Positions 1 to 64,000 of a stretch of 64,000 bases of DNA are shown here, piece by piece (position 1 is the first letter of the stretch; the number at the start of each line of letters is the position of its first letter). The stretch lies in contig OZ220675.1 of assembly GCA_965116325.1 (NCBI GenBank), positions 246,929 to 310,928 of the forward strand. Direction: 5' to 3'. A program made the translations under genes and the position numbers. The stretch comes from Dehalococcoidia bacterium (GTDB lineage Bacteria; Chloroflexota; Dehalococcoidia; Lucifugimonadales; JAGWBF01). Below the pieces are notes generated by a model, which saw only the letters and a list, made by a program, of their open reading frames with translations, made no database searches and had not been told where the DNA came from.

Positions 1-429
1 CGTCCCCACAACATCGCCATCGACGACAACGACAACGTATACGTAGTGGACCGGGAGGCCCACCGCGTACAGGTCTTCGATGCCGAGGGCGAGTACAAGA
101 CCATGTGGAACAACATTCACCGGCCCGACGCCATGGTTCTGTGGGGCGACCACATATACATCGGCGAGCTAAACGGCATGGGAGGCTTGGACGATGCTCC
201 GGGCCTGGGACACAGGGTGGGCATCTACGACCTGCAGGGGAATATGGTCTGCCGCTTCGGGGACCCCGAAGAAGGGGAGGGCCCCGGGCAGTTCATTGCG
301 CCCCACGGCATAGCTGTGGACTCCCACGGGGACATTTATGTGGCCGAAGTTTCTTACACCATCCGCGGTTCCAAGATGGACCCTCCCAAGGAGCTGAAAA
401 GCCTGAGAAAGTTCGTCCGCCAGTGGTAG
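1..429 (+). CDS. NHL-repeat (beta-propeller) protein, 5' truncated by the window edge
   Basis: Frame 1 is open from base 1 (RPHNIAIDDNDNVYVVDREAHRVQVFD) with a second NHL-like repeat, FIAPHGIAVDSHGDIYVAE. Confidence 0.85.
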   Translation, partial: RPHNIAIDDNDNVYVVDREAHRVQVFDAEGEYKTMWNNIHRPDAMVLWGDHIYIGELNGMGGLDDAPGLGHRVGIYDLQGNMVCRFGDPEEGEGPGQFIAPHGIAVDSHGDIYVAEVSYTIRGSKMDPPKELKSLRKFVRQW

Positions 430-449
430 TTTGGGAGCCTCTCCCTTCG

Positions 450-478
450 TTGACAGCTATAGGGGTGGCTGATAGGAT
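450..478 (+). promoter_or_regulatory. sigma70-type promoter for the 501-3115 operon
   Basis: TTGACA-N17-TAGGAT with an extended -10 TG. Confidence 0.7.
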
Positions 479-500
479 GGGGCCTACCTGTAGCTAGGAG

Positions 501-1919
501 ATGGACTTGGTCGGAATCAAGGCGTTCGGGGCTTACGTTCCCCGCTACCGCTTGGGCAAGGAAACGGCCGGCTGGGGCTCCTCCACCGAGAAGGCGGTCG
601 CCAACTTCGACGAGGACAGCGTTACCATGGCTGTGGCCGCCGGTAGGAACTGCCTCAAGGGCATAGACCCTCACCAGATTGACGGCCTGCTGTTCGCAAC
701 GACCACGCCTCCCTACGCTGAGAAACAGTGCTCGTCCATCATTGCCACCGCCCTGGACCTGCGCAGGGAGATAAACACAGCTGACATAACTGGAGTCCTC
801 CGTGCGGGGACCAGCAGCCTGAAGCTGGCAATGGACTCCGTAAGCGCGGGCTCCGCCAAGCAGGTGCTGGTCATAGCTGCCGATGCCCGTCTCGCCGGAC
901 CCAGGGGAGACCTGGAGCGCAACATGGGAGATGGCGCCGCGGCCGTCCTGATCTCTGCCGATGGCAATGCGGCCAACCTGGAAGGCAGCTACTCCATAAG
1001 TGAGAACATGCTGGATATGTGGCGCTCCCAGGGAGACTCCTTCGTACGCACCTGGGAAGACCGGTTCATGACAGAGGAGGGCCTGGAGCGCATCTTGCCT
1101 GACGCCGTTGCCGGATTCATGGGCAAGCATAGCGTGAAGGCCGGGGACTTTACCAAGGCCGTATTCCATTCCTCTGATGCCCGCCGACACACCCAGCTTG
1201 GCCGGAGAATGGGCTTCTCGGAGGAGCAGCTTCAGGACCCCCTGTTCGGGAGCGTAGGCAACACCGGGGCGGCCCATCCTATCCTTGGACTGGTCGGAGC
1301 CCTGGAGGATGCCCAGAAGGGCGAGCTCATCATGGTGGCCAGCTACGGAGACGGAAGCGACGTGATGTCATTCCGTGCCAATGGCTCGGATGACATAAAT
1401 GGCGGCAGGACTCGTCTTGCCGAGCTGATCGAACGCAAGGTGCTCATTTCCAGCTACGAGACCTATGCCCGTTGGCGGGACGTCTGGACTTCCGATGCGG
1501 CAGCACGGCGCCCCGCCCCGGCGGTCCCATCCGTGACGGCCATGTGGCGGGAGTCGGACCAGAACATCCGCCTGTACGGGGCCAAGTGCACCAAGTGCGA
1601 TGCGATGCAGTACCCTCCTCAGAGGATATGCACCATCTGCATGGCAAAGGACTCCTCAGAGCCCGTCCGCCTGTCGGACAAGTCGGGTGAGGTGTACACC
1701 TACTCCATGGACTACATTGCCGGCACCACCGATGTCCCCCTCGTCGTGACCGTAGTCAACTTCGAGGGCGGCGGGCGGATGCTGTGCATGATGACCGACC
1801 GGGAGCTGGATGAGGTGCAGGTAGGGATGCCCATTGAGATGACCTTCAGGAAGCTGCGGGTGGTCAATGGCATACACAACTACTACTGGAAGTCCATGCC
1901 CAGGCGCAGCAACAATTAA
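501..1919 (+). CDS. HMG-CoA synthase-like domain fused to a DUF35 Zn-ribbon/OB-fold domain
   Basis: N-terminal GAYVPRYRL, DEDSVTMA and GNTGAA motifs. C-terminal CTKC..CTIC ribbon plus OB-fold. The catalytic Cys position reads TGVLRAGT. Confidence 0.85.
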   Translation: MDLVGIKAFGAYVPRYRLGKETAGWGSSTEKAVANFDEDSVTMAVAAGRNCLKGIDPHQIDGLLFATTTPPYAEKQCSSIIATALDLRREINTADITGVLRAGTSSLKLAMDSVSAGSAKQVLVIAADARLAGPRGDLERNMGDGAAAVLISADGNAANLEGSYSISENMLDMWRSQGDSFVRTWEDRFMTEEGLERILPDAVAGFMGKHSVKAGDFTKAVFHSSDARRHTQLGRRMGFSEEQLQDPLFGSVGNTGAAHPILGLVGALEDAQKGELIMVASYGDGSDVMSFRANGSDDINGGRTRLAELIERKVLISSYETYARWRDVWTSDAAARRPAPAVPSVTAMWRESDQNIRLYGAKCTKCDAMQYPPQRICTICMAKDSSEPVRLSDKSGEVYTYSMDYIAGTTDVPLVVTVVNFEGGGRMLCMMTDRELDEVQVGMPIEMTFRKLRVVNGIHNYYWKSMPRRSNN

Positions 1920-1942
1920 CATAAGCATTGGAGGGGTAGATC

Positions 1943-3115
1943 GTGCAAGGTATAAAGGACAGGGTGGCCATAGTTGGAATGGGGTGCACAAAGTTCGGAG
2001 AGCGTTGGGATGCCAGCGCCGCGGACTTGATGGTCGAAGCTGCCTACGAGGCTTATGAAGATGCGGGAATCGACCCCAAGGACATAGGCGCCGCATGGCT
2101 GGGCACCGTTCAGACCTTCAGGACGGGCCAGCCCCTGGCCCAAGCCTTGAAGCTGGACTATGTGCCCATCACCCGCGTGGAGAACGCCTGCGCAACAGCT
2201 ACCGATGCCTTTCGTAATGCCAGCTACGCTGTAGCTGCCGGCATCTACGACATAGTGCTTGCCTTGGGAGTCGAGAAGCTGAAGGACTCGGGCTTTTCCG
2301 GCCTCGCCATATCTGAGGGCGTGGGCAGCGAGACGGCGCCTCCCACGCCTCCTCCTTCCCAGTTCGCCATGGCTGCGACCAGGTACTTCCACCACTACGG
2401 TATTCCCTACGAGGAAGGAAAGAAGGTCCTGGCCCAGATCGCTTCCAAGAACCACCATAACGGCACCCTGAACCCCAAAGCCCACTTCCAGCGTGAGGTC
2501 TCGGTGGACCAGGTTATGAACGCTCCCATGGTGGCGTGGCCCCTGGGCCTATTCGACTGCTGTGGAGTCAGCGACGGCGCGGCGGCAGCCATCATCACCA
2601 CGCCGGAGATCGCCCGCACCCTGCGCCAGGACTATGTGCTGGTGAAGGCCCTGGGCCTGTCGGTGGGCTCCTTCGGGGTCCTCCGGGACGACTGGGACTT
2701 CGTCCACTTCCCCGAGAACGTCAGGGCCGGGCAGGCTGCTTACCAGGAGGCGGGCGTCTCCAATCCCAGGGAGGAGATCGACCTGGCCTGCGTCCACGAC
2801 TGCTTCACCATAACGGAGCTGGTCATCGCGGAGGACTTGGGGTTCAGCCCCAGGGGTCGAGGCCGGGAGGATGTGGAGGCGGGGAATTTCACCCTGGAGG
2901 GCGACTTGCCCATCAACACCGACGGCGGGCTGAAGTGTTTCGGCCATCCCATCGGCGCCAGCGGCATCCGCATGATCTACGAGGTGTACAAGCAGCTCCA
3001 GGGCAAGGCGGGAGACCGCCAGCTCAAAAAAGCGGACCTGGGGCTCACCCATAACCTCGGAGGCAGGCCCGGCTCTTTCACGGCCTCCGTGGCGGTCTTC
3101 GGCCGGGAAAACTAA
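1943..3115 (+). CDS. acetyl-CoA acetyltransferase (thiolase, SCP2/archaeal type)
   Basis: RVENACAT (catalytic Cys), HDCF and GHPIGASG motifs. Confidence 0.92.
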   Translation: MQGIKDRVAIVGMGCTKFGERWDASAADLMVEAAYEAYEDAGIDPKDIGAAWLGTVQTFRTGQPLAQALKLDYVPITRVENACATATDAFRNASYAVAAGIYDIVLALGVEKLKDSGFSGLAISEGVGSETAPPTPPPSQFAMAATRYFHHYGIPYEEGKKVLAQIASKNHHNGTLNPKAHFQREVSVDQVMNAPMVAWPLGLFDCCGVSDGAAAAIITTPEIARTLRQDYVLVKALGLSVGSFGVLRDDWDFVHFPENVRAGQAAYQEAGVSNPREEIDLACVHDCFTITELVIAEDLGFSPRGRGREDVEAGNFTLEGDLPINTDGGLKCFGHPIGASGIRMIYEVYKQLQGKAGDRQLKKADLGLTHNLGGRPGSFTASVAVFGREN

Positions 3116-3155
3116 GGGCTGGCCCCTGGAGGGCTTTCATTAAGCCAAACTAAGG

Positions 3156-3199
3156 CATCAAAAGGGTGGTACCTCGAATGTGGTACCACCCTTTTGATG
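3156..3199. repeat. perfect 18-bp inverted repeat (hairpin; possibly a bidirectional terminator)
   Basis: CATCAAAAGGGTGGTACC, 8-nt loop, GGTACCACCCTTTTGATG; lies between convergent genes. Confidence 0.8.
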
Positions 3200-3406
3200 G
3201 ACCATTCATTGCGCTGCTGGCTGGAAGCAGTTGATGCCTTGTCAACACCGCGGTTCGTCGAATGACTGGGCCTCGCTGACCAGAACATCCTCGCCAAAAT
3301 GCCCCTCTAACGTCCTGGGTGGTACCACACTCCACTCCATCGTCTTTCGAGGCCTCTTCGTCGATTTTGGAGGGGTCGAATTTTATGACAACTAGAGCCC
3401 TTCTGT

Positions 3407-3434
3407 AAATTACATAACTTATGTTGTGCGAACC
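3407..3434 (-). other. dif-like XerC/XerD recombination site
   Basis: Minus strand reads GGTTCGCACAA-CATAAG-TTATGTAATTT, an 11-6-11 layout. Arms match E. coli dif (GGTGCGCATAA / TTATGTTAAAT) at 9/11 and 8/11. Confidence 0.75.
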
Positions 3435-3612
3435 ACCAAGAAAAAGGAAAAATTGCACCTTTCGGAGGAGAGTCTATGCCGGGGGTTTTAAGGTCCTCTG
3501 GTGATGGGTTCCAGTCCGGAATCCGGGTCGATGGCCTGGAGGGCCGATGTTGGCGACGTCGGGGGCGGAGCGTTCGGAGGTTGGTGTGGGGTGGTTGGGC
3601 GTGGGTTCTAGT

Positions 3613-4845
3613 TCAAGCGCTCTGGGACGCCGATGCTGGATGTCTCAGCAACCCTTGTCCCGACAACTCGTCCTGGACCTTGTCCAGGAGAATATCGAGG
3701 TTCCATCCCTTGGCCGCCGAGACCAGGGCACTGGGCCGGCCTTCAGGGGTCGGGAACATGGCGATGTCTTCTTGGCCGGGCGCAGAGTCCAGCAGGTCGA
3801 TCTTGTTGATGGCGAGGATGGTGGGTTTGGCGTCCAGCCCCAGCTCGGCCAGGGTGTTTTCCACGATCTCGGTCTGCTCCGGCGCCCTGGGATGGGTGAT
3901 GTTGACCACGTGCACCAACAGGTCGGCCTCCTGGAGTTCCTCCAGAGTTGCCCGGAAGGCGGCTACGACAGTCGGAGGCAGTTTGTGGATGAAACCCACG
4001 GTGTCCGTGATTAAGATCTGGTGACCGCCGCTGAGCCATACACGCCGGGTCACAGGGTCCAGGGTGGAGAAAAGCTGGTCCTGGGCCACGACGCCGGCGT
4101 TGCTCAGGCTGTTCAACAGGGTGCTCTTGCCGGCGTTGGTATAGCCCACCAGGGCGACCACCGGCAGCCTGGCCTGCTTGCGCCGTCCCATATAGGACTC
4201 CCGGCGCCTCTTCACCTCTTGGAGCTGGCTCTCCAGTCGCTTGATGCGCTGGCGGATCAGCCTCCGGTCAGTCTCCAGCTGGGTCTCCCCGGGGCCCCTG
4301 GTGCCGATTCCTCCACCCAGGCGCTCCAGGTGGGACCATTGGCCAACCAGCCGGGGCAGCAGGAACTGGTGTTGGGCAAGCTCCACCTGCATCTGACCTT
4401 CGCGGGTCTTGGCATGGCGGGAAAATATGTCAAGTATGAGGGCAGTCCGGTCTATCACCTTTACCTGCAGGGCGCCTTCCAGGTTCTTCTGCTGATTCGG
4501 GGTTAGCTCATCGTCGAATATGGCGATGCTGCAGTCTTTCTTCTCGAGAAGGGACTTGACCTCCTCGAGCTTGCCTGGCCCGATGTAGTGGGAGGTCGGC
4601 TTGTCCAGGTGCTGGCCAACCTGGGAGATGACTTTGGCGCCGGCGGTCTCGGCCAGCATCGACAGCTCAGCCAGGGAGTCGTCCATAGACCAGAGGTTAC
4701 TGTGGCCCTTGAGTTCCATGGAGACCAGGAGGGCCCTTTCGGCATGAGGACCGGTTTCAATGCTTCCTCTGGGAATGTTATGTCTCCCGGCCGAGGGATG
4801 GGGCCGGAATCTGCCAGGAAGCCAGCCTTTCCACGCCTTTGTCAA
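3613..4845 (-). CDS. hflX: GTPase HflX (start uncertain)
   Basis: GYTNAGKS, LFSTLDP, DTVGF and NKID G-motifs, with the HflX N-domain GPGETQLETDRR. Confidence 0.95.
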   Translation of the reverse strand: MTKAWKGWLPGRFRPHPSAGRHNIPRGSIETGPHAERALLVSMELKGHSNLWSMDDSLAELSMLAETAGAKVISQVGQHLDKPTSHYIGPGKLEEVKSLLEKKDCSIAIFDDELTPNQQKNLEGALQVKVIDRTALILDIFSRHAKTREGQMQVELAQHQFLLPRLVGQWSHLERLGGGIGTRGPGETQLETDRRLIRQRIKRLESQLQEVKRRRESYMGRRKQARLPVVALVGYTNAGKSTLLNSLSNAGVVAQDQLFSTLDPVTRRVWLSGGHQILITDTVGFIHKLPPTVVAAFRATLEELQEADLLVHVVNITHPRAPEQTEIVENTLAELGLDAKPTILAINKIDLLDSAPGQEDIAMFPTPEGRPSALVSAAKGWNLDILLDKVQDELSGQGLLRHPASASQSA

Positions 4846-5965
4846 CTTGCTGGTCCGGCGTGGTCAGCGAAAGGCGGATGTATCCCTCGCCGTACTGGCC
4901 ATAGCTGGAACCTGGGGTCACCACGATGGCTGTGTCTTCCAGCAGCCTCTGGGCGAACTCGGCCGAGGTGAACCCCTCGGGCACCCTGGCCCAGACGTAC
5001 AGCGACGCTTGGGGAGGGATGACCCTGAGTCCAATGCGTTTCAGAACGTCGATGACCTTATCCCGGCGTCGCTGGTAGATGTCGTTGTTCTCCTGGATAG
5101 GGTCCTGGGGTCCCAGCAGCGCTTCCATTGCCATCTCCTGGATGGCTTGGGGAATTCCCGAGTCCAGGTTGGCCTTGATCTGGAACAGCGCCTTGATCAT
5201 GTCGGAGTTGCCCACGGCCATCCCCACGCGCCATCCCGTCATGTTGAAGCACTTGGAAAGGGAGTGGAACTCAATGCCTATCTCTATTGCGCCGGGCAGC
5301 TCCAGGAAGCTCAAAGCCCTGTACCTGTCAAAAACCACTTCGCTGTAGGCGGCATCATGGAGAATCGCGATGTCGTGCCGGCGGGCAAAGTCGATGACCT
5401 TCTCGTAGTAGTCCCGTTCGGCCACCGCTCCGGTGGGGTTGTTCGGGTAGTTCAGCCACATGACCTTGGCCCGGGAGGCCACTTCGGCGGGGATGGCATC
5501 CAGGTCGGGGAGCCAGCCGTTCTCTTCCGTAAGCGGCATCTTGTAGCTCTCTGCGCCGGCGAACATGGTGCCCACAGCATAGACCGGATAGGCCGGATCG
5601 GGCACCAAGGCCACGTCCCCCGGGTCCAGGTAGCAAAAGGCCGCATGTCCTATGCCTTCCTTGGCGCCGATGAGCGGGAGCACCTCTTTGTCCGGGTCTA
5701 ACGACACACCGAAGCGCCTCTCATACCAAGTGGCGATGGCTTGGCGCATAGCTGGGAGGCCATCACTCTCAGGGTACCGGTGGTTCTGCAGGTCGTGGGA
5801 GGCTGCGATCAGACGGTCTATGATGCGGCTGGGGGTAGGAATGTCGGGGTCCCCTATGCCAAAGGTGACCACATCCTCTCCCGCGGCCCGCTTCTCGGCG
5901 ATAATCCGGGAGATCTCCACGAAGGGGTAGGGAGCCAGCTTGCCTAATCTATCGGAAAACTTCAT
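4778..5965 (-). CDS. dapL: LL-diaminopimelate aminotransferase
   Basis: Class I/II PLP aminotransferase (NYPNNPTG, HSLSKCFNMTGWRVG), in an operon with dapF. Confidence 0.88.
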   Translation of the reverse strand: MKFSDRLGKLAPYPFVEISRIIAEKRAAGEDVVTFGIGDPDIPTPSRIIDRLIAASHDLQNHRYPESDGLPAMRQAIATWYERRFGVSLDPDKEVLPLIGAKEGIGHAAFCYLDPGDVALVPDPAYPVYAVGTMFAGAESYKMPLTEENGWLPDLDAIPAEVASRAKVMWLNYPNNPTGAVAERDYYEKVIDFARRHDIAILHDAAYSEVVFDRYRALSFLELPGAIEIGIEFHSLSKCFNMTGWRVGMAVGNSDMIKALFQIKANLDSGIPQAIQEMAMEALLGPQDPIQENNDIYQRRRDKVIDVLKRIGLRVIPPQASLYVWARVPEGFTSAEFAQRLLEDTAIVVTPGSSYGQYGEGYIRLSLTTPDQQVDKGVERLASWQIPAPSLGRET

Positions 5966-6651
5966 TTCACCTGCTCGTATTTGCTATGGTCCGGGGCGTT
6001 CCTCTTTTGGAGAGGCATCGTTACGTTAACCCACACATAGTGGTTGATCAGGGTGGCCAGGGTGAAGGGCACACCGAAGCCGACCTTCTTGGAAATGTGA
6101 TCGGCGGGGCTGGAAATGCCCCGTTTCCCGGCGTCGGCCAGCACCTTCAACGCCAGCTTCCTCATCCTCACCAGGTAGTCGGCATAGTCTGGAGCTTTTT
6201 CGCTGTAGCCATAGACCTTGCGAATGGGAACATCCCACATAACGCAAAGCTGGGGCTGGATCACACCCAGGAACTTGGATGCTCCGGTGGGACCAAAGTG
6301 CTTCACACTGCTGAGGCCCTCGAAAACCTGCTGTACGGCGTCCAAGCTGTCACCTTCGAGAAAGTCACCCTCCAACCTGACGTTCTGCAGCAAGGCATTG
6401 GTCTTCGTATGGCTGCACAGAACGCCTTCCAGCTCGGGGAGAGTGCTGTACCGGGTGCGGTTGCTCCACGAGTTGACGAACTTGGTCAGCTTGAGGACCG
6501 AATCTGCATCAGGGTCGGCGATCAGCTTATCCCTAAAGCAGGTCTTGTACACCTCTTCGTAGGAGGTGTTGTAACCCCTGGAGTGGTACTTCACCTCGGC
6601 CTTTTCGACCTTTGCCAGGGTAATTCGGGATAGCTGGGCTGGGTTCACCAC
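5962..6651 (-). CDS. hypothetical protein, possible helix-hairpin-helix DNA-binding/glycosylase-like fold
   Basis: 229-aa ORF overlapping both the dapF stop and the dapL start; motif HFGPTGASKFLGVIQPQLCVMWD. Confidence 0.7.
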   Translation of the reverse strand: MVNPAQLSRITLAKVEKAEVKYHSRGYNTSYEEVYKTCFRDKLIADPDADSVLKLTKFVNSWSNRTRYSTLPELEGVLCSHTKTNALLQNVRLEGDFLEGDSLDAVQQVFEGLSSVKHFGPTGASKFLGVIQPQLCVMWDVPIRKVYGYSEKAPDYADYLVRMRKLALKVLADAGKRGISSPADHISKKVGFGVPFTLATLINHYVWVNVTMPLQKRNAPDHSKYEQVK

Positions 6652-7496
6652 TCGCCGCTGAAGACCTCCTCAGCAGGCCCTTCCATGAACACCTCGCCGA
6701 CACCATCCCACTCGATGGTGAGGGTGCCTCCGGGAAGGGTTATGTCAATCTTGTCGCCTCCCAGGTTCATCAGCCTTGCCACGGCGGCCACGCCCGAGGC
6801 GCCGGACCCGCAGGCCATGGTCTCCCCCGACCCCCGTTCCCACACCCGTACATTGGCGTGCCCTCGATCGACGAGGTTCACGATCTCGAAGTTGACCCGT
6901 TTGGGGAACATGGGGTGGTGCTCAACCTGGGGCCCGATTCGGTGAAGGGGGTAATTCGCCACCGGCTGGTCGATGAAGGCCACGGCGTGAGGGTTACCCA
7001 TGGATACAAAGCTCAGATTGAGATGGCAGCCGTCGATATCCAGGGGGTAGTCCACCACCGCATCTCCCAGGGTGCGCGCGGGCGGGCTATTCAGCAGCAC
7101 CGGGACCTCTGTGGGATCGAACCTTGGCTCTCCCATAGCGACCCGGGCCGAGACCACCCTTTCGCCCTTCATGCGAGGCACGATGGTCCGAATGCCAGCC
7201 AAGGTCTCAACCCTCAGACCCGACTCGCCGGGCTTGGCTATGTCCCGCTCGATGGCATACTTGGCAAAGCAGCGAATGCCGTTGCCGCACATCTCCCCTT
7301 CGGAGCCGTCGGCGTTGAACATGCGCATCCGAAGGTCTGCCGTGTCCGAGTCCAGCACCAGGATTATCCCGTCGCCTCCGATGCCGAAGTGCCGGTCGCT
7401 CATGGCGCGAGACAAAGAGGGCCAGTCCTCATCTATGTGGCGGGCATCTATATAGATGTAGTCGTTGCCTGCCCCATGCATCTTGGTGAACTTCAT
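6645..7496 (-). CDS. dapF: diaminopimelate epimerase
   Basis: KMHGAGND, EMCGNG and ETMACGSG (two catalytic Cys). Confidence 0.97.
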   Translation of the reverse strand: MKFTKMHGAGNDYIYIDARHIDEDWPSLSRAMSDRHFGIGGDGIILVLDSDTADLRMRMFNADGSEGEMCGNGIRCFAKYAIERDIAKPGESGLRVETLAGIRTIVPRMKGERVVSARVAMGEPRFDPTEVPVLLNSPPARTLGDAVVDYPLDIDGCHLNLSFVSMGNPHAVAFIDQPVANYPLHRIGPQVEHHPMFPKRVNFEIVNLVDRGHANVRVWERGSGETMACGSGASGVAAVARLMNLGGDKIDITLPGGTLTIEWDGVGEVFMEGPAEEVFSGEW

Positions 7497-7520
7497 TGGT
7501 CAGCCTCTTCCCTTTCGGGC

Positions 7521-8471
7521 CTATTCTAACACGGAGGCATCTTCCTGTTGCAAAAGGCGCCCAACGACCTCGGCAGCCCGCGACTCCAAGTCGTCGCCAA
7601 CGCTTAGCCAGGTGATTCGGGGGTCGTTGCGCCGGAACCATGCATACTGGTGCCGGGCAAGACGGTGGGTGTTGTACTTAACCTGGAGGACACATTCCTC
7701 TAGGGAGAGATTACCCTCGAGATAGCTGACCACCTCGCGATAGCCGATGCCGGACATGCTCGGGAGTTCCGGAGCATACCCTGCTGCCAGCAGACCTTCA
7801 ACCTCGGCCACCAACCCCATGGCGAACATCTCGTCCACCCTGTCGTCTATGCGCCTGTACAGGTCTTCTCGGGACGCGTCCAGCCCCAGCACGCGGCAGT
7901 TGTATTGGCCAGGCTGCCTGCCCCTCAGCTCCGTTGCCGTCACGCCGGTAGCGTGGTAGACCTCCAGGGCCCGGACCACCCTGCGTACGTTTCGGTAGTC
8001 GATCTTCGCCGCGCTTTCGGGGTCCACCTGCGCCAGCTTTTTATGTAGAGCCTCAGGGCCCTCGGAGGAGGCGACGCTCTCCAGATTCCGCCGCAGCTCC
8101 TCATCAGCTGTGACATGGGGCGCATCCCAGCCTTCCAGGAATCCCCAAAGGTACTGGCCTGTTCCCCCGATCAGCACGGGCAGTAGTCCCCTTCCCTGGA
8201 TATCCACCACGGCAGACTCCGCCATCTGCTGAAAGACGGGAAGGCTGAACTCCTCGTCGGGGGAGATGCAATCGACGAGGTGATGGGGCACCATTGCCCG
8301 CTGCTCCGGCGTGGGCTTCCAGGTCCCTATGTCCATGGAACGGTAGATCTGTCGGCTGTCCACGCTGACGATCTCACCGCCGAAAAGGCTCGCCAAGTGA
8401 AGGGCAAGGCTGCTCTTGCCGACGGCAGTCGGCCCGACGATGGCTAGGAGAAGGGGACTATCCATTGGCAA
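7521..8471 (-). CDS. miaA: tRNA dimethylallyltransferase
   Basis: GPTAVGKS, DSRQIY and GGTGQY motifs. Confidence 0.96.
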   Translation of the reverse strand: MPMDSPLLLAIVGPTAVGKSSLALHLASLFGGEIVSVDSRQIYRSMDIGTWKPTPEQRAMVPHHLVDCISPDEEFSLPVFQQMAESAVVDIQGRGLLPVLIGGTGQYLWGFLEGWDAPHVTADEELRRNLESVASSEGPEALHKKLAQVDPESAAKIDYRNVRRVVRALEVYHATGVTATELRGRQPGQYNCRVLGLDASREDLYRRIDDRVDEMFAMGLVAEVEGLLAAGYAPELPSMSGIGYREVVSYLEGNLSLEECVLQVKYNTHRLARHQYAWFRRNDPRITWLSVGDDLESRAAEVVGRLLQQEDASVLE

Positions 8472-8548
8472 GAAGGCTGTTCATACATTCTAGGGGCCCC
8501 TGCGTGGCTTTGGCCCTGGGTTCCTGGAGAGGAGGGCCGTCTCAGGTG

Positions 8549-9313
8549 CTACTGGCGGGCGACCTCGGCGGTGATATTAGCGATCTCGGAGAACTCGTCG
8601 GCCCGCAAGCTGGAGCCTCCGCACAGGGAGCCGTGCACCCCTTCTATGGAAGCGAACTGGGCGGCGTTCTCGGCTGTCACGCTCCCGCCGTACAGCAGCG
8701 GGACCCCGGCGGCCGCGGCGTTGCCATAGGCCCGGGCCAAGCTCTCAAATATCGTGCCGGCAATTACCTCCCTGGCTATTTCCGGGGTTGCCGCCACACC
8801 GCTCCCTATGGCCCAGACCGGCTCGTAGGCCACCACAAGCTCACTTATGTCATCTATGCCTGACAGGCCAGCCCTCACCTGGGTGTCGATTACGGCCCCT
8901 GCTTTGCCCTGCCCCCGCTGCTCCAAGGTTTCTCCGACGCAAAGAATGGGCCTGATCCCTGCTGCCAGGGCGGCCTTAACCTTCAGGTTGATCATCTCGT
9001 TGGTCTCGCCGAAATACTGCCTTCTCTCCGAATGCCCCAGAATTACGAACCGGCAGATTCCCGACAACATGTGTGCCGACACCTCGCCCGTGTACGCCCC
9101 CTTCTCTTCATGGTGCATGTTCTGGGACCCTATGCTGATCAGGCTGCCTTCCATAAGCTTGCTAACTGCATGGAGGGAAACGAAGGGCGGGCAAAGAACG
9201 ACCTCTACCTGGGGCATAGGGTCCAGGGAGGCCCTGATACTCTTAGCGAGGGCTTGGGCCTCAGCGACCGAGGTGTGCATCTTCCAGTTTCCTACAACCA
9301 TGGGACGGGGCAT
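8549..9313 (-). CDS. tpiA: triosephosphate isomerase
   Basis: GNWKM, GHSERR, AYEPVWAIG and YGGSV motifs. Confidence 0.97.
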   Translation of the reverse strand: MPRPMVVGNWKMHTSVAEAQALAKSIRASLDPMPQVEVVLCPPFVSLHAVSKLMEGSLISIGSQNMHHEEKGAYTGEVSAHMLSGICRFVILGHSERRQYFGETNEMINLKVKAALAAGIRPILCVGETLEQRGQGKAGAVIDTQVRAGLSGIDDISELVVAYEPVWAIGSGVAATPEIAREVIAGTIFESLARAYGNAAAAGVPLLYGGSVTAENAAQFASIEGVHGSLCGGSSLRADEFSEIANITAEVARQ

Positions 9314-9352
9314 TACGTACCTCGAGGACCTGTCGGGCCGGTCCCGCCCGGC

Positions 9353-10558
9353 TTAGGCGCCGTACTTGGTCAGCTTGCCTGCGTGGGCCAGGGCCAGCAG
9401 CATTATCTGCGTGGCTGGGAACCTGCCAAGGCTGCCGGCCCGGCAGCTTCGTTCCGAGAACCCCTCCACACCTTCGCCAACCGTCCAGCGGGAGTGGAGG
9501 AGAAAGGGAACGGGATGCCAGCTGTGGGCAGCCATGATGGCCGGAGTTGCATGGTCACCGGCTACGATAAACACATCCGGCTTAAGCTGAAGGATCCTGG
9601 GGATGTGGGTGTCCAGCTCCTCCAGGGCTGCTACTTTCCCGGAGAAGCTGCCATCTTCCCCGGCAGCATCCGATGGCTTGTAATGAATGTAGAAATAATC
9701 GTTGCTTTCGTAGCGCTGGTAGAGGGTTTCAACCTCGTCGGAGAAGGTACGACCGGTGTCGACCACTTCCATTCCTGCGATTTTAGCAAGGCCTCGATAC
9801 ATGGGATAGGAAGCTATGGCGACGGGAGAGAGGTTGTAGGAATCTGCCATTGACGGAAGGTTCGGCGGCCCGGCGAAGCCCCGGAGAAGGACCATGTTTG
9901 CCAACTCTTCGTCCTTCAACGCCTCTCGTGCTTGGGTCACGAACCGGTTGGCTACCTGGGCTGTCTTTGAGCCATCGGGAGATATGGCAAGCACATCCAG
10001 GGGAGCCTCGCCAGTACGCTGGGGGTCAGTCTCGGTCACCTGGTCGCTCAGACCCTCGCCGCTCATGAGCAGTACGAACCTGTAGCCTTCCACCGGGTAC
10101 ACCCTAACGTCCGCACCTTCTACCGTGATCTGGTCGAGTCTTTGGCAGAGAGGTGCAGTCACCTCGGTTGGTATGCGACCAGCCCTGCGGTCCGACAAGA
10201 GTCCCTCGGAGTCGATGGTGCAGAAGTTCCCCCTGGCGGCCACCTGCCCCTGCTTGAGGTCTATGCCCACGCCGAGGGCTTCGAGGGCCCCTCTGCCTAT
10301 CTTGTATTTCAGGGGGTCATAGCCGAATAGGGCTAAGTGCCCGGGGCCGCTGCCGGGGGAGATGCCGGGAAGAACGGGCACGGTCACACCGCAGGAGCTT
10401 ACGCCGGCCAGCTTGTCCAGGTTGGGCGTGTGAGCGGTCTCCAGCTCGGACAAACGGGTATCGCCATTGGGCAGACCGCCCAATCCATCGGCCACCAGCA
10501 TGATGATCTTGGAAGGAGTGCTGATACTGCACTCATCCAGCACTTCCGCGCCGATCAT
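9353..10558 (-). CDS. apgM: 2,3-bisphosphoglycerate-independent phosphoglycerate mutase (archaeal type)
   Basis: ADGLG, GSGPGHLALFGY, D.AGEDG and GDHATP motifs. Confidence 0.93.
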   Translation of the reverse strand: MIGAEVLDECSISTPSKIIMLVADGLGGLPNGDTRLSELETAHTPNLDKLAGVSSCGVTVPVLPGISPGSGPGHLALFGYDPLKYKIGRGALEALGVGIDLKQGQVAARGNFCTIDSEGLLSDRRAGRIPTEVTAPLCQRLDQITVEGADVRVYPVEGYRFVLLMSGEGLSDQVTETDPQRTGEAPLDVLAISPDGSKTAQVANRFVTQAREALKDEELANMVLLRGFAGPPNLPSMADSYNLSPVAIASYPMYRGLAKIAGMEVVDTGRTFSDEVETLYQRYESNDYFYIHYKPSDAAGEDGSFSGKVAALEELDTHIPRILQLKPDVFIVAGDHATPAIMAAHSWHPVPFLLHSRWTVGEGVEGFSERSCRAGSLGRFPATQIMLLALAHAGKLTKYGA

Positions 10559-11766
10559 GGCTTTCCTTTCAGTTGAGCATCAGGTATGGCAGCGAGGCCG
10601 GGCAGGTCTTTCCCTTCCAGGAATTCGAGGGAGGCCCCACCCCCAGTGGATACGTGGGCCATATTCTCCTGCAAGCCCATCTCCTCCACAACCTCCGCTG
10701 TCGACCCGCCTCCAACGATGACAACTCCCCCGGAGCTTGCCAGGGCGGAGGCGATTGTCCGTGTTCCCTGGGAAAAGGCAGCATACTCGAATACGCCCAT
10801 AGGCCCGTTCCAAACTACCGTCTTGCACTCCTCCAGACTACCGGAAAAGGCTTCGGTGGTAGCTGGCCCGATGTCCATAACATGCCAGTTATCGGGCACT
10901 CGGTCAACGGGCACCGTCTTCACATCTTGAGCATCCGCTCCAAACTTGTCCGACACCACCACGTCTGTAGGAAAATTCACGTGAATGCCGCGGCTTCCAG
11001 CCTTCTCCAGTATGCTCTGGGCAAACCCGACATCCTCTTCTTCGGCTCGGGAAGCCCCGGTACCATACCCTTGGGCTTGAAGAAAGGCATTGGACATTCC
11101 CCCGCCTATGAACAGTCGGTCCACCCTGGTCAGGAGATTGTCCAATACCCTTATCTTGTCCTCGACCTTTGCTCCACCGAGCAGGGCGGCCAAGGGTCGG
11201 TCGGGGCTGCCCAGTACCTTGCCGAGCATCTCCACCTCCCGCTGCATCAGCTTTCCTGCGGCGGTGGGCAGGAGCTGGGGTACTCCCACGGTTGAGGCGT
11301 GGGCCCTGTGGGCGACGGCGAAGGCATCCATCACAAAGATGTCGGCCAAACTGGCAAGACTTTGGGAGTAATCCGGGTCGTTTGCCTCTTCGCCAGGGTG
11401 AAAACGGAGGTTCTCCAGCAGAAGAACATCGCCGCTGCTCATGGACGATACGGCATCTTCCACTGCGGGGCCGATGGAGTCATCGAGGCAAACGACATCC
11501 ACACCCATGAGAATGGATAGCTGCTCGCCCACTGGAGCCATCCGCAAACCTTCCACCACCTTGCCCTTGGGCCTGCCCAGGTGGGAGCAGATGATAGTGC
11601 GAGCCCCCTCTTTTATCAGATGTTCGATGGTAGGCATCGATGCTTTCAGGCGGTGGGTGTAGTGGGCCAGTCCATCAATTCCCTGTTCGATTGGCACATT
11701 GAAATCTACCCGTACAAGAACGAGGGTACCGGCTACATTCACGTCGTCCAACCCTCGCTTCGACAA
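10555..11766 (-). CDS. pgk: phosphoglycerate kinase
   Basis: RVDFNVP, SHLGRP, WNGPMGVFE and STGGGASLEFLEG motifs. Confidence 0.97.
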   Translation of the reverse strand: MSKRGLDDVNVAGTLVLVRVDFNVPIEQGIDGLAHYTHRLKASMPTIEHLIKEGARTIICSHLGRPKGKVVEGLRMAPVGEQLSILMGVDVVCLDDSIGPAVEDAVSSMSSGDVLLLENLRFHPGEEANDPDYSQSLASLADIFVMDAFAVAHRAHASTVGVPQLLPTAAGKLMQREVEMLGKVLGSPDRPLAALLGGAKVEDKIRVLDNLLTRVDRLFIGGGMSNAFLQAQGYGTGASRAEEEDVGFAQSILEKAGSRGIHVNFPTDVVVSDKFGADAQDVKTVPVDRVPDNWHVMDIGPATTEAFSGSLEECKTVVWNGPMGVFEYAAFSQGTRTIASALASSGGVVIVGGGSTAEVVEEMGLQENMAHVSTGGGASLEFLEGKDLPGLAAIPDAQLKGKP

Positions 11767-11768
11767 CG

Positions 11769-12791
11769 CTAGATGGCCTCCAACGTTATGTAATGGGCGA
11801 CATTCTGCACAGCTTGAAAGTCTCCATGGAGCGGCAGATTTGCCAAGTGAGTATCGGCCTGTTTACGGTGTTCTGCCGCAATCTCCAGGGACTGCTTGCG
11901 AGCGTCGACGCTCTCTAGTACTTCCAGGGCCTTGGTAATGTCGTTGGGTTCCAGCACCCGCTTCCTGTAGATGCCGTCCAACTCCCGGCTTGCGGAAGCG
12001 TCCCCGTTCTCCACGACATGGACTACGGGGAAAAGTTTCTTCTTCCCAAGCAAGCTGTCCGAATTCTCGCCGTTACCGTGCCTAGGCCACAGCATATCAA
12101 TGTCCTGGGCAATATGCGCCGCCACACCAAGGCTGCGACCGAACTCCCGGAAGGCGTCGATGGTCCGGGGGTCCCCGCCGGCCGCCACAGCCCCCAATGC
12201 GGCTGCGCACGACACTATGGAGCCGGTCTTGGAGGACGCCATCTTGAGGTACTGGGCTGTGCTCACGTTGGCCCGGTCCCGCAGACACAGGTCCAGGTGC
12301 TGCCCTTCGCACATCTCCAGGCAGCTTTGGTCCAGCAGGCGCAGCCCATCGATGGTGCTCTCGACGGGGAGGCCTCGGTCAGTCAGGTCCATGAGAGCCA
12401 GGCGGGCAAGGGCATGCATGCCATCTCCGGCGTTAATCGCCTGTCCGGGACCCCAGGTCCACCACACTGACGGCCTTCCACCCCTTTGAGGACTCCCGGA
12501 TTGCACATCTTCGTGAATGTGGATGAAACCATCGACAAGCGCCATGCAAGATGCCGAAGGCAGCGCCTGCTCGAAGGAGCCGGTGAGGCTGGAGCACACG
12601 GCTAGGGGAAGATAGGCGACGACTTGCGCTTCAGGGGAGGTTGTTGCAGGGGAGCCACCTTCGTCAGCCCAGCCAAGCTGGTAGGCGAGCACCTGGTATA
12701 GGATTCCCTCTTTCCCCTCCACGCTGCGGCGGAGCTCGGCTTGAAGGGCTGTTCCATACTCTCGCAGGGCGGTGTTGGATGTCGATGACAT
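11769..12791 (-). CDS. polyprenyl synthetase family protein with degenerate Asp-rich motifs
   Basis: Prenyltransferase hallmarks are present (AINAGD, EGQHLD, KTG). FARM reads HEDVQS and SARM reads AQDIDM. Confidence 0.85.
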   Translation of the reverse strand: MSSTSNTALREYGTALQAELRRSVEGKEGILYQVLAYQLGWADEGGSPATTSPEAQVVAYLPLAVCSSLTGSFEQALPSASCMALVDGFIHIHEDVQSGSPQRGGRPSVWWTWGPGQAINAGDGMHALARLALMDLTDRGLPVESTIDGLRLLDQSCLEMCEGQHLDLCLRDRANVSTAQYLKMASSKTGSIVSCAAALGAVAAGGDPRTIDAFREFGRSLGVAAHIAQDIDMLWPRHGNGENSDSLLGKKKLFPVVHVVENGDASASRELDGIYRKRVLEPNDITKALEVLESVDARKQSLEIAAEHRKQADTHLANLPLHGDFQAVQNVAHYITLEAI

Positions 12792-12836
12792 TCGGTCTCC
12801 GAACGCGGAAAACTTACCTGGCGATGTCGGGCAGGA

Positions 12837-13469
12837 CTATCCGGATGGCACTAGTGACAGGTTGCACAGGGACTGGATGCTTGAAATGTCCACATCGCCG
12901 GCCCGAACAAGGGTGGGAAGCTCTGTGGTGAGATCAAGCACTGTGGATGCGGTCCCCGAGGGTGCAGGCCCCTCTTCTACGACGTGGTCCACACGGCTGC
13001 CTAGTGCCTGCCTTACCTCCTGCCAGGAAGAAGGGTTGTCACCCCCGCTGATGTTAGCGCTGGTGCCTGTAACGGGGCCTCCAAAGCCTTCGATCATCGC
13101 CAGCGCAACGGGGTGGTTGGGCATCCTGATGCCCAAGGTGTCCCGTCCTCCGCTGACCAGGTCGGGTACATCCTTGGAGCGGTTGAGGATGATAGTGAGG
13201 GCCCCCGGCCAGAAACGGTCTGCCAGCTCGAATGCAAGGTCAGGCACTTCGATGGCTACCTTGGGGAGGTCGTTGGGGGAGGCGATCAGGACCGGCATTG
13301 GCATACCTGCGGGCCTCGCCTTGATGGCGAAGACCCGCTCGACAGCAGGGGTGCAAAAGACGTCGGCGCCCAGTCCGTACAGGGTATCAGTGGGGAAAGC
13401 CACCACGCCTCCGGAGCGTAGGACCTGGACGGCCTTTTCCGTTCCCCGGGAACCAGCAGCTTCCATCAC
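12837..13469 (-). CDS. tsaC: L-threonylcarbamoyladenylate synthase (Sua5/YrdC)
   Basis: FPTDTLYGL, FWPGALT and TSANISG motifs. Confidence 0.95.
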   Translation of the reverse strand: MMEAAGSRGTEKAVQVLRSGGVVAFPTDTLYGLGADVFCTPAVERVFAIKARPAGMPMPVLIASPNDLPKVAIEVPDLAFELADRFWPGALTIILNRSKDVPDLVSGGRDTLGIRMPNHPVALAMIEGFGGPVTGTSANISGGDNPSSWQEVRQALGSRVDHVVEEGPAPSGTASTVLDLTTELPTLVRAGDVDISSIQSLCNLSLVPSG

Positions 13470-13512
13470 CAGACTTGCCGTTGACCCCTTTCAGCCTAGG
13501 AGATTGGTGTCC

Positions 13513-13541
13513 TTGACCGAGTATAGCACAGGTGCTAAGCT
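13513..13541 (+). promoter_or_regulatory. sigma70-type promoter for guaA/pur, overlapping a divergent extended -10 (TGCTATACT on the minus strand)
   Basis: TTGACC-N17-TAAGCT with TG extension. Confidence 0.6.
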
Positions 13542-13574
13542 TGGGTCGAACCTTCAGGCGGAGGTTGGGCGAGC

Positions 13575-15245
13575 GTGACGGAAGGCAGCAACTCTTCCCC
13601 CAGTCGGCGCATTTCTACCACGGGCGATGTCGAGGTTTCCACATATCTTGGGATCGCCAGCGCACAAAAGGGCCCCGAGTCAACTACTGAACAGCTATCC
13701 GGTTCCATCGATGAAGGCGTCCTGATCGTCGATTTCGGTTCCCAGTACAGCCGGCTCATCGCACGGCGGGTCAGGGAACTGAAGGTGTATTGCGAGATCG
13801 TAGCCCCCGATGCGTCCTGGGATCAGGTCAGCCACACCAACCCAAGGGGGGTGATCCTCTCAGGAGGCCCTGCTAGCGTCTATGACGATGAAGCCCCACT
13901 GGCCCCTGCCTGGGTGTACGAGCGCAACATTCCGGTGCTGGGCATCTGCTACGGCATGCAAGTGCTGGCCCATCAGCTGGGAGGCCGGGTGGTGCCGGGA
14001 CAGAGGCGGGAGTACGGCCACGCCGTGCTGTACCAGAACATCTCCGACTCGGTGATCTTTGCAGACCTGCCTTCCGCCCTGCCGGTCTGGATGAGCCACG
14101 GAGACCAGATAGAGCAACTTCCTCCCGGATTTGCGGCGCTGGGCTACACCGACAACTCTCCGATAGCGGTGATGGGCAACGACAGCAAGATTTTCGGCCT
14201 GCAGTTCCATCCCGAGGTGGTTCATACCGAGCAAGGGAAGGCCTTCCTCGAAAACTTTCTGTACCGGGTGTGCGGATGCAGGCAGACATGGACCTCCTCC
14301 AACTTCGTCAAGCGAACTGTCGATTCCATAGCTGAACAAGTTGGTGACGGCAAGGTCATCTGCGCCCTGTCGGGCGGAGTGGACTCCACCGTCACCGCCA
14401 CCCTGGTGCACGAGGCTGTGGGGAACCAGCTTACCTGCATCTTCGTCAACAATGGCCTACTGCGAAGGGAAGAGCCTGAGAGAGTGCTGGGCATCCTGGG
14501 CAGGAACCTAAAGCTGAACCTGGTCCACGTGGATGCCGAAGACCGGTTCCTGGGGCGTCTGACCGGTGTCGTCGATCCTGAAGAGAAACGAAAGCGGGTG
14601 GGGGAAGAGTTCATCAGGGTGTTTGAGGAAGCGGCCTCGGAGCTGGAGGGCACCGAGTTCCTTGCCCAAGGTACCCTTTACCCCGACGTGATCGAAAGCA
14701 GGACGGCCGAAAACAAAGCGGCCTCTAGGATCAAGACCCACCACAACGTCGGCGGCCTGCCGGCGAACATGAGGCTGAGCCTTGTCGAACCCTTGAGATA
14801 CCTGTTTAAGGACGAAGTGCGGGATGTGGGCTTGGCCCTGGGGCTGCCTCCGGAGATGGTCAACCGGCAACCCTTCCCCGGACCAGGGCTGGCCATAAGG
14901 ATCATCGGTGATGTGACCAGGGAGAAACTGGATATCCTAAGGGCATGCGATTGGATCGTCATGGATGAGATCAAGGGAGCTAACCTTTACGACCAGCTTT
15001 GGCAGAGTTTCGCTGTCCTCACCGATAGTCGCAGCGTGGGTGTTATGGGGGACTTCCGCACCTATAGACATGTGGTGGCCATCCGTGCGGTAAATAGCGA
15101 GGATGCCATGACGGCCGACTGGGTGCGTCTGCCCTATGACGTGCTGGCCAAGATCTCCAACCGCATCGTCAACGAAGTCCCCGAGGTGAACCGGGTGGTG
15201 TACGACATCACCGCCAAACCCCCCGGTACCATTGAGTGGGAGTAA
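13575..15245 (+). CDS. guaA: GMP synthase (glutamine-hydrolysing); start may lie further downstream
   Basis: DFGSQY, GICYGMQ, QFHPEV, SGGVDS, IKTHHNVGG and KPPGTIEWE motifs. Confidence 0.97.
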   Translation: MTEGSNSSPSRRISTTGDVEVSTYLGIASAQKGPESTTEQLSGSIDEGVLIVDFGSQYSRLIARRVRELKVYCEIVAPDASWDQVSHTNPRGVILSGGPASVYDDEAPLAPAWVYERNIPVLGICYGMQVLAHQLGGRVVPGQRREYGHAVLYQNISDSVIFADLPSALPVWMSHGDQIEQLPPGFAALGYTDNSPIAVMGNDSKIFGLQFHPEVVHTEQGKAFLENFLYRVCGCRQTWTSSNFVKRTVDSIAEQVGDGKVICALSGGVDSTVTATLVHEAVGNQLTCIFVNNGLLRREEPERVLGILGRNLKLNLVHVDAEDRFLGRLTGVVDPEEKRKRVGEEFIRVFEEAASELEGTEFLAQGTLYPDVIESRTAENKAASRIKTHHNVGGLPANMRLSLVEPLRYLFKDEVRDVGLALGLPPEMVNRQPFPGPGLAIRIIGDVTREKLDILRACDWIVMDEIKGANLYDQLWQSFAVLTDSRSVGVMGDFRTYRHVVAIRAVNSEDAMTADWVRLPYDVLAKISNRIVNEVPEVNRVVYDITAKPPGTIEWE

Positions 15246-15345
15246 TTCCGGCGATTTCCCTGACAGCCCACTTCGAACTTGGTGAACCCCGTTCCGTTGG
15301 CCTCGTCCCCGGAGGCTATCCCTTTTCAACCCGGAGAGCGGCCCG

Positions 15346-16629
15346 ATGAAGGTGATGGTGATAGGTTCAGGGGCGCGGGAGCATGCCCTGGTATGGAAGC
15401 TGAAGGCCGGTGCCGGCGTTGACTCCATTATCACGGTGCCCGGAAACGGCGGCACTTCCTACCTAAGCACCAACGTTCCCGCCAATCTATCTGACTTACA
15501 GGGCCTGGCTGATATTGCCCGCCGGCATAGAGTCGATTTCACAATCGTGGGGCCGGACAATCCCCTGGCAGACGGTGTAGTCGATATTTTCCAAGGGCAT
15601 GACTTGCCTGTCTTCGGCCCCACCCGCTCTGCAGCCCGCATCGAGTGGAGCAAGTCCTTCGCAGGAAAGCTGATGGAGGAAAACAACATTCCCCACCCCG
15701 AACGCAGGGTCTTTGACGGGTATGCCGATGCCCGATCTTATGTAGATAAGCATAGCGGGCCCATCGTCGTGAAAGCTGATGGGTTGGCCCTGGGCAAGGG
15801 TGTCTTTATGTGCAGGGACCGGGAAGAAGCCCTCGATGCCCTGGACCAGTGCATGGTAACCAGGAGCTTCGGCACTGCCGGAGACAAGGTCCTTCTGGAA
15901 GAGTACCTGGAAGGACAGGAAGTCAGCGTTTTCGCCTTCTCCGACGGGAAAAACATCTCCCCCCTGATGGCAGCATGTGACCACAAACGCATTCATGACG
16001 GCGACAAAGGGCCGAACACGGGAGGCATGGGGAGCTATGCCGTCCCCCACTTCTGGACGTCCGAGCTCGAGGAGGAAGTTGAAGACTCGATCATGGTGCC
16101 AACCATTAACGCCTTGGCCGAGCTCGGCACACCATTCAAGGGTATGCTCTATGCGGGCCTCATGATCACATCTGCCGGCCCCCGAGTTCTGGAGTTCAAC
16201 TCCCGGTTCGGGGACCCCGAGGCCCAGGTGATCCTTCCCCTGCTGGAGACGGACTTGCTGGAGGCAGCAATGGCATGTGCCGAGGGTACCCTCGACAGTG
16301 TTGACGTCAGGTGGCGGAGGGGAAGCTGCGTTGGCGTGGTCCTTGCCTCACCTGGCTATCCAGGCGAGTATCCCACGGGGTATGAGATAGACGGACTTGC
16401 CGAGCTGGACGAGGATGTTATGGCCTTTCACGCGGGGACCAGGCTGGAAAGCAGCCCGAGCAAGGATGTGCTGGTCACCAGCGGGGGCCGGGTGATGACC
16501 ATCGTGGCAGAAGGAACCAGTCTCGAGGAAGCCCGAATCAAGGCGTACGACAATGTCCGCAAGGTAAGCTTCCCCGGTGTACAGTATCGAAGGGACATCG
16601 CCATTCCAGGCGTCTCCGCGGTGCGATGA
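15346..16629 (+). CDS. purD: phosphoribosylamine-glycine ligase
   Basis: GSGAREHAL, KADGLA, GPNTGGMG and EFNSRFGDPE motifs. Confidence 0.97.
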   Translation: MKVMVIGSGAREHALVWKLKAGAGVDSIITVPGNGGTSYLSTNVPANLSDLQGLADIARRHRVDFTIVGPDNPLADGVVDIFQGHDLPVFGPTRSAARIEWSKSFAGKLMEENNIPHPERRVFDGYADARSYVDKHSGPIVVKADGLALGKGVFMCRDREEALDALDQCMVTRSFGTAGDKVLLEEYLEGQEVSVFAFSDGKNISPLMAACDHKRIHDGDKGPNTGGMGSYAVPHFWTSELEEEVEDSIMVPTINALAELGTPFKGMLYAGLMITSAGPRVLEFNSRFGDPEAQVILPLLETDLLEAAMACAEGTLDSVDVRWRRGSCVGVVLASPGYPGEYPTGYEIDGLAELDEDVMAFHAGTRLESSPSKDVLVTSGGRVMTIVAEGTSLEEARIKAYDNVRKVSFPGVQYRRDIAIPGVSAVR

Positions 16630-17300
16630 CGGACGTTTCCAGATCCACCAAGGTTCAGGCTGGCCGCGTCTCTTTTCGAAAGGGAATTCTTTCTATACCA
16701 AGGGCAATGGATGCCTATCGTGCCCAGCTCCCATTCATGTCCCCAAAGGAGCGTTGGGACCGGATCGAGCAGTTCCAGGGCTGGCTCCAGCAAAGTGCCC
16801 TGCCGCACCTGACCCTGGAGCAGGCACAGGCCCTGTATTCTGCCTCCGGTGGGCGCAAAGGGAAGGAGTTCAGGGCCAACTCCCTAGAGGAAATCCGGGA
16901 CTCTATCGACTTCCTGCTGTACGACCCTCTCAGCCTCGACGGGCGCTTCTCAGAATGTGTAGACGCCGAAGGAGCCTACACGCTGAAGGGATGCGGGAAA
17001 AGCTTTGTCTCATACCTGCTTTGCATACGCTACCCCCAGCTGTTCGGGCACTGGTCGGCCTATTCCGACAGGGCCTTATCCATTCTGGGCATGGGACGTC
17101 CTAAGGCGCGCAAGATGGCCCAGGGGCAAGGTACAACTTACGTCCAGTACCTTGACCTGCTCTGGTCGGTGCGGAAGGCTGCAGGAATGCCAGATTTCCC
17201 GGCGCTGGCCCGGTTCCTGTGGTGGCTGGCTAAAGAAGGGAAGGCTGGTAATCTATCGGGCAATGGACGGGACCCGGAAACCAAGCTAAATACAATTTAG
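16626..17300 (+). CDS. hypothetical protein, possible HhH-like helical DNA-binding domain
   Basis: ATGA overlap with purD; motif LKGCGKSFVSYLLCIRYPQLFGHW...RFLWW. Confidence 0.7.
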   Translation: MTDVSRSTKVQAGRVSFRKGILSIPRAMDAYRAQLPFMSPKERWDRIEQFQGWLQQSALPHLTLEQAQALYSASGGRKGKEFRANSLEEIRDSIDFLLYDPLSLDGRFSECVDAEGAYTLKGCGKSFVSYLLCIRYPQLFGHWSAYSDRALSILGMGRPKARKMAQGQGTTYVQYLDLLWSVRKAAGMPDFPALARFLWWLAKEGKAGNLSGNGRDPETKLNTI

Positions 17301-17312
17301 GAGGAACCCCCG

Positions 17313-17771
17313 GTGGCATTGGTAAGTGTGGTTATGGGAAGCGCATCGGACGAGGCGGTGGTCGGACAATCGGCCGCTGTGCTGGAACAGATGGGAATCG
17401 ACTACGAGGTAAAGGTGATGTCGGCCCATCGCACGCCGGAGCAGGTGCGCCAGTATGCTAAGGAAGCCCGCGACAGGGGCACGGAGGTGTTCATCGCCGC
17501 AGCCGGAGGCTCTGCCGGACTGCCGGGGGTAATCGCATCCTGGACGACGCTGCCGGTGATCGGTGTACCGCTGGCGAGCAGCGATCTCAACGGGCTGGAT
17601 GCCCTAATGGCCATCGCCCAGATGCCCCCGGGTATACCTGTCGCATGCGTAGCTGTGGGTAGCTGGGGCGCCCGCAATGCCGCCTTCCTGGCAGCGCAGA
17701 TTTTGGGCCTCAAGTATGATACGATAAGACAGGCTTATGACCAGTACAGGGACAAACTACAGCAAGGTTAA
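17313..17771 (+). CDS. purE: N5-CAIR mutase
   Basis: VMGSASD, SAHRTP and PVIGVP motifs; GGAGG RBS. Confidence 0.96.
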   Translation: MALVSVVMGSASDEAVVGQSAAVLEQMGIDYEVKVMSAHRTPEQVRQYAKEARDRGTEVFIAAAGGSAGLPGVIASWTTLPVIGVPLASSDLNGLDALMAIAQMPPGIPVACVAVGSWGARNAAFLAAQILGLKYDTIRQAYDQYRDKLQQG

Positions 17772-18504
17772 CCCCCCTCCCGCACAGGCTGCCAGTGAAG
17801 GGCGGACGCCCCAACCAACCAATCCAATAGCTGTCATCTCCGACTTCGATGACACCATCGCAATCGAGAACGTAGCAGAGCTCCTTTTCGAAGAGCTCTG
17901 TACCGATCCGCGATGGCGAGAGCTCAGGCAGCAGTCCCGGGACAAGGTGATTTCCTTAAGGGAGTACCAAGAGCAGGCCTTCCGCATGACCGGCGCCAGT
18001 CGCGATGCGATACAGGCAAAGGTCAAGGAGAAGGCAACCCTTCGTACCTACTTCAGGGAGCTGTGGGACTACACCCAAGAGGCCGGTATCCCCCTGGCAA
18101 TCGTCAGCCTTGGCATGGACTTCTACATAGAAGCCCTCCTGGCAAGAGAAGGATTGGGTAGCATCCCCCGGCACTCGGCCTCCGCCGATTTTTCCAACGG
18201 GACCATCTCATTCAATTATCCGTATCCCTGGGATGGCTCCGGAGCTTCAACCTTCGAAGTGTGCAGACAGTGGGGCACCTGCAAGTGCAGCATACTGAAC
18301 AGCTATATCCAGAAGGGCTATGCAATCTATTATGTCGGTGATGGCAGGTCCGACATGTGCCCTGCGTCCATGGCAGACCATATATTTGCTCGCAGCTACC
18401 TCGCTGAGCTTTGCGAGGAAAAGGGGCTGTCCTACACCCCCTTCGAGACTTTCATGGATGTGATCGAAGGGATCAAGGCCAGAGCAGGGGTTGAAGCTTC
18501 ATGA
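17737..18504 (+). CDS. HAD-superfamily phosphatase, MtnX-like (start uncertain)
   Basis: SDFDDTI (motif I), VSLG, K and YVGDGRSDMCPA motifs. Confidence 0.85.
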   Translation: MTSTGTNYSKVNPPPAQAASEGRTPQPTNPIAVISDFDDTIAIENVAELLFEELCTDPRWRELRQQSRDKVISLREYQEQAFRMTGASRDAIQAKVKEKATLRTYFRELWDYTQEAGIPLAIVSLGMDFYIEALLAREGLGSIPRHSASADFSNGTISFNYPYPWDGSGASTFEVCRQWGTCKCSILNSYIQKGYAIYYVGDGRSDMCPASMADHIFARSYLAELCEEKGLSYTPFETFMDVIEGIKARAGVEAS

Positions 18505-19823
18505 TCGATCGGTACTCTCGCCCCGCGATGAAGCTGGTCTGGTCCGACGAAAACAAGTACGCCAAGTGGCTTGCCGTGGAGCTGGCGGTGTGCGAGGCGT
18601 GGGCCGAGGAAGGCACCATCCCCGATGAAGACATGCGGAAGCTGCGAAATGCCCGCTTCGATGCAGCCCGGATGGACGAGGTGTTCCAAAAAACCCGCCA
18701 TGATGTGACGGCCTTCCTGCGCTCTATCACCGACAACCTGGGGGAAGAAGGGCGCTGGATTCACCTGGGGCTAACTTCCAGCGACGTTATGGATACCGCC
18801 CTGAGCTTGCAGATGGTTGAAGCTGCAGACCTGCTTATCCAGGAAGCGAAGGGGCTGAGAAACACCCTGGAGGCGATGGCCCGGACATACAAGGACACCC
18901 CGATGATGGGACGCACCCATGGCATCCACGGGGAGCCGATCACCTTCGGCCTTAAGCTGGCCCTGTGGTGGGATGAGATGAGGCGCAACGTCGAACGCCT
19001 GGAGCAGGCCAAGCTGAACATCAGCGTCGGCAAGATATCGGGGGCTGTGGGCACCCACGCAACTGTGCCCCCCGGCATCGAGAGCAGGGTCTGCGATCGA
19101 TTGGGACTGGGAGTGGCCCCGGTTTCCAGCCAGATCATCCAGCGGGACCGGCACGCCCACTGCATGTCGGCCTTGGCCATAACGGCCGCATCCCTGGAGA
19201 AGTTCGCCACCGAGATCAGGTCTCTCCAGCGCACCGAAGTACGGGAGGTTGAAGAGCCCTTTGGCGAAGGCCAGACAGGGTCCTCAGCCATGCCCCACAA
19301 GCGCAACCCGGAGCTTTCAGAACGGGTTTGCGGGTTGTCCCGTCTCATACGGGGACACCTGGTCACCGCGCTGGAAAACGTTGCGCTATGGCATGAGCGG
19401 GACATCAGCCACTCCTCGGCTGAGAGGCTGATCCTGCCCGATTCGTGCCTGGCCCTGGACTATATCCTGGCGGTGTTCAACCAGGTAATGCAAGGCTTGC
19501 GGGTGTACCCGGACCGAATGTGGCAGAACATGGAGAGCACCCGCGGTGTCCTCTTCAGCCAGAGGGTGCTGCTATCGCTCGTGGAGAAGGGGCTGGCCAG
19601 GGACAAGGCTTACCATCTTGTCCAAGCCAACGCTATGCGGAGCTGGGACGAAGGCCATGACTTCCGAGAGCTCACGAGGAAGGACAGCGCCATCCAGTCA
19701 CACATCTCCGGGGACGAGATGGACGATCTATTCGATTACAGCTACTACTTGCGGTACGTGGATGAGACCTTCGAGCGGGTGGGGCTTCAACCGGCAGCAG
19801 CGATGGATGCAACAACAAGATGA
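18501..19823 (+). CDS. purB: adenylosuccinate lyase
   Basis: MIDRYSRP, GRTHG and SSAMPHKRNP motifs. Confidence 0.97.
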   Translation: MIDRYSRPAMKLVWSDENKYAKWLAVELAVCEAWAEEGTIPDEDMRKLRNARFDAARMDEVFQKTRHDVTAFLRSITDNLGEEGRWIHLGLTSSDVMDTALSLQMVEAADLLIQEAKGLRNTLEAMARTYKDTPMMGRTHGIHGEPITFGLKLALWWDEMRRNVERLEQAKLNISVGKISGAVGTHATVPPGIESRVCDRLGLGVAPVSSQIIQRDRHAHCMSALAITAASLEKFATEIRSLQRTEVREVEEPFGEGQTGSSAMPHKRNPELSERVCGLSRLIRGHLVTALENVALWHERDISHSSAERLILPDSCLALDYILAVFNQVMQGLRVYPDRMWQNMESTRGVLFSQRVLLSLVEKGLARDKAYHLVQANAMRSWDEGHDFRELTRKDSAIQSHISGDEMDDLFDYSYYLRYVDETFERVGLQPAAAMDATTR

Positions 19824-19836
19824 GGTGGGGAAGCGA

Positions 19837-20757
19837 ATGGCGACAGGTATAACTCAGGACATGCTTTATCAGGGAAAGGTGCGGGACGTTTACACTCTGC
19901 CCGGTAACGTGCTAGGTCCGGGCGAAAAGGACGCTCTGCTGTTCGTAGCATCGGACAGGATTTCGGCCTTTGACGTGGTGCTCCCAACGCTGATCCCAGA
20001 CAAAGGGAAGGTGCTGAACCAGATATCAGCCTTCTGGTTCGACAAGACCCAGCACATTCTGCCCAACCACATGCTCCATGTGGTAGAGCCGGGTTGGCTG
20101 ACGGGCTTTGGAGATGAATCGGCTGCCTCTGAGTTTGCCCCCTTCGTCCATAGGGGGATGGTGGTCAAGCGAGCGGAGCGCGTCGATATCGAGTGCATCG
20201 TCCGGGGATACCTGGCTGGCTCGGCTTGGAGCGAGTACAAGGCCAGCGGGACCGTCTGGGGCCAGAGCTTCCCCGCGGGAATGAAGGAAGGTCAGCTCCT
20301 GGACAAGCCCCTGTTCACGCCAACGACCAAGGCGGAGGAGGGGCACGACGAAAGCATGACCAACCAGCAAGTTGTGGATATGGTCGGGGCGGACTTGGCC
20401 CAGCGTCTGGAAGAGGTTAGCATCGCCCTGTTCTCTTTCGCCCATGAGTATGCCAGGGAACGCGGCATAATCCTGGCGGACACCAAGATGGAGTTCGGCC
20501 TGCTGGACGGGGAGCTAATCCTGATCGACGAGCTGTTCACTCCCGATTCCAGCCGGTTCTGGGATGCATCCGCTTATGAGCCCGGGCAGTCCCAGCCCAA
20601 CTATGACAAGCAGTACGTCAGGGACTGGCTCGTCGACCAGGGCTGGGACCGGGAACCTCCCGCGCCGGAGCTGCCAGACGAGGTCGTCAGGCTGACCCAG
20701 GAGCGGTACTTCGAGGCTTTCCAGCGCTTGACGGGCCGAGACTTGTCCAAGAACTGA
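19837..20757 (+). CDS. purC: SAICAR synthetase
   Basis: GKVRDVY, SDRISAFD, ADTKMEFG and TPDSSRFW motifs; ATG at 19837 after the purB stop. Confidence 0.96.
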   Translation: MATGITQDMLYQGKVRDVYTLPGNVLGPGEKDALLFVASDRISAFDVVLPTLIPDKGKVLNQISAFWFDKTQHILPNHMLHVVEPGWLTGFGDESAASEFAPFVHRGMVVKRAERVDIECIVRGYLAGSAWSEYKASGTVWGQSFPAGMKEGQLLDKPLFTPTTKAEEGHDESMTNQQVVDMVGADLAQRLEEVSIALFSFAHEYARERGIILADTKMEFGLLDGELILIDELFTPDSSRFWDASAYEPGQSQPNYDKQYVRDWLVDQGWDREPPAPELPDEVVRLTQERYFEAFQRLTGRDLSKN

Positions 20758-20777
20758 TGATTACCAGGAGCATTTAA

Positions 20778-21485
20778 TTGCCTCAAAGCAACCAAAGAAG
20801 AGGTGGAAGAAGACGGTCCGGGCGGGGCATCCGCGGGGGATCGCCGGGACGCCGGGGCGGCGCGCCTGTCCAAACGTCGGGAGGTCGCAACCGTTTTGGC
20901 AGACGACTTACTCGATGGGTTGTCGTCGGCGTGGTCTCTGTAGTCGCTATCCTCATCATTTTCAGCTTTGCCATCACTGCCATAGATCCTGGAGGCACAC
21001 TCGGTAATGATGGCGGGGGAACCGGAGAAGAGGTAGGCGAACGCCACGAGAGCATCGGGAATGAACACATCCCCAGATTCGAGAGCTACACAAACTACAA
21101 CACCACCCCACCTACATCCGGGCCTCACTGGGATGTGATGAGCAATCCCCGCGTCCCAGTGGAATGTGGATTCTATGACCAGCAGCTGCGCAATGAGCGT
21201 ACCGTGCATAACTTGGAGCACGGCCACATTGTTGTCAGCTACAACATCGGTGATGAACAAAAGAGACAGGCCCTCTTCGATGCTGTGCGCGACCTTCCCG
21301 GTTGGAGCCGGTACGTGGTGGTGCAGCCCTACGCCCAGTTGCCCGAAGGCCAGATAGCCATGACCGGATGGGAGTACCTGCAGCGCTTCGATGAGGTGGA
21401 CCCTGAAGGGATGCGTGAGTTTTACGATGCACGCCGGGGACATGGTCTTGAAGGACCTGCGGGGCTGGGCATACCTTGTCTATAG
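20778..21485 (+). CDS. DUF3105-family membrane-anchored protein
   Basis: Basic N-terminus, one TM helix, and PPTSGPHW and VHNLEHG motifs. Confidence 0.8.
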   Translation: MPQSNQRRGGRRRSGRGIRGGSPGRRGGAPVQTSGGRNRFGRRLTRWVVVGVVSVVAILIIFSFAITAIDPGGTLGNDGGGTGEEVGERHESIGNEHIPRFESYTNYNTTPPTSGPHWDVMSNPRVPVECGFYDQQLRNERTVHNLEHGHIVVSYNIGDEQKRQALFDAVRDLPGWSRYVVVQPYAQLPEGQIAMTGWEYLQRFDEVDPEGMREFYDARRGHGLEGPAGLGIPCL

Positions 21486-21499
21486 CCGGGGTAGTATGA

Positions 21500-21751
21500 A
21501 TGTACCTGGCAAAGGTGCACGTAACCCTTAAGCCCACGGTCAGCGACCCCCAAGGTCAGACGGTCCTGGGCGGCCTCAAGATGCTGGGGTTCGACACGGT
21601 GCAGTCCGTGCGCATGGGCAAGTACCTGGAGATGAAGCTGGATACCGACAGGCTTGAGGAAGCTCAGGAGCAGGTGAGCCAGATGTGCAACCGCCTGTTG
21701 GCGAACATGGTGATCGAGGAGTATAGCTTCGATCTGGAGGAGACCGACTAG
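21500..21751 (+). CDS. purS: FGAM synthase subunit PurS
   Basis: DPQG, VRMGKY and LLANMVIEEY motifs. Confidence 0.95.
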   Translation: MYLAKVHVTLKPTVSDPQGQTVLGGLKMLGFDTVQSVRMGKYLEMKLDTDRLEEAQEQVSQMCNRLLANMVIEEYSFDLEETD

Positions 21752-21760
21752 CTCCGGGTT

Positions 21761-22360
21761 CTAGCCGTCGATGGTGCCCTTGGTGCTGGGCACCTGTCCT
21801 GGCGCCCTCGGGTCCAGCTCCACAGCATCCCTCAGGGCCCTCGCCAGCGCTTTGAACAAACCCTCGGCCTTGTGATGCGAGTTCACGCCAGCCAGGATCC
21901 GCGCATGCAGGTTCATCTTTGCCTCGATGGCAAAGCTCTCCAGCAGGTGCCTCACCAGGTCGCCGGGCAGGGTCTCCACCATGTCCCCGGACAGGTCAAT
22001 ATCCAGGCAGGCGTAGCTCCGCCCGCTGAGGTCAACAGCCACCATCGCCAGGGTCTCGTCCAAGGGCACGAGGGCATGGCCCATCCTGCGGATGCCTGTG
22101 CCGTCCCCTAGAGCTTCCCGCAGGCCCCGGCCAAGAGTGATGCCGGTGTCCTCTACAAGGTGATGCCAGCCGGTCTCCAGGTCTCCCTTGGCTTGAAAGT
22201 TGATGTCTATCAGGCTATGCCGGGACAACTGGGACACCAGGTGGTCCAGCATGCCGTTGCCCGTCGCCACCTCGTAGGCTCCCTGGCCGTCCAGGTCTAT
22301 GCTCAGGCGGCAGTGGGTCTCCCGGGTCTGGCGGTCGATGGTTGCTGTGCGGGATGCCAT
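21761..22360 (-). CDS. hisB: imidazoleglycerol-phosphate dehydratase (monofunctional)
   Basis: RQTRET, DH, HHLVED and HHKAE motifs; no phosphatase domain. Confidence 0.96.
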   Translation of the reverse strand: MASRTATIDRQTRETHCRLSIDLDGQGAYEVATGNGMLDHLVSQLSRHSLIDINFQAKGDLETGWHHLVEDTGITLGRGLREALGDGTGIRRMGHALVPLDETLAMVAVDLSGRSYACLDIDLSGDMVETLPGDLVRHLLESFAIEAKMNLHARILAGVNSHHKAEGLFKALARALRDAVELDPRAPGQVPSTKGTIDG

Positions 22361-22402
22361 GACAATGCTCCTAGCTGAATCGGAAAGCCGGAGCCACCGG
22401 CT

Positions 22403-23491
22403 TTAGACCATATCTTTCGTTATGTCAGTCAGGGCGGCGACCAGGGCATTGGTCTCGTGCGGTAGACCGACGCTGATCCGGGCGTGGTCTTTCATTCGAT
22501 CGTTGGAGAAGTAACGCACGAATATCCCACGCATGGCCAGCCCGTTCACAACATCCTGCCCCCTTCCCCTCGGGAAGCCGCACAGGATGAAGTTTGCGTC
22601 GGAAGGCCAGACTGTGAGGCCTGGAACCTGCTGCAACAGCGAGTACATCCTGTCCCGCTCGTTGATTATGGTTCTCACCCGCTCCAACAGGGGTTCCAGG
22701 TTTTGCAGGGACGCCAGCAAGGCGACCTCTGCCGCCAGGTTGACGTTGTACGGCGGCTTGACGGCCATCATTATCTTGGCGATATCCGGGTCCATGACTC
22801 CCAGGCCTATTCGCAGGCCCGCCAATCCTGCCCACTTGCTAAAGGTCCGAAGCACCACCAGGTTGGGGTGTTCCTTGACCATGGGCATAACAGTCTTGCC
22901 GCAAAACTCGTAGTAGGTCTCGTCCACTACAACCATGATTCCCGTCTTCAGCAGCTCTTCTATCTGCCAGTCGGGGGTGGTGTTGCCGGTGGGATTGTTG
23001 GGCGACGCGATAAGAATCGCCTTGGTCTCCGAATCGATGGCCAGGCGCGTCGATTCAATGTCGATGTCGAAGGACTCGCTGCGCGGGACCACTACAACGT
23101 TCCCGCCGCATATCCGAGCGCAGATGGCATACATCCCAAAGGTGGGGTCTGGTTCGATCATCTTTTCGCCGGGTCCAATTACCATGCGAAGGGTCAGGTC
23201 GATCAGCTCATCGCTTCCATTGCCTGCGATGATGTATTCCGGTCCTATCCCCAGGTAGGCCGATAGAGCTTCCCTCAGGGTGCGCTGCTCGGGGTCGGGA
23301 TAGCGATTGTAGTCCTTGAAATTGCCGAGGGCCTCGCTGACCGCCGGTGACGGCCCGTAGGGGTTCTCGTTGCCGTTGAGGCGGATGACCTTGTCTTCCG
23401 GGATGCCGGCCTTCTGGGCCAGCACCTCGGTGGGGTCCACCCCTTCGTACATCTTGAGGTTCCGGATGTGAGGCTGCAGCGGATCAAGCAT
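22403..23491 (-). CDS. hisC: histidinol-phosphate aminotransferase
   Basis: NENPYG, GNGSDELI, SPNNPTG and RTFSKWAGLAGLRIG motifs; ATG overlaps the hisD stop. Confidence 0.95.
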   Translation of the reverse strand: MLDPLQPHIRNLKMYEGVDPTEVLAQKAGIPEDKVIRLNGNENPYGPSPAVSEALGNFKDYNRYPDPEQRTLREALSAYLGIGPEYIIAGNGSDELIDLTLRMVIGPGEKMIEPDPTFGMYAICARICGGNVVVVPRSESFDIDIESTRLAIDSETKAILIASPNNPTGNTTPDWQIEELLKTGIMVVVDETYYEFCGKTVMPMVKEHPNLVVLRTFSKWAGLAGLRIGLGVMDPDIAKIMMAVKPPYNVNLAAEVALLASLQNLEPLLERVRTIINERDRMYSLLQQVPGLTVWPSDANFILCGFPRGRGQDVVNGLAMRGIFVRYFSNDRMKDHARISVGLPHETNALVAALTDITKDMV

Positions 23492-24830
23492 CTCTAACCT
23501 CCGCCAGTCCCTCCAGCCTGACCTCGACAGCCCGGGCATGGCCTGTCAGCCCTTCGGCTTTGGCGATCCTGGAAGCGGCTTCCGCCAGGGGTGGGTATGC
23601 CTCGGGCTTCAGCCCGACTACGGGCATAGTCTTGAGGAAATGGTGGATGCTGAGGGCAGAGTTGAACCTGGCCGTGCCTCCCGTCGGCATGACGTGACTG
23701 GGTCCCGCCACATAGTCGCCCATGACCTCCGGGGAGTACTCTCCGAGGAATACCCCTCCAGCATGCCTGACCTTGGCCGCCCAAGCCCAGGCATCCTTGA
23801 CCATCAGGCAAAGGTGCTCAGGGGCGATGGCGTTGGCCAGCTCGACGGCCTCGTCTAGGTCGTTCATGAGGAACACCCGTCCCTGGGACTGGATGGACGC
23901 TCCCGCAGTGTCGCCCCGGTCGAGGGTGGCAAGCTGCTTGTCCAGCTCGATCTCGATGTCAGACACAAGGTTGCGAGATGTTGTTACCAGTATGGGGCAC
24001 GCCAGGGGGTCATGCTCGGCTTGGGCAAGCAGGTCCGCTGCGCAGTAGACTGGGTTGGCGGTCTCGTCGGCAACTACTATCGTTTCGGTGGGTCCATATA
24101 TCCCGTCTATATCGACCTCACCGAATACCAGCCTCTTGGCAATGGTCACGAAGATGTTGCCGGGACCGCATATCTTGTCCACCTTGGGAATGGTCTCGGT
24201 GCCGTAGGCCATGGCGCCAATGGCCTGCGCGCCTCCCACACAGAACACCTGGTCCACTCCGGCCAAGTGGGCGGCAGCCATGACGGCAGGGGCCGGGTAG
24301 GCGCCGCCCCTGGCGGGAGAAGTCAGGACAATCTCCTTGACGCCGGCGACCTTAGCGGGTATGGCTGTCATCAGCACAGTGGAGGGGTAGGCCGCCGTGC
24401 CTCCGGGCACATATATGCCGATCCTCTCCAGGGGAACGACCAGCTCGCCAAGGCCCGAAGGCAGGTCCAGCCAGCTCTGACGCATTGTGGGGCGGTGAAA
24501 CTCTTCGACGCGCTGGGCGGCCAACTCTAAGGCATCCCTCAGGGAAGCTGGGAGGCTATTCCAAGCGCCAGCCAGCTCTTCCGTCGGCACGCTGATGACA
24601 TCCAGGTCCACGCCATCCAGGGCCTTGGTGTACTTGCGCAGGGCTCCGTCCCCCTGGGAGCGCACATCCTGCAGTATGCGGGTAACGGACTCGGTGACCG
24701 AGAGCCTCTCCCCGAAAATCTCAAAGGTCTTCTGGGAGACCTGTTCCGGCAGGGACGACACATCAAGGGGATCAACCCTCTTGAAGGCGTCTTTAGAGGC
24801 CCGCGATCCCTTAAAGATTTGCAGGTTCAC
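23484..24830 (-). CDS. hisD: histidinol dehydrogenase
   Basis: GIYVPGG, GPGN, QAEHD, APEHL and [13 protein letters not shown] motifs. Confidence 0.97.
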
Positions 24831-25575
24831 CCAAGTACTCCTTGACCATTCGTACGGATTCGGCTATCGCCTTGTCGCGATAGGTTGCTATCTTGTCTTT
24901 AGGCACCAGCCCGTACACCTCTTCCAGGCTGTCAGGCATGCTGAGGAGGAAGTCCTCGGCGATCTTGGCGGCATCGGCGTCGTCCCTGTACATCCTTCGG
25001 GTCGCAAACCTGAGGCGCTCCCAGGTGAAGTCCCATGTCGTGAACTTAACGACCCACTCCCGCCATTGGGCCAGCTGTTCGCAATCCAGGAAGCCTATAT
25101 CCACGTCCTCTTCGGAGCCCTGAAGATGTCGGCGAATCTCCTCCCGGTCCCCCATGTCATCCATGGCAACCCTGTCCATATCCAGCTGGAGGGCCCTGTC
25201 CCAGATGTTGGCCTGCATCTTTTCCTGCTCTATCGAATGTCCGCCAAAGTACTGCTGGTAGATGTCGATTATCCACGTCTCATCGGCCGCCAGGTGGGAC
25301 AGATAACCGGCCAGGAAAGCTGAGGTAGCAGGCCCCAGCTTGGACTTATCGGCAAGCTGGGGATGGGAACCGAACAGGCCCTCGGCTCCCGCGCCAATCT
25401 TCTTTGTAGCAAGGGGGGCGAAGTGGGTATCCTCTCGTTTCCCTTTTGTCATGGCCCTTATATCGGGGGTCGTCGACCCTAGGAGGAAGCAGCCCAAGTA
25501 CGAGTCTATGTCCGGGTCTTCCAACTGCTCTCGCACTTTGAGGGCCATGTCCAGGTGTACCGGCAGGTTGGGCAC
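24811..25575 (-). CDS. zinc-dependent phospholipase C/P1-nuclease-like phosphoesterase family protein
   Basis: GTG start, MPNLPVH; LGSTTPD, THF and GYLSHLAAD putative Zn ligands. Confidence 0.8.
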   Translation of the reverse strand: MPNLPVHLDMALKVREQLEDPDIDSYLGCFLLGSTTPDIRAMTKGKREDTHFAPLATKKIGAGAEGLFGSHPQLADKSKLGPATSAFLAGYLSHLAADETWIIDIYQQYFGGHSIEQEKMQANIWDRALQLDMDRVAMDDMGDREEIRRHLQGSEEDVDIGFLDCEQLAQWREWVVKFTTWDFTWERLRFATRRMYRDDADAAKIAEDFLLSMPDSLEEVYGLVPKDKIATYRDKAIAESVRMVKEYLGEPANL

Positions 25576-25576
25576 C

Positions 25577-26635
25577 TCAGTCATCCTCCAGGGCATCCAC
25601 CAGGTTCCGGTAAGACTGGCAATGGTGTTCAAAGAGGTAACTGACGGGCGATGCGGCAACATCCCTTGCGCCCGCATCCCGTAAGTGGTCTACCGCGTCC
25701 AGTATGCCTTCCTTGCGTACCAGCAGGCTGACCGAGTACCAGTCTTGACCTTCGACATTATACACCCTGGATATGGTCGGCCCCTGGAGTCCGGCAAGGT
25801 CGGGTCTGCTCAAAATCCGAATGCTCACGGATTCGGCCGAGTCCCCGTGAACGTTCGCCGTGAGACGGTAGAAGGTGCCTCCCTTGAGGTAGCCTTCTAT
25901 CCGCTCCAGCAGCTCCCTGGTTAGGGCAAGCCCGTCGGGATGGGCCTTCAGGCCCTTGCGGTTCCCGATGAGACAAGCTTGGGAAGTAAGGATGGACCCG
26001 TCGCCCAGGGTCTTCAGGCCGTTTTCCCGCAGGGTGACGCCGCTGGCGGTGAGGTCTGCTATGAGGTCAGCATATCCTGCCATGGGGGCCGCTTCCAGGC
26101 TGCCGCTGGCTTGGATGAGGGAGAAGTAGTTGATGCCTCCTCGATTCAGAAAGGACTGGAGAAGCCGGGGATACTTCGTGGCGATGCGAAGCTGCTTTCC
26201 CTGGCTGCGGAAGTCCAGCGCTACATCGCCGAGGTCGCTCAGGGTTGACACATCCAGCCAGGATGCGGGCACAGCCAGCACCAGCTCACATCGACCGTAG
26301 CTTAAGTCCTGGATGACCGGGATCACAGGGCTGGCTTCATGGCGCAGCTCCAGGTACCTGTCCAGGCCTGTAATGCCAAGCTCAGCGCTTCCCTCCTCCA
26401 CCTTTTGGGTGATATCCGCAGTCCGCTGGAAGAGCACATCGATCTTGGGGACCCCTGGGATGTAGGCGGAGTAGCTGCGGGAGCTGGGGCGCTCCACGGA
26501 AATGCCGCAGGCCCGCAGGAAAGCAAGGGTTGGTTCATACAGTTCGCCGTCGCTGGGGAGCACAAGCCTCAGGTGTCCCGCGCGGAACCCTGCTCCCCCG
26601 ACTTGACTGCCGTAGGCTGTGGGTGGGGTAAGCAT
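25577..26635 (-). CDS. hisG: ATP phosphoribosyltransferase, long form
   Basis: IATKYP, GSLEAAP and SGVTLREN motifs plus a C-terminal regulatory domain (GLQGPTIS). Confidence 0.93.
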   Translation of the reverse strand: MLTPPTAYGSQVGGAGFRAGHLRLVLPSDGELYEPTLAFLRACGISVERPSSRSYSAYIPGVPKIDVLFQRTADITQKVEEGSAELGITGLDRYLELRHEASPVIPVIQDLSYGRCELVLAVPASWLDVSTLSDLGDVALDFRSQGKQLRIATKYPRLLQSFLNRGGINYFSLIQASGSLEAAPMAGYADLIADLTASGVTLRENGLKTLGDGSILTSQACLIGNRKGLKAHPDGLALTRELLERIEGYLKGGTFYRLTANVHGDSAESVSIRILSRPDLAGLQGPTISRVYNVEGQDWYSVSLLVRKEGILDAVDHLRDAGARDVAASPVSYLFEHHCQSYRNLVDALEDD

Positions 26636-26640
26636 CGGGC

Positions 26641-28098
26641 TCAGCCTTTCTGTTTGCCCTGGCCGGCAGAACCCGGCACAGAATAGGGGATGGGGGAGCC
26701 ATCTTCGGCAATCTGGATTACTTCGACTATGCCAGTATTGGCGGCATAGGCGATAGCCGCCTCTAAGGACATGCCACAGACATCAATCTCGACCGGGCGT
26801 CCCTGGCTCCTCATCTTTTCGGCCAGCTTCAGGGCTTGCTGGTATGTGCCGTTGGAAGGAAGGACAAGGGTGCATGAGGGTTCCGAGGCTACCGTCGCCC
26901 TGGTTGATTCCTTGGCGCTTAGGATGTCCTGCAGCATCTCCACAGTGTAGGCGAATCCCAGGACAGGTACGTCTTCAGCGCTTCCGAGGGCCCTTGCCAA
27001 GGTGTCGCACCTGCCTCCACCAGCGATGGAGAAGGGAAGGGCAGCGTGTTTGATCTCGAAGATAAGCCCTGTGTAGTAGGCGATGTCCCTGGCGAGCCCA
27101 AAGTCCAGCACCAGGGAGTCTGCCGGCACGATGGCGCCGTCGATATGGCCCAGGGTCTCTTCAAGACGGTCCAGGGCAGACAAGTCGAGACCACTGGATC
27201 TGACAATCTCCCTGGCTTCTTCGATGCTGACTGCGGGGCTGCCCCGAACTCCCACCAGGGAAGTGACGAGATCGATTCCTTTCTCGAGCTTCGCGGGGTC
27301 GTCGGCGCCTTTGAACTTGGTAAGCAGGCGCTCCACAATGCCAAGGGGCTCCCTCTGGCCAAGGGAGCCGACCTCTCCCCACTGGATCATTCCATGCAGC
27401 AGACTCCGGGCCACCTCGTCGGGCATTTCGCGAATCCTGGCAACCAGCTCACCGTCGTCATCTTCGATTCCAACAAGGCGAAGGGTCCTAGCCTGCTCTC
27501 TCACGCCCTCTATCCCAGGCTGCCCGGATTTCAACTCCCCGATGCTGCCCAGAATGAACAGAATGGAGCGTTCGGACAACTCCAGCCGCTGCAGCAGCTG
27601 ATGCAGTACCCCTACATCGCTCAGCACGATGGTGTTGTCGGATATACCCAGGTTGGCCAACGAGGCGTAGCTGAGGGACAAGATTTCGGCGTCGGCCCTG
27701 GGACCAGCGGCTCCCAGCAGCTCTACCCCCGCCTGGGTGTACTGTCTGTAAGAACTCCCCTCACCATCGTAGCGGAACACAGGCCCGGCGTACTGGATAC
27801 GGGCAGGAAGGTGAGATGGCGAGTCCGATTCGATATAGCTCCGAAGTACTGAGCTTGTGTACTCGGGACGCAGGCTGACGTGGTTGCCTCCCGGGTCCAC
27901 GAAACTGTACATGCGAGCGGCAATCTCCCCTCCCGACTTCCGCAGGAATAGCTCGGTTGGTTCCAGGATAGGGGTGTCCAGGAGCTTATAGCGGTGGAGG
28001 GAGAAGAAGTTCCTGAGCTTTTCTTGGACTGCCGCCAAGGGCTGCCAGGAAGGCTCAGGAAGGTCGCGCATCCCCTTTAGGTGATACAGTCTGTCCAT
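26641..28098 (-). CDS. hisZ: HisZ / histidyl-tRNA-synthetase paralogue
   Basis: LRPEYT, FRY..RQYTQAGVE and YYTG motifs; motif 3 reads GFAYTVEM (no Arg); directly upstream of hisG. Confidence 0.8.
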   Translation of the reverse strand: MDRLYHLKGMRDLPEPSWQPLAAVQEKLRNFFSLHRYKLLDTPILEPTELFLRKSGGEIAARMYSFVDPGGNHVSLRPEYTSSVLRSYIESDSPSHLPARIQYAGPVFRYDGEGSSYRQYTQAGVELLGAAGPRADAEILSLSYASLANLGISDNTIVLSDVGVLHQLLQRLELSERSILFILGSIGELKSGQPGIEGVREQARTLRLVGIEDDDGELVARIREMPDEVARSLLHGMIQWGEVGSLGQREPLGIVERLLTKFKGADDPAKLEKGIDLVTSLVGVRGSPAVSIEEAREIVRSSGLDLSALDRLEETLGHIDGAIVPADSLVLDFGLARDIAYYTGLIFEIKHAALPFSIAGGGRCDTLARALGSAEDVPVLGFAYTVEMLQDILSAKESTRATVASEPSCTLVLPSNGTYQQALKLAEKMRSQGRPVEIDVCGMSLEAAIAYAANTGIVEVIQIAEDGSPIPYSVPGSAGQGKQKG

Positions 28099-28173
28099 TG
28101 GATTAGCTTGGGGTATTGTACACCAGAGCCTTGCGGCAGGAAAACAGAACCCTTGGGAAGGCGTGCGCAGGCC

Positions 28174-28935
28174 CTACGGGTGGGCCATCAGTCCGCCATC
28201 GACGTAGATGGGCTGTCCAGTAGTGTAGTCGCAGGAATCGGAAGCCAGGTACACCAGCAAAGGGCCGATGTCCCGTGGGTGCCCCTTGCGTCGCAAGGGA
28301 ATGTATCGCACCAGCAGCTCCTTCTGGGCTTCTTCGGGGTCTAGCTCCTCGGTGGATGTCCATCCCGTCCCGATGACGTTGACCCGAATGTTCTTTCGCC
28401 CCCACTCCAGGGCTAGGGCACGGGTCAGCTGCAGGACTGCCCCCTGGCTTGCGCAGTACACGCTGGACTCGGACAGCCCCCTTTCGGCCATGTTGTTGCT
28501 TATGTTAATGATCTTCCCGCTGCCCTGGGAGAGCATCTTCATTCCCGCAAGACGGCAGAACAGGTAAACGGGCTTGAAGTTGCGGTCCATCACCTTCTGA
28601 TACTCTGCGTCGCCAGTATCGCCTAAGGGCATACCATGGAGGGTGCGAAAGGCGTTGACCAGCACATCTATTCGCTTGTGAGTTTCCCAGACCTCTTCGA
28701 CCAGCGCCTCCACCGAGGTCTCGTCTGATGGATTGCACACGAAAGAGCCTGATAACTCACCCAGGGAATCGAGCATCCGTTCAGTCTCCTGGAGGACCCA
28801 GGACTGCCGGTCCGCAACCACCACCTTCGCCCCTGCTTCGGCTAAGGCGGCAGCCAAGTAGGGGGTGGCAACATCGCCGTCTCCTGCTAAGAGGGCTACC
28901 TTGCCGGAAAGTCTAAACTCATCTAGAACGGGCAT
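28174..28935 (-). CDS. SDR-family protein with degenerate cofactor and catalytic motifs
   Basis: SDR fold, but AGDGDVAT replaces TGxxxGxG, VNAF replaces NNAG and YCASQ replaces YxxxK. Confidence 0.85.
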   Translation of the reverse strand: MPVLDEFRLSGKVALLAGDGDVATPYLAAALAEAGAKVVVADRQSWVLQETERMLDSLGELSGSFVCNPSDETSVEALVEEVWETHKRIDVLVNAFRTLHGMPLGDTGDAEYQKVMDRNFKPVYLFCRLAGMKMLSQGSGKIINISNNMAERGLSESSVYCASQGAVLQLTRALALEWGRKNIRVNVIGTGWTSTEELDPEEAQKELLVRYIPLRRKGHPRDIGPLLVYLASDSCDYTTGQPIYVDGGLMAHP

Positions 28936-28998
28936 CTTCTTGCGCTCTGCATGAGGTCTCTGGGATTTCAGCTTTAGTGCACCAAGTTGTGGCGGAGG

Positions 28999-29802
28999 TC
29001 ATTCAACTTTACCCCGGATAGTGTGGCCCGTCGGTGCGATTCCGGCCGCCAGTCCGCCCCCGTCCAGAGTGATGACCTCGCCGTTCATGTAGTCAGAAGC
29101 TGCCGAGGCTAGGAACACAGCTATGGGACCGATATCCTCGGGCAACCCAAGCCGGCCCGTAGGGATAGTAGCCCCCGAAGAGGGTAGGACGCCTTCCATG
29201 GCTTCTACGCCTTCGGTGGGGATGAATCCCGGAACGATGGTGTTGGCTGTCACGCCATACCTTGCCAGGCTGATGGCCAGCGTGCGCGTTAGCTGGATCA
29301 TCCCGCCCTTGCTGCATGCGTAGGCGTATATGTCCCGGCCGCCGCGCATCCCGAAGCCGGAGGCTACGTTGATGATCTTGCCATGCCCCCGCTCGACCAT
29401 GTGGCGCGATACGGCCCGGGCACAGAAGAAGGCCCCGCTCAAGTTGACTTCGAGGCCGCTCCTCCATTCCTCATCGGAGATGTCCCAGATGGGCAGCTGG
29501 GCGTTCTCTGAGGTGCGGCCGGCGTTGTTCACCAGGACATCTATCTTGCCGAACTCCTCCAAGACCGCCGCCACCATATCATTGACCTGGGAGGAATCAC
29601 TCACATCGGTGGCTATAGCCATGGCCCTTCTCCCGTGGTTTCGCACCTCCTGGGCCGCCTTCTCCAAAGGCGCCAACCTGCGGGAGGCGATTGCAACGTC
29701 GGAACCCGCCCGGGCCAGCGCCCGCACCATGGCCAAGCCCAAGCCGGTCCCACCTCCGGTGACTATGGTTGTTTTTCCGTCCAGGCTCAAGCGGTCCAGC
29801 AT
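28999..29802 (-). CDS. SDR-family NAD(P)-dependent oxidoreductase (KduD/FabG-like)
   Basis: TGGGTGLG, NNAG, YACSK and PG motifs are intact. Confidence 0.92.
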   Translation of the reverse strand: MLDRLSLDGKTTIVTGGGTGLGLAMVRALARAGSDVAIASRRLAPLEKAAQEVRNHGRRAMAIATDVSDSSQVNDMVAAVLEEFGKIDVLVNNAGRTSENAQLPIWDISDEEWRSGLEVNLSGAFFCARAVSRHMVERGHGKIINVASGFGMRGGRDIYAYACSKGGMIQLTRTLAISLARYGVTANTIVPGFIPTEGVEAMEGVLPSSGATIPTGRLGLPEDIGPIAVFLASAASDYMNGEVITLDGGGLAAGIAPTGHTIRGKVE

Positions 29803-30632
29803 CAGGCTACCTCGGAGGTGGCAGGTCTTGCCAAAGTAACTTCACCCGCCGGCAAGATCCTGGTTTCGCCATTTTCCAACTTCAGCACCAGGTTCCCCAT
29901 TTCGTTGACGTCCTCGGCAAAGCCCCGGCAGATATCATCCTGCCAGGCTACCTCCACCTGCCGGCCCAGCGTGTCCAGACAGGATCGGTATTCATCGAGA
30001 ACCCTGGGAGCTTCCGGCTGGGAATCAGCATCAGTGGGGGCCGTTCTCACCAGCTCCAAGTACAGGGCATCCATCTCCTGCAAAAGGTTGCGCAGAATGG
30101 GCCCTCGCTGGACCTGCTCACCTGTTTCAATGGCAAGGCTGGTGGCGGTCTCGGATATCTCGGACATCTCCGATGGGTCCAGGGATACGTTGATGCCAAT
30201 CCCCGCGACAGCGTATTGCAACTGGCCGGCCAAGTACGATGGCTCGACCAGGATACCGCAAAGTTTCTTGCCTCCCACGAGGACGTCGTTGGGCCACTTC
30301 AGGCGGGCTTTCAACGAGGTTGCCTTGCCAACGGCCCGGACCACTGCCACTCCCATCAGCATGCTGATGTACCCGGCTGCGGCCCCTTGTGGCCTCAATA
30401 TGACCGACAGGGACAGGTTGCCCTCCGGGGACACCCATGGCCGGGAAAAGCGTCCGCGGGCAGCCCACTGCTCTTCGGCTACCACCACGGTCCCATCCTC
30501 AGCGCCCTTCTCAGCCAGGGCCGATGCTTCGTCCATGGTGGAAGATACACGCTCAAAGTGGAGGATGCGGCGGCCGATGGTCTGGGTGTAGATGCCTTCC
30601 TTTACCATGGAAGACAACCAGGAGCTGGACAC
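29802..30632 (-). CDS. birA: biotin-protein ligase without an N-terminal HTH (start possibly ATG 30608)
   Basis: SSTMD, RGR..R.W, KWPNDV, KKLCGIL and GIGIN motifs. Confidence 0.93.
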   Translation of the reverse strand: MSSSWLSSMVKEGIYTQTIGRRILHFERVSSTMDEASALAEKGAEDGTVVVAEEQWAARGRFSRPWVSPEGNLSLSVILRPQGAAAGYISMLMGVAVVRAVGKATSLKARLKWPNDVLVGGKKLCGILVEPSYLAGQLQYAVAGIGINVSLDPSEMSEISETATSLAIETGEQVQRGPILRNLLQEMDALYLELVRTAPTDADSQPEAPRVLDEYRSCLDTLGRQVEVAWQDDICRGFAEDVNEMGNLVLKLENGETRILPAGEVTLARPATSEVA

Positions 30633-30669
30633 AAAAACTCCAAATCCTCGGGAATGAACGTTAATCGCG

Positions 30670-31098
30670 GACCGAACAGGACTATAAGCCGGGTTCTGTA
30701 CGCAGGCGGTAACGTCTGCGTGGCGACCATCTATCTAGGTCCCCCGTTACCGAGGGACTCAAGCAGCCAACCCGGGAATGGGCCGGGCGCCCGTGGTTCC
30801 CCTATTCGGCCTTGCTCCAGGTGGGGTTTGGCCGCTGACCTGTCGCCAGTCCAGCCGGACGCTCTTACCGCCCGATTTCACCCTTACCGGTACCTTCGGC
30901 ATGCCTGAGAAAGGCTTGCTTTCTCGTTGGCTGACCGAGGGAATTGCCCGGCGGTGTGTTTCTGTGCCACTTTCCGTCATCCCTTCAGCTGCTAGAGCCG
31001 TCGGGATGCCTGGGCGTTACCCAGCACCCTGCCCGGAGGAGCCCGGACTTTCCTCTCCCCCAGTGAGTTGGGGCAGCGGTCGCCCGTCCTGCTCGATC
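30670..31098 (-). ncRNA. rnpB: RNase P RNA, bacterial type A
   Basis: GAGGAAAGUCCGGGCUC near the 5' end, ACAGAACCCGGCUUAU near the 3' end, and P1 pairing GAUCGAGCAGGAC / GUCCUGUUCGGUC. Confidence 0.96.
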
Positions 31099-31105
31099 CA
31101 AGGGA

Positions 31106-31134
31106 AATCTAGCACAGCGCCAGATGGGGGTCAA
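31106..31134 (-). promoter_or_regulatory. rnpB promoter
   Basis: TTGACC-N17-TAGATT with TG extension, about 7 nt upstream of the predicted RNA 5' end. Confidence 0.7.
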
Positions 31135-31151
31135 GGAAGGAGAACGGAGGG

Positions 31152-31853
31152 TCAGCTAACGAATAGGATACGACCGCAGCTGCTGCAGAGGACCGTCTCA
31201 CGGCCGCTTCGAGCGCGCTGAAGCTGGTGGGTCGGAAGGGCCATAAGGCAGCCCCGGCATAGCCCACGCTCCACCTTGGCGATAGCTTGACCGCCCTTGG
31301 CGGTACGCAGATGCTCGTACCGCTTGAGGTCGGCTGCTTGGATTGTGGATGCCATGCTTGCCCGCTGAGACTCGAGGATCTTGACCTTGTCCCCGAGCTG
31401 GGACATCTCTTCGGTTAGCTCCACCTGGTCAATCTGCCGCTGCTTCTGTGCTTCGGCCAGCTGTTGTTCCAGGGAGAGAATCCTGGACTGGAGAGATTCT
31501 ATGGACTCCATCTCCTCCAGCAGCTTTTCGTCCACCGCCTGGCTCTGCTCTTTCAAAGCCTCTGCTTCTTTGCCGATGGCCTCAAGCTCTCGCAGGTTCT
31601 TGATCGCCCCACCGTAGAGCTTGGTTTCCTCTTCCTGGAGCTTTTCCTGGATTCTCTGGTTGTGAGCATCCTGCTCGGCGTAGCTGGCCCTTAGCTCATC
31701 GAGAGATTCAGTCAAACTGATAATCTCGATTTCGAGATTGTCCAGATGGGACCTGTCATTCAGCTGGGACTCTATGGAGGCGATCCTGGAGCGGCCCTCG
31801 CTGAGCATCAGGTCTAGTTCTTGCAGGTCGTAGAGTTGCTTTGGGCTAGTCAT
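31152..31853 (-). CDS. coiled-coil protein with C-terminal C4 zinc ribbon (DUF164/CT398-like)
   Basis: LQELD start, long heptad repeats, and CRGC...CSSCGRIL. Confidence 0.88.
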   Translation of the reverse strand: MTSPKQLYDLQELDLMLSEGRSRIASIESQLNDRSHLDNLEIEIISLTESLDELRASYAEQDAHNQRIQEKLQEEETKLYGGAIKNLRELEAIGKEAEALKEQSQAVDEKLLEEMESIESLQSRILSLEQQLAEAQKQRQIDQVELTEEMSQLGDKVKILESQRASMASTIQAADLKRYEHLRTAKGGQAIAKVERGLCRGCLMALPTHQLQRARSGRETVLCSSCGRILFVS

Positions 31854-31903
31854 GGTGTGGTGAAGAGCTTGGTACTGAGGTTGACCCCGGTTTTCTCCGT
31901 TGG

Positions 31904-31932
31904 ATTTTAGGTACCGGCTTCTGTTGTGTCAA
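31904..31932 (-). promoter_or_regulatory. sigma70-type promoter for the Zn-ribbon gene
   Basis: TTGACA-N17-TAAAAT. Confidence 0.7.
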
Positions 31933-32115
31933 CGAGAATTGCATTCCCGGGCGCCGATGGTCCATCCAAAACGACACTTGTCCCGGATACGATTCGAAGG
32001 AAGAGGCTCGGGCTGGCTAAGGGCCCAGAAATCCTCTATCTTGGGGAAACTCACAGCTAGGGAGCCAAATATACCCTATGTTAGCATTGACCCCGGTTAG
32101 ACTTATTTACCATAT

Positions 32116-33120
32116 GTGATTGGAATTAACGTGAACGAAGCAATTGATTCTTTCTTGAACTATCTGGTAGTGGAGAAGGGATTCTCCAGAAACACCCAGG
32201 ATGCTTACAAGAACGACCTCAACCAGTTCGTCGACTACGCCCAAGGAGGCACCAACGGTTCAAACGGATCCAACGGTACCAACGGCTCGTGCCACAGCTG
32301 GAGGCAGGTCGACCTCAACCTTCTGACTGATTACGTTTCCAGCCTGAGAAAAAAGAAGGGCTACAGCGAAACTACAACAGCTCGGAAGGTGGCAACCCTC
32401 AAGTCATTCTTCAATTTCCTAGTGCAGGAAGAGGCCATCGAACAGGACCCATCGGAATTTCTGAGCATCCCCAAGGTTGGGCGCAATCTCCCCAAGTTTC
32501 TCACCGAGGAAGAGGTGCAGCGCCTGCTTCAACTTGCGGATGCCGGCACATCCCCCGAGGACTCCAGGGACAGGGCAATCCTGGAACTCCTTTATGCAAC
32601 AGGGCTCCGTGTTTCGGAGCTGATATCCCTGGATATCCATGATGTAAACATCAAGGACGGCTATGTTCGATGCTTCGGCAAGGGAGGCAAAGAGCGCATC
32701 GTCTACATCTATCCAAGGGCTGCCGAGGCGCTGAGCGCATACCTGGAGGGTGCCCGGCCTTCCCTCTTGTCCCACGGACACAACGGGAATCACCGGGGCA
32801 ACGGCAGCAGCCCTTCTTCCAACGGTGTGGACAAGCACGAGGAAAAGGCCCTGTTCCTGAACCGTCGTGGAGACAGGCTGACCCGGCAGTGGATATGGGT
32901 CATCCTGAAAAACTACGCCGAAAAGTCGGGGTTGAAGAAGACCTTGACTCCTCACACCCTGCGTCACAGCTTTGCCACTCATATGTTGAGAGGGGGAGCA
33001 TCACTGCGTCATGTCCAGGAACTCCTTGGACACTCCAGCATTACCACCACGCAGATATATACCCACCTCACTAACGAGCATGTACGCCGGGAGTTTGACC
33101 GTAGCCATCCCAGGTCGTAA
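32116..33120 (+). CDS. xerD: tyrosine recombinase XerD-type
   Basis: RDRAILELLYATGLRVSEL, GKGGKER, PHTLRHSFATH, VQELLGH and TTQIYTH; full R-K-H-R-H-Y catalytic set. Confidence 0.9.
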   Translation: MIGINVNEAIDSFLNYLVVEKGFSRNTQDAYKNDLNQFVDYAQGGTNGSNGSNGTNGSCHSWRQVDLNLLTDYVSSLRKKKGYSETTTARKVATLKSFFNFLVQEEAIEQDPSEFLSIPKVGRNLPKFLTEEEVQRLLQLADAGTSPEDSRDRAILELLYATGLRVSELISLDIHDVNIKDGYVRCFGKGGKERIVYIYPRAAEALSAYLEGARPSLLSHGHNGNHRGNGSSPSSNGVDKHEEKALFLNRRGDRLTRQWIWVILKNYAEKSGLKKTLTPHTLRHSFATHMLRGGASLRHVQELLGHSSITTTQIYTHLTNEHVRREFDRSHPRS

Positions 33121-33195
33121 TATCCAATAGGGCGTATTAGCGCACCCTATTGATGCCGTGCCTTCAATAGCGGCAGTTTGTAAGGAAGGCGCAAG

Positions 33196-33651
33196 ATCAG
33201 GATCGCTGTCGGTAGCGACGAACAGACTGTACTGACCGACTTTCTCGTCGAAGAGCTAAAGACGAGGAAGACGGAAGTGGTCGCCCACGGAGCCTTATCG
33301 CAGGGCGAGGACCCCAACTGGCCCGTCGTCGCCGGCCGCATTGCCCAGGAAGTAGCGGAAGGCAACTGTCAGCAGGGGATTCTCCTTTGTTGGACCGGCA
33401 CCGGTGTTAGCATTGCTGCCAACAAGATACCGGGGATCCGGGCCGCATTGTGCGTCGATGCCGAGACCGCCAGAGGCGCGCGCCTTTGGAACGATGCTAA
33501 TGTCCTTTGCATGAGCTTGCGTCTAACCTCTCCGCAGGTTGCAAGCGAGATATTGGACGCGTGGTTCAGTGTAGCCTCGCCTGAATCCGAGGAGCAGGGC
33601 AACATCGAAATGGTGCATCTACTGGACGGTCAACGGGTGTACCGTATCTAG
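33196..33651 (+). CDS. RpiB/LacA/LacB-family sugar-phosphate isomerase with an apparent ATC start codon
   Basis: [ATC]RIAVGSD..., CWTGTGVSIAANKIPGIRAALC and NDANVLCM. An in-frame TAA at 33181 excludes an upstream ATG. AAGGAAGG lies 6 nt before the ATC. Confidence 0.85.
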   Translation: MRIAVGSDEQTVLTDFLVEELKTRKTEVVAHGALSQGEDPNWPVVAGRIAQEVAEGNCQQGILLCWTGTGVSIAANKIPGIRAALCVDAETARGARLWNDANVLCMSLRLTSPQVASEILDAWFSVASPESEEQGNIEMVHLLDGQRVYRI

Positions 33652-33689
33652 TCTTCTATTGGCCAATGAAGAGGGGAGGAGAGTAGATC

Positions 33690-34016
33690 ATGCCCCAAAG
33701 AGGCAAAAGCAGGCGAACAGCCGCCCGTCAGACCCAGCTAGGCCAGCGTAAGCGAAGGCAGACCAGGGGACCTTCAGGCACCCCCGCCGCCTCGGAACCG
33801 AGACAGGCGCCCGAGTCCGTATCCGTTGGCGCAGAGAACGTAATCCCGGATGCGGTTTCCACACCGCAGCCTTCCCTCCAGAGGCAAAGCGCGCCTCAGC
33901 AGCGCGAGGCGCGTCCAGCCGTCTATGCCTACGTGGCGCCGGAACTACGGCGCATCCTGACTTTCTCAGGCGCCACAATTGCGATACTGGTCGCTCTAAC
34001 CTTCGTCCTGAGGTAG
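33690..34016 (+). CDS. small hypothetical protein, basic N-terminus and C-terminal TM helix
   Basis: GGAGGAG RBS; ends ILTFSGATIAILVALTFVLR; abuts uvrC. Confidence 0.75.
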   Translation: MPQRGKSRRTAARQTQLGQRKRRQTRGPSGTPAASEPRQAPESVSVGAENVIPDAVSTPQPSLQRQSAPQQREARPAVYAYVAPELRRILTFSGATIAILVALTFVLR

Positions 34017-34021
34017 TCTCG

Positions 34022-35917
34022 TTGGACCGCCGGGAGTTCGCCCATCGGCTGAGGATCACCCCAGGCAAGCCGGGCGTGTATCTACTGAAAGACTCCGCCC
34101 AGCAGGTCCTGTACGTGGGCAAGGCCAGCAACCTCAGGTCCCGGGTCAGTTCCTACTTCGGCTCTCCCCATGGCCTGAACCCCAAGATACAACGCTTGGT
34201 GGAACGGGTCGCAGACTACGAATTTATCGTCACCGACTCCGACGCCGAAGCCATCATCCTGGAATGCACCCTGATAAAGAAACATCGGCCTACCTATAAC
34301 GCTAGGCTGAAGGACGATAAGAGCTACCCGTACTTGAAGATCGACCTTACCGAGGAGTTTCCCCAGGTCTACATCACGCGCAGGGTGAGCGAGGATGGCG
34401 CACGTTACTTCGGGCCGTTTGCCACTGCCGGAAGCGTGCGGAAGACCCTGGACCTGCTAAAGAAGCTCTTCCCTTATCGCTCCTGTACAAAGCCGATAAC
34501 GGGGACCGATCCCAAGCCGTGCCTGGAGTACCACATCGACCGCTGCGTCGGTCCCTGCATCGGGGCTGTGGACAGGGAGGGATACCGTCGCGTCATAGAG
34601 CAGGTGATCCTGTTCATGGAAGGGAAGATCGAGGGTGTTGTGGATGAGCTCCACCTGAGGATGATCAGCGCGGCCGAAGTCCTGGAATTCGAACGAGCTG
34701 CCGTGCTCCGGGACCAGATACGGAATATCCAGAAGACCGCCGAGGAGCAGCGAATCAAGGTGGCCTCCAATGCAGTCCAGGATATGGATGCCATAGCGAT
34801 GGCCCAGGGACAGGACGAGAGCTGGATCGAGGTGTTTTTCGTACGGCAGGGCAAGCTTACAGGGCGGGACCACTTCATAATGGAAGGCACCCAGGACGAT
34901 GCCCCGGGGCATGTCCTGGCCGAGTTCATCAAGCAGTTCTACCAGTCCGCCTCCTTCCTTCCAAGGCGAATAATTGTGCAGCACACCCTGGAAGATGAGG
35001 CGCTGATCCAGTCCTGGCTGAGGGAGAAGAAGGGCCGCGCTGTCGTGCTAGCCAGGCCGCAGCGAGGCGACCAACATCGACTCATCAGGATGGTTGCCGA
35101 AAACGCATCCCAGGGGCTTACCCAAAGGCGGGCCAAATGGCTGGCCGACACCGATGCCGTTCAGCAGGCAATGCTGGAGCTGCAGGAAGAGCTCAACCTG
35201 CCAAGCATGCCTCGCCGTATAGAGTGCTATGACATATCCAATATCCAGGGCACCAACTCCGTAGCGAGCATGGTTACCTTCCAGGATGGTTTTCCCAAGT
35301 CCTCCCACTATCGCACCTTCAGGATCAAGGATGTGGCGGGAATAGACGACTACTCCAGCATGCAGGAAGTGCTGCGCCGGCGCTTCCAGAAATTGGCGGC
35401 GGTGCGGGGAAAGGGCCAGGTACTGGAGGACCCCGAGTCGCTGGCTCTCGAGGAGTCCCCACCAAAAAGGGCGCAAGAGGCCACCTGGAACATCGTACCG
35501 GACTTGGTATTGATCGACGGCGGCAAAGGGCACCTCTCGGCCTCCCTGGAGGTGTTTCTGGAGCTTGGTATCGACTTCATCCCCCTGGCCTCACTGGCTA
35601 AGGAGAACGAGTGGATCTTCGTGCCTCAAACCCCGGAACCCATTGTGCTGGCGCCCAACTCCCAGGGGCTATACCTGGTGCAGAGGGTCAGAGACGAGGC
35701 CCATCGATTCGCGATTACCTACCATCGCAAGTTACGCAGCAAGGGCAGCGTAGCTTCGGCCGTTGACTATGTGTCCGGCATTGGCCCAAAGCGAAAGCGA
35801 ATGCTCTTGCGCAGGTTCGGTTCGTTGAAAGCGATCAAGGAAGCGGGGATCGAGGACCTTACGGCGGTACCTGGAATTACCCGGTCGCTGGCCTTGCGCC
35901 TCAAAGAGCAGCTGTAG
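34022..35917 (+). CDS. uvrC: excinuclease ABC subunit C
   Basis: GIY-YIG-like GVY..YVGKA, UVR domain, ECYDIS, LIDGGKG, RDEAHRFA and C-terminal HhH motifs. Confidence 0.97.
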   Translation: MDRREFAHRLRITPGKPGVYLLKDSAQQVLYVGKASNLRSRVSSYFGSPHGLNPKIQRLVERVADYEFIVTDSDAEAIILECTLIKKHRPTYNARLKDDKSYPYLKIDLTEEFPQVYITRRVSEDGARYFGPFATAGSVRKTLDLLKKLFPYRSCTKPITGTDPKPCLEYHIDRCVGPCIGAVDREGYRRVIEQVILFMEGKIEGVVDELHLRMISAAEVLEFERAAVLRDQIRNIQKTAEEQRIKVASNAVQDMDAIAMAQGQDESWIEVFFVRQGKLTGRDHFIMEGTQDDAPGHVLAEFIKQFYQSASFLPRRIIVQHTLEDEALIQSWLREKKGRAVVLARPQRGDQHRLIRMVAENASQGLTQRRAKWLADTDAVQQAMLELQEELNLPSMPRRIECYDISNIQGTNSVASMVTFQDGFPKSSHYRTFRIKDVAGIDDYSSMQEVLRRRFQKLAAVRGKGQVLEDPESLALEESPPKRAQEATWNIVPDLVLIDGGKGHLSASLEVFLELGIDFIPLASLAKENEWIFVPQTPEPIVLAPNSQGLYLVQRVRDEAHRFAITYHRKLRSKGSVASAVDYVSGIGPKRKRMLLRRFGSLKAIKEAGIEDLTAVPGITRSLALRLKEQL

Positions 35918-35924
35918 CTCTAAT

Positions 35925-36013
35925 GGTTCGGGACAGTGCATTCTTTTCCCTTTTTACATTGAATTGTTATGGCAACTACTAGAATTATTATGGTAACTGC
36001 ACTATTCTGAACC
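35925..36013. repeat. 16-bp imperfect inverted repeat enclosing two 17-bp direct repeats
   Basis: GGTTCGGGACAGTGCA ... TGCACTATTCTGAACC (13/16). GAATTGTTATGGCAACT (35961) and GAATTATTATGGTAACT (35982) match at 15/17 with a 21-bp period. Confidence 0.6.
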
Positions 36014-36039
36014 TAGCCCCTGCGGAGTAGATATCTGCC

Positions 36040-36609
36040 TTGTTGAAGATTTCCATTACCCTGCCCAGTGGCGCAGAGATAATCTGCGAAGCCAGCGAGC
36101 CATCTCTCTGCAATAAAATGCTGGATATGGTGCTCAAGGACCTGCCCGGGGGCTTGATGAGCAACGGGCAGAAAGACCACCACGCTACGTCAGTGACATC
36201 AGTAACAGTAGATGGAAATGCCGACTCTCTCTCGGATCTCTCCGGCGTCCAGCCCGAGCATTCCAACGGGGTGTCGGCGAGCGACGCCGAGTCGAAGGTC
36301 CCGTCCAGTCCCTCTGAATCTGAGTTCGCCGAGTACTGCCGCAGCGTTGCTCCGGTAGGTGATATGCGCCGGGTTGTATTGGCGGCGTGGGCGGCCAACC
36401 ATTTCCTCGGAACCAGCAGCATATCCGACAACGAGCTGTCTAATCTCTTTCATCTAGTAGGGTGGCGGAAACCCGAGAGCTTCATCCAGACCCTGCGGAA
36501 TGCCGCCCGCAGCAAGTTCCGATGGATGGAGCGGATTCCTGGGAGGTCCGGCTACTATTGCGCTACGGATGCGGGAATCCGCGCCGTGGTGCCAACCCAG
36601 GACTTGTAG
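36040..36609 (+). CDS. hypothetical protein with possible C-terminal winged-helix domain
   Basis: 189-aa ORF with a low-complexity linker and a helical C-domain ending GYYCATDAG. Confidence 0.7.
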   Translation: MLKISITLPSGAEIICEASEPSLCNKMLDMVLKDLPGGLMSNGQKDHHATSVTSVTVDGNADSLSDLSGVQPEHSNGVSASDAESKVPSSPSESEFAEYCRSVAPVGDMRRVVLAAWAANHFLGTSSISDNELSNLFHLVGWRKPESFIQTLRNAARSKFRWMERIPGRSGYYCATDAGIRAVVPTQDL

Positions 36610-36733
36610 CCGAATACCTCTTCGAAAGAGGGCTCGTCAGCTACCCGGATCAGCTTGCTCAGCTCGTGCCTTCCTTCGGCTAAGTCACGCTGCCAGGACG
36701 TTGGAGGACGGCTTCGCACGTCGCCGGCGAAAC

Positions 36734-37891
36734 TCACCACTGGACGAACATGGGCATAACCACGTGCACGTAACGGTCAGAAGTGGTGGACTTGAAGACC
36801 CCCGGGCTCGATGATGTGGTTGTTTCCAGGGCTACCTCACCACGTTCGAAGGCGTTCAACACGTCCAACAAGTACTTGTTATTGAAAGCGATCTTAGACT
36901 CTTCGCCTTCAATGGACGTGTTGATTTCATCCTGGTTCTCCCCCATCTCCTCCGCCCTGGCTGAGATGCGCACCTTGCCTTCCGACGGACCGGACTCCGC
37001 CACAGCCGAATCCCCGCCTTCCGGCATTATTTCGAGGCGCACTATGCCGTTGCCATCCCTGGCAAAAATAGAGGCTCCCCTGGCTGCCCTGGAGAACTCC
37101 TGGAGGTCGAAAATTGTCCTTGTCTGGTACGATTGGGGAATCAGCTGGGAGTAGTTGGGAAAGGTCCCCTGGATAAGCTGGGATACGATCTCAATGTTCT
37201 CCAGCCGGAACAGGGCTTGGCCTCGGCTGGGGGTCATCACCATCTCTACGACGCCGTCCTGCTCTCCGAGCAGCCTTGCGATCTCGTTGAGGGTCCTGTG
37301 GGGAAGAATAATGCTCACTGGCTCTGATACCGCTTCGGCCAGGTCGCCCTTGTAAACAGCTAGGCGGAACCCGTCGGCCGCCGCCATGGTGAACTGGTTT
37401 TCTTCCAATTCCAGCTTCACCCCCGTCAGGACGGGACGTGATTCCTCAGTTGCGGCCGCAAATACCACCTGGCTTATGGCGGTCCGCAGCGCCCCGGGCT
37501 CTATCTTGGCGGTGAACTCTTCATCGACGGTCGGAATCGGCGGGAAGTCGGTAGCTTCAGTGCCGTTGATGCTGGCCTCCGAGCGGGCACACTTCATGTT
37601 CAGGACCTTGGCTTCCTGGGCAATCTCCATGTCTATAGATTGATCGGGGAGGTGCCCGACGAACTCCGTCAGCAGCCTAGCTGGCACCGTAATTGCGCCT
37701 TCCTCTTCCACCATCGCACCGACCCAGGTGGTTATGGCGATCTCCAGGTTGGTGGCCGAGAGCTTCAGCATCGACCGGTCCGTCGAAAGAAGCACGTTCT
37801 GCGTTATCGGAAGGGTCGTCCGGGAAGCTACTGCCCGGCCAACGACGCCCAGCCCTTTGTTAAGGTTTTCCTGAAGGCACGAAAGTTTCAT
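36734..37891 (-). CDS. dnaN: DNA polymerase III beta sliding clamp
   Basis: ATNLEI, RPVLTG, AADGFRL, GTFPNY, FNNKY and VVMPM motifs. Confidence 0.97.
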   Translation of the reverse strand: MKLSCLQENLNKGLGVVGRAVASRTTLPITQNVLLSTDRSMLKLSATNLEIAITTWVGAMVEEEGAITVPARLLTEFVGHLPDQSIDMEIAQEAKVLNMKCARSEASINGTEATDFPPIPTVDEEFTAKIEPGALRTAISQVVFAAATEESRPVLTGVKLELEENQFTMAAADGFRLAVYKGDLAEAVSEPVSIILPHRTLNEIARLLGEQDGVVEMVMTPSRGQALFRLENIEIVSQLIQGTFPNYSQLIPQSYQTRTIFDLQEFSRAARGASIFARDGNGIVRLEIMPEGGDSAVAESGPSEGKVRISARAEEMGENQDEINTSIEGEESKIAFNNKYLLDVLNAFERGEVALETTTSSSPGVFKSTTSDRYVHVVMPMFVQW

Positions 37892-37919
37892 TTCCCCCCA
37901 CTCCCCTAAAGTGTGCCGT

Positions 37920-37949
37920 AGTATATGTTGACCACTTTATGTCGTCAAC
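37920..37949 (-). promoter_or_regulatory. dnaN promoter with overlapping palindrome
   Basis: TTGACG-N17-TATACT; GTTGAC-N11-GTCAAC at 37927-37949. Confidence 0.65.
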
Positions 37950-38062
37950 GTTCTCCGCACATATAACCAGGCGGGGGTGAAATGGCTGCAAACATGCGTC
38001 GGGGAATAGAGAAACAACCGATGGTTGGATATGCGATGTGCCGGTCCGGGGCCAGAAAAGCG

Positions 38063-38082
38063 ATTGGCCCCGAAGGGCCAAT
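38063..38082 (-). terminator. hairpin with UUCG loop, probable terminator of the small HTH gene
   Basis: ATTGGCCC-TTCG-GGGCCAAT followed by CGCTTTTCT on the minus strand. Confidence 0.55.
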
Positions 38083-38130
38083 GAATGAGGTGGGAATGCG
38101 GGCTGAGCGCCTATTAAGTCAAGAAGCGAT

Positions 38131-38355
38131 CTAGCCGCTTCGCTTGACCTCCAGGGTCTCTCCGGGGGCCAGCGCTACTCGTCGCACATTTATGCCAAGC
38201 TTCAGGAGCCAATAACCCAAAGTAGCCTTGCTGACACCAAGCTCCTGGGCGGTTACCGATAACCCATATTCGTTTACCATTTCCGGAAGAAGCCTTTCCA
38301 GAGGCCTCTGATGGTTATCTTCGACCCTTTGCATCAGCTTGGTTTTTCGGGTCAT
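38131..38355 (-). CDS. small helix-turn-helix protein (74 aa)
   Basis: GLSVTAQELGVSKATLGYWLLKLG HTH pattern; GGAGG RBS. Confidence 0.85.
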   Translation of the reverse strand: MTRKTKLMQRVEDNHQRPLERLLPEMVNEYGLSVTAQELGVSKATLGYWLLKLGINVRRVALAPGETLEVKRSG

Positions 38356-38393
38356 TTCTGCCTCCTGTGGTAGGGCGGTGTTCCGACCTCAAA

Positions 38394-38423
38394 ATGGTAC
38401 CACACCCCGGTTTTAGTTGTCAA
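38394..38423 (-). promoter_or_regulatory. strong sigma70-type promoter of the small HTH gene
   Basis: TTGACA-N18-TACCAT with TG extension and an AT-rich upstream tract (38424-38480). Confidence 0.65.
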
Positions 38424-38486
38424 TAACTCTCTATGAAAAAGCTTAAATTATTCTTAGAAAAAGATAGAACGCTCATTTCGTAGCTA

Positions 38487-38951
38487 TTATATTACCTTAA
38501 TCAGGGAAATTCCAGCGATTGTTAAGGCAGTTACGATGATTCCGCCGATCAACACACCTGCCGCCATTGCAGGGAAGGCCTGGCGGAATGGTATCGCAAA
38601 GGTCCATGCGGCGATAGATGCTGTCCAGACACCGGTTATAGGTAGGGGTACGGCTACAAACAAGATGAGCATCGCTGCTCCGTGCTTGTGGAAACGCTCT
38701 GCATGGTGCCTGCGGAGGGCCTCGGAACGCCACCGCAAGAAAGATGTCCCAGGATTGGGGAACTTCTCCAGGCAATTTGCCAAGCGGGGGAGGGCCAAGA
38801 GCCAGAATATAGCCGGCACCAGGTTGCCCAACACAGCTACGGGCAGCACTACATACCATGAAAGCCCGTAGCCTTCGATCCCTAGAGGTATGGCCAACCT
38901 CAGCTCGCCTATTGGGGTCATGCTCCAAAGAAATGTAAATATGTAATCCAA
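38487..38951 (-). CDS. small multidrug export family (COG2426-like) membrane protein
   Basis: PIGELRLAIPLG and FVAVPLPITGVWT motifs. Confidence 0.85.
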   Translation of the reverse strand: MDYIFTFLWSMTPIGELRLAIPLGIEGYGLSWYVVLPVAVLGNLVPAIFWLLALPRLANCLEKFPNPGTSFLRWRSEALRRHHAERFHKHGAAMLILFVAVPLPITGVWTASIAAWTFAIPFRQAFPAMAAGVLIGGIIVTALTIAGISLIKVI

Positions 38952-39065
38952 ATTAGCTAGGCCGAGGCCCCGGGTTGGGTGCTAGAAGCATGGCGAGCAT
39001 GATAACATGGTGCGTCCCTTTGGTATGACTATATGGGCGCCCAGAATTAGGAGAAACAGACCCAC

Positions 39066-40109
39066 ATGGATAATCCCGCCGAGCAGCTCAAGACAGGAAA
39101 GGTGCCATACACATTGCTGGAGGACCTCCTACGCCGGATCCAGGTCAGAGATGACAGCGTGCTTCTGGGGCCGATGATCGGTGAAGACTCAGCGGCAATC
39201 GATCTAGGAGACACGGTACTGGTTGCCAAGACGGACCCCGTCACCTTTGCGTCGGACCTGGTTGGTTGGTATGCGGTTCATATCAACGCCAACGACGTCG
39301 CTTGCACCGGCGCGGTCCCGCGCTGGTTCATGGCGACCCTACTTGTCCCGGAAGGGTCTACAGAGGCCACAGTAGGCGATATCTTTGACCAGCTGACCGA
39401 AGCCTGCGAGTCCATGGACATCCAGCTTGTTGGTGGCCACACCGAAGTCACCACTGCAGTGAATCAACCGGTGGTGGTCGGGGCTATGCTGGGGGATGCC
39501 AATAGGAGAGACGTCATAAGGACATCGGGCGCTTTAGACGGGGACAGCATCGTTGTGACCAAGGGGATAGCTATAGAGGGGACCGCAATCCTTGCCAGAG
39601 ATGGAGGCGAGAGGCTGCTGAAGGCAGGTGTGGGACCTGAAACCGTAGACCGGGCGAAGGAGTTTCTGTTTCACCCTGGAATCAGCGTTGTAGGGGATGC
39701 CCGGACCGCTCTGGCCTCCGTCAGGGTGCATTGTCTCCATGACCCCACCGAGGGAGGCATCCTGACTGGGCTATGGGAGATAGCTAAGGCCTCAAACCTA
39801 GGACTATGCGTGGAAGAGGGGAGCATTCCCGTGCTCTCGGAGACGGTGGAGATGTGCGAAGCCCTGGGCCTGGACCCGCTAGGGCTCCTGGCTTCCGGTG
39901 CATTGCTGATAACCCTGCCTGCCGAAGATGTGCCGCCCTTGTTCAAGGCCTTGGAAGAGAAAGGAATCGAGGCATTCGAAATAGGCCGAATGATGGAGCT
40001 GGAAGAGGGTGTCAGCATTATCCGTGCCCATGAGCTCGAGCCTTTGCCAACCTTCGAACGGGATGAGTTAGCCCGATTCTTTTCTGACCAACTTAACTAT
40101 AACGGATAA
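39066..40109 (+). CDS. AIR synthase (PurM/HypE-like) family protein
   Basis: GEDSA, TDP, NANDVA, VGGHTE and HDPTEGG motifs. Confidence 0.88.
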   Translation: MDNPAEQLKTGKVPYTLLEDLLRRIQVRDDSVLLGPMIGEDSAAIDLGDTVLVAKTDPVTFASDLVGWYAVHINANDVACTGAVPRWFMATLLVPEGSTEATVGDIFDQLTEACESMDIQLVGGHTEVTTAVNQPVVVGAMLGDANRRDVIRTSGALDGDSIVVTKGIAIEGTAILARDGGERLLKAGVGPETVDRAKEFLFHPGISVVGDARTALASVRVHCLHDPTEGGILTGLWEIAKASNLGLCVEEGSIPVLSETVEMCEALGLDPLGLLASGALLITLPAEDVPPLFKALEEKGIEAFEIGRMMELEEGVSIIRAHELEPLPTFERDELARFFSDQLNYNG

Positions 40110-40120
40110 AAAGGTAAATG

Positions 40121-40492
40121 TTATGTCGGGTCATATCGCTCAAGGATTTGCCGTAGCTGTGGGATAGTTATGTTACCCCCGGAAACGATTAGAGCTACGT
40201 TTTTACCTTTTATGTCTAGTCGATTCTTCAAGGCTCCCGCAAGGGAAGCAGCCCCCGCCGCCTCTGCCAGCGTATGGGCGCTGTCGATGAGAATTCCGAT
40301 GGCTTCCAGCATGTCTTCATCGTCGACGAGGACGAAATCGTCGAGCAGGTCCCACAGGATTTCCTGGGTGAGCTGGTAGCCTGTCGAGGTTGCCAGGCCT
40401 TCAGCCTCCGTCTCCATGGGAGATTCGGTCAGCCGGCGGTTCTTCCAGGACAAATAACCGCCCTGCGCTTGGGCCGACTGCACGGCAACCAC
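40121..40492 (-). pseudogene. 3' part of a threonine/serine dehydratase gene interrupted by an IS
   Basis: VVAVQSAQA...EAAGAASLAG...SGGN; in frame with the 5' part across the target duplication. Confidence 0.92.
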
Positions 40493-40517
40493 TTTGATAT
40501 GGGAGTTATATACTTGA

Positions 40518-40667
40518 CTAGCCATCCCCTCGTTTTCGGTCCTTCTCGACTTCCCTTAGTGGCCGTTGCTTCAGCAGCTCTTTAGCCAGGGCTTCGGGCT
40601 TCACGTTGAGCTGAGGCAATGGCGTTGTCGGCCTCCCCACCTGTTTCTTCACGCGCTTCTTTGCCAT
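40518..40667 (-). CDS. 49-aa basic small protein inside the IS (not in the ORF track)
   Basis: GGAGGG-N7-ATG; MAKKRVKKQVGRPTTPLPQLNVKPEALAKELLKQRPLREVEKDRKRGDG; the stop codon lies inside the TIR. Confidence 0.65.
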   Translation of the reverse strand: MAKKRVKKQVGRPTTPLPQLNVKPEALAKELLKQRPLREVEKDRKRGDG

Positions 40668-40680
40668 GACGGGAACCCTC

Positions 40681-41187
40681 CTATCCGATGGCTGCTACCA
40701 AGTCAGCGATGCTCTCAGGGAATAATTCTATCGGGAGCAGGTCAGCCCGTTTCTTGCTAAGCTTGAAGGTGGCAGACGATCCTGCATCCATCGTCACGAG
40801 ATGTCCGGCCCTACCCTCGGCAACATCGCCTTTACGCCAAGCATCGAACAAGACAGCATCAGGGGCTATGCCGACACACAACAGGGCTTGGTAGTCCCGA
40901 TGGTGGCGGATGTGATTGAACTGGAAGGCTCCGTTCACATCCTCAGTGGCAGTCTTTATCTCGAAGGCGAGCCCTGCAATCCTCGCATCCCAAGGACCCA
41001 AAGCCTCCGGTGGTGGTTCCCAAGCGATGCCCAGGAACCCGCACCATTCCCGCACAAATGCTTGCCCGGCGCTCCCGACATGAGTGTTGCTGAGCACCTT
41101 TATCCCGCCCAGCGGCGCATCGACCCATTTAGGATTGTTGCCCAGTTGGGCTATGACTTCTTGCATGACCCGAATCGAGTCATGCAT
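40681..41187 (-). CDS. putative PD-(D/E)XK restriction endonuclease
   Basis: PWDARIAGLAFEIKTA and FQFNHIR; the ATG overlaps the MTase stop (ATGCATGA). Confidence 0.7.
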   Translation of the reverse strand: MHDSIRVMQEVIAQLGNNPKWVDAPLGGIKVLSNTHVGSAGQAFVREWCGFLGIAWEPPPEALGPWDARIAGLAFEIKTATEDVNGAFQFNHIRHHRDYQALLCVGIAPDAVLFDAWRKGDVAEGRAGHLVTMDAGSSATFKLSKKRADLLPIELFPESIADLVAAIG

Positions 41188-42148
41188 CAACAAAGCCCCC
41201 GTCCATGATGGCCTGCCGAATGTGGTACATCGAGATATGACGACAATTGTGCAGAGCAAGGTTGGAATAGCTGTCCCAGTCCGTCTCTCGCAGGAGCTGG
41301 GTTAGGGCCTCCGGTTCTTGCTTGAGCACGATGCCATATCCGCATCCATAACGCACATCGTCGAAGCTGCGGACCAAGGTTGGCGGATTCTCAAAGTACG
41401 TGCGCTGAAGGAACCAATGCGCATCCAGGAGCCGACCATGGCCGCAGAGCCGTTCCTTGCGAGTATCGACCGTAAACAGGTCAATCCAGGTGTCGCAGGT
41501 CTGCTTGGGCGGGTAGTTGTTGATGCCCCGGCGCCAGACCTGCCACAACGCATTAAGGGCCACGGTGCGCCCTGCTTCATCGTGGAATGGCTTGGCTGGC
41601 AAAGGCTCGGACAGCATAAGCTCCGCTCCAACAACCCGGTGCTTCGGGCTGCCCTTGCCGTCGCTTTGAAACCCCATAGGCACAATGCAGCCGATGTAGT
41701 CCGCAAAGGTAGCTGCATGATTGATGAAGGCCAAGGACAACCATGCCCGATACCCGAATGGTGGATTGCCGAATACGACATATCGGTTCTTGGGAGATGG
41801 CTGCCATGTCAGGAAATCGTGCCCTACAACATCCAGGCGCTCAGGAAGGATGTCGATACCAACCCGCCTACCTTCCGGCATCAGGTCATAGAACACCCCT
41901 CGGCCTGCTCCTGGGTCAACGTAGGTGTACTGCTCCGGATCGGCGTGATCGCCCCGCATGGCCTCATATAAGCTGCTCTGACACGCCTGGGCGATCTCAG
42001 GGTGAGTGTAGAAGCGGTCTAGCCCAACCGTCTCTTTGTCCACCCACGACGGAATAAGTGCTAACCCCTCCCACGCCTGATTACGTTCCTCTATTGCTGT
42101 TTGCCACACCTCCGGTCCCGTTGCCAGCGCCAACGTCATCCCCCGCAC
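41180..42148 (-). CDS. N6-adenine DNA methyltransferase, gamma-class motif order (start may be ATG 42139)
   Basis: DRFYT (motif X), VDPGAGRG (motif I), GIDI, DFL and GNPPFG (motif IV), followed by a C-terminal TRD-sized region. Confidence 0.88.
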   Translation of the reverse strand: MRGMTLALATGPEVWQTAIEERNQAWEGLALIPSWVDKETVGLDRFYTHPEIAQACQSSLYEAMRGDHADPEQYTYVDPGAGRGVFYDLMPEGRRVGIDILPERLDVVGHDFLTWQPSPKNRYVVFGNPPFGYRAWLSLAFINHAATFADYIGCIVPMGFQSDGKGSPKHRVVGAELMLSEPLPAKPFHDEAGRTVALNALWQVWRRGINNYPPKQTCDTWIDLFTVDTRKERLCGHGRLLDAHWFLQRTYFENPPTLVRSFDDVRYGCGYGIVLKQEPEALTQLLRETDWDSYSNLALHNCRHISMYHIRQAIMDGGFVDA

Positions 42149-42157
42149 ACTCCTTTC

Positions 42158-43096
42158 TCACCCCACCAAGTCGGTATACCGAAGTCGCTTGCCGACCATC
42201 CCGCCAGCGATACGGCGCATCTGGGAGATGGTGTCCAGGGGACGGGCGTTATGACGCCCTGCGAACTCGGTAACGTACCGGTCTAGGTGTTTCGGGCTTA
42301 CATGGTGAAAACTTCCCATGATGCCCCGATCCAGCAATGCCCAAAAGCTCTCTATGCCGTTCACGTGGGCCTGCTCTCTCACGTACTCACCCGCCGAGTG
42401 CTGCACGGTGATGTGCTGGCGGGCTATCCCCGTGTAGGCTGTTGCCTCATCGGTGTTGATGATGGCCGTCGGTAGAGTAACGCTTTCAACCCGCCCCTGC
42501 AATGTCTGCCCATCAGGGTTGTCCACAACCCCCGCGACCACTTTGTTGGTGGAGCGGTCAAGGACGCCGTGCACGATGGTCTTGCCAACCGAGCCCCGCC
42601 CCTGGCGATTCTTCTTCCGCCCGTGCTTGTTCTTCTCAATCCCGCCGATGGCTGTCTCATCGGACTCAACCGGCCCCTCGAACTTGGCCAGGACTTCGGG
42701 GAACGCCTTGCGGATGCGGTGAGACAGATGCCATGCCGTCTTGTAGGTGATGTCCAGGTCCCGGTGCAACTTCATGCTGCTGGTGCCCTTCAAGCCCGTG
42801 GTGAGCAGGTAGATGGAGATGGCCCAAACACGGCATCCAAGTGGGCTACCCTGCATCACGGTTCCGTGCTTCACCGAGAAGTGCTTACGGCAGTCCTTAC
42901 ACCGCAGAGGCATGGGCTTACGGCTGGGAACTTCGGCAATGCGGAGGGACCCACAGAACGGACAGGCTGGGTTGCCCTTGGGCCAGCGCACCGAGGCAAA
43001 CCAGGTCTCGGCGGCTGCATCATCGGGGAACATCTCCATCAGCTTGATTAGGCTGATGCCCTTGCGGTAGTGCTTTCCAGGAGCGTTGCTAGCCAT
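42158..43096 (-). CDS. IS1595-family DDE transposase
   Basis: Zn ribbon CPFC..CKDC, HTH region, and DET / TDE / NGIESFW catalytic motifs. Confidence 0.96.
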   Translation of the reverse strand: MASNAPGKHYRKGISLIKLMEMFPDDAAAETWFASVRWPKGNPACPFCGSLRIAEVPSRKPMPLRCKDCRKHFSVKHGTVMQGSPLGCRVWAISIYLLTTGLKGTSSMKLHRDLDITYKTAWHLSHRIRKAFPEVLAKFEGPVESDETAIGGIEKNKHGRKKNRQGRGSVGKTIVHGVLDRSTNKVVAGVVDNPDGQTLQGRVESVTLPTAIINTDEATAYTGIARQHITVQHSAGEYVREQAHVNGIESFWALLDRGIMGSFHHVSPKHLDRYVTEFAGRHNARPLDTISQMRRIAGGMVGKRLRYTDLVG

Positions 43097-43123
43097 TACT
43101 CACCTACGATTCAACGTAGTATT

Positions 43124-43152
43124 ATTGTACACGGACTAGCCATAGAAATCAA
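43124..43152 (-). promoter_or_regulatory. transposase (and likely cargo operon) promoter
   Basis: TTGATT-N17-TACAAT; AGGTGAG RBS before the ATG at 43096. Confidence 0.7.
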
Positions 43153-43193
43153 GGATATCCTGTCAGTTTTGGCTAGTTTGGTGTATAATTCCC

Positions 43194-43790
43194 TTTGATA
43201 TCCGGGTTGATTGCCTTGGCGACGATGCAGGCCCCTGCGGCCCCGCTTCCCCCACCCAGAGGCACGTAGATGTGGTCAACCTCGGGGAAGTCCTCGATGA
43301 TCTCCAGGGTTTCGGTCCCGACTCCTGCGATCAGGAGAGGTTCGTTTACGGCGTGGACGTACCGGTAGCCCCTTTCGGCGGCCAAACGGGCGCACTCCTC
43401 CCGGCACTCGTCGAAGTTTTTGCCGTAGAAGACAATCTCCGCCCCTTGGTTCCGCATGGAGCGCACCTTCAGGGGGTTGGCTCCCTCGGGAAGGCAGATC
43501 ACCGCTTTTGAGCCGAACAGCCGACAGGCATAGGCGATGGACTGGCCGTGGTTGCCCGAGGAAGCGGTGATCACCCCTCTTGCCCTCTCCTCTTCGCTCA
43601 TATGGGCCAGCAGGTTCACGCCGCCCCGCACCTTGAAGGACCCCAGGGCTTGGTGGTTCTCATGCTTCAGGCGGACACTTGCTCCCAGGAGCTGGTCCAA
43701 GGCGGGATAGGAGTGGAGAGGAGTCCCGGGAACATAGGGGGATATGGTGTTCCTGGCTTCCAATACATCCTGGAGAGTAGGTCTGTTCAA
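43194..43790 (-). pseudogene. 5' part of the PLP-dependent threonine/serine dehydratase interrupted by the IS
   Basis: GSFKVRG (PLP Lys), SSGNHGQ and PLGGG motifs; 199 codons here plus 123 in the 3' part reconstitute a 322-aa ORF. Confidence 0.93.
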
Positions 43791-43912
43791 GGCGCTCCTT
43801 ACTTCGGTACATCCTCGGTTAAACCCGGTGGTTTCCAGGCTGACTGTGCTGTACAGCTTATGTTACGTCAATTGCTGATTCAACGGATGTCCACAGGATG
43901 TGCAAGACAAGC

Positions 43913-43945
43913 AAAGAGCCCGGCTACTTGATAGCCGGGCTCTTT
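43913..43945. terminator. intrinsic terminator after the oxidoreductase operon
   Basis: AAAGAGCCCGGCTA-CTTGA-TAGCCGGGCTCTTT, a perfect 14-bp stem. Confidence 0.8.
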
Positions 43946-43973
43946 AGCATTACCTGTTGCAGGCTGGGGCTGC

Positions 43974-44963
43974 TTAGTCTTCCTTGACGTTGATGGGAAT
44001 GACCCCAGGGCCCCACCAGCGCTCCCACATGTCGTCCACCTTGCCCTGGACGAACTTCGTGTCTTCCTCGGTGAAGTGGGCAAAGCGCCCCTGGCGGGAC
44101 AGGTATTCCTCGACGGGCCTGCGCTTCTTCATGCCCTTGGCGATGGCCTTGGAGGGACCGTTGAGGAACAGCTCGCCGTCCACGATCTCGTAGAGGACCC
44201 AGAGACCCGTCTCCACAGCCAGCATACCCAGCTCATGGGAGAACTTGGGATCGTAGTCCCAGCCCTTGGGGCAGGGGTCGATGCTGTGGATAAAGGTCGG
44301 GCCGCCGATGGTCAAGGCCCGGCGCAGCTTGTTGGTCATGTCCAGCCCGTAGGAGCCGCAGGAGGTGGCCAAGTACCGGCAATCCGGGTGGCCTGCCGCC
44401 AGCATGCCCACCATGTTCTTCTTCCAGCGGGTATTCATGATGCGATGCACCTTGCCCGGAGGGCTGAAGGTGGAGTTGGCGCCCCAGGGGGATGAGCCCG
44501 ACACCTGGATGTCCGTGTTGGCGTAGGACTCGTTGTCATACAGAAGCACCAGGTGGTTGTACTCTGGGTGGGTCAGTGAAGCGGATATACCGGAGAGGCC
44601 CATGTCGATCCCGCCGCCGTCTCCGCAGAAAGAGATGACGTTGATGGGTTCGTCTTGAATCTTGCCCTTTCGCATCAAGGCCTTCAGGCCAGCCGCCGTA
44701 CCGGTCGCTGCCGCACCAGAGGAACCAAGCTGGGTATGCATCCATGGCACCACCCAGGGACTGGTGTAGTAGGTCGTGTTGGCTACGTACATGCAGCCGG
44801 TGCTTCCCGTGACGATGGTGCGGTCCCCGGCGGCCTTCACCATCAGACGCATGGTCAAAGCCGATTCGCATCCCTGGCATGTCCTGTGTCCCGACGTGAA
44901 CATCTCCTCGATGGGGATGTTCTTCACACCTCGTACCTGAGGGAGATCTACCATCTGGGTCAT
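43974..44963 (-). CDS. 2-oxoacid:ferredoxin oxidoreductase beta subunit, oxalate oxidoreductase-like
   Basis: GHRTCQGC, TGCMYVANT, GDGG, DNESYANT and PCPKGW motifs. Confidence 0.92.
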   Translation of the reverse strand: MTQMVDLPQVRGVKNIPIEEMFTSGHRTCQGCESALTMRLMVKAAGDRTIVTGSTGCMYVANTTYYTSPWVVPWMHTQLGSSGAAATGTAAGLKALMRKGKIQDEPINVISFCGDGGGIDMGLSGISASLTHPEYNHLVLLYDNESYANTDIQVSGSSPWGANSTFSPPGKVHRIMNTRWKKNMVGMLAAGHPDCRYLATSCGSYGLDMTNKLRRALTIGGPTFIHSIDPCPKGWDYDPKFSHELGMLAVETGLWVLYEIVDGELFLNGPSKAIAKGMKKRRPVEEYLSRQGRFAHFTEEDTKFVQGKVDDMWERWWGPGVIPINVKED

Positions 44964-44966
44964 AAC

Positions 44967-46181
44967 CTACCTCCTTACACCTATCCACTGTTTGTCGCGG
45001 TCTATTTTACCAGTTGCCAGGGCTTCGTACATCACGTCTTTCATTTCAACGACGTTCTGGCCCCGGACTTCCCGGCCTCCCAAGCCGGCGATGAAGCTGA
45101 GGACCAATGGCCTCTTTTCCGAGTCATACAGGGCTGCCCTGATGTCATTGTACAGCACCCCGCCAAAGTCGGGTGAGCCGAAGGAGTAGTCTCTATCGAC
45201 CACTCCGATTGCCTTGAACCGGGAGAGGCATTCCTTGATCTCCTCGGTCGCGAAGGGGCGGAACCACTTTATGCGCACGAATCCTACTTTTATGCCCTGC
45301 TCCCGCATCTGCCGTACAGCCACGCGCACTGGGAGGGCCAGGGTGCCCATTCCCACGAAGACGACCTCTGCATCATCGGTCATATATTCTTCGAAGAAGG
45401 GACTGGGGGTCCCACGCCCGAAAATGTCCCTGAACTCTTCGTGAACCTCTTCGACCACCCCCTTTGCCCTGCGCATCCCGTCGTCCGTCTGCCTCCGTAT
45501 CTCCATCAGCCAGTCCTCGTTGACCTGGGGCGCCACAGTGATGGGGTTGTCAGGGTGGAGTATCTTGTCTCCCCTGTCGTAGCGAGGAAGGAACTTGTCG
45601 ACCAGGGACTTATCGGGCACGTTGGTCAGCACCTGGGAGTGGGTCAGGAAGGAACCGTCGGCGCTGATAGCGCACGGCAGGAACACCCTGGAATCCTCGG
45701 CGATACGCCATGCCATCAAGGCGGTATCAAATGCTTCCTGGGCGGTTGACACCCAGTTGAGCATCCATCCCAAGTCCCGGACAGCCAGGGCGTCGTTGTG
45801 CTCGGTGCCGAAGGCTCCCGGGTCGTCCAGGGCCCGGTTGCCGACCATTGCCACAACGGGAAGCCTCAGCCCGGCGGTCACCGCCAGGGCTTCGAAGGCG
45901 TAGAACCAGCCCACACCGCTGGAGCCGCAGAAGACCCGGGCGCCCACAGCCGAGGCGTGCTTGACGATCTCGAACTGAGAGTGTTCGCTTTCTGCAACTA
46001 TGAACTCGCAGTCCATGTCACCGTCTGCCACAAGCCTGGAGACGTACTGCATCACGGTGTCGTAGGGACGGATGGGGTACGCCGTGATCACATCGACATC
46101 AGCCATTGAGCAGGCGATGGCGATGGCTTCGCTGCCGCTGATGAGCAGCTCTTGTTCCGACTTTTGGGCTGTCGTTGCCAT
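44967..46181 (-). CDS. 2-oxoacid:ferredoxin oxidoreductase alpha subunit, oxalate oxidoreductase-like
   Basis: YPIRPY, ESEH, GSSGVG, NRALDDPG and GLGGRE motifs. Confidence 0.92.
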   Translation of the reverse strand: MATTAQKSEQELLISGSEAIAIACSMADVDVITAYPIRPYDTVMQYVSRLVADGDMDCEFIVAESEHSQFEIVKHASAVGARVFCGSSGVGWFYAFEALAVTAGLRLPVVAMVGNRALDDPGAFGTEHNDALAVRDLGWMLNWVSTAQEAFDTALMAWRIAEDSRVFLPCAISADGSFLTHSQVLTNVPDKSLVDKFLPRYDRGDKILHPDNPITVAPQVNEDWLMEIRRQTDDGMRRAKGVVEEVHEEFRDIFGRGTPSPFFEEYMTDDAEVVFVGMGTLALPVRVAVRQMREQGIKVGFVRIKWFRPFATEEIKECLSRFKAIGVVDRDYSFGSPDFGGVLYNDIRAALYDSEKRPLVLSFIAGLGGREVRGQNVVEMKDVMYEALATGKIDRDKQWIGVRR

Positions 46182-47356
46182 TAGAGCCCCTCCACTCTGG
46201 TCTGGCTGTCGGTAGCGCTACCGACCTCCGCCTGGTACTGGCCGACATGATGGAAGCCGTGAGAGCGAGGACCCTGAGCCTTATGTTTCTCCACGATGTC
46301 AGTCATCCACTTGTTGTAGCCGTCCTTGCTCTCTTGCCAGGCTTCCCATTGGCTCTCGTTGCCTTCGAACTCTGCCTCGTTGACCATGGTTATGCAGTCG
46401 GGGACGGGGCAGACATCCTCGCAGACTCCGCAACCGCAGCAGGACTCCATGTTGGAGTCGTACAGCCCATCGGGGGTCACATCGAAACAGGAGTCGGGGC
46501 AGTGCAGCCAGCACAGGGTGCACTTGATGCACGTCTCGAAGTTAACCACCGGGCGCATGGTGCGGGTGCTCCACTTCTTGAAGTAGGGGTTTCGGACCGG
46601 CTCGTACCCGCCGTCACCACCACGGAAGCCTGTACCCTGTTCCACGTTGCGCACTACCAGGGCTTCTTCCATGGTTGTCCAGCCAGGCATATCGAAGCTG
46701 AAGGGCTCCTCGGGGTTGCCCTCGCCCGGCTCCACCACGCGGGTCTCCATTCGCTCGAATGACTTCCGAGCCGAGTCCACTTTCACAGGGTTGTTCCACT
46801 GCTCCAAGATCGCCTCTTCCACTGCCTCGAGGCTCACCATTTCGGGGCACACTTTGCAAATGGCTCCCAGCACGCGGACATCGGTGTGGTCGTCCTTGTA
46901 AACCCAGAGGCCGGAGAAGCTGGTGCTGCCCTGGACTACTCCGATGTTGTAAGGAACATCCTTGGTGTGGATATCGCTTACCAGTTCGCCCCTGCCCTGT
47001 ACCGAGGTTACCAGGACAGTTCCGGTTTCCTTGGTAAGCTGGTTGATGGGCTGAAGGCCGTACCAACCCCAGGACTCCACTCCCTTGCAGAGGGTGTCGT
47101 CCACGGCGACGGTAACGTCCACGTTGTCCGCCTCGTACATCGCCAGGTTCTCTTCCAGCTCTTCCTGGGTGTCGGCCACCACGGCGAAGTACTTTGCGGG
47201 GATGCCGTTCCTCTCCGGGGAATCTCCATACCTTCCGAAGCCTATTCCAACTTTCCCTTCCTTCCGGGCTGCCAGGACGATGCCCCGGCAGATATTCCGG
47301 GCGAGGGTCTTTTGGAATATGCCCCTGTAGACCACCTCAAGCGACGTTTTGGCCAT
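46181..47356 (-). CDS. fused gamma/delta subunit with two [4Fe-4S] motifs
   Basis: Gamma-like N-domain; CIKCTLCWLHCP and CCGCGVCEDVCP. Confidence 0.9.
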   Translation of the reverse strand: MAKTSLEVVYRGIFQKTLARNICRGIVLAARKEGKVGIGFGRYGDSPERNGIPAKYFAVVADTQEELEENLAMYEADNVDVTVAVDDTLCKGVESWGWYGLQPINQLTKETGTVLVTSVQGRGELVSDIHTKDVPYNIGVVQGSTSFSGLWVYKDDHTDVRVLGAICKVCPEMVSLEAVEEAILEQWNNPVKVDSARKSFERMETRVVEPGEGNPEEPFSFDMPGWTTMEEALVVRNVEQGTGFRGGDGGYEPVRNPYFKKWSTRTMRPVVNFETCIKCTLCWLHCPDSCFDVTPDGLYDSNMESCCGCGVCEDVCPVPDCITMVNEAEFEGNESQWEAWQESKDGYNKWMTDIVEKHKAQGPRSHGFHHVGQYQAEVGSATDSQTRVEGL

Positions 47357-47434
47357 GGTTCCTCCTTACCATTGTTTCGCTATGTGCCGATCTGTTCCGT
47401 ATCTACAGCAGCAGGTACTGGGACACTGCTTTCA

Positions 47435-48163
47435 TTAGTCCGATGCAGAGCCCGCAAGCTCTTCCGCCGAGCCTCCGAGGACATATGCAGGCTCTACCTC
47501 GGTGATGTGGTGTTCCATGGCCGTCCTAGCCCCATCGGAGTTTCCCGAACTGACCATGTGCAGGATCTGGCGATGGGATGCCAAAGAGCGCTGGGGCCTT
47601 CCCGGCCTCTGCATTGCATGGTCCCTCGATTGGGCGAGAATATCGGACATGGTCGAGATCACCTTGACCAGCACCGGGTTTTGGGTCCCCTGGGCCAGCG
47701 CGAAATGGAAGGCGGTGTCGCCATCCACGCCAGTTCCGCCGTTGGTGATCTGAGTCTCCTGGTCTTCGATGGCTGCCAGCATGCGCTCCCAATCGTCGGC
47801 GGTGGAGCGTTCCGCCGCCAGTGAGGCGATATGGGGTTCCAGCAGGTGGCGTACCTCGAAGATGTCCTCCAGGTCTCGGTTGGCCTCGGTGAGGGTGGAA
47901 ACGATGATGGAAGCCAGGGGTTCCAGGGACTCGGAGCTTACATAGGTCCCCGATCCCGGGCGGCTGACCACCATACCTTGAAGCTCCAGCGACCGCATAG
48001 CCTCGCGCAGGGAGCCTCGCCCCACCTGGAAGCGTTCGGCGAGCTCCCTCTCCGAGGGCAGGCGGTCTCCCGGCTTCAGCACACCATCTCGTATCAGGTC
48101 CCGTATCTGGCCTGCTATATCCTGGTGTATCTTCCGGCGCTGTATTACCTGGAAATCTTCCAT
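47435..48163 (-). CDS. GntR (FadR subfamily) transcriptional regulator
   Basis: PGDRLPSERELAERFQVGRGSLREA wHTH plus an FCD domain (D.AFH, ASH). Confidence 0.95.
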   Translation of the reverse strand: MEDFQVIQRRKIHQDIAGQIRDLIRDGVLKPGDRLPSERELAERFQVGRGSLREAMRSLELQGMVVSRPGSGTYVSSESLEPLASIIVSTLTEANRDLEDIFEVRHLLEPHIASLAAERSTADDWERMLAAIEDQETQITNGGTGVDGDTAFHFALAQGTQNPVLVKVISTMSDILAQSRDHAMQRPGRPQRSLASHRQILHMVSSGNSDGARTAMEHHITEVEPAYVLGGSAEELAGSASD

Positions 48164-48174
48164 CCACTCTCTCG

Positions 48175-48201
48175 TGGTCAGATGGTCTGGTGGTCTGACC
48201 A
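48175..48201. promoter_or_regulatory. FadR-type operator, just downstream of a TTGACA-N17-TACTTT promoter (48217-48245, minus strand)
   Basis: TGGTC occurs three times at an 8-bp period, ending in TGGTCTGACCA, which matches the FadR-family TGGT-N3-ACCA. Confidence 0.75.
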
Positions 48202-48398
48202 ATTGAGGCTTCGGAAAAAGTATCACGCTTCGTTTTGTCTGTCAATACCCCGGAGAAACTCTCAAATCGAATCGAGGAAGCCTTGTCTAAGAGGAGAGGA
48301 GCGTTACCGACCGTGGTCAGTCTCTTGGAAGGACGCGGAGTTCAGGTTACAATGGGCCGACTACATCCATCCACGGGGGACCGGAAGCAACTACACAT

Positions 48399-48716
48399 AT
48401 GGACAACGAACCCGAAAAGGTTGAACTTGAGGACCAGGGAATCCGCATAACCTGGAAGGACGGCCACCGCAGTATCTACTCCCACCGGGTGCTTAGGCTG
48501 AAGTGCCCCTGTGCCCAGTGTGTGGACGAAATGACCCATGAGCTGCGCCTCGACCCGGATACCGTCCCCATGGATGTGCGGGCAGAAGACCACTTGACGG
48601 TCGGCAACTACGCCCTGCAGTTTCTGTGGAGCGACGTCCACTACACCGGCATCTACACCTACGAGTTCCTGCGATCCACCTGCACCTGCATGGAGTGTTT
48701 GGCCGCCAGGGACTAA
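48399..48716 (+). CDS. DUF971 (GBBH-like N-terminal) domain protein
   Basis: WKDGH, LRLKCPCAQC, GNYAL and W.D...GIY motifs. Confidence 0.9.
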   Translation: MDNEPEKVELEDQGIRITWKDGHRSIYSHRVLRLKCPCAQCVDEMTHELRLDPDTVPMDVRAEDHLTVGNYALQFLWSDVHYTGIYTYEFLRSTCTCMECLAARD

Positions 48717-48744
48717 ATCGCGTCGCAATAGGGGTGCGAGACGA

Positions 48745-48978
48745 TTAAGGGCTGCCGGGTGTTTCCGGCTTGGGAGTGGATGGCTTCGAGGGGCTCACCT
48801 GGGCCCCTGCCTTGAAGATGTGGCCGTACACCCCGTCCCTGAACCCGAACACCGAGAACTTGCGCTTGCCCGGCGAATCGCATTCGGGACATGCTGAGGG
48901 ATCGTCCCTGCGGGCAAGGGGGCGGACCGACTCAAATACGTTCCCGCAGCTTGTGCACTCGTACTCGTAAACAGGCAT
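48745..48978 (-). CDS. FmdB-family zinc-ribbon protein
   Basis: MPVYEYECTSCG...CPEC...KFS pattern. Confidence 0.88.
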   Translation of the reverse strand: MPVYEYECTSCGNVFESVRPLARRDDPSACPECDSPGKRKFSVFGFRDGVYGHIFKAGAQVSPSKPSTPKPETPGSP

Positions 48979-48999
48979 AACTTCCTCTCGAAACTGGGA

Positions 49000-50217
49000 T
49001 CAGATGGTCCCCGAACCTCTCAAGCTTTCGATCTGCGCAGCAGAGTACCCCAGGACCTGCCCCAACACCTCTTCGTTATGTTGACCCAATGTGGGCGCCG
49101 GCCCAAACTTCTCGTCGCCCAGCTTGACGGGATTCCCGGGCATGGCATACCTGCCGGCCGTTGGATGCTCAGCCTCCACCAGCATATTCCTGTGCAGTAC
49201 CTGGGGGTCTTCGTAGGCTTCCTTGATGTTGTTGATCCGCGCGACTGGCAGCCTCTCGCCCAATAGGCCCATCCACTCATCGGCTGACTTGGCTGCGAAC
49301 GCCGATTCCAAGATCTTCTTGAGTTGATCCCAGTTCTTCCTGCGCCCGTCGATTGTTGTAAACCGGGAGTCCGTAGGGAAGTCTGCACATTCCTCAAGTT
49401 CTTCAGCCAGAACGTTGGCCAGCTCTTCGTAGAACTTCTGGGTGGCACAGTGGATCTGTAGATACCGGCCATCCCTGGTCAGGAAAGCCCCGTTGGGTAG
49501 GTTAGCTGACTGCACAGACCCACCTGCCGTCGGGATTCTTCCGCTTCCCAGGTACATTTCAGCAAGATGCCCCTGGAAAGTCAGATGAACGTCCAGCAAG
49601 CTCAGGTCCAGCTCGCACCCTTCTCCGGTGCGCTCCCTGGCCAGGAGGGCGGCAAGGATTCCCACGCTGGCCCCATAGCTGGCGCCGATGTCCGCAACGG
49701 CGAAGCCCATCACTCCCGGCTCGCCGTCGAGCTCCCCCGTTACGCTCATTGCGCCGGCTATCGCCTGGGCCACCGAGTCGAAAACGGGCCTGTCCCTGTA
49801 TGGCCCATCTTTCCCGAAACCCGATATGGAGCAGCAGATGATGGTGGGGTTTATCTTCTTCAAGGTGGCGTAGTCGACTCCCAGCCGGGCAGTTACGCCC
49901 GGGCGGAAGTTATCCAGCACCACATCTGAAATCCCGACCAGGTCGTAGAACACCTGGCGCCCCTCGTCCCGGCGCAGGTCGATAGTCATACCTTTCTTGC
50001 TGCGGTTGTAGATCATGTAGTACATGCTCTCGCCGCCGATGAAGGAAGCGCCCATGTTGCGGGCGGCCTCACCTACCTTGGGGGGTTCCACCTTGATAAC
50101 CTCCGCCCCCAGGTCGGCCATCATTCTCGATGATGCCGGACCCGAGAGGGCTTGGGACAGGTCCAGCAGACGTATGCTGCCCAGGGGCGATTTCATCGGT
50201 GCGCTCCGGTTGCCCAT
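49000..50217 (-). CDS. CoA-transferase family III (CaiB/BaiF)
   Basis: LGAEVIKVE, NRSKK, DNFRPG, ISGFG and FD motifs. Confidence 0.93.
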   Translation of the reverse strand: MGNRSAPMKSPLGSIRLLDLSQALSGPASSRMMADLGAEVIKVEPPKVGEAARNMGASFIGGESMYYMIYNRSKKGMTIDLRRDEGRQVFYDLVGISDVVLDNFRPGVTARLGVDYATLKKINPTIICCSISGFGKDGPYRDRPVFDSVAQAIAGAMSVTGELDGEPGVMGFAVADIGASYGASVGILAALLARERTGEGCELDLSLLDVHLTFQGHLAEMYLGSGRIPTAGGSVQSANLPNGAFLTRDGRYLQIHCATQKFYEELANVLAEELEECADFPTDSRFTTIDGRRKNWDQLKKILESAFAAKSADEWMGLLGERLPVARINNIKEAYEDPQVLHRNMLVEAEHPTAGRYAMPGNPVKLGDEKFGPAPTLGQHNEEVLGQVLGYSAAQIESLRGSGTI

Positions 50218-50230
50218 GATTCAGGGAAGG

Positions 50231-51112
50231 CTATGTTCCCGCCAGGAAGCTGTCCAAGGTCTGGGCCAGCTCCACCGGGGTGTGATAACCGATATCGTGG
50301 GAGCTGTCCTTGATCCAGACCACACGACTATCCTTCAGGGCCGCTTGGGCAGCGTCCACCATCATCCGGCGGGATTGGGCCAGCTCGGGGCTTCCCGTGC
50401 CTGGCCTTCTCTCGGCGGCAAGGATGATGGTAGGACACTGGACAAGGCCAAACATGGTCGATGGAGGGTTGTTCCACATGGCTTCCATGACCTGGGCATG
50501 GTTGCTGGGTTCCAGGATATCCTGGATCGACCCGTCTGGCAGCTCCCGTACCATGGTCAGGACAATGCGCTCCAGTTCATCGCTCCAGCAGTCGGAGAGC
50601 TGCTCCTTCAGTATGTCCAGGAAGTCCTCCTTGACGGGAGGGACGTTGCGGGGTCTCAGCCGGTTCTTGAAGGACTCCCATGTCGCGTCCGGCCTCATGG
50701 ACCAGTCCTGAAACCCTCCATCGATCAACGCCAGGGCCGCGATCCGGTCGGGGTGCTTGGCCGCGACGCTCAGAGCGACGTGCCCACCCCAGGAGTGCCC
50801 GCACAGGTTCACCTTCTCAAGGCCAAGCAGGTCCAGCGCCGAAACGATATCGCCGGCAAGGGTATCCCAGTCGTAGCCGGTGGACGGCTGGTCAGTCTTG
50901 CCGTGACCCCTCTGGTCGGGGGCGATGCACCTGTAGGAACCGCGCAGATGGGGAATAACCAGGTCATACCAGTGACAGGAGGATGCCAGGCCGTGGAGGG
51001 CGAGCAGGGGCAGGTTGCCCTTGTCTCCGTCGGAGGGCGGTCCCCAATCCAGGTAGTGCATCTGAATCTCCCTGGTCTGCATCCAGTTGTCTTGGGGGGC
51101 ATTGGCTCCCAT
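50231..51112 (-). CDS. alpha/beta hydrolase
   Basis: LHGL, DQRGHG and GHSWGG motifs. Confidence 0.9.
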   Translation of the reverse strand: MGANAPQDNWMQTREIQMHYLDWGPPSDGDKGNLPLLALHGLASSCHWYDLVIPHLRGSYRCIAPDQRGHGKTDQPSTGYDWDTLAGDIVSALDLLGLEKVNLCGHSWGGHVALSVAAKHPDRIAALALIDGGFQDWSMRPDATWESFKNRLRPRNVPPVKEDFLDILKEQLSDCWSDELERIVLTMVRELPDGSIQDILEPSNHAQVMEAMWNNPPSTMFGLVQCPTIILAAERRPGTGSPELAQSRRMMVDAAQAALKDSRVVWIKDSSHDIGYHTPVELAQTLDSFLAGT

Positions 51113-51157
51113 TCAGTAGCTCCTTCGAGAGTTCAAGTTACTGACTTGTCTACTGGA

Positions 51158-51634
51158 TTATATGAGGTCTGTGAAGTGGGAAGGCAAAACACCATTGTCC
51201 ACTATGGCTTTTCGCTTCTTGAAAAGCCACCGCCCCTCTTGGCGCACCAGGTGGTCTTCATACTCGCCGCAGGCATGGAACCGGGTGACTCCGTCATCGC
51301 CGGTGCGGTATATGACGAAATAGCTGTTTGCCGTGGCCTCATAATCGGACAGCGGGAAGATGGAGATGTTGGAAAGGGTGTGCAGGGTCTTACCCCTTCC
51401 GACCTGCCAGAACCCCATCAAGAATGTAACCCTCTCTTTTAGGGACTCTTTGCCGTCATCTTTGAAGAGATAGAGTCCGTTTTCCTGGTTGTTCTCGTAG
51501 GTTATGGCTGAGTAGCTTCCATCCTCGGTGAACAGGTCCAGCCATTCCCGGAACTGATGATGGTCAACCAGCCGGGCGCATTCGAACATCAGGGCGCGGA
51601 TCTGCCCTTCGTGGTTTTCGTTTCCACCTGCCAT
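51158..51634 (-). CDS. aromatic ring-hydroxylating dioxygenase beta subunit
   Basis: SnoaL-like fold (EWLDLF, G.Y.D); follows the alpha subunit. Confidence 0.85.
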   Translation of the reverse strand: MAGGNENHEGQIRALMFECARLVDHHQFREWLDLFTEDGSYSAITYENNQENGLYLFKDDGKESLKERVTFLMGFWQVGRGKTLHTLSNISIFPLSDYEATANSYFVIYRTGDDGVTRFHACGEYEDHLVRQEGRWLFKKRKAIVDNGVLPSHFTDLI

Positions 51635-51691
51635 CAGGGACTCCCCCGTGCATCCTCTATTCGAGGCCTCGCTAGAAGCAGGGACGAGGGT

Positions 51692-52906
51692 TTAGAGGGC
51701 ATGCTCGCCCATGTAGCGGCGCCATGCGTGATAGAAGCTGCGCATGGAGTATTCGTCCCGCTTGTCCCCAACCTTGCCGGGCACCTGACCACGGGACATG
51801 TTGGACCAGGGGACCGCGCTGGCGCCGAAGCCCATCTGGCAGCGAACTACAGCTTCGTTATCGTCCCCGCTGACCTTGCCCGACGATGCCTGGCTGTCCA
51901 GGGTGCGCTCCAATCGCCACTCCCGGGCTGGTCCGGACTCGCCTTTAGTTCCCAGCGCCAGCAGTTCCACCACCGTGCGGTTGACAGCTTGAGGACGGAG
52001 CACCTGGATGATGTTCATCATCCCACCCGTCATGAACTGCAGGTCCATGTTTGGGAACACGGTGATGATACGGTGGTCTTGCTTGAAGTCGACGTCGAAG
52101 GGAGGCCTCTGCCAGAGGGGGTTATCGGAGATGTTGTTCTCCAGGCCCGACGTCTCCCGCATGGCCGCAACGATGCGCTGGGGGTCCCTCTGGGGAGGGA
52201 ATCTCAGCATTCCATGTCCCTCATCCAGCCAGTAGTTGTTGCCCTGGACCTCGATGCCTCGATACCCCGTGCCCACGACGGGATGGGTGAACTCCGGGTG
52301 GTAGTTGTCGGCAAAGTTTTCGTGCCAGCTCTTCCAGTTGCCGTCGTAGGCCCACCGAACCCTTCCCAGGGACTCGGTCCCTTCCACCACCTCCCGGACG
52401 TAGGGTCCTACCTCCCCCATGTATGCTTCCAGAGGGTCTGCCTCATCGTTCAGGGATACGAATATCAGGCCCGCGAAGGTTTCCACCCGGATAGATGGAA
52501 TGTCGTACACATCCCGATTGAACTCCTGACCGTATGCGTCGGGATATGGCACTCCGATGCAGCGTCCCTCCTGGTCGAAGGTCCAACCGTGGTACATGCA
52601 TCTGAACGCTGCCCCGCAGTTGCCCTTGCGCCGGGTGGTCAAGGCGGCGCCGCGATGGGTGCACACATTGTAGAAGGCGTTGAGGGCGCCGTCCCTATTC
52701 TTGCACAGGATGATCGGCTGCTCCCCAATGGTGGCGCTCATGAAGTCCCCGGGCCCTTGAAGCTCGCTCTCGTGGGCGACGAACTGCCATGTGCGGGCGA
52801 AGACCTGGGTCATCTCGGTCTTGTAAATCTGGGGGTCCGTGTAAACGCGCCGGTCGATGACGCGGGACATATCCAGCCCTAGGTGAGGAAGTTGCTTTTC
52901 CGTCAT
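51692..52906 (-). CDS. Rieske aromatic ring-hydroxylating dioxygenase alpha subunit
   Basis: CTHRG...CMYHGW Rieske motif, ENFADNYH.EFTH and DD iron ligands. Confidence 0.95.
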   Translation of the reverse strand: MTEKQLPHLGLDMSRVIDRRVYTDPQIYKTEMTQVFARTWQFVAHESELQGPGDFMSATIGEQPIILCKNRDGALNAFYNVCTHRGAALTTRRKGNCGAAFRCMYHGWTFDQEGRCIGVPYPDAYGQEFNRDVYDIPSIRVETFAGLIFVSLNDEADPLEAYMGEVGPYVREVVEGTESLGRVRWAYDGNWKSWHENFADNYHPEFTHPVVGTGYRGIEVQGNNYWLDEGHGMLRFPPQRDPQRIVAAMRETSGLENNISDNPLWQRPPFDVDFKQDHRIITVFPNMDLQFMTGGMMNIIQVLRPQAVNRTVVELLALGTKGESGPAREWRLERTLDSQASSGKVSGDDNEAVVRCQMGFGASAVPWSNMSRGQVPGKVGDKRDEYSMRSFYHAWRRYMGEHAL

Positions 52907-52972
52907 TCGCCGGCTCCTGAAGGGACTGTTGCCGGGATCCCTGTGCCTCTTCCCAAGGTCGATGCCTGTAAG

Positions 52973-53893
52973 CTACCGGCTTGCGGGGGTCGGGACCCCG
53001 CTCTGGGAGGCGGGCACGGGTTTGTGACCCCACAGGCTGCCCGTTGTGTAGTGCTGGATGGTCCAGGTGGAATCATCCACCAAGCGACCTTCGCACCCGT
53101 ACTCCACCCGGAAACCCGAGGGGCAGAGCATATAGAAGGAGACCATGTGGTCGTTTGTGTGGCGTCCCAGGCTGGTGGCTATGGGGACGCCATTCTCCTG
53201 GCACAGGTAGTAGGTTGCGCCCACATCATCCAGAGATTGGACCTCTACCATGAAGTGGGAGATCCTCGGCCCTTGAGTGCCTGCGGCTCTGCCGGCAAGG
53301 GCCAGGGAGTGATGCCTTGGGTTGCAGTGGAAGAAGGACATCTTGAGCTGGCGGTCGGGGCGGTTGATCTCCACGAAGTCGCTGATCTTGAGTCCCAGGA
53401 CATCGCGGTAGAAGGCTGTGCCTTTTGGAAGGTCGTTGACGTTTAGGACAACGTGTCCCAAACCCATGTTACCTGTGACGAACCCCTTGATGGGACGGCG
53501 GGATTGGAAGGCTGCGTCGGGCTGCACCAGGGCACCCTGAAAGACTTCGGTCCTGAGACCATCGGGGTCTTCGAAGGAGATCATGTCCATGACCTTCCGG
53601 GAGGCCAGCTCTTCACTGGTGCCGGATCGCACCGCCACACCGGCAGCCTTGAGATTGGAATGCACTTCGTCGAAGGCTGCCTTCGTGGGCGTCTGCCATC
53701 CCACGTAGGCCACATCGTCGGCGCCGTCGGGGTGAAGGATGAACCTGTGATGGTAGTCGTCCATGCGCAGGTACAAGCTGCCATCGTCGGAGCGCTCGGA
53801 AACGACCATTCCCAGGATGTCCGAGGCGTACTCCTCCCACTTGGTAAGGTCTGCGACCCCCAGTCCCAGGTAACCAAGCTGCGTTATGCTCAT
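52973..53893 (-). CDS. type I extradiol ring-cleavage dioxygenase (BphC/HsaC-like)
   Basis: GLGHVV, CNPRHHS, HFMVE and GRHTNDHMVSFY...EYG motifs. Confidence 0.94.
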   Translation of the reverse strand: MSITQLGYLGLGVADLTKWEEYASDILGMVVSERSDDGSLYLRMDDYHHRFILHPDGADDVAYVGWQTPTKAAFDEVHSNLKAAGVAVRSGTSEELASRKVMDMISFEDPDGLRTEVFQGALVQPDAAFQSRRPIKGFVTGNMGLGHVVLNVNDLPKGTAFYRDVLGLKISDFVEINRPDRQLKMSFFHCNPRHHSLALAGRAAGTQGPRISHFMVEVQSLDDVGATYYLCQENGVPIATSLGRHTNDHMVSFYMLCPSGFRVEYGCEGRLVDDSTWTIQHYTTGSLWGHKPVPASQSGVPTPASR

Positions 53894-53920
53894 CGGATCA
53901 TCCCCCTAGCTAGCTGACCC

Positions 53921-53994
53921 AGTATATTCACCCCATTTTGGCGGTGTCAACCGAAGGGCCACAAGGCTGGAGGCCCCGTAGCCCATGCTATACT
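53921..53994. promoter_or_regulatory. divergent promoters of the aromatic cluster
   Basis: Minus strand TTGACA-N18-TATACT (53921-53950); plus strand extended -10 TGCTATACT near 53986-53994. Confidence 0.6.
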
Positions 53995-54057
53995 CCCCTA
54001 GTGGTCAGGATGTGAACAGGCATCGTATTTCCAGCTTGCGAGATTCGGGAGGTCCCA

Positions 54058-54927
54058 ATGTCCAGCATCTGGGTTGACCTGATGGGTGCGGAGGTCCACT
54101 ACTACCAAGGCCGGTACAAGACCCGGGTGATTGAGGCCGGGAGCGGCGAGCCCCTGGTGCTGATTCACGGCGTGGGTGGCCACGCCGAGGCTTACAGCCG
54201 CAACATCATGCGCCTCTCGAAGCACTACCGTGTGATGGCCATCGATCTGCTGTGGCATGGCTACTCCCAGCGAGACGGGTTTGTCGCCGGCCAGCAGATG
54301 GAGCTCTTCTCTGACCAGGTCGTGGATTTGCTGGACCAGATCGGGGCTGAAAGGGGCCACGTGGAAGGTGAGTCCCTGGGTGGCTGGGTGGGCCTGACCA
54401 TGGCTATGAACCATCCCGATCGGCTGGGTAAGCTCATACTCAACACCACCATCGGTGTAGCCTTCAAGGAGACCGCTCCCAGGGAGGACCGGGCCGGAGG
54501 GCGCAGCCTGTTGGCATCCAGGTCCATGGCCGCCATAGAAGATCCAACCAAGGAGACCATCCGTCAGCGTCTCGAATGGCTCATGGCATCGCCCGACCGG
54601 GTTACCGATGAGCTGGTTGAGACCAGGCTGAAGATATACAGCGACCCCGAAGCCAAGGAGTCCCTGGGGCGGGTGTTTGCCAACTCATTTGGTCAGGGCA
54701 AGTCATCCCGGCGCTTTTCCGAAGAGGAGCTGAGCAACATCAAGGCGCCGACCTTGGTGCTATGGTCCGAGAAAAACCCAGGCACCGGCCCGGATGTGGG
54801 GCGGTACCTGGCCACGCTGATACCTGGGGCGCAATGTTATGTAATGCAGGATGCAGCCCACTGGCCCCAGTGGGAACATCCCGAGGAACATGACAAGGTG
54901 GTGCTGGACTTCCTAAAGGGCAGCTAA
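54058..54927 (+). CDS. meta-cleavage product hydrolase-like alpha/beta hydrolase (MhpC/BphD-like)
   Basis: GESLGG and AHWPQWEHP motifs. Confidence 0.85.
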   Translation: MSSIWVDLMGAEVHYYQGRYKTRVIEAGSGEPLVLIHGVGGHAEAYSRNIMRLSKHYRVMAIDLLWHGYSQRDGFVAGQQMELFSDQVVDLLDQIGAERGHVEGESLGGWVGLTMAMNHPDRLGKLILNTTIGVAFKETAPREDRAGGRSLLASRSMAAIEDPTKETIRQRLEWLMASPDRVTDELVETRLKIYSDPEAKESLGRVFANSFGQGKSSRRFSEEELSNIKAPTLVLWSEKNPGTGPDVGRYLATLIPGAQCYVMQDAAHWPQWEHPEEHDKVVLDFLKGS

Positions 54928-54935
54928 AGCCCTGC

Positions 54936-55751
54936 CTAGTCGGCCAGGGCCGGCTCCAAGCTCCCTTCCGTTGAAGCCCCGACCCCGTTGGCCAGCAGGA
55001 ACTGGTGCACCGCCTGGTTGAAGATCTCCGGCTGCTCGTAGTGGGTAGAGTGTCCCGAGTGGGGCACCTCCACCAGCGTTGACCCCGGTATCCTGCTGTG
55101 CATGCCCCGGATCACGTCGGGGGGAAACAGGACATCCTCCAGCCCAACGACGAACAGCAACGGTATGCCATATCCTGTCATGTCTTCAGGGCTGGGCCCC
55201 TGGGGGAATGCGCCGGGCAGGTTGCCCCGGTTGACCATGTTGAAGCTGTTTAGCTGGGTATACAGCTCGGTCATGGCGGGTTCACGGACTCGAAAGCCGT
55301 TGGACAGCACCCGGTCCAGCTGGGACAGGTTGCTGGTGTCCCTCCGCACCTCGTCCATGCGCGCTTCAAGTTCCGGGGGCAGGACCATCCCGCCCAGCGT
55401 GTCGCCGAGCACCAGCGCCCGCACTCTCTCCGGGTTCGTCTGGGTGAACAGCCCGCAGGTGGACCCGCCCATGGACTGGGCGACCAGCACCACCTGCTCA
55501 ACGTCCAGGTGGTCAACCAGGGCCTTCATGTCTGCGGCAAAGGCGGCCCTTCCAGGTCCGTCTTCCCTGTCCCTGGAGTTTCCGAAACCCCGGTGGTCGA
55601 AGGTGACCACCCTGTACCATTGTGAGAAGTAGGAGACCTGCTGGAACCAGTTGGAGTGGTTGCCCCCTATGCCGTGGGCAAAGACCATGGTGGGGCCTTC
55701 TCCCTTTACTTCATAGTAGAGATCGAAGCCGTCAATGTTCACGGTTGCCAT
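54936..55751 (-). CDS. alpha/beta hydrolase
   Basis: AHG, DHRGFG, AQSMGG and GHS motifs; preceded by a consensus TTGACA-N18-TATAAT promoter (55781-55810). Confidence 0.9.
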   Translation of the reverse strand: MATVNIDGFDLYYEVKGEGPTMVFAHGIGGNHSNWFQQVSYFSQWYRVVTFDHRGFGNSRDREDGPGRAAFAADMKALVDHLDVEQVVLVAQSMGGSTCGLFTQTNPERVRALVLGDTLGGMVLPPELEARMDEVRRDTSNLSQLDRVLSNGFRVREPAMTELYTQLNSFNMVNRGNLPGAFPQGPSPEDMTGYGIPLLFVVGLEDVLFPPDVIRGMHSRIPGSTLVEVPHSGHSTHYEQPEIFNQAVHQFLLANGVGASTEGSLEPALAD

Positions 55752-55898
55752 CAGCGTTCTCCTATCTTCGGGTAGGTGGGATTATATCGGCGGCCCTTTC
55801 CGGCTGTCAAAAGAGTCAGGACCGGCTTAAAGCCTTTCGGTTGACAGGGAATTGAAGGCGGTCGACAATGGGCCCGAAGTATCAGCAAGGTAGTGCTT

Positions 55899-56099
55899 AT
55901 GGCAGACCTAACGGAAGAACAGATCAAGGCCCTGGGGGTAGCGGCAGGCGTCGACATTCCTGAAAAGGATCTGGCGGAAGTCTCCTACAGCCTCAACGCC
56001 TTGCTCGAAGCTTTGGACGAGATAGAAGTGCCGGGGCTGGAAGATGTGGAGCCCCTATCGGTGCGACCCCCCAGGGACCTCACGGAACTGCCCGGCTAG
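55899..56099 (+). CDS. small acidic protein, GatC/AtzG-like
   Basis: 66 aa, LTEEQIKALGVAAGVDIPEKDL...VEP; own promoter TTGACA-N17-GACAAT (55841-55869). Confidence 0.7.
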   Translation: MADLTEEQIKALGVAAGVDIPEKDLAEVSYSLNALLEALDEIEVPGLEDVEPLSVRPPRDLTELPG

Positions 56100-56113
56100 C
56101 GGGGCGGGGATAA

Positions 56114-56893
56114 TCACCCTTCGTACTGGAACTCTATCCCCACGGGGCAGTGGTCAGACCCCATGACCTCGGGCAGTATGAAGGCGTTGCTGATGTTTCC
56201 CTTGAACCCTTCGTTGGCGAAGAAGTAGTCGATCCGCCACCCCACGTTCCGGTCTCTCGCCCTGGTGATCATGTCCCAGTAGGAGTAGTTGCCCGGCTGG
56301 TCGTTGAACATGCGGAAGGTGTCGACGTAGCCGTGGTCCAGGAACTTGTCCATCCACTCTCGCTCTTGAAGTAGAAATCCCGACGTGTTCACGTTTTCCT
56401 TGGGGCGGGCCAAGTCGATTTCCTTGTGAGCGGTATTCACATCCCCGCACACCACCACGTTCTTACCCTTGGCCTTCAGCCCTTCGGCGAACTCCAGGAA
56501 GGCATCATAGAAATCCATCTTATAGTCCAAGCGTTCCTGGGAAGAGCGTCCGTTGGGGAAGTAGATGTTCAGCAGCACAAAGTCGCCGTAGTCGGCGACG
56601 ATGATGCGCCCCTCTTTGTCGTAGGCATCGTTCCCGAATCCGTAGCTGACGTCCTGGGGCGGTATCTTGGTGTAGAGACCCACCCCGCTGTAACCCTTCC
56701 GCTCGCCGCTGCAGTAGAAGACGTGGTAACCGGGGATGTCCGTGAGGGACTCCGGAAGCTGTTCAGCCCAGGCCTTGGTCTCCTGGATGCACATGATGTC
56801 CGGGGATTCAGCGGTCAACCACTCCATGAACCCCTTCTTCAGGACGGCCCTGACGCCGTTTACGTTCCACGATAGTGCCCGGACATGTTGCAC
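56114..56893 (-). CDS. xth: exodeoxyribonuclease III / AP endonuclease
   Basis: SWNVNG, QETK, YFPNG, GDVN, GWRIDY and GSDHCP motifs. Confidence 0.96.
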
Positions 56894-57144
56894 CGCTATA
56901 CCCCTTTCCTGAGCGCAGGCTCCGGCCATCTCGACCCTTTCGCCCCTTGGCGGCCAATCCCGCCCAGTCTAAGACATCTAACGCTCAGGGACAATTCCGG
57001 AGACATCCATAAGCAGGGTATGGGTTGTCGGCTCAGGCGCCGGGTTGGTTTGACCCTCGGTTAGGGCGGTGCTAAAATCTCGGCCACCACCGGACGCCCT
57101 GCATAGCGCAGACCCTCCTGATTTCTATTTGAAATGAGGGAACC

Positions 57145-57873
57145 TTGAAGCTCACAGCTCCAGCCCCTACCTTGGCCGACAGCATACTCCCAGCATGGAA
57201 CCCCGACAGCAGGCTTGCCCGCTTGGCCCATGATGCGGTGCTGGTGCTGGCCTTCACCGGCCTAGTCATCTTCTGCGCCCAGATCATCATTCGTCTGCCC
57301 TGGACGACGGTCCCTATTACGGGGCAGACCTTTGCGGTGCTGGTCACCGGGGCCGCACTGGGACCCTGGCGCGGGGCATCATCCCTGACGCTTTACATGA
57401 TCATCGGGATGGTCGGCGCCCCCGTCTTCGCCCCAGGCTTGAACCTGGAGGGACAAACGCTCCACTTTATCTTCCCCTGGGCGGGGAACTCCGGCCTCCC
57501 GTGGGACCTGTCCAGCGGCGGGTACATCGTGGGCTTCATCGGAGCAGCTTGGTTGGCTGGATTGCTAGCCCGCAAAGGCTATGACCGGGGACCATGGCTG
57601 CTGGCTGGCTTGGTAGCGGCCAACGTAGTCCTTTATGTGCCTGGTCTGCTTTGGCTGGGATACCTAATTGCCAGCGAGTGGATACATCCCCTGGCCAACC
57701 AGCCCCTGGGGGATCTGATCTCCGGTGGGACCACCCTGGAGAAGACGCTGGTCGGGGGACTTTATCCCTTTATCCTGGGAGACCTGATAAAACTGTACCT
57801 GGCTTCGCTGACCCTGCCGGCAGCCTGGGCTCTCGTCAAGCGCCGCCGGGACAGCGGACCGCCAACCGGCTAG
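57145..57873 (+). CDS. bioY: biotin transporter BioY
   Basis: VPITGQT, G.PVFA and GGYIVGF motifs; promoter TTGACC-N17-TAAAAT at 57050-57078. Confidence 0.9.
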   Translation: MKLTAPAPTLADSILPAWNPDSRLARLAHDAVLVLAFTGLVIFCAQIIIRLPWTTVPITGQTFAVLVTGAALGPWRGASSLTLYMIIGMVGAPVFAPGLNLEGQTLHFIFPWAGNSGLPWDLSSGGYIVGFIGAAWLAGLLARKGYDRGPWLLAGLVAANVVLYVPGLLWLGYLIASEWIHPLANQPLGDLISGGTTLEKTLVGGLYPFILGDLIKLYLASLTLPAAWALVKRRRDSGPPTG

Positions 57874-59468
57874 GTCTGCCGCTTCTCCCGTTCCTGCTCG
57901 ACAAGCACCCTGCGAAGCACCTTGCCTGAGGGGTTCTTGGGTATCTGGTCCAGGAACTCCACCTGCCGGACCTGCTTGAATCCAGCCACTTGCCCTGCCA
58001 CCCACTCCATTATTTCCCCCGCTGACACAGCGCCGCTTGGAACCACGAAGGCCTTGGGCACCTCGCCGGCCTCGTCGTCGGGTACGCCGATAACGGCGGC
58101 GTCGGATACCGCCGGGTGCTCCAGGAGCAGTCCCTCCAGCTCCGCCGGCGCCACCTGGAAGCCCTTGTACTTGATTAGCTCCTTCTTTCGGTCCACGATG
58201 CTGACGTAACCCTCGTCGTCCATGCTGGCAATGTCCCCGGTGTAGAGCCAGCCGTCCCGCAGAGTATCGGCAGTAGCCTCGGGATTGTTCCAGTAGCCCT
58301 TCATGACCTGAGGCCCCTTGATGATCAGCTCGCCCAGCTCCCCCCTGGGCATCTCCCGATCTCCGGTTTCCAGGTCAACCACCTTTTCCTGGGTGTCGGG
58401 CAGCGGAGGTCCAACAGAGCCGGGTTTCTTCAGGTCGGGTTCCATGTAGTCCGCGTTGGTCGCCGGTGAGCTCTCCGTCAGCCCGTACCCCTGCACCGTC
58501 GCCACATCTATGGTGGACTCCAACTTGGTCTGCAGGTCCGCCGACATAGGGGCTGCGCCGACGAAACACAGGCGGAGGGCCGACAGGTCGTACTCCTTAA
58601 CCTCTTCGTACTGGGTCAGCCCCAGCACCACCGGCGGCACTGTGTACAGCACCGACACCCGGTTCTCCGAGAGGAGATTCAGGAACTGCTCCATCTCGAA
58701 GCGTCCCATCATCACCTGGGTGGCGCCCAGGGCTACGGCGACGTTCATGATCACGTTCATGCCGTATATGTGGTATAGGGGCAAGTGCACCATCAGCACA
58801 TCGTCCCGCTTGGGAGCGCCGATCTCCCTGCGTCCGATTAGCTGCTGGACGTTGCTGGTGAGGTTGGAGTGGGTCAGCATCACACCCTTGGGCAGGCCGG
58901 TGGTGCCGCTGGAGTAGGGCAGGACGACCACATCTTCATCAGGGTCGATTTCTACGGTAGGCGGCGCCCCCGAGGCTGTGTTGGTCAGGTCCTCGAAGTC
59001 TTGGGTAGCCTCGCCTGCGCCCCCGCCGATGACGATGATGTGTTGAAGTTCCGAGAGCCGGGGGAGCACAGGCTCCAGGACAGGGTAGAGGTGTTCCGAC
59101 AGGATGATAGCCTTGGCGCCGCTGTCATTAAGCTGGAACTCCACTTCCCGCTCCCGGTAGGAAGGGTTCAGCGTGGTTACAACCGCCCCAATCCACGAGA
59201 TGGCATAGAAAGAAGCCACGTACTCCCAGCAGTTGGGCGCGAAGATGGCCACCCGGTCTCCCTTGTCGATTCCCATGCCGGCCAGGGCCGATGCCAAGTT
59301 AGCTGTACGCTCCTTGAGCTGAGCGAAGGTTAGCTCAAGGTCTCCATCCACAATGGCTGTCTTCTCGCCATTTCGGGCGGCGGCGACCAGCAGGTATTCA
59401 TGCAGGGGATGCCGTGAGTAGGGGGCCACCGAGGGTCTGGGGACTAGTCTGGCCTTTTCGCTGGTCAT
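57870..59468 (-). CDS. AMP-dependent acyl-CoA ligase (4-coumarate-CoA ligase-like)
   Basis: YSSGTTGLPKG, QGYGLTE, YTGD, DRKKELIKYKG and PKNPSGK motifs. Confidence 0.93.
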   Translation of the reverse strand: MTSEKARLVPRPSVAPYSRHPLHEYLLVAAARNGEKTAIVDGDLELTFAQLKERTANLASALAGMGIDKGDRVAIFAPNCWEYVASFYAISWIGAVVTTLNPSYREREVEFQLNDSGAKAIILSEHLYPVLEPVLPRLSELQHIIVIGGGAGEATQDFEDLTNTASGAPPTVEIDPDEDVVVLPYSSGTTGLPKGVMLTHSNLTSNVQQLIGRREIGAPKRDDVLMVHLPLYHIYGMNVIMNVAVALGATQVMMGRFEMEQFLNLLSENRVSVLYTVPPVVLGLTQYEEVKEYDLSALRLCFVGAAPMSADLQTKLESTIDVATVQGYGLTESSPATNADYMEPDLKKPGSVGPPLPDTQEKVVDLETGDREMPRGELGELIIKGPQVMKGYWNNPEATADTLRDGWLYTGDIASMDDEGYVSIVDRKKELIKYKGFQVAPAELEGLLLEHPAVSDAAVIGVPDDEAGEVPKAFVVPSGAVSAGEIMEWVAGQVAGFKQVRQVEFLDQIPKNPSGKVLRRVLVEQEREKRQT

Positions 59469-59488
59469 GGAGATGCGCTAACAGTTGG

Positions 59489-60400
59489 TCAGTCGTCGTT
59501 CTTCTTGACAGCATGGCCCCCGAACTGGTTGCGGAGGGCTGCCAGCACCTTGCCTCCCAGGGGCTGGTTTTGGCGAGAGCGGAAACGCTGCTGAAGGGAC
59601 AGGGCGATCACCGGCGCCGGGATTGCCAACTCTACCGACTCTTCGACGGCCCACCTGCCTTCGCCGGAATCTTCCACGTAGGACTGGAGGTTGTGCAGGT
59701 CGGGGTCATCTTCCAAAGCCTTTGCAGCCAAATCCAGAAGCCATGAACGGACGACGCTGCCATACCGCCAAGTTTCGGCAATGCTGGCCAGGTCGAGATG
59801 GAACTCTGACTTTGCCGCCATCAACTCGAAACCCTCGGCGTAGGCTTGCATAAGGCCGTACTCCACGGCGTTGTGCACCATCTTCACAAAGTGGCCGGCG
59901 CCGCTGGGACCCACGTGGGCGTATCCCCGGTCCAGGCCAGGCGCCAGGGTCTGGAAGATCGGTTCGTTGCGTCGGAATGCCGCTTCCGGCCCGCCGATCA
60001 TAAGGCAGTAGCCCTCGGCCAGCCCCCAGATGCCCCCGCTGGTGCCCACATCCAGGTAGTCAATGGAGCGCGCGGCCACCTGCGCGGCCCTTCGGATGCT
60101 GTCCTTGTAGTAGCTGTTTCCGCCTTCAAGAATGGTGTCCCCCGGAGATAGCAAAGGAAGAAGGGTTTCGATGGTACTTTCGGTGGGCTGACCGGCTGGT
60201 ACCATCACCCACACGGACCGGGGCGTTGCAAGCTTATCTACCAATTCTTGGATCGATCCGGCGCCCGAAGCGCCATGGGATACTGCGCCGGCCACTGCTT
60301 CGTCGCTCCGGTCATGGGCAACCACGCTGTGGCCGCCATGGAGCAGCCTCTGTACCATGTTGCCGCCCATCCGTCCCAGCCCGATCATGCCCAGTTCCAT
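59489..60400 (-). CDS. gnd: 6-phosphogluconate dehydrogenase (decarboxylating, short form)
   Basis: GLGRMG, VMVPAG, GTSGG, GHFVKMVHN.VEYG and RNQFGGH motifs. Confidence 0.96.
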   Translation of the reverse strand: MELGMIGLGRMGGNMVQRLLHGGHSVVAHDRSDEAVAGAVSHGASGAGSIQELVDKLATPRSVWVMVPAGQPTESTIETLLPLLSPGDTILEGGNSYYKDSIRRAAQVAARSIDYLDVGTSGGIWGLAEGYCLMIGGPEAAFRRNEPIFQTLAPGLDRGYAHVGPSGAGHFVKMVHNAVEYGLMQAYAEGFELMAAKSEFHLDLASIAETWRYGSVVRSWLLDLAAKALEDDPDLHNLQSYVEDSGEGRWAVEESVELAIPAPVIALSLQQRFRSRQNQPLGGKVLAALRNQFGGHAVKKNDD

Positions 60401-60462
60401 AGATAACCCCCTCAGCCGGACCGCCGACCTAGATGACTCCGCGCCACGAAATCCTTTGGCTT

Positions 60463-60927
60463 CTACTTACCCAGGTTTCTGTTCTCTATATCCAGCACCT
60501 TGGACAACCGGCGAACGTGGCGTTCCTCCCCGCTGAACCGCGCCCCAAGGAAGGCCCTGATGACCTCCATGGCCAGCTCGATGCCGATTACCCTGGCCCC
60601 TATGCACAGGACGTTCACATCGTCGTGCTCCACGCCTTGGTGGGCTGAATACGTGTCGTGGCAGAGGCCCGCGCGCACTCCAGGGAACTTATTGGCGACA
60701 ACCGAGGAGCCCACCCCGCTGCCGCAGATGACGACCCCTCGCTCAGCCTCCCCGGACGCAACTCGACGTGCGACCTCCGCAGTAAAGTCGGGATAGTCGT
60801 CAACGGCGTCGTACGTATGGGCGCCTACATCGGTCACTTTGCAGTCCAGCGACTCAAGCCAGGGGAGGAGCTCCTGCTTGAGATCGAACCCGGCGTGGTC
60901 TGCCCCAAGGGCTATCTGCCGGCTCAT
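60463..60927 (-). CDS. rpiB: ribose-5-phosphate isomerase B
   Basis: GADHAG, DYPD, CGSGVG, EHDDVNV and RH.RR motifs; ATGA overlap with tkt. Confidence 0.95.
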
Positions 60928-62936
60928 GCCGTGCCATCCAATAGCAGCTTCTCCACCGCCCCCACGACCCGGTCCGCAGTGAACCCCAGCTTTTCGTAGA
61001 TGACCCCACCAGGGGCCGAGGCCCCGAAGTGGGGTATGCCGATTATGGTCCCCGACGGCCCGACGTAGCGCTCCCAACCGAGGGGGCTGGACGCTTCGAT
61101 GGAAACCCGGGCGGTGATCTCCGGAGGCAGGACCGCATCCCTGTAGGAGGCCGGCTGGCTGTCGAAGAGCTCCCAGGAAGGCAGGGATACCACCCGGACC
61201 GGAGTCCCCTTCTCTTCCAGCAGCTTCCCCGCTTGCATGGCAATGTCCACCTCGGAGCCTGTGGCTATGAGCACAGCTTTGGCTTCAGTTGCCGACTCCC
61301 AAGCGACGTATCCGCCCTGGCTCACGTCGCCGTCTCCCTTGCGGCTGCGGTCGAGCACCGGCAGGTTCTGTCGGCTAAGGATGATGGCTGTAGGACCGTC
61401 CCGCCTCTGGAGAGCCGACTTCCACGCTTCGGCCGTTTCCAGGGCGTCGGCGGGCCTGATGACAACCAGGTTGGGGACACCCCGGAGACCTAGGAGCTGC
61501 TCTATGGGCTGGTGAGTGGGGCCGTCCTCTCCGAGACCGACGGAATCGTGAGTGAACACGAAGACCACCTGCTGGGACATCAACGCCGCCAATCGAATGG
61601 GCGGGCGCATATAGTCGGAGAAGATTAGGAAGGTGGCGGTGTATGGAATCAGCCCGCCGTGCAGGGCGATGCCGTTGGAGACAGCGCCCATTGCGTGCTC
61701 ACGCACCCCGAAGTGCAGATTGTTCCCATGCTCCGTTGAGCCAAAGTGGCCCCGGTCGTTGAGAATCGTCTTGGTGGACGGGGCGAGATCAGCGGACCCC
61801 CCGATCAGGTTGCCGACGCGCTCTGCTATCACGTTCATGACCCGGCCCGATGCCTCCCGGGTTGCTACTGGCTTCTCCTGGGATGCGAACACATCCTCCA
61901 GCTCCGAGTCCCAACCCTCCGGCAGCCTGCCTTGGAGGGCATCCTCAAGCTGAGAAGCCAGGTCGGGGTGGGACTGACGGTAGGCCTCAAGACTGTCGGT
62001 CCACTGGCCTTCTCTCGAGCTGCCCCCCTCCAGGGCTTGGCGGAAGTGGGCCAGTGCTTCGGGTGGGACCTCGAAGGGCCGGGTTGAGGTCCAGGCCAGG
62101 GCCTCCTTGGCCAGCTGGGCTTCATCTGCTCCCAATGGTTCGCCGTGCACTGCGGCGGTGCCCGCCTTGTTGGGGCTTCCGTAGCCGATGGTGGTCCGGC
62201 AGATAATCAGGCTGGGTTTCCCGTTTTCCCCCCTGGCTTCCCCGATTGCCGACTCCACCGCAGCAATGTCCATGCCATCCACAGGCCCCACAACGTGCCA
62301 GCCGTAGGCGCGGAACCTCTGTCCCACATCCTCAGTGAAGGACAGGTCCGTGTGCCCCTCGATGGACACGTGATTGTCGTCGTACAGGTACACGAGCTTG
62401 CCCAAGCCCAGGTGCCCGGCAAGGGATGCTGCCTCCGCTGAGATGCCTTCCATTAGGTCGCCGTCGGACACAATGGCGTAGGTATGGTGATCGATGATCT
62501 CGTGGCCGGGACGGTTGAAGGTGCTGGACAGCCACCTCTCGGCGATAGCCATGCCAACGCCATTGGCGAATCCCTGGCCCAGGGGGCCGGTGGTCGCTTC
62601 CACGCCCGGGGTCAGCCCATGCTCAGGGTGGCCGGGGGTCTTGCTGCCCCACTGCCTGAAGGACATCACCTCTTCCAGGGGCAGGTCGTAGCCTGTCAGG
62701 TACAGAAGCGAATAGAGTAGGGCGGAGGCGTGGCCGGCCGAGAGGATGAACCGGTCCCGGTCGGGCCATGCCGGGTTCTTGGGGTTGTGCTTCAGGAAAC
62801 GGTCCCACAGCACGTAGGCCATGGGTGCAGCTCCCATAGGTGCACCGGGGTGTCCCGACCTGGCCTTTTCGACAGTGTCAACCGAAAGGAACCGCAGGGC
62901 GTTGATGCAAAGATCGTCAAGGGAGTTGGAGTTCAC
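60924..62936 (-). CDS. tkt: transketolase
   Basis: [29 protein letters not shown] and GEDGPTHQP motifs. Confidence 0.97.
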
Positions 62937-62984
62937 TTAGCTCTCCAGTTCGGTTGAGGGAGATTACCGGCACGGGGACGTGGG

Positions 62985-63143
62985 CTACTGGCCGTGGCAC
63001 CTCTTGTATTTCTTTCCGCTGCCGCAGGGACACTTGGAGTTGCGCCCTATCTTTCCATGCTTCCGGACCAGATTCTTCTTTTCCGTACAGTCAGCGCAGG
63101 TACAGGCGGGTGGATGTTCAGCGTACCAGCCGGCTCTAACCAT
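62985..63143 (-). CDS. 52-aa SEC-C motif microprotein (not in the ORF track)
   Basis: GGAGGGGGC-ATG; [52 protein letters not shown]. Confidence 0.85.
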
Positions 63144-63356
63144 GCCCCCTCCCCCTACTTCACTCCGTCAATCGTATTCGAAACGAGAATATTTTTCCAG
63201 CCCGACCACATGTTGCACATAGCCCTTCCACTTCTCCGCCCGCGCTGATCTTGGAACCGGTCGGCAAGACCTGCCATGCAACATTTGTTATGATAGCTAC
63301 CACCAACACCGAAACCATTCCGAGAACAGCCCTTCCTTGGTGAAGTGAGGAGGAAG

Positions 63357-64000
63357 ATGTACCAGGTCACATTTGAAAAGACCACTTTGTCCAACGGGCT
63401 TGACGTTATCCTGCACGAAGACCATACCCTGCCCCTGGTGAGCGTCAACATCTGGTATCACGTCGGATCCAAGGACGAGGAACCTGGAAAGACGGGCTAT
63501 GCCCATCTGTTCGAGCACCTTATGTTCGAAGGCTCCAAGAACCACAACTCCAGCTTCTTCGAGCCGCTGACCGAGGTTGGAGCGGCCCTCAACGGCTCCA
63601 CGAGCGTGGACCGCACGAATTACTGGGAAAACGTGCCATCCAACTACCTGGAACTAGCCCTGTGGTTGGAATCGGACCGGATGGGCTATCTCCTGGATGC
63701 CCTGGACCAGCCGCGATTCGACGTGCAGCGAGATGTCGTTAAGAACGAACGGCGCCAGAGCTACGAAAACCGGCCCTACGGCATGGCCGGCCTCCGTATT
63801 CAGGAAGCCCTGTATCCGGCGCCTCACCCCTACCACTGGCCCACCATCGGGTACCACGAGGACTTGGATGTGGCCAAGCTGGAAGATGCCCATTCCTTTT
63901 TCAGGCAGTACTACACCCCCTCCAACGCCAGTCTGACCATTGCCGGCGACTTCGATCCCAAGCACGCCATGGAGCTTGTGAAGAGGTATTTCGAAGACAT
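63357..64000 (+). CDS. M16 (insulinase/pitrilysin) family zinc peptidase, 3' truncated by the window edge
   Basis: GAGGAGG RBS; LSNGL, WYHVGS, HLFEH (inverted HxxEH) and NGST motifs. Confidence 0.93.
   Translation, partial: MYQVTFEKTTLSNGLDVILHEDHTLPLVSVNIWYHVGSKDEEPGKTGYAHLFEHLMFEGSKNHNSSFFEPLTEVGAALNGSTSVDRTNYWENVPSNYLELALWLESDRMGYLLDALDQPRFDVQRDVVKNERRQSYENRPYGMAGLRIQEALYPAPHPYHWPTIGYHEDLDVAKLEDAHSFFRQYYTPSNASLTIAGDFDPKHAMELVKRYFED

Follow-up and report, generated by a model that had tools for sequence, protein, structure and literature searches.

Organization of the OFOR Locus

This locus raises the question of whether three 2-oxoacid:ferredoxin oxidoreductase (OFOR) genes of an aerobic marine SAR202 (Dehalococcoidia) heterotroph encode an enzyme that acts on oxalate or a close analogue of it. 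An earlier note on the same DNA had described the gene products as oxalate oxidoreductase (OOR)-like and had reported a variant active-site loop. In our literature search, OOR (EC 1.2.7.10) was found to be characterized from one anaerobic acetogen only, Moorella thermoacetica, with a mechanism that is explained via Asp116 of the alpha subunit; it is the only characterized member of the lineage marked by Arg31 and served as our reference (PDB 5C4I, 5EXD, and 5EXE; NCBIfam NF045790–NF045792). The stretch of DNA analyzed here, 64 kb in length, is referred to as the window. We propose, with a probability of roughly 0.55, that the genes encode a three-subunit OFOR of the Arg31 lineage that would oxidize an oxalate-like acid without CoA, with a relocated catalytic acid and with the regulation and role described below. 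The features of the locus are as follows.

43912..43946, minus strand: intrinsic-terminator-like hairpin with a 16-bp stem, starting 28 nt past the beta stop
43974..44963, minus strand: beta subunit, domain VI, 329 aa (ORF and PDB/NCBIfam matches)
44967..46181, minus strand: alpha subunit, domains I–II, 404 aa (ORF and PDB/NCBIfam matches)
46181..47356, minus strand: delta subunit, fusion of domains III and V, 391 aa (ORF and PDB/NCBIfam/Foldseek matches)
47435..48163, minus strand: transcription regulator of the GntR/FadR family (FCD-domain type), opening the unit (NCBIfam)
48191..48201, minus strand: putative FadR/LldR-PdhR-type operator, palindromic TGGTCAGACCA, 28 nt 5' of the probable regulator ATG
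48399..48716, plus strand: small DUF971/GBBH-like_N protein, divergently transcribed (Pfam PF06155, E 5.7e-22)
49000..50217, minus strand: family III CoA-transferase, upstream (NCBIfam)

The unit runs on the minus strand from the regulator gene through delta, alpha, and beta to the hairpin terminator, which stands between the operon and a downstream gene for a PLP-dependent dehydratase. The three OFOR genes are translationally coupled: one base is common to the stop of delta and the start of alpha (TAATG), and the ATG of beta comes 3 nt past the TAG stop of alpha, with AAGGAGG lying within the last alpha codons. The top NCBIfam matches of the regulator were NanR, LldR, PdhR, and GlcC, all below cut-off. 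Its start is likely to be the ATG at 48163; the GTG at 48226 chosen by the ORF finder would put the operator inside the coding frame. The operator site falls between the regulator gene and the divergently oriented DUF971 gene, and TGGTCAGACCA occurs as a single exact copy within the window. TGGTC(A/T)GACCA was present at the equivalent position in 33 of 35 regulator-bearing SAR202 loci and was not found in loci without the regulator. An autoregulated, LldR/PdhR-like repressor that presumably senses a small carboxylate would set expression by binding TGGTCAGACCA. The upstream CoA-transferase scored 231–250 bits against the NCBIfam succinate-glutarate, formyl-CoA, and oxalate CoA-transferase models, all below cut-off, and was syntenic in the roughly 20 closest loci (61–93% identity). 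Many family III CoA-transferase paralogues are known from SAR202 genomes (PMC5395668), and a functional tie of this one to the OFOR is uncertain.

Relation of the Three Subunits to OOR and PFOR

Moorella OOR was the best match in sequence and fold for every subunit of the window, namely 5c4i_A for alpha (E 1.1e-100, 44% identity), 5c4i_C for beta (E 3.2e-82, 45% identity), and 5c4i_B for delta (E 2.3e-19). The OOR models were also the top-scoring NCBIfam models for all three, with 388.6 bits for alpha (cut-off 500), 331.7 bits for beta (cut-off 590), and 83.9 bits for delta (cut-off 230). The OOR-like label of the earlier note holds, but the scores of the clade lie under the equivalog cut-offs for OOR. 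Like the reference, the window enzyme has three subunits, the same split into domains I–II, VI, and a III–V fusion, and three [4Fe-4S] sites. Domain V of delta is ferredoxin-like and carries two CxxCxxCxxxCP motifs (residues 276–287 and 306–317), and the proximal [4Fe-4S] ligands in beta are Cys29, Cys32, Cys57, and Cys231. Together with an intact GDG...N motif, these sites show, at the sequence level, that alpha and beta form the TPP site, that beta holds the proximal cluster, and that delta supplies two further clusters toward an external low-potential acceptor. Delta differs from its Moorella counterpart by a C-terminal extension of about 60 residues.

Domain III of delta (residues ~1–210) is gamma-like and, as in Moorella OOR, degenerate, lacking the Gly-rich loop. 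In Pfam, delta matched Fer4_21 alone; the POR domain PF01558 was not found in it at E <= 1e-3, whereas the KorA-type paralogues of the same genome, serving as positive controls, scored 63.9 and 109.7 bits. The GxGGQG loop present in these paralogues is replaced in delta by a conserved VEVVYRGIFQKTLARNI. In a Foldseek search with the AF2 model of delta (pLDDT 63), OOR delta chains came first (E 6.5e-17), followed by PorC gamma subunits. The predicted fold of domain III is thus gamma-like despite the lost POR signature, and its sequence sets it apart from the CoA-using paralogues, with neither a POR match nor a Gly-rich loop. Moorella OOR has no requirement for CoA (PMC5020499).

These data bear on the current annotation, in which databases and SAR202 genome papers treat the enzyme as a usual pyruvate (or branched-chain 2-oxoacid):ferredoxin oxidoreductase (PFOR) that depends on CoA. 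The product name in the source annotations is 'pyruvate ferredoxin oxidoreductase alpha subunit', PFOR is listed for SAR202 (PMC5864207), the alpha score on the PorA_Arch model (350.8 bits) is near that on the OOR model, and the regulator is PdhR/LldR-like. However, all Por/Vor models (PorA, PorB, VorB, and others) remained far below their NCBIfam cut-offs, including PorA_Arch (cut-off 550) and, for beta, PorB (269.3 bits, cut-off 405), and domain III lacks both hallmarks named above. The four-subunit PFOR of Methanosarcina acetivorans (PDB 9BT4), the second-best PDB match, shares the fold, TPP, and the cluster chemistry, but has gamma and delta as separate genes, a CoA-binding gamma with the Pfam POR signature, and only 34% identity in alpha (E 2.3e-64). 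It also has the Thr of the YPITP motif, which binds the pyruvate carboxylate (PMC5020499); the alpha subunit of the window has Arg there. Furthermore, a paper by Pierce et al. 2017 (cited in PMC13768988) reports in its title that Moorella OOR is suicide-inactivated by pyruvate. The genome also encodes a third OFOR in addition to two KorA-type 2-oxoacid:acceptor oxidoreductases that score above cut-off, so that pyruvate and 2-oxoglutarate do not require the window enzyme. We therefore consider a PFOR function very improbable, as was also borne out by the phylogeny below.

Active-Site Motifs and the Two Arg31 Clades

The motifs and the delta-alpha-beta gene order given in the earlier note were all confirmed by the ORFs and motif positions. 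YPIRPY occupies alpha residues 35–40 (window 46062–46079), so that Arg38 corresponds to OOR Arg31, and RALDDPGAF occupies residues 116–124 (45810–45836). In beta, GCMYVANT occupies residues 56–63 (44775–44798) and DNESYANTDIQ residues 143–153 (44505–44537), the latter forming the TPP/Mg motif with GDGG at 114–117; CMYVANT and DNESYANT are shared with Moorella OOR. Arg31α gives rise to a unique YPIRP motif, and it is central, together with Asp116α, to the bait-and-switch mechanism of that enzyme (PMC5020499). The loop aligned residue for residue with R109-T-L-D-P-P-G-D116-F117 of 5c4i_A, which bears out the R-x-L-D-P-P-G-D-F that the earlier note had given for OOR. Arg116, Asp119, Asp120, Ala123, and Phe124 are accordingly equivalent to OOR Arg109, Asp112, Pro113, Asp116, and Phe117. 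The equivalents of Arg31, Arg109, and Phe117 are therefore retained, and Arg116 and Phe124 were invariant across the clade.

The replacement of Asp by Ala in the switch loop, as first described from the sequence, is real, but extends beyond this gene as part of a set of three co-varying changes that mark a whole sister clade. Every Arg31 (YPIRP) sequence fell into one clade (SH-aLRT 99–100 in two trees), well apart from the YPITP enzymes, and the window enzyme lay within it; clustering with POR/VOR was not seen in these trees. The Arg31 clade splits into the Asp116-type (D-type) enzymes, which include Moorella OOR (support 99), and a sister A-type clade, which includes the window (support 100), and the two meet only at the Arg31 node. 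The A-type set, consisting of alpha P113D, alpha D116A, and beta Gly145Asp, was present at every A-type locus (83/83) and at none of the D-type loci (0/77), while RTLDPPGDF and NTG were found in all 77 D-type loci and in Moorella; each state has one origin on the tree. The change from NTG to NTD in beta, in which Asp151 replaces the Gly145 of OOR and PFOR two residues after Asn149 (OOR Asn143), had not been recorded in the earlier note; it belongs to the same clade and was invariant in 81 SAR202 sequences. With alpha Thr34 also changed to Asp (T34D), the A-type active site is surrounded by more acidic residues. Altogether, 56 alpha and 57 beta positions, including the switch loop and beta 145, show fixed differences between the two types.

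We also considered whether the genes are a decaying or inactive relic left after loss of the catalytic Asp, which the Ala at that place and the absence of the gene set from 9 of 28 genomes of the family might suggest. The three frames are intact, however, with every cofactor ligand present. Among 80 species-level genomes of SAR202 relatives, the A-type motifs were invariant (80/80), with identities of 73–98% for alpha and 72–100% for beta, and the identical state is kept in at least three phyla. The missing Asp is thus a signature of the clade rather than a lesion, and hundreds of species-level genomes of aerobic bacteria, from SAR202, Acidobacteriota, and other groups, carry it; conservation already contradicts decay, for which we see next to no likelihood. 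By sequence, the A-type enzymes make up a large group that is sister to the OOR of the acetogen, and no description of this clade was found in our literature search.

Gene Neighborhoods and the Likely Substrate

The substrate was approached through the gene neighborhoods of relatives, including the soil D-type homologues of Acidobacteriota (n = 80, loci L088–L167, representative P0127). The latter belong to the Arg31 clade and have a homologous GntR/FCD regulator, but they keep RTLDPPGDF and beta NTG, and in 74 of 80 loci a 610-aa GltD/NfnB-like flavoprotein, not a domain III–V subunit, precedes alpha/beta. Homologues of the regulator adjoin 35/80 SAR202 A-type, 73–74/80 soil A-type, and 65–67/80 soil D-type operons. 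The Acidobacteriota A-type operon has the order regulator-delta-alpha-beta-MFS transporter in 60 of 80 loci, and its transporter scored 467 bits on TIGR04259 (oxalate/formate antiporter; cut-off 335); the same transporter family flanks the D-type soil operons in 44 of 80 loci. The sharing of an oxalate/formate-antiporter equivalog and of a homologous regulator with the D-type operons favors oxalate as the A-type substrate.

The antiporter equivalog was found in 0 of 31 SAR202 relatives. Of 80 SAR202 loci, 62 have a DUF971 gene within a few kb 5' of the OFOR genes, an arrangement not seen at any soil locus examined. In about 50 SAR202 loci, the operon runs on into one or two FMN-dependent 2-hydroxyacid oxidases, and genes for an ALS/Xsc-like TPP enzyme and a ThiO-like FAD oxidase lie opposite it; in the clade of the window itself, the PLP-dependent dehydratase is the next gene 3' of the operon. 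Rieske and extradiol dioxygenases are encoded a few kb from the operon of the window, in agreement with the earlier note, which ascribed O2-dependent dioxygenases to the organism. As for the canonical oxalate route, no Oxc or Frc match above cut-off was obtained in the window's genome.

Several of these data count against oxalate. Asp116, which has been described as important for OOR catalysis, is absent from the A-type; the added acidic residues would not obviously favor a dianion; none of the three subunits reaches its OOR equivalog cut-off, and the SAR202 relatives lack the antiporter equivalog; and the FMN oxidase, the ThiO-like FAD oxidase, and the PLP dehydratase point to other sources of 2-oxoacids. 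An enzyme of the same lineage might act on a different small 2-oxoacid whose C2 is flanked by a polar or anionic group, such as glyoxylate (giving formate and CO2 once formyl-TPP is hydrolyzed), oxamate, hydroxypyruvate, mesoxalate, or sulfopyruvate, with the new aspartates serving as general base or hydrogen-bond acceptor. The fixed A/D differences and the oxidase, ALS/Xsc-like, and dehydratase neighbors are consistent with this reading, as is the finding of both operon types together in 3 of the 13 genomes that were checked and as direct neighbors at three distinct loci (four locus ids), which suggests that the two are not simply redundant. Without Asp116, a reaction that omits the second decarboxylation would also be chemically attractive. 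Against it, the equivalents of Arg31, Arg109, and Phe117 are all kept, the soil A-type operons share their antiporter and regulator families with true OOR-type operons, and the SAR202 neighbors vary among subclades while the active site is constant, with the terminator cutting off the dehydratase in the window. Moreover, the SAR202 FMN oxidase has Ser at the Trp108 position of glycolate oxidase, so a dedicated feed of glyoxylate from glycolate is not supported. We regard a different substrate as possible but rather unlikely, and propose that the A-type enzyme probably oxidizes oxalate, or a small acid much like it, to CO2 with no need for CoA.

Proposed Mechanism and Physiological Role

In the oxalate reading, Arg38 and Arg116 (OOR Arg31 and Arg109) would draw in and bind a small 2-oxoacid anion, with oxalate as the most likely one. 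TPP would attack the substrate, CO2 would depart, two electrons would travel via the three clusters, and the leftover one-carbon unit would be released, independently of CoA, as a second molecule of CO2. This last step is driven in Moorella OOR by Asp116, which a mobile loop swings into place. The A-type has Ala at that place and gains alpha Asp120 earlier in the loop and beta Asp151, so that the acid function has probably moved elsewhere, perhaps to a fixed site, instead of disappearing; the role proposed for beta Asp151 is suggested by the alignment. A sister clade without Asp116 but with a co-varying set of replacements would constitute a test of the OOR mechanism.

A broader and more doubtful suggestion is that the A-type represents a distinct, undescribed class of oxidoreductase, acting on oxalate via fixed acids (alpha Asp120 and beta Asp151) in place of the mobile switch Asp of Moorella, or on another C2 acid such as glyoxylate or oxamate. 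Such a class might serve as an unrecognized, oxygen-tolerant C2-acid sink in abundant aerobes (SAR202 of the ocean and sponges, Acidobacteriota of soil), with low-potential electrons passing to ferredoxin-dependent oxygenases.

These results also point to a possible annotation gap, as the genes currently carry a PFOR label, which SAR202 papers interpret as "anaerobic pyruvate oxidation", and surveys of oxalate degradation that use only frc and oxc would miss the A-type genes. Oxalate and glyoxylate are common end products of the photochemical and oxidative breakdown of organic matter. In the aerobic SAR202, the enzyme would clear oxalate or a close analogue made intracellularly during the oxidation of organic matter, giving reduced ferredoxin; if the substrate is oxalate or glyoxylate, the finding would bear on how SAR202 completes the oxidation of recalcitrant carbon.

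Organization of the operon

The three enzyme genes lie on the minus strand in a single compact unit (48226-43912), which runs from an operator through a regulator gene and the enzyme genes to a terminator:

48191-48201, minus-strand unit: palindromic operator TGGTCAGACCA, the sole exact copy within the 64-kb window
48163 (likely ATG) to 47435, minus strand: GntR/FadR-family regulator (NCBIfam matches NanR, LldR, PdhR and GlcC)
47356..46181, minus strand: ORF, first enzyme gene, delta (domain III-V fusion), 391 aa
46181..44967, minus strand: ORF, second enzyme gene, alpha (domains I-II), 404 aa
44963..43974, minus strand: ORF, third enzyme gene, beta (domain VI), 329 aa
from 28 nt past the beta stop, the unit ending at 43912, minus strand: terminator-like hairpin with a 16-bp stem

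The regulator gene is separated from delta by a 78-nt gap, and its top NCBIfam models all scored below their cut-offs. Delta and alpha share one base (TAATG), and beta starts 3 nt past the alpha stop, with a Shine-Dalgarno sequence within the final codons of alpha. The operator motif TGGTC(A/T)GACCA, a standard half-site arrangement of the FadR subfamily, occurs once, directly upstream of the regulator start, in 33 of the 35 SAR202 loci bearing the regulator, and no copy was found in SAR202 loci without it. A search for regulon members through further operator copies found none in the 64-kb window, and two additional copies in a homologous locus (L016) were uninformative, as they lie inside an RCC1-repeat gene. 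A TTGACA element is present 39 nt upstream; with its weak -10 element and a spacer of 15 nt, it makes only a candidate promoter.

Relationship to oxalate oxidoreductase

The top PDB match of all three subunits was the oxalate oxidoreductase (OOR) of Moorella thermoacetica (E values of 1.1e-100, 3.2e-82, and 2.3e-19 for alpha, beta, and delta), with the four-subunit pyruvate:ferredoxin oxidoreductase (PFOR) of Methanosarcina as a distant second. Alpha and beta are 44% and 45% identical to their OOR counterparts, while alpha is 34% identical to PFOR. In a Foldseek search with the AlphaFold model of delta, which is of moderate confidence only (pLDDT 63), OOR delta chains ranked first (E 6.5e-17), followed by PorC gamma subunits. 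As in the Moorella enzyme, the first gene encodes a domain III-V fusion. Delta contains two CxxCxxCxxxCP motifs and beta contains Cys29/32/57/231 and GDGG...DNESYAN, all cofactor ligands being in place across the enzyme.

The OOR equivalog models of NCBIfam also ranked first for each subunit, although all three scores were below the cut-offs (388.6 against 500 bits for alpha, 331.7 against 590 for beta, and 83.9 against 230 for delta). In addition to these scores, the enzyme differs from Moorella OOR in lacking Asp116 and in its position outside the OOR clade. Its architecture is that of OOR, and its chemistry is probably similar as well. At its C-terminus, delta is extended by about 60 residues (residues ~332-391; window 46181-46363) that have no counterpart in Moorella OOR delta and among which N333, Q336, W340, Y347, W350, R364, H366, G367, and Y374 are invariant across phyla; a role in partner docking or oxygen shielding would be only a guess.

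Phylogeny and covariation of the active site

An earlier note, made from the sequence alone, had proposed an OOR-like enzyme in which the switch-loop Asp is replaced by Ala. Direct reading of the sequence located all the motifs it listed at the positions claimed, and a residue-by-residue alignment of R116-A-L-D-D-P-G-A123-F124 with R109-T-L-D-P-P-G-D116-F117 of OOR bore out the replacement. We refer to enzymes with Arg31 (YPIRP) and the loop RALDDPGAF as A-type, and to those with Arg31 and RTLDPPGDF, including Moorella OOR, as D-type.

Among 1.8 billion cluster representatives searched, 429 proteins matched at E <= 1e-30, and a tree was built from 114 full-length representatives. All Arg31 sequences formed a single clade (SH-aLRT 100) nested among YPITP enzymes and consisting of a long basal branch with the loop RVLDQPGSF, the D-type group (support 99), and a sister group to the latter (support 96) that joined one RALDDPGNF representative to the A-type sequences (support 100), with the window enzyme inside the A-type. 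A second tree of 73 rows, sampled across all retrieved loci, agreed, recovering the A-type as one clade (100) and the D-type as one clade (99). Each state has a single origin on the tree. With these clades recovered in both trees and the window enzyme within the Arg31 clade, the clustering with POR- or VOR-type enzymes that the earlier note had set against its own reading was not seen. A plain PFOR is unlikely. When the RALDDPGNF subtype (cluster representative P0129) was sought in genomes, only two A-type loci of Gammaproteobacteria were returned.

The state of the alpha loop predicted that of beta without exception in the 243 retrieved loci. RALDDPGAF was paired with DNESYANTDIQ in 83/83 loci (80 SAR202, two Gammaproteobacteria MAGs, and one Acidobacteriota), and RTLDPPGDF with DNE(Q/S)YANTGIQ in 77/77 loci, as well as in Moorella. 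In beta, the difference is Gly145 to Asp (Moorella numbering), at a site two residues past the one aligned to Asn143; Asn143 of OOR beta and Asn996 of Desulfovibrio PFOR are substrate-site residues. In total, 56 alpha and 57 beta positions differ in a fixed manner between the two types, including T34D, T110A, P113D, and D116A in alpha. To judge from these sequences, the switch-loop acid has probably been relocated in the A-type rather than simply lost; alternatively, the A-type pocket may have been retuned to a different group next to C2.

Domain III and coenzyme A

The Pfam POR domain (PF01558) had no match in the window delta, whereas two further 2-oxoacid:ferredoxin oxidoreductases (OFORs) of the same genome scored 64 and 110 bits against it. 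Close to their N-terminus, these paralogues have GGEAGQG or GEGGQG, where the window delta has VEVVYRGIFQKTLARNI, a stretch that hardly varies between SAR202 and Acidobacteria (overall delta identity, 57-64%). In the alignment, the delta of Moorella OOR, an enzyme that does not use CoA (PMC5020499), is likewise degenerate at the Gly-rich loop. The degeneracy of domain III fits a CoA-independent reaction without proving it. A second atypical three-gene OFOR is encoded in the same genome (G000:C1:903293-906874; locus L084), with FFPIGPS in alpha (Gly replacing the Thr of YPITP), the loop RALEPPAVV, a gamma/delta-like subunit that retains the Pfam POR domain, and a separate cluster of relatives (P0258).

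Distribution and neighborhoods in SAR202

The host is a SAR202-type Dehalococcoidia with a single-contig genome of 2.37 Mb. Close relatives of alpha were found in 489 species-level genomes, the best 80 of which were without exception MAGs of Dehalococcoidia or Chloroflexota, with many derived from sponge metagenomes. One copy was present in 19 of 28 genomes of the window's family, and 10 of 201 genomes were positive in an even sample across the class.

The three enzyme genes were always together in SAR202 loci, with neighbors varying by subclade. In the window's subclade (about 20 loci), genes for a family III CoA-transferase and, in divergent orientation, DUF971 lie upstream, the regulator is present with its operator, and a PLP-dependent Ser/Thr-dehydratase-like gene lies downstream. 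The operons of a larger subclade, with about 50 loci, have no regulator gene; they extend through a gene for an unknown protein of 183 aa to one or two for FMN-dependent 2-hydroxyacid oxidases, and they face a divergent block encoding an ALS/Xsc-like TPP enzyme, DUF971, a ThiO-like FAD oxidase, an unknown, and a double family III CoA-transferase. This arrangement is a conserved island, seen in L022:285-16536 and about 50 similar SAR202 loci, in which the last two proteins of the block are 173 and 760 aa and the genes past the FMN oxidases, on the other strand, encode an alpha/beta hydrolase, a TenA-family protein, and a PIG-L deacetylase. 2-Oxoacids are the products of the dehydratase and of both the FMN and FAD oxidases, none of these enzymes being diagnostic. 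Assignment of the FMN oxidase as a glycolate oxidase was unsupported, as it is equally close to lactate and glycolate oxidases and has Ser at the position of Trp108 in spinach glycolate oxidase. The TPP enzyme was rejected as an oxalyl-CoA decarboxylase, its Oxc/HACL score being no better than those for acetolactate synthase, BbmA, and glyoxylate carboligase.

The dehydratase was excluded from the window operon because the terminator intervenes and most loci lack the gene. In the window, an insert of about 2.7 kb interrupts this gene (40121-43790, minus strand), leaving an N-part at 43790..43173 and a C-part at 40525..40121; the insert carries an IS1595-family transposase (43096..42158) plus two ORFs that had no Pfam match. 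The gene is contiguous and intact in relatives, including loci L003 and L004. The DUF971 (GBBH-like_N) gene, encoding a stand-alone protein with a Cys-rich motif (48399-48716), was near the OFOR in 62 of 80 SAR202 loci but not in any soil locus of either type. Farther upstream, 49000-55751 encodes Rieske dioxygenase alpha and beta subunits, an extradiol dioxygenase, and three alpha/beta hydrolases, with no ferredoxin or reductase gene found within the cluster, whose synteny is confined to the three closest genomes (L001, L003, and L004).

Soil relatives and the likely substrate

Both types are common in soil Acidobacteriota, with at least 506 matching stretches for the A-type and 408 for the D-type. 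The order in 80 soil A-type loci was a GntR/FCD regulator (73/80), delta, alpha, beta, and an MFS transporter (60/80), the last scoring 467 bits on TIGR04259 (oxalate/formate MFS antiporter; cut-off 335) and 322 bits on the L-lactate transporter model. The same transporter family adjoins 44 of 80 D-type operons, and a homologous regulator 65-67 of 80. These common families are most simply explained by a shared substrate class and count in favor of oxalate. Against a simple equivalence of the two types, however, A- and D-type enzymes occur together in 3 of 13 genomes examined and side by side at L099, L144 (=L168), and L216, and TIGR04259, the OxlT equivalog, was passed by 0 of 31 SAR202 relatives searched for an oxalate transporter. 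At these three Acidobacteriota loci (L099:685-8381, L144:45-8384, and L216), an A-type operon lies next to a D-type alpha/beta pair, and in several genomes there is a pair of A-type paralogues sharing about 76% identity.

D-type alpha and beta were preceded by a GltD/NfnB-like flavoprotein, not a III-V subunit, in 74 of 80 loci, so the two types may differ in electron acceptor, substrate, or both. In the soil D-type loci (L088-L167, e.g., L144:4141-8384), the flavoprotein has 610 aa with Fer4_20 and Pyr_redox_2 domains, and beta is longer (398 aa). This gene content suggests that soil D-type OOR is wired to NAD(P) instead of ferredoxin.

A literature search found no paper describing the A-type clade and none linking SAR202 or Chloroflexi with OOR; 'YPIRP' returned a Sulfolobus OFOR paper only, and the SAR202 papers found only mentioned PFOR/OGOR. 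The window enzyme is real and conserved, and probably active. CoA-independent oxidation of oxalate is its best reading, to which we assign a probability of about 0.55; the main rival, a related small 2-oxoacid as the substrate, is a tentative second. As a canonical Frc/Oxc oxalate route was sought in the window's genome and no protein scored above the cut-offs, the enzyme would be the only candidate oxalate degrader of this organism.
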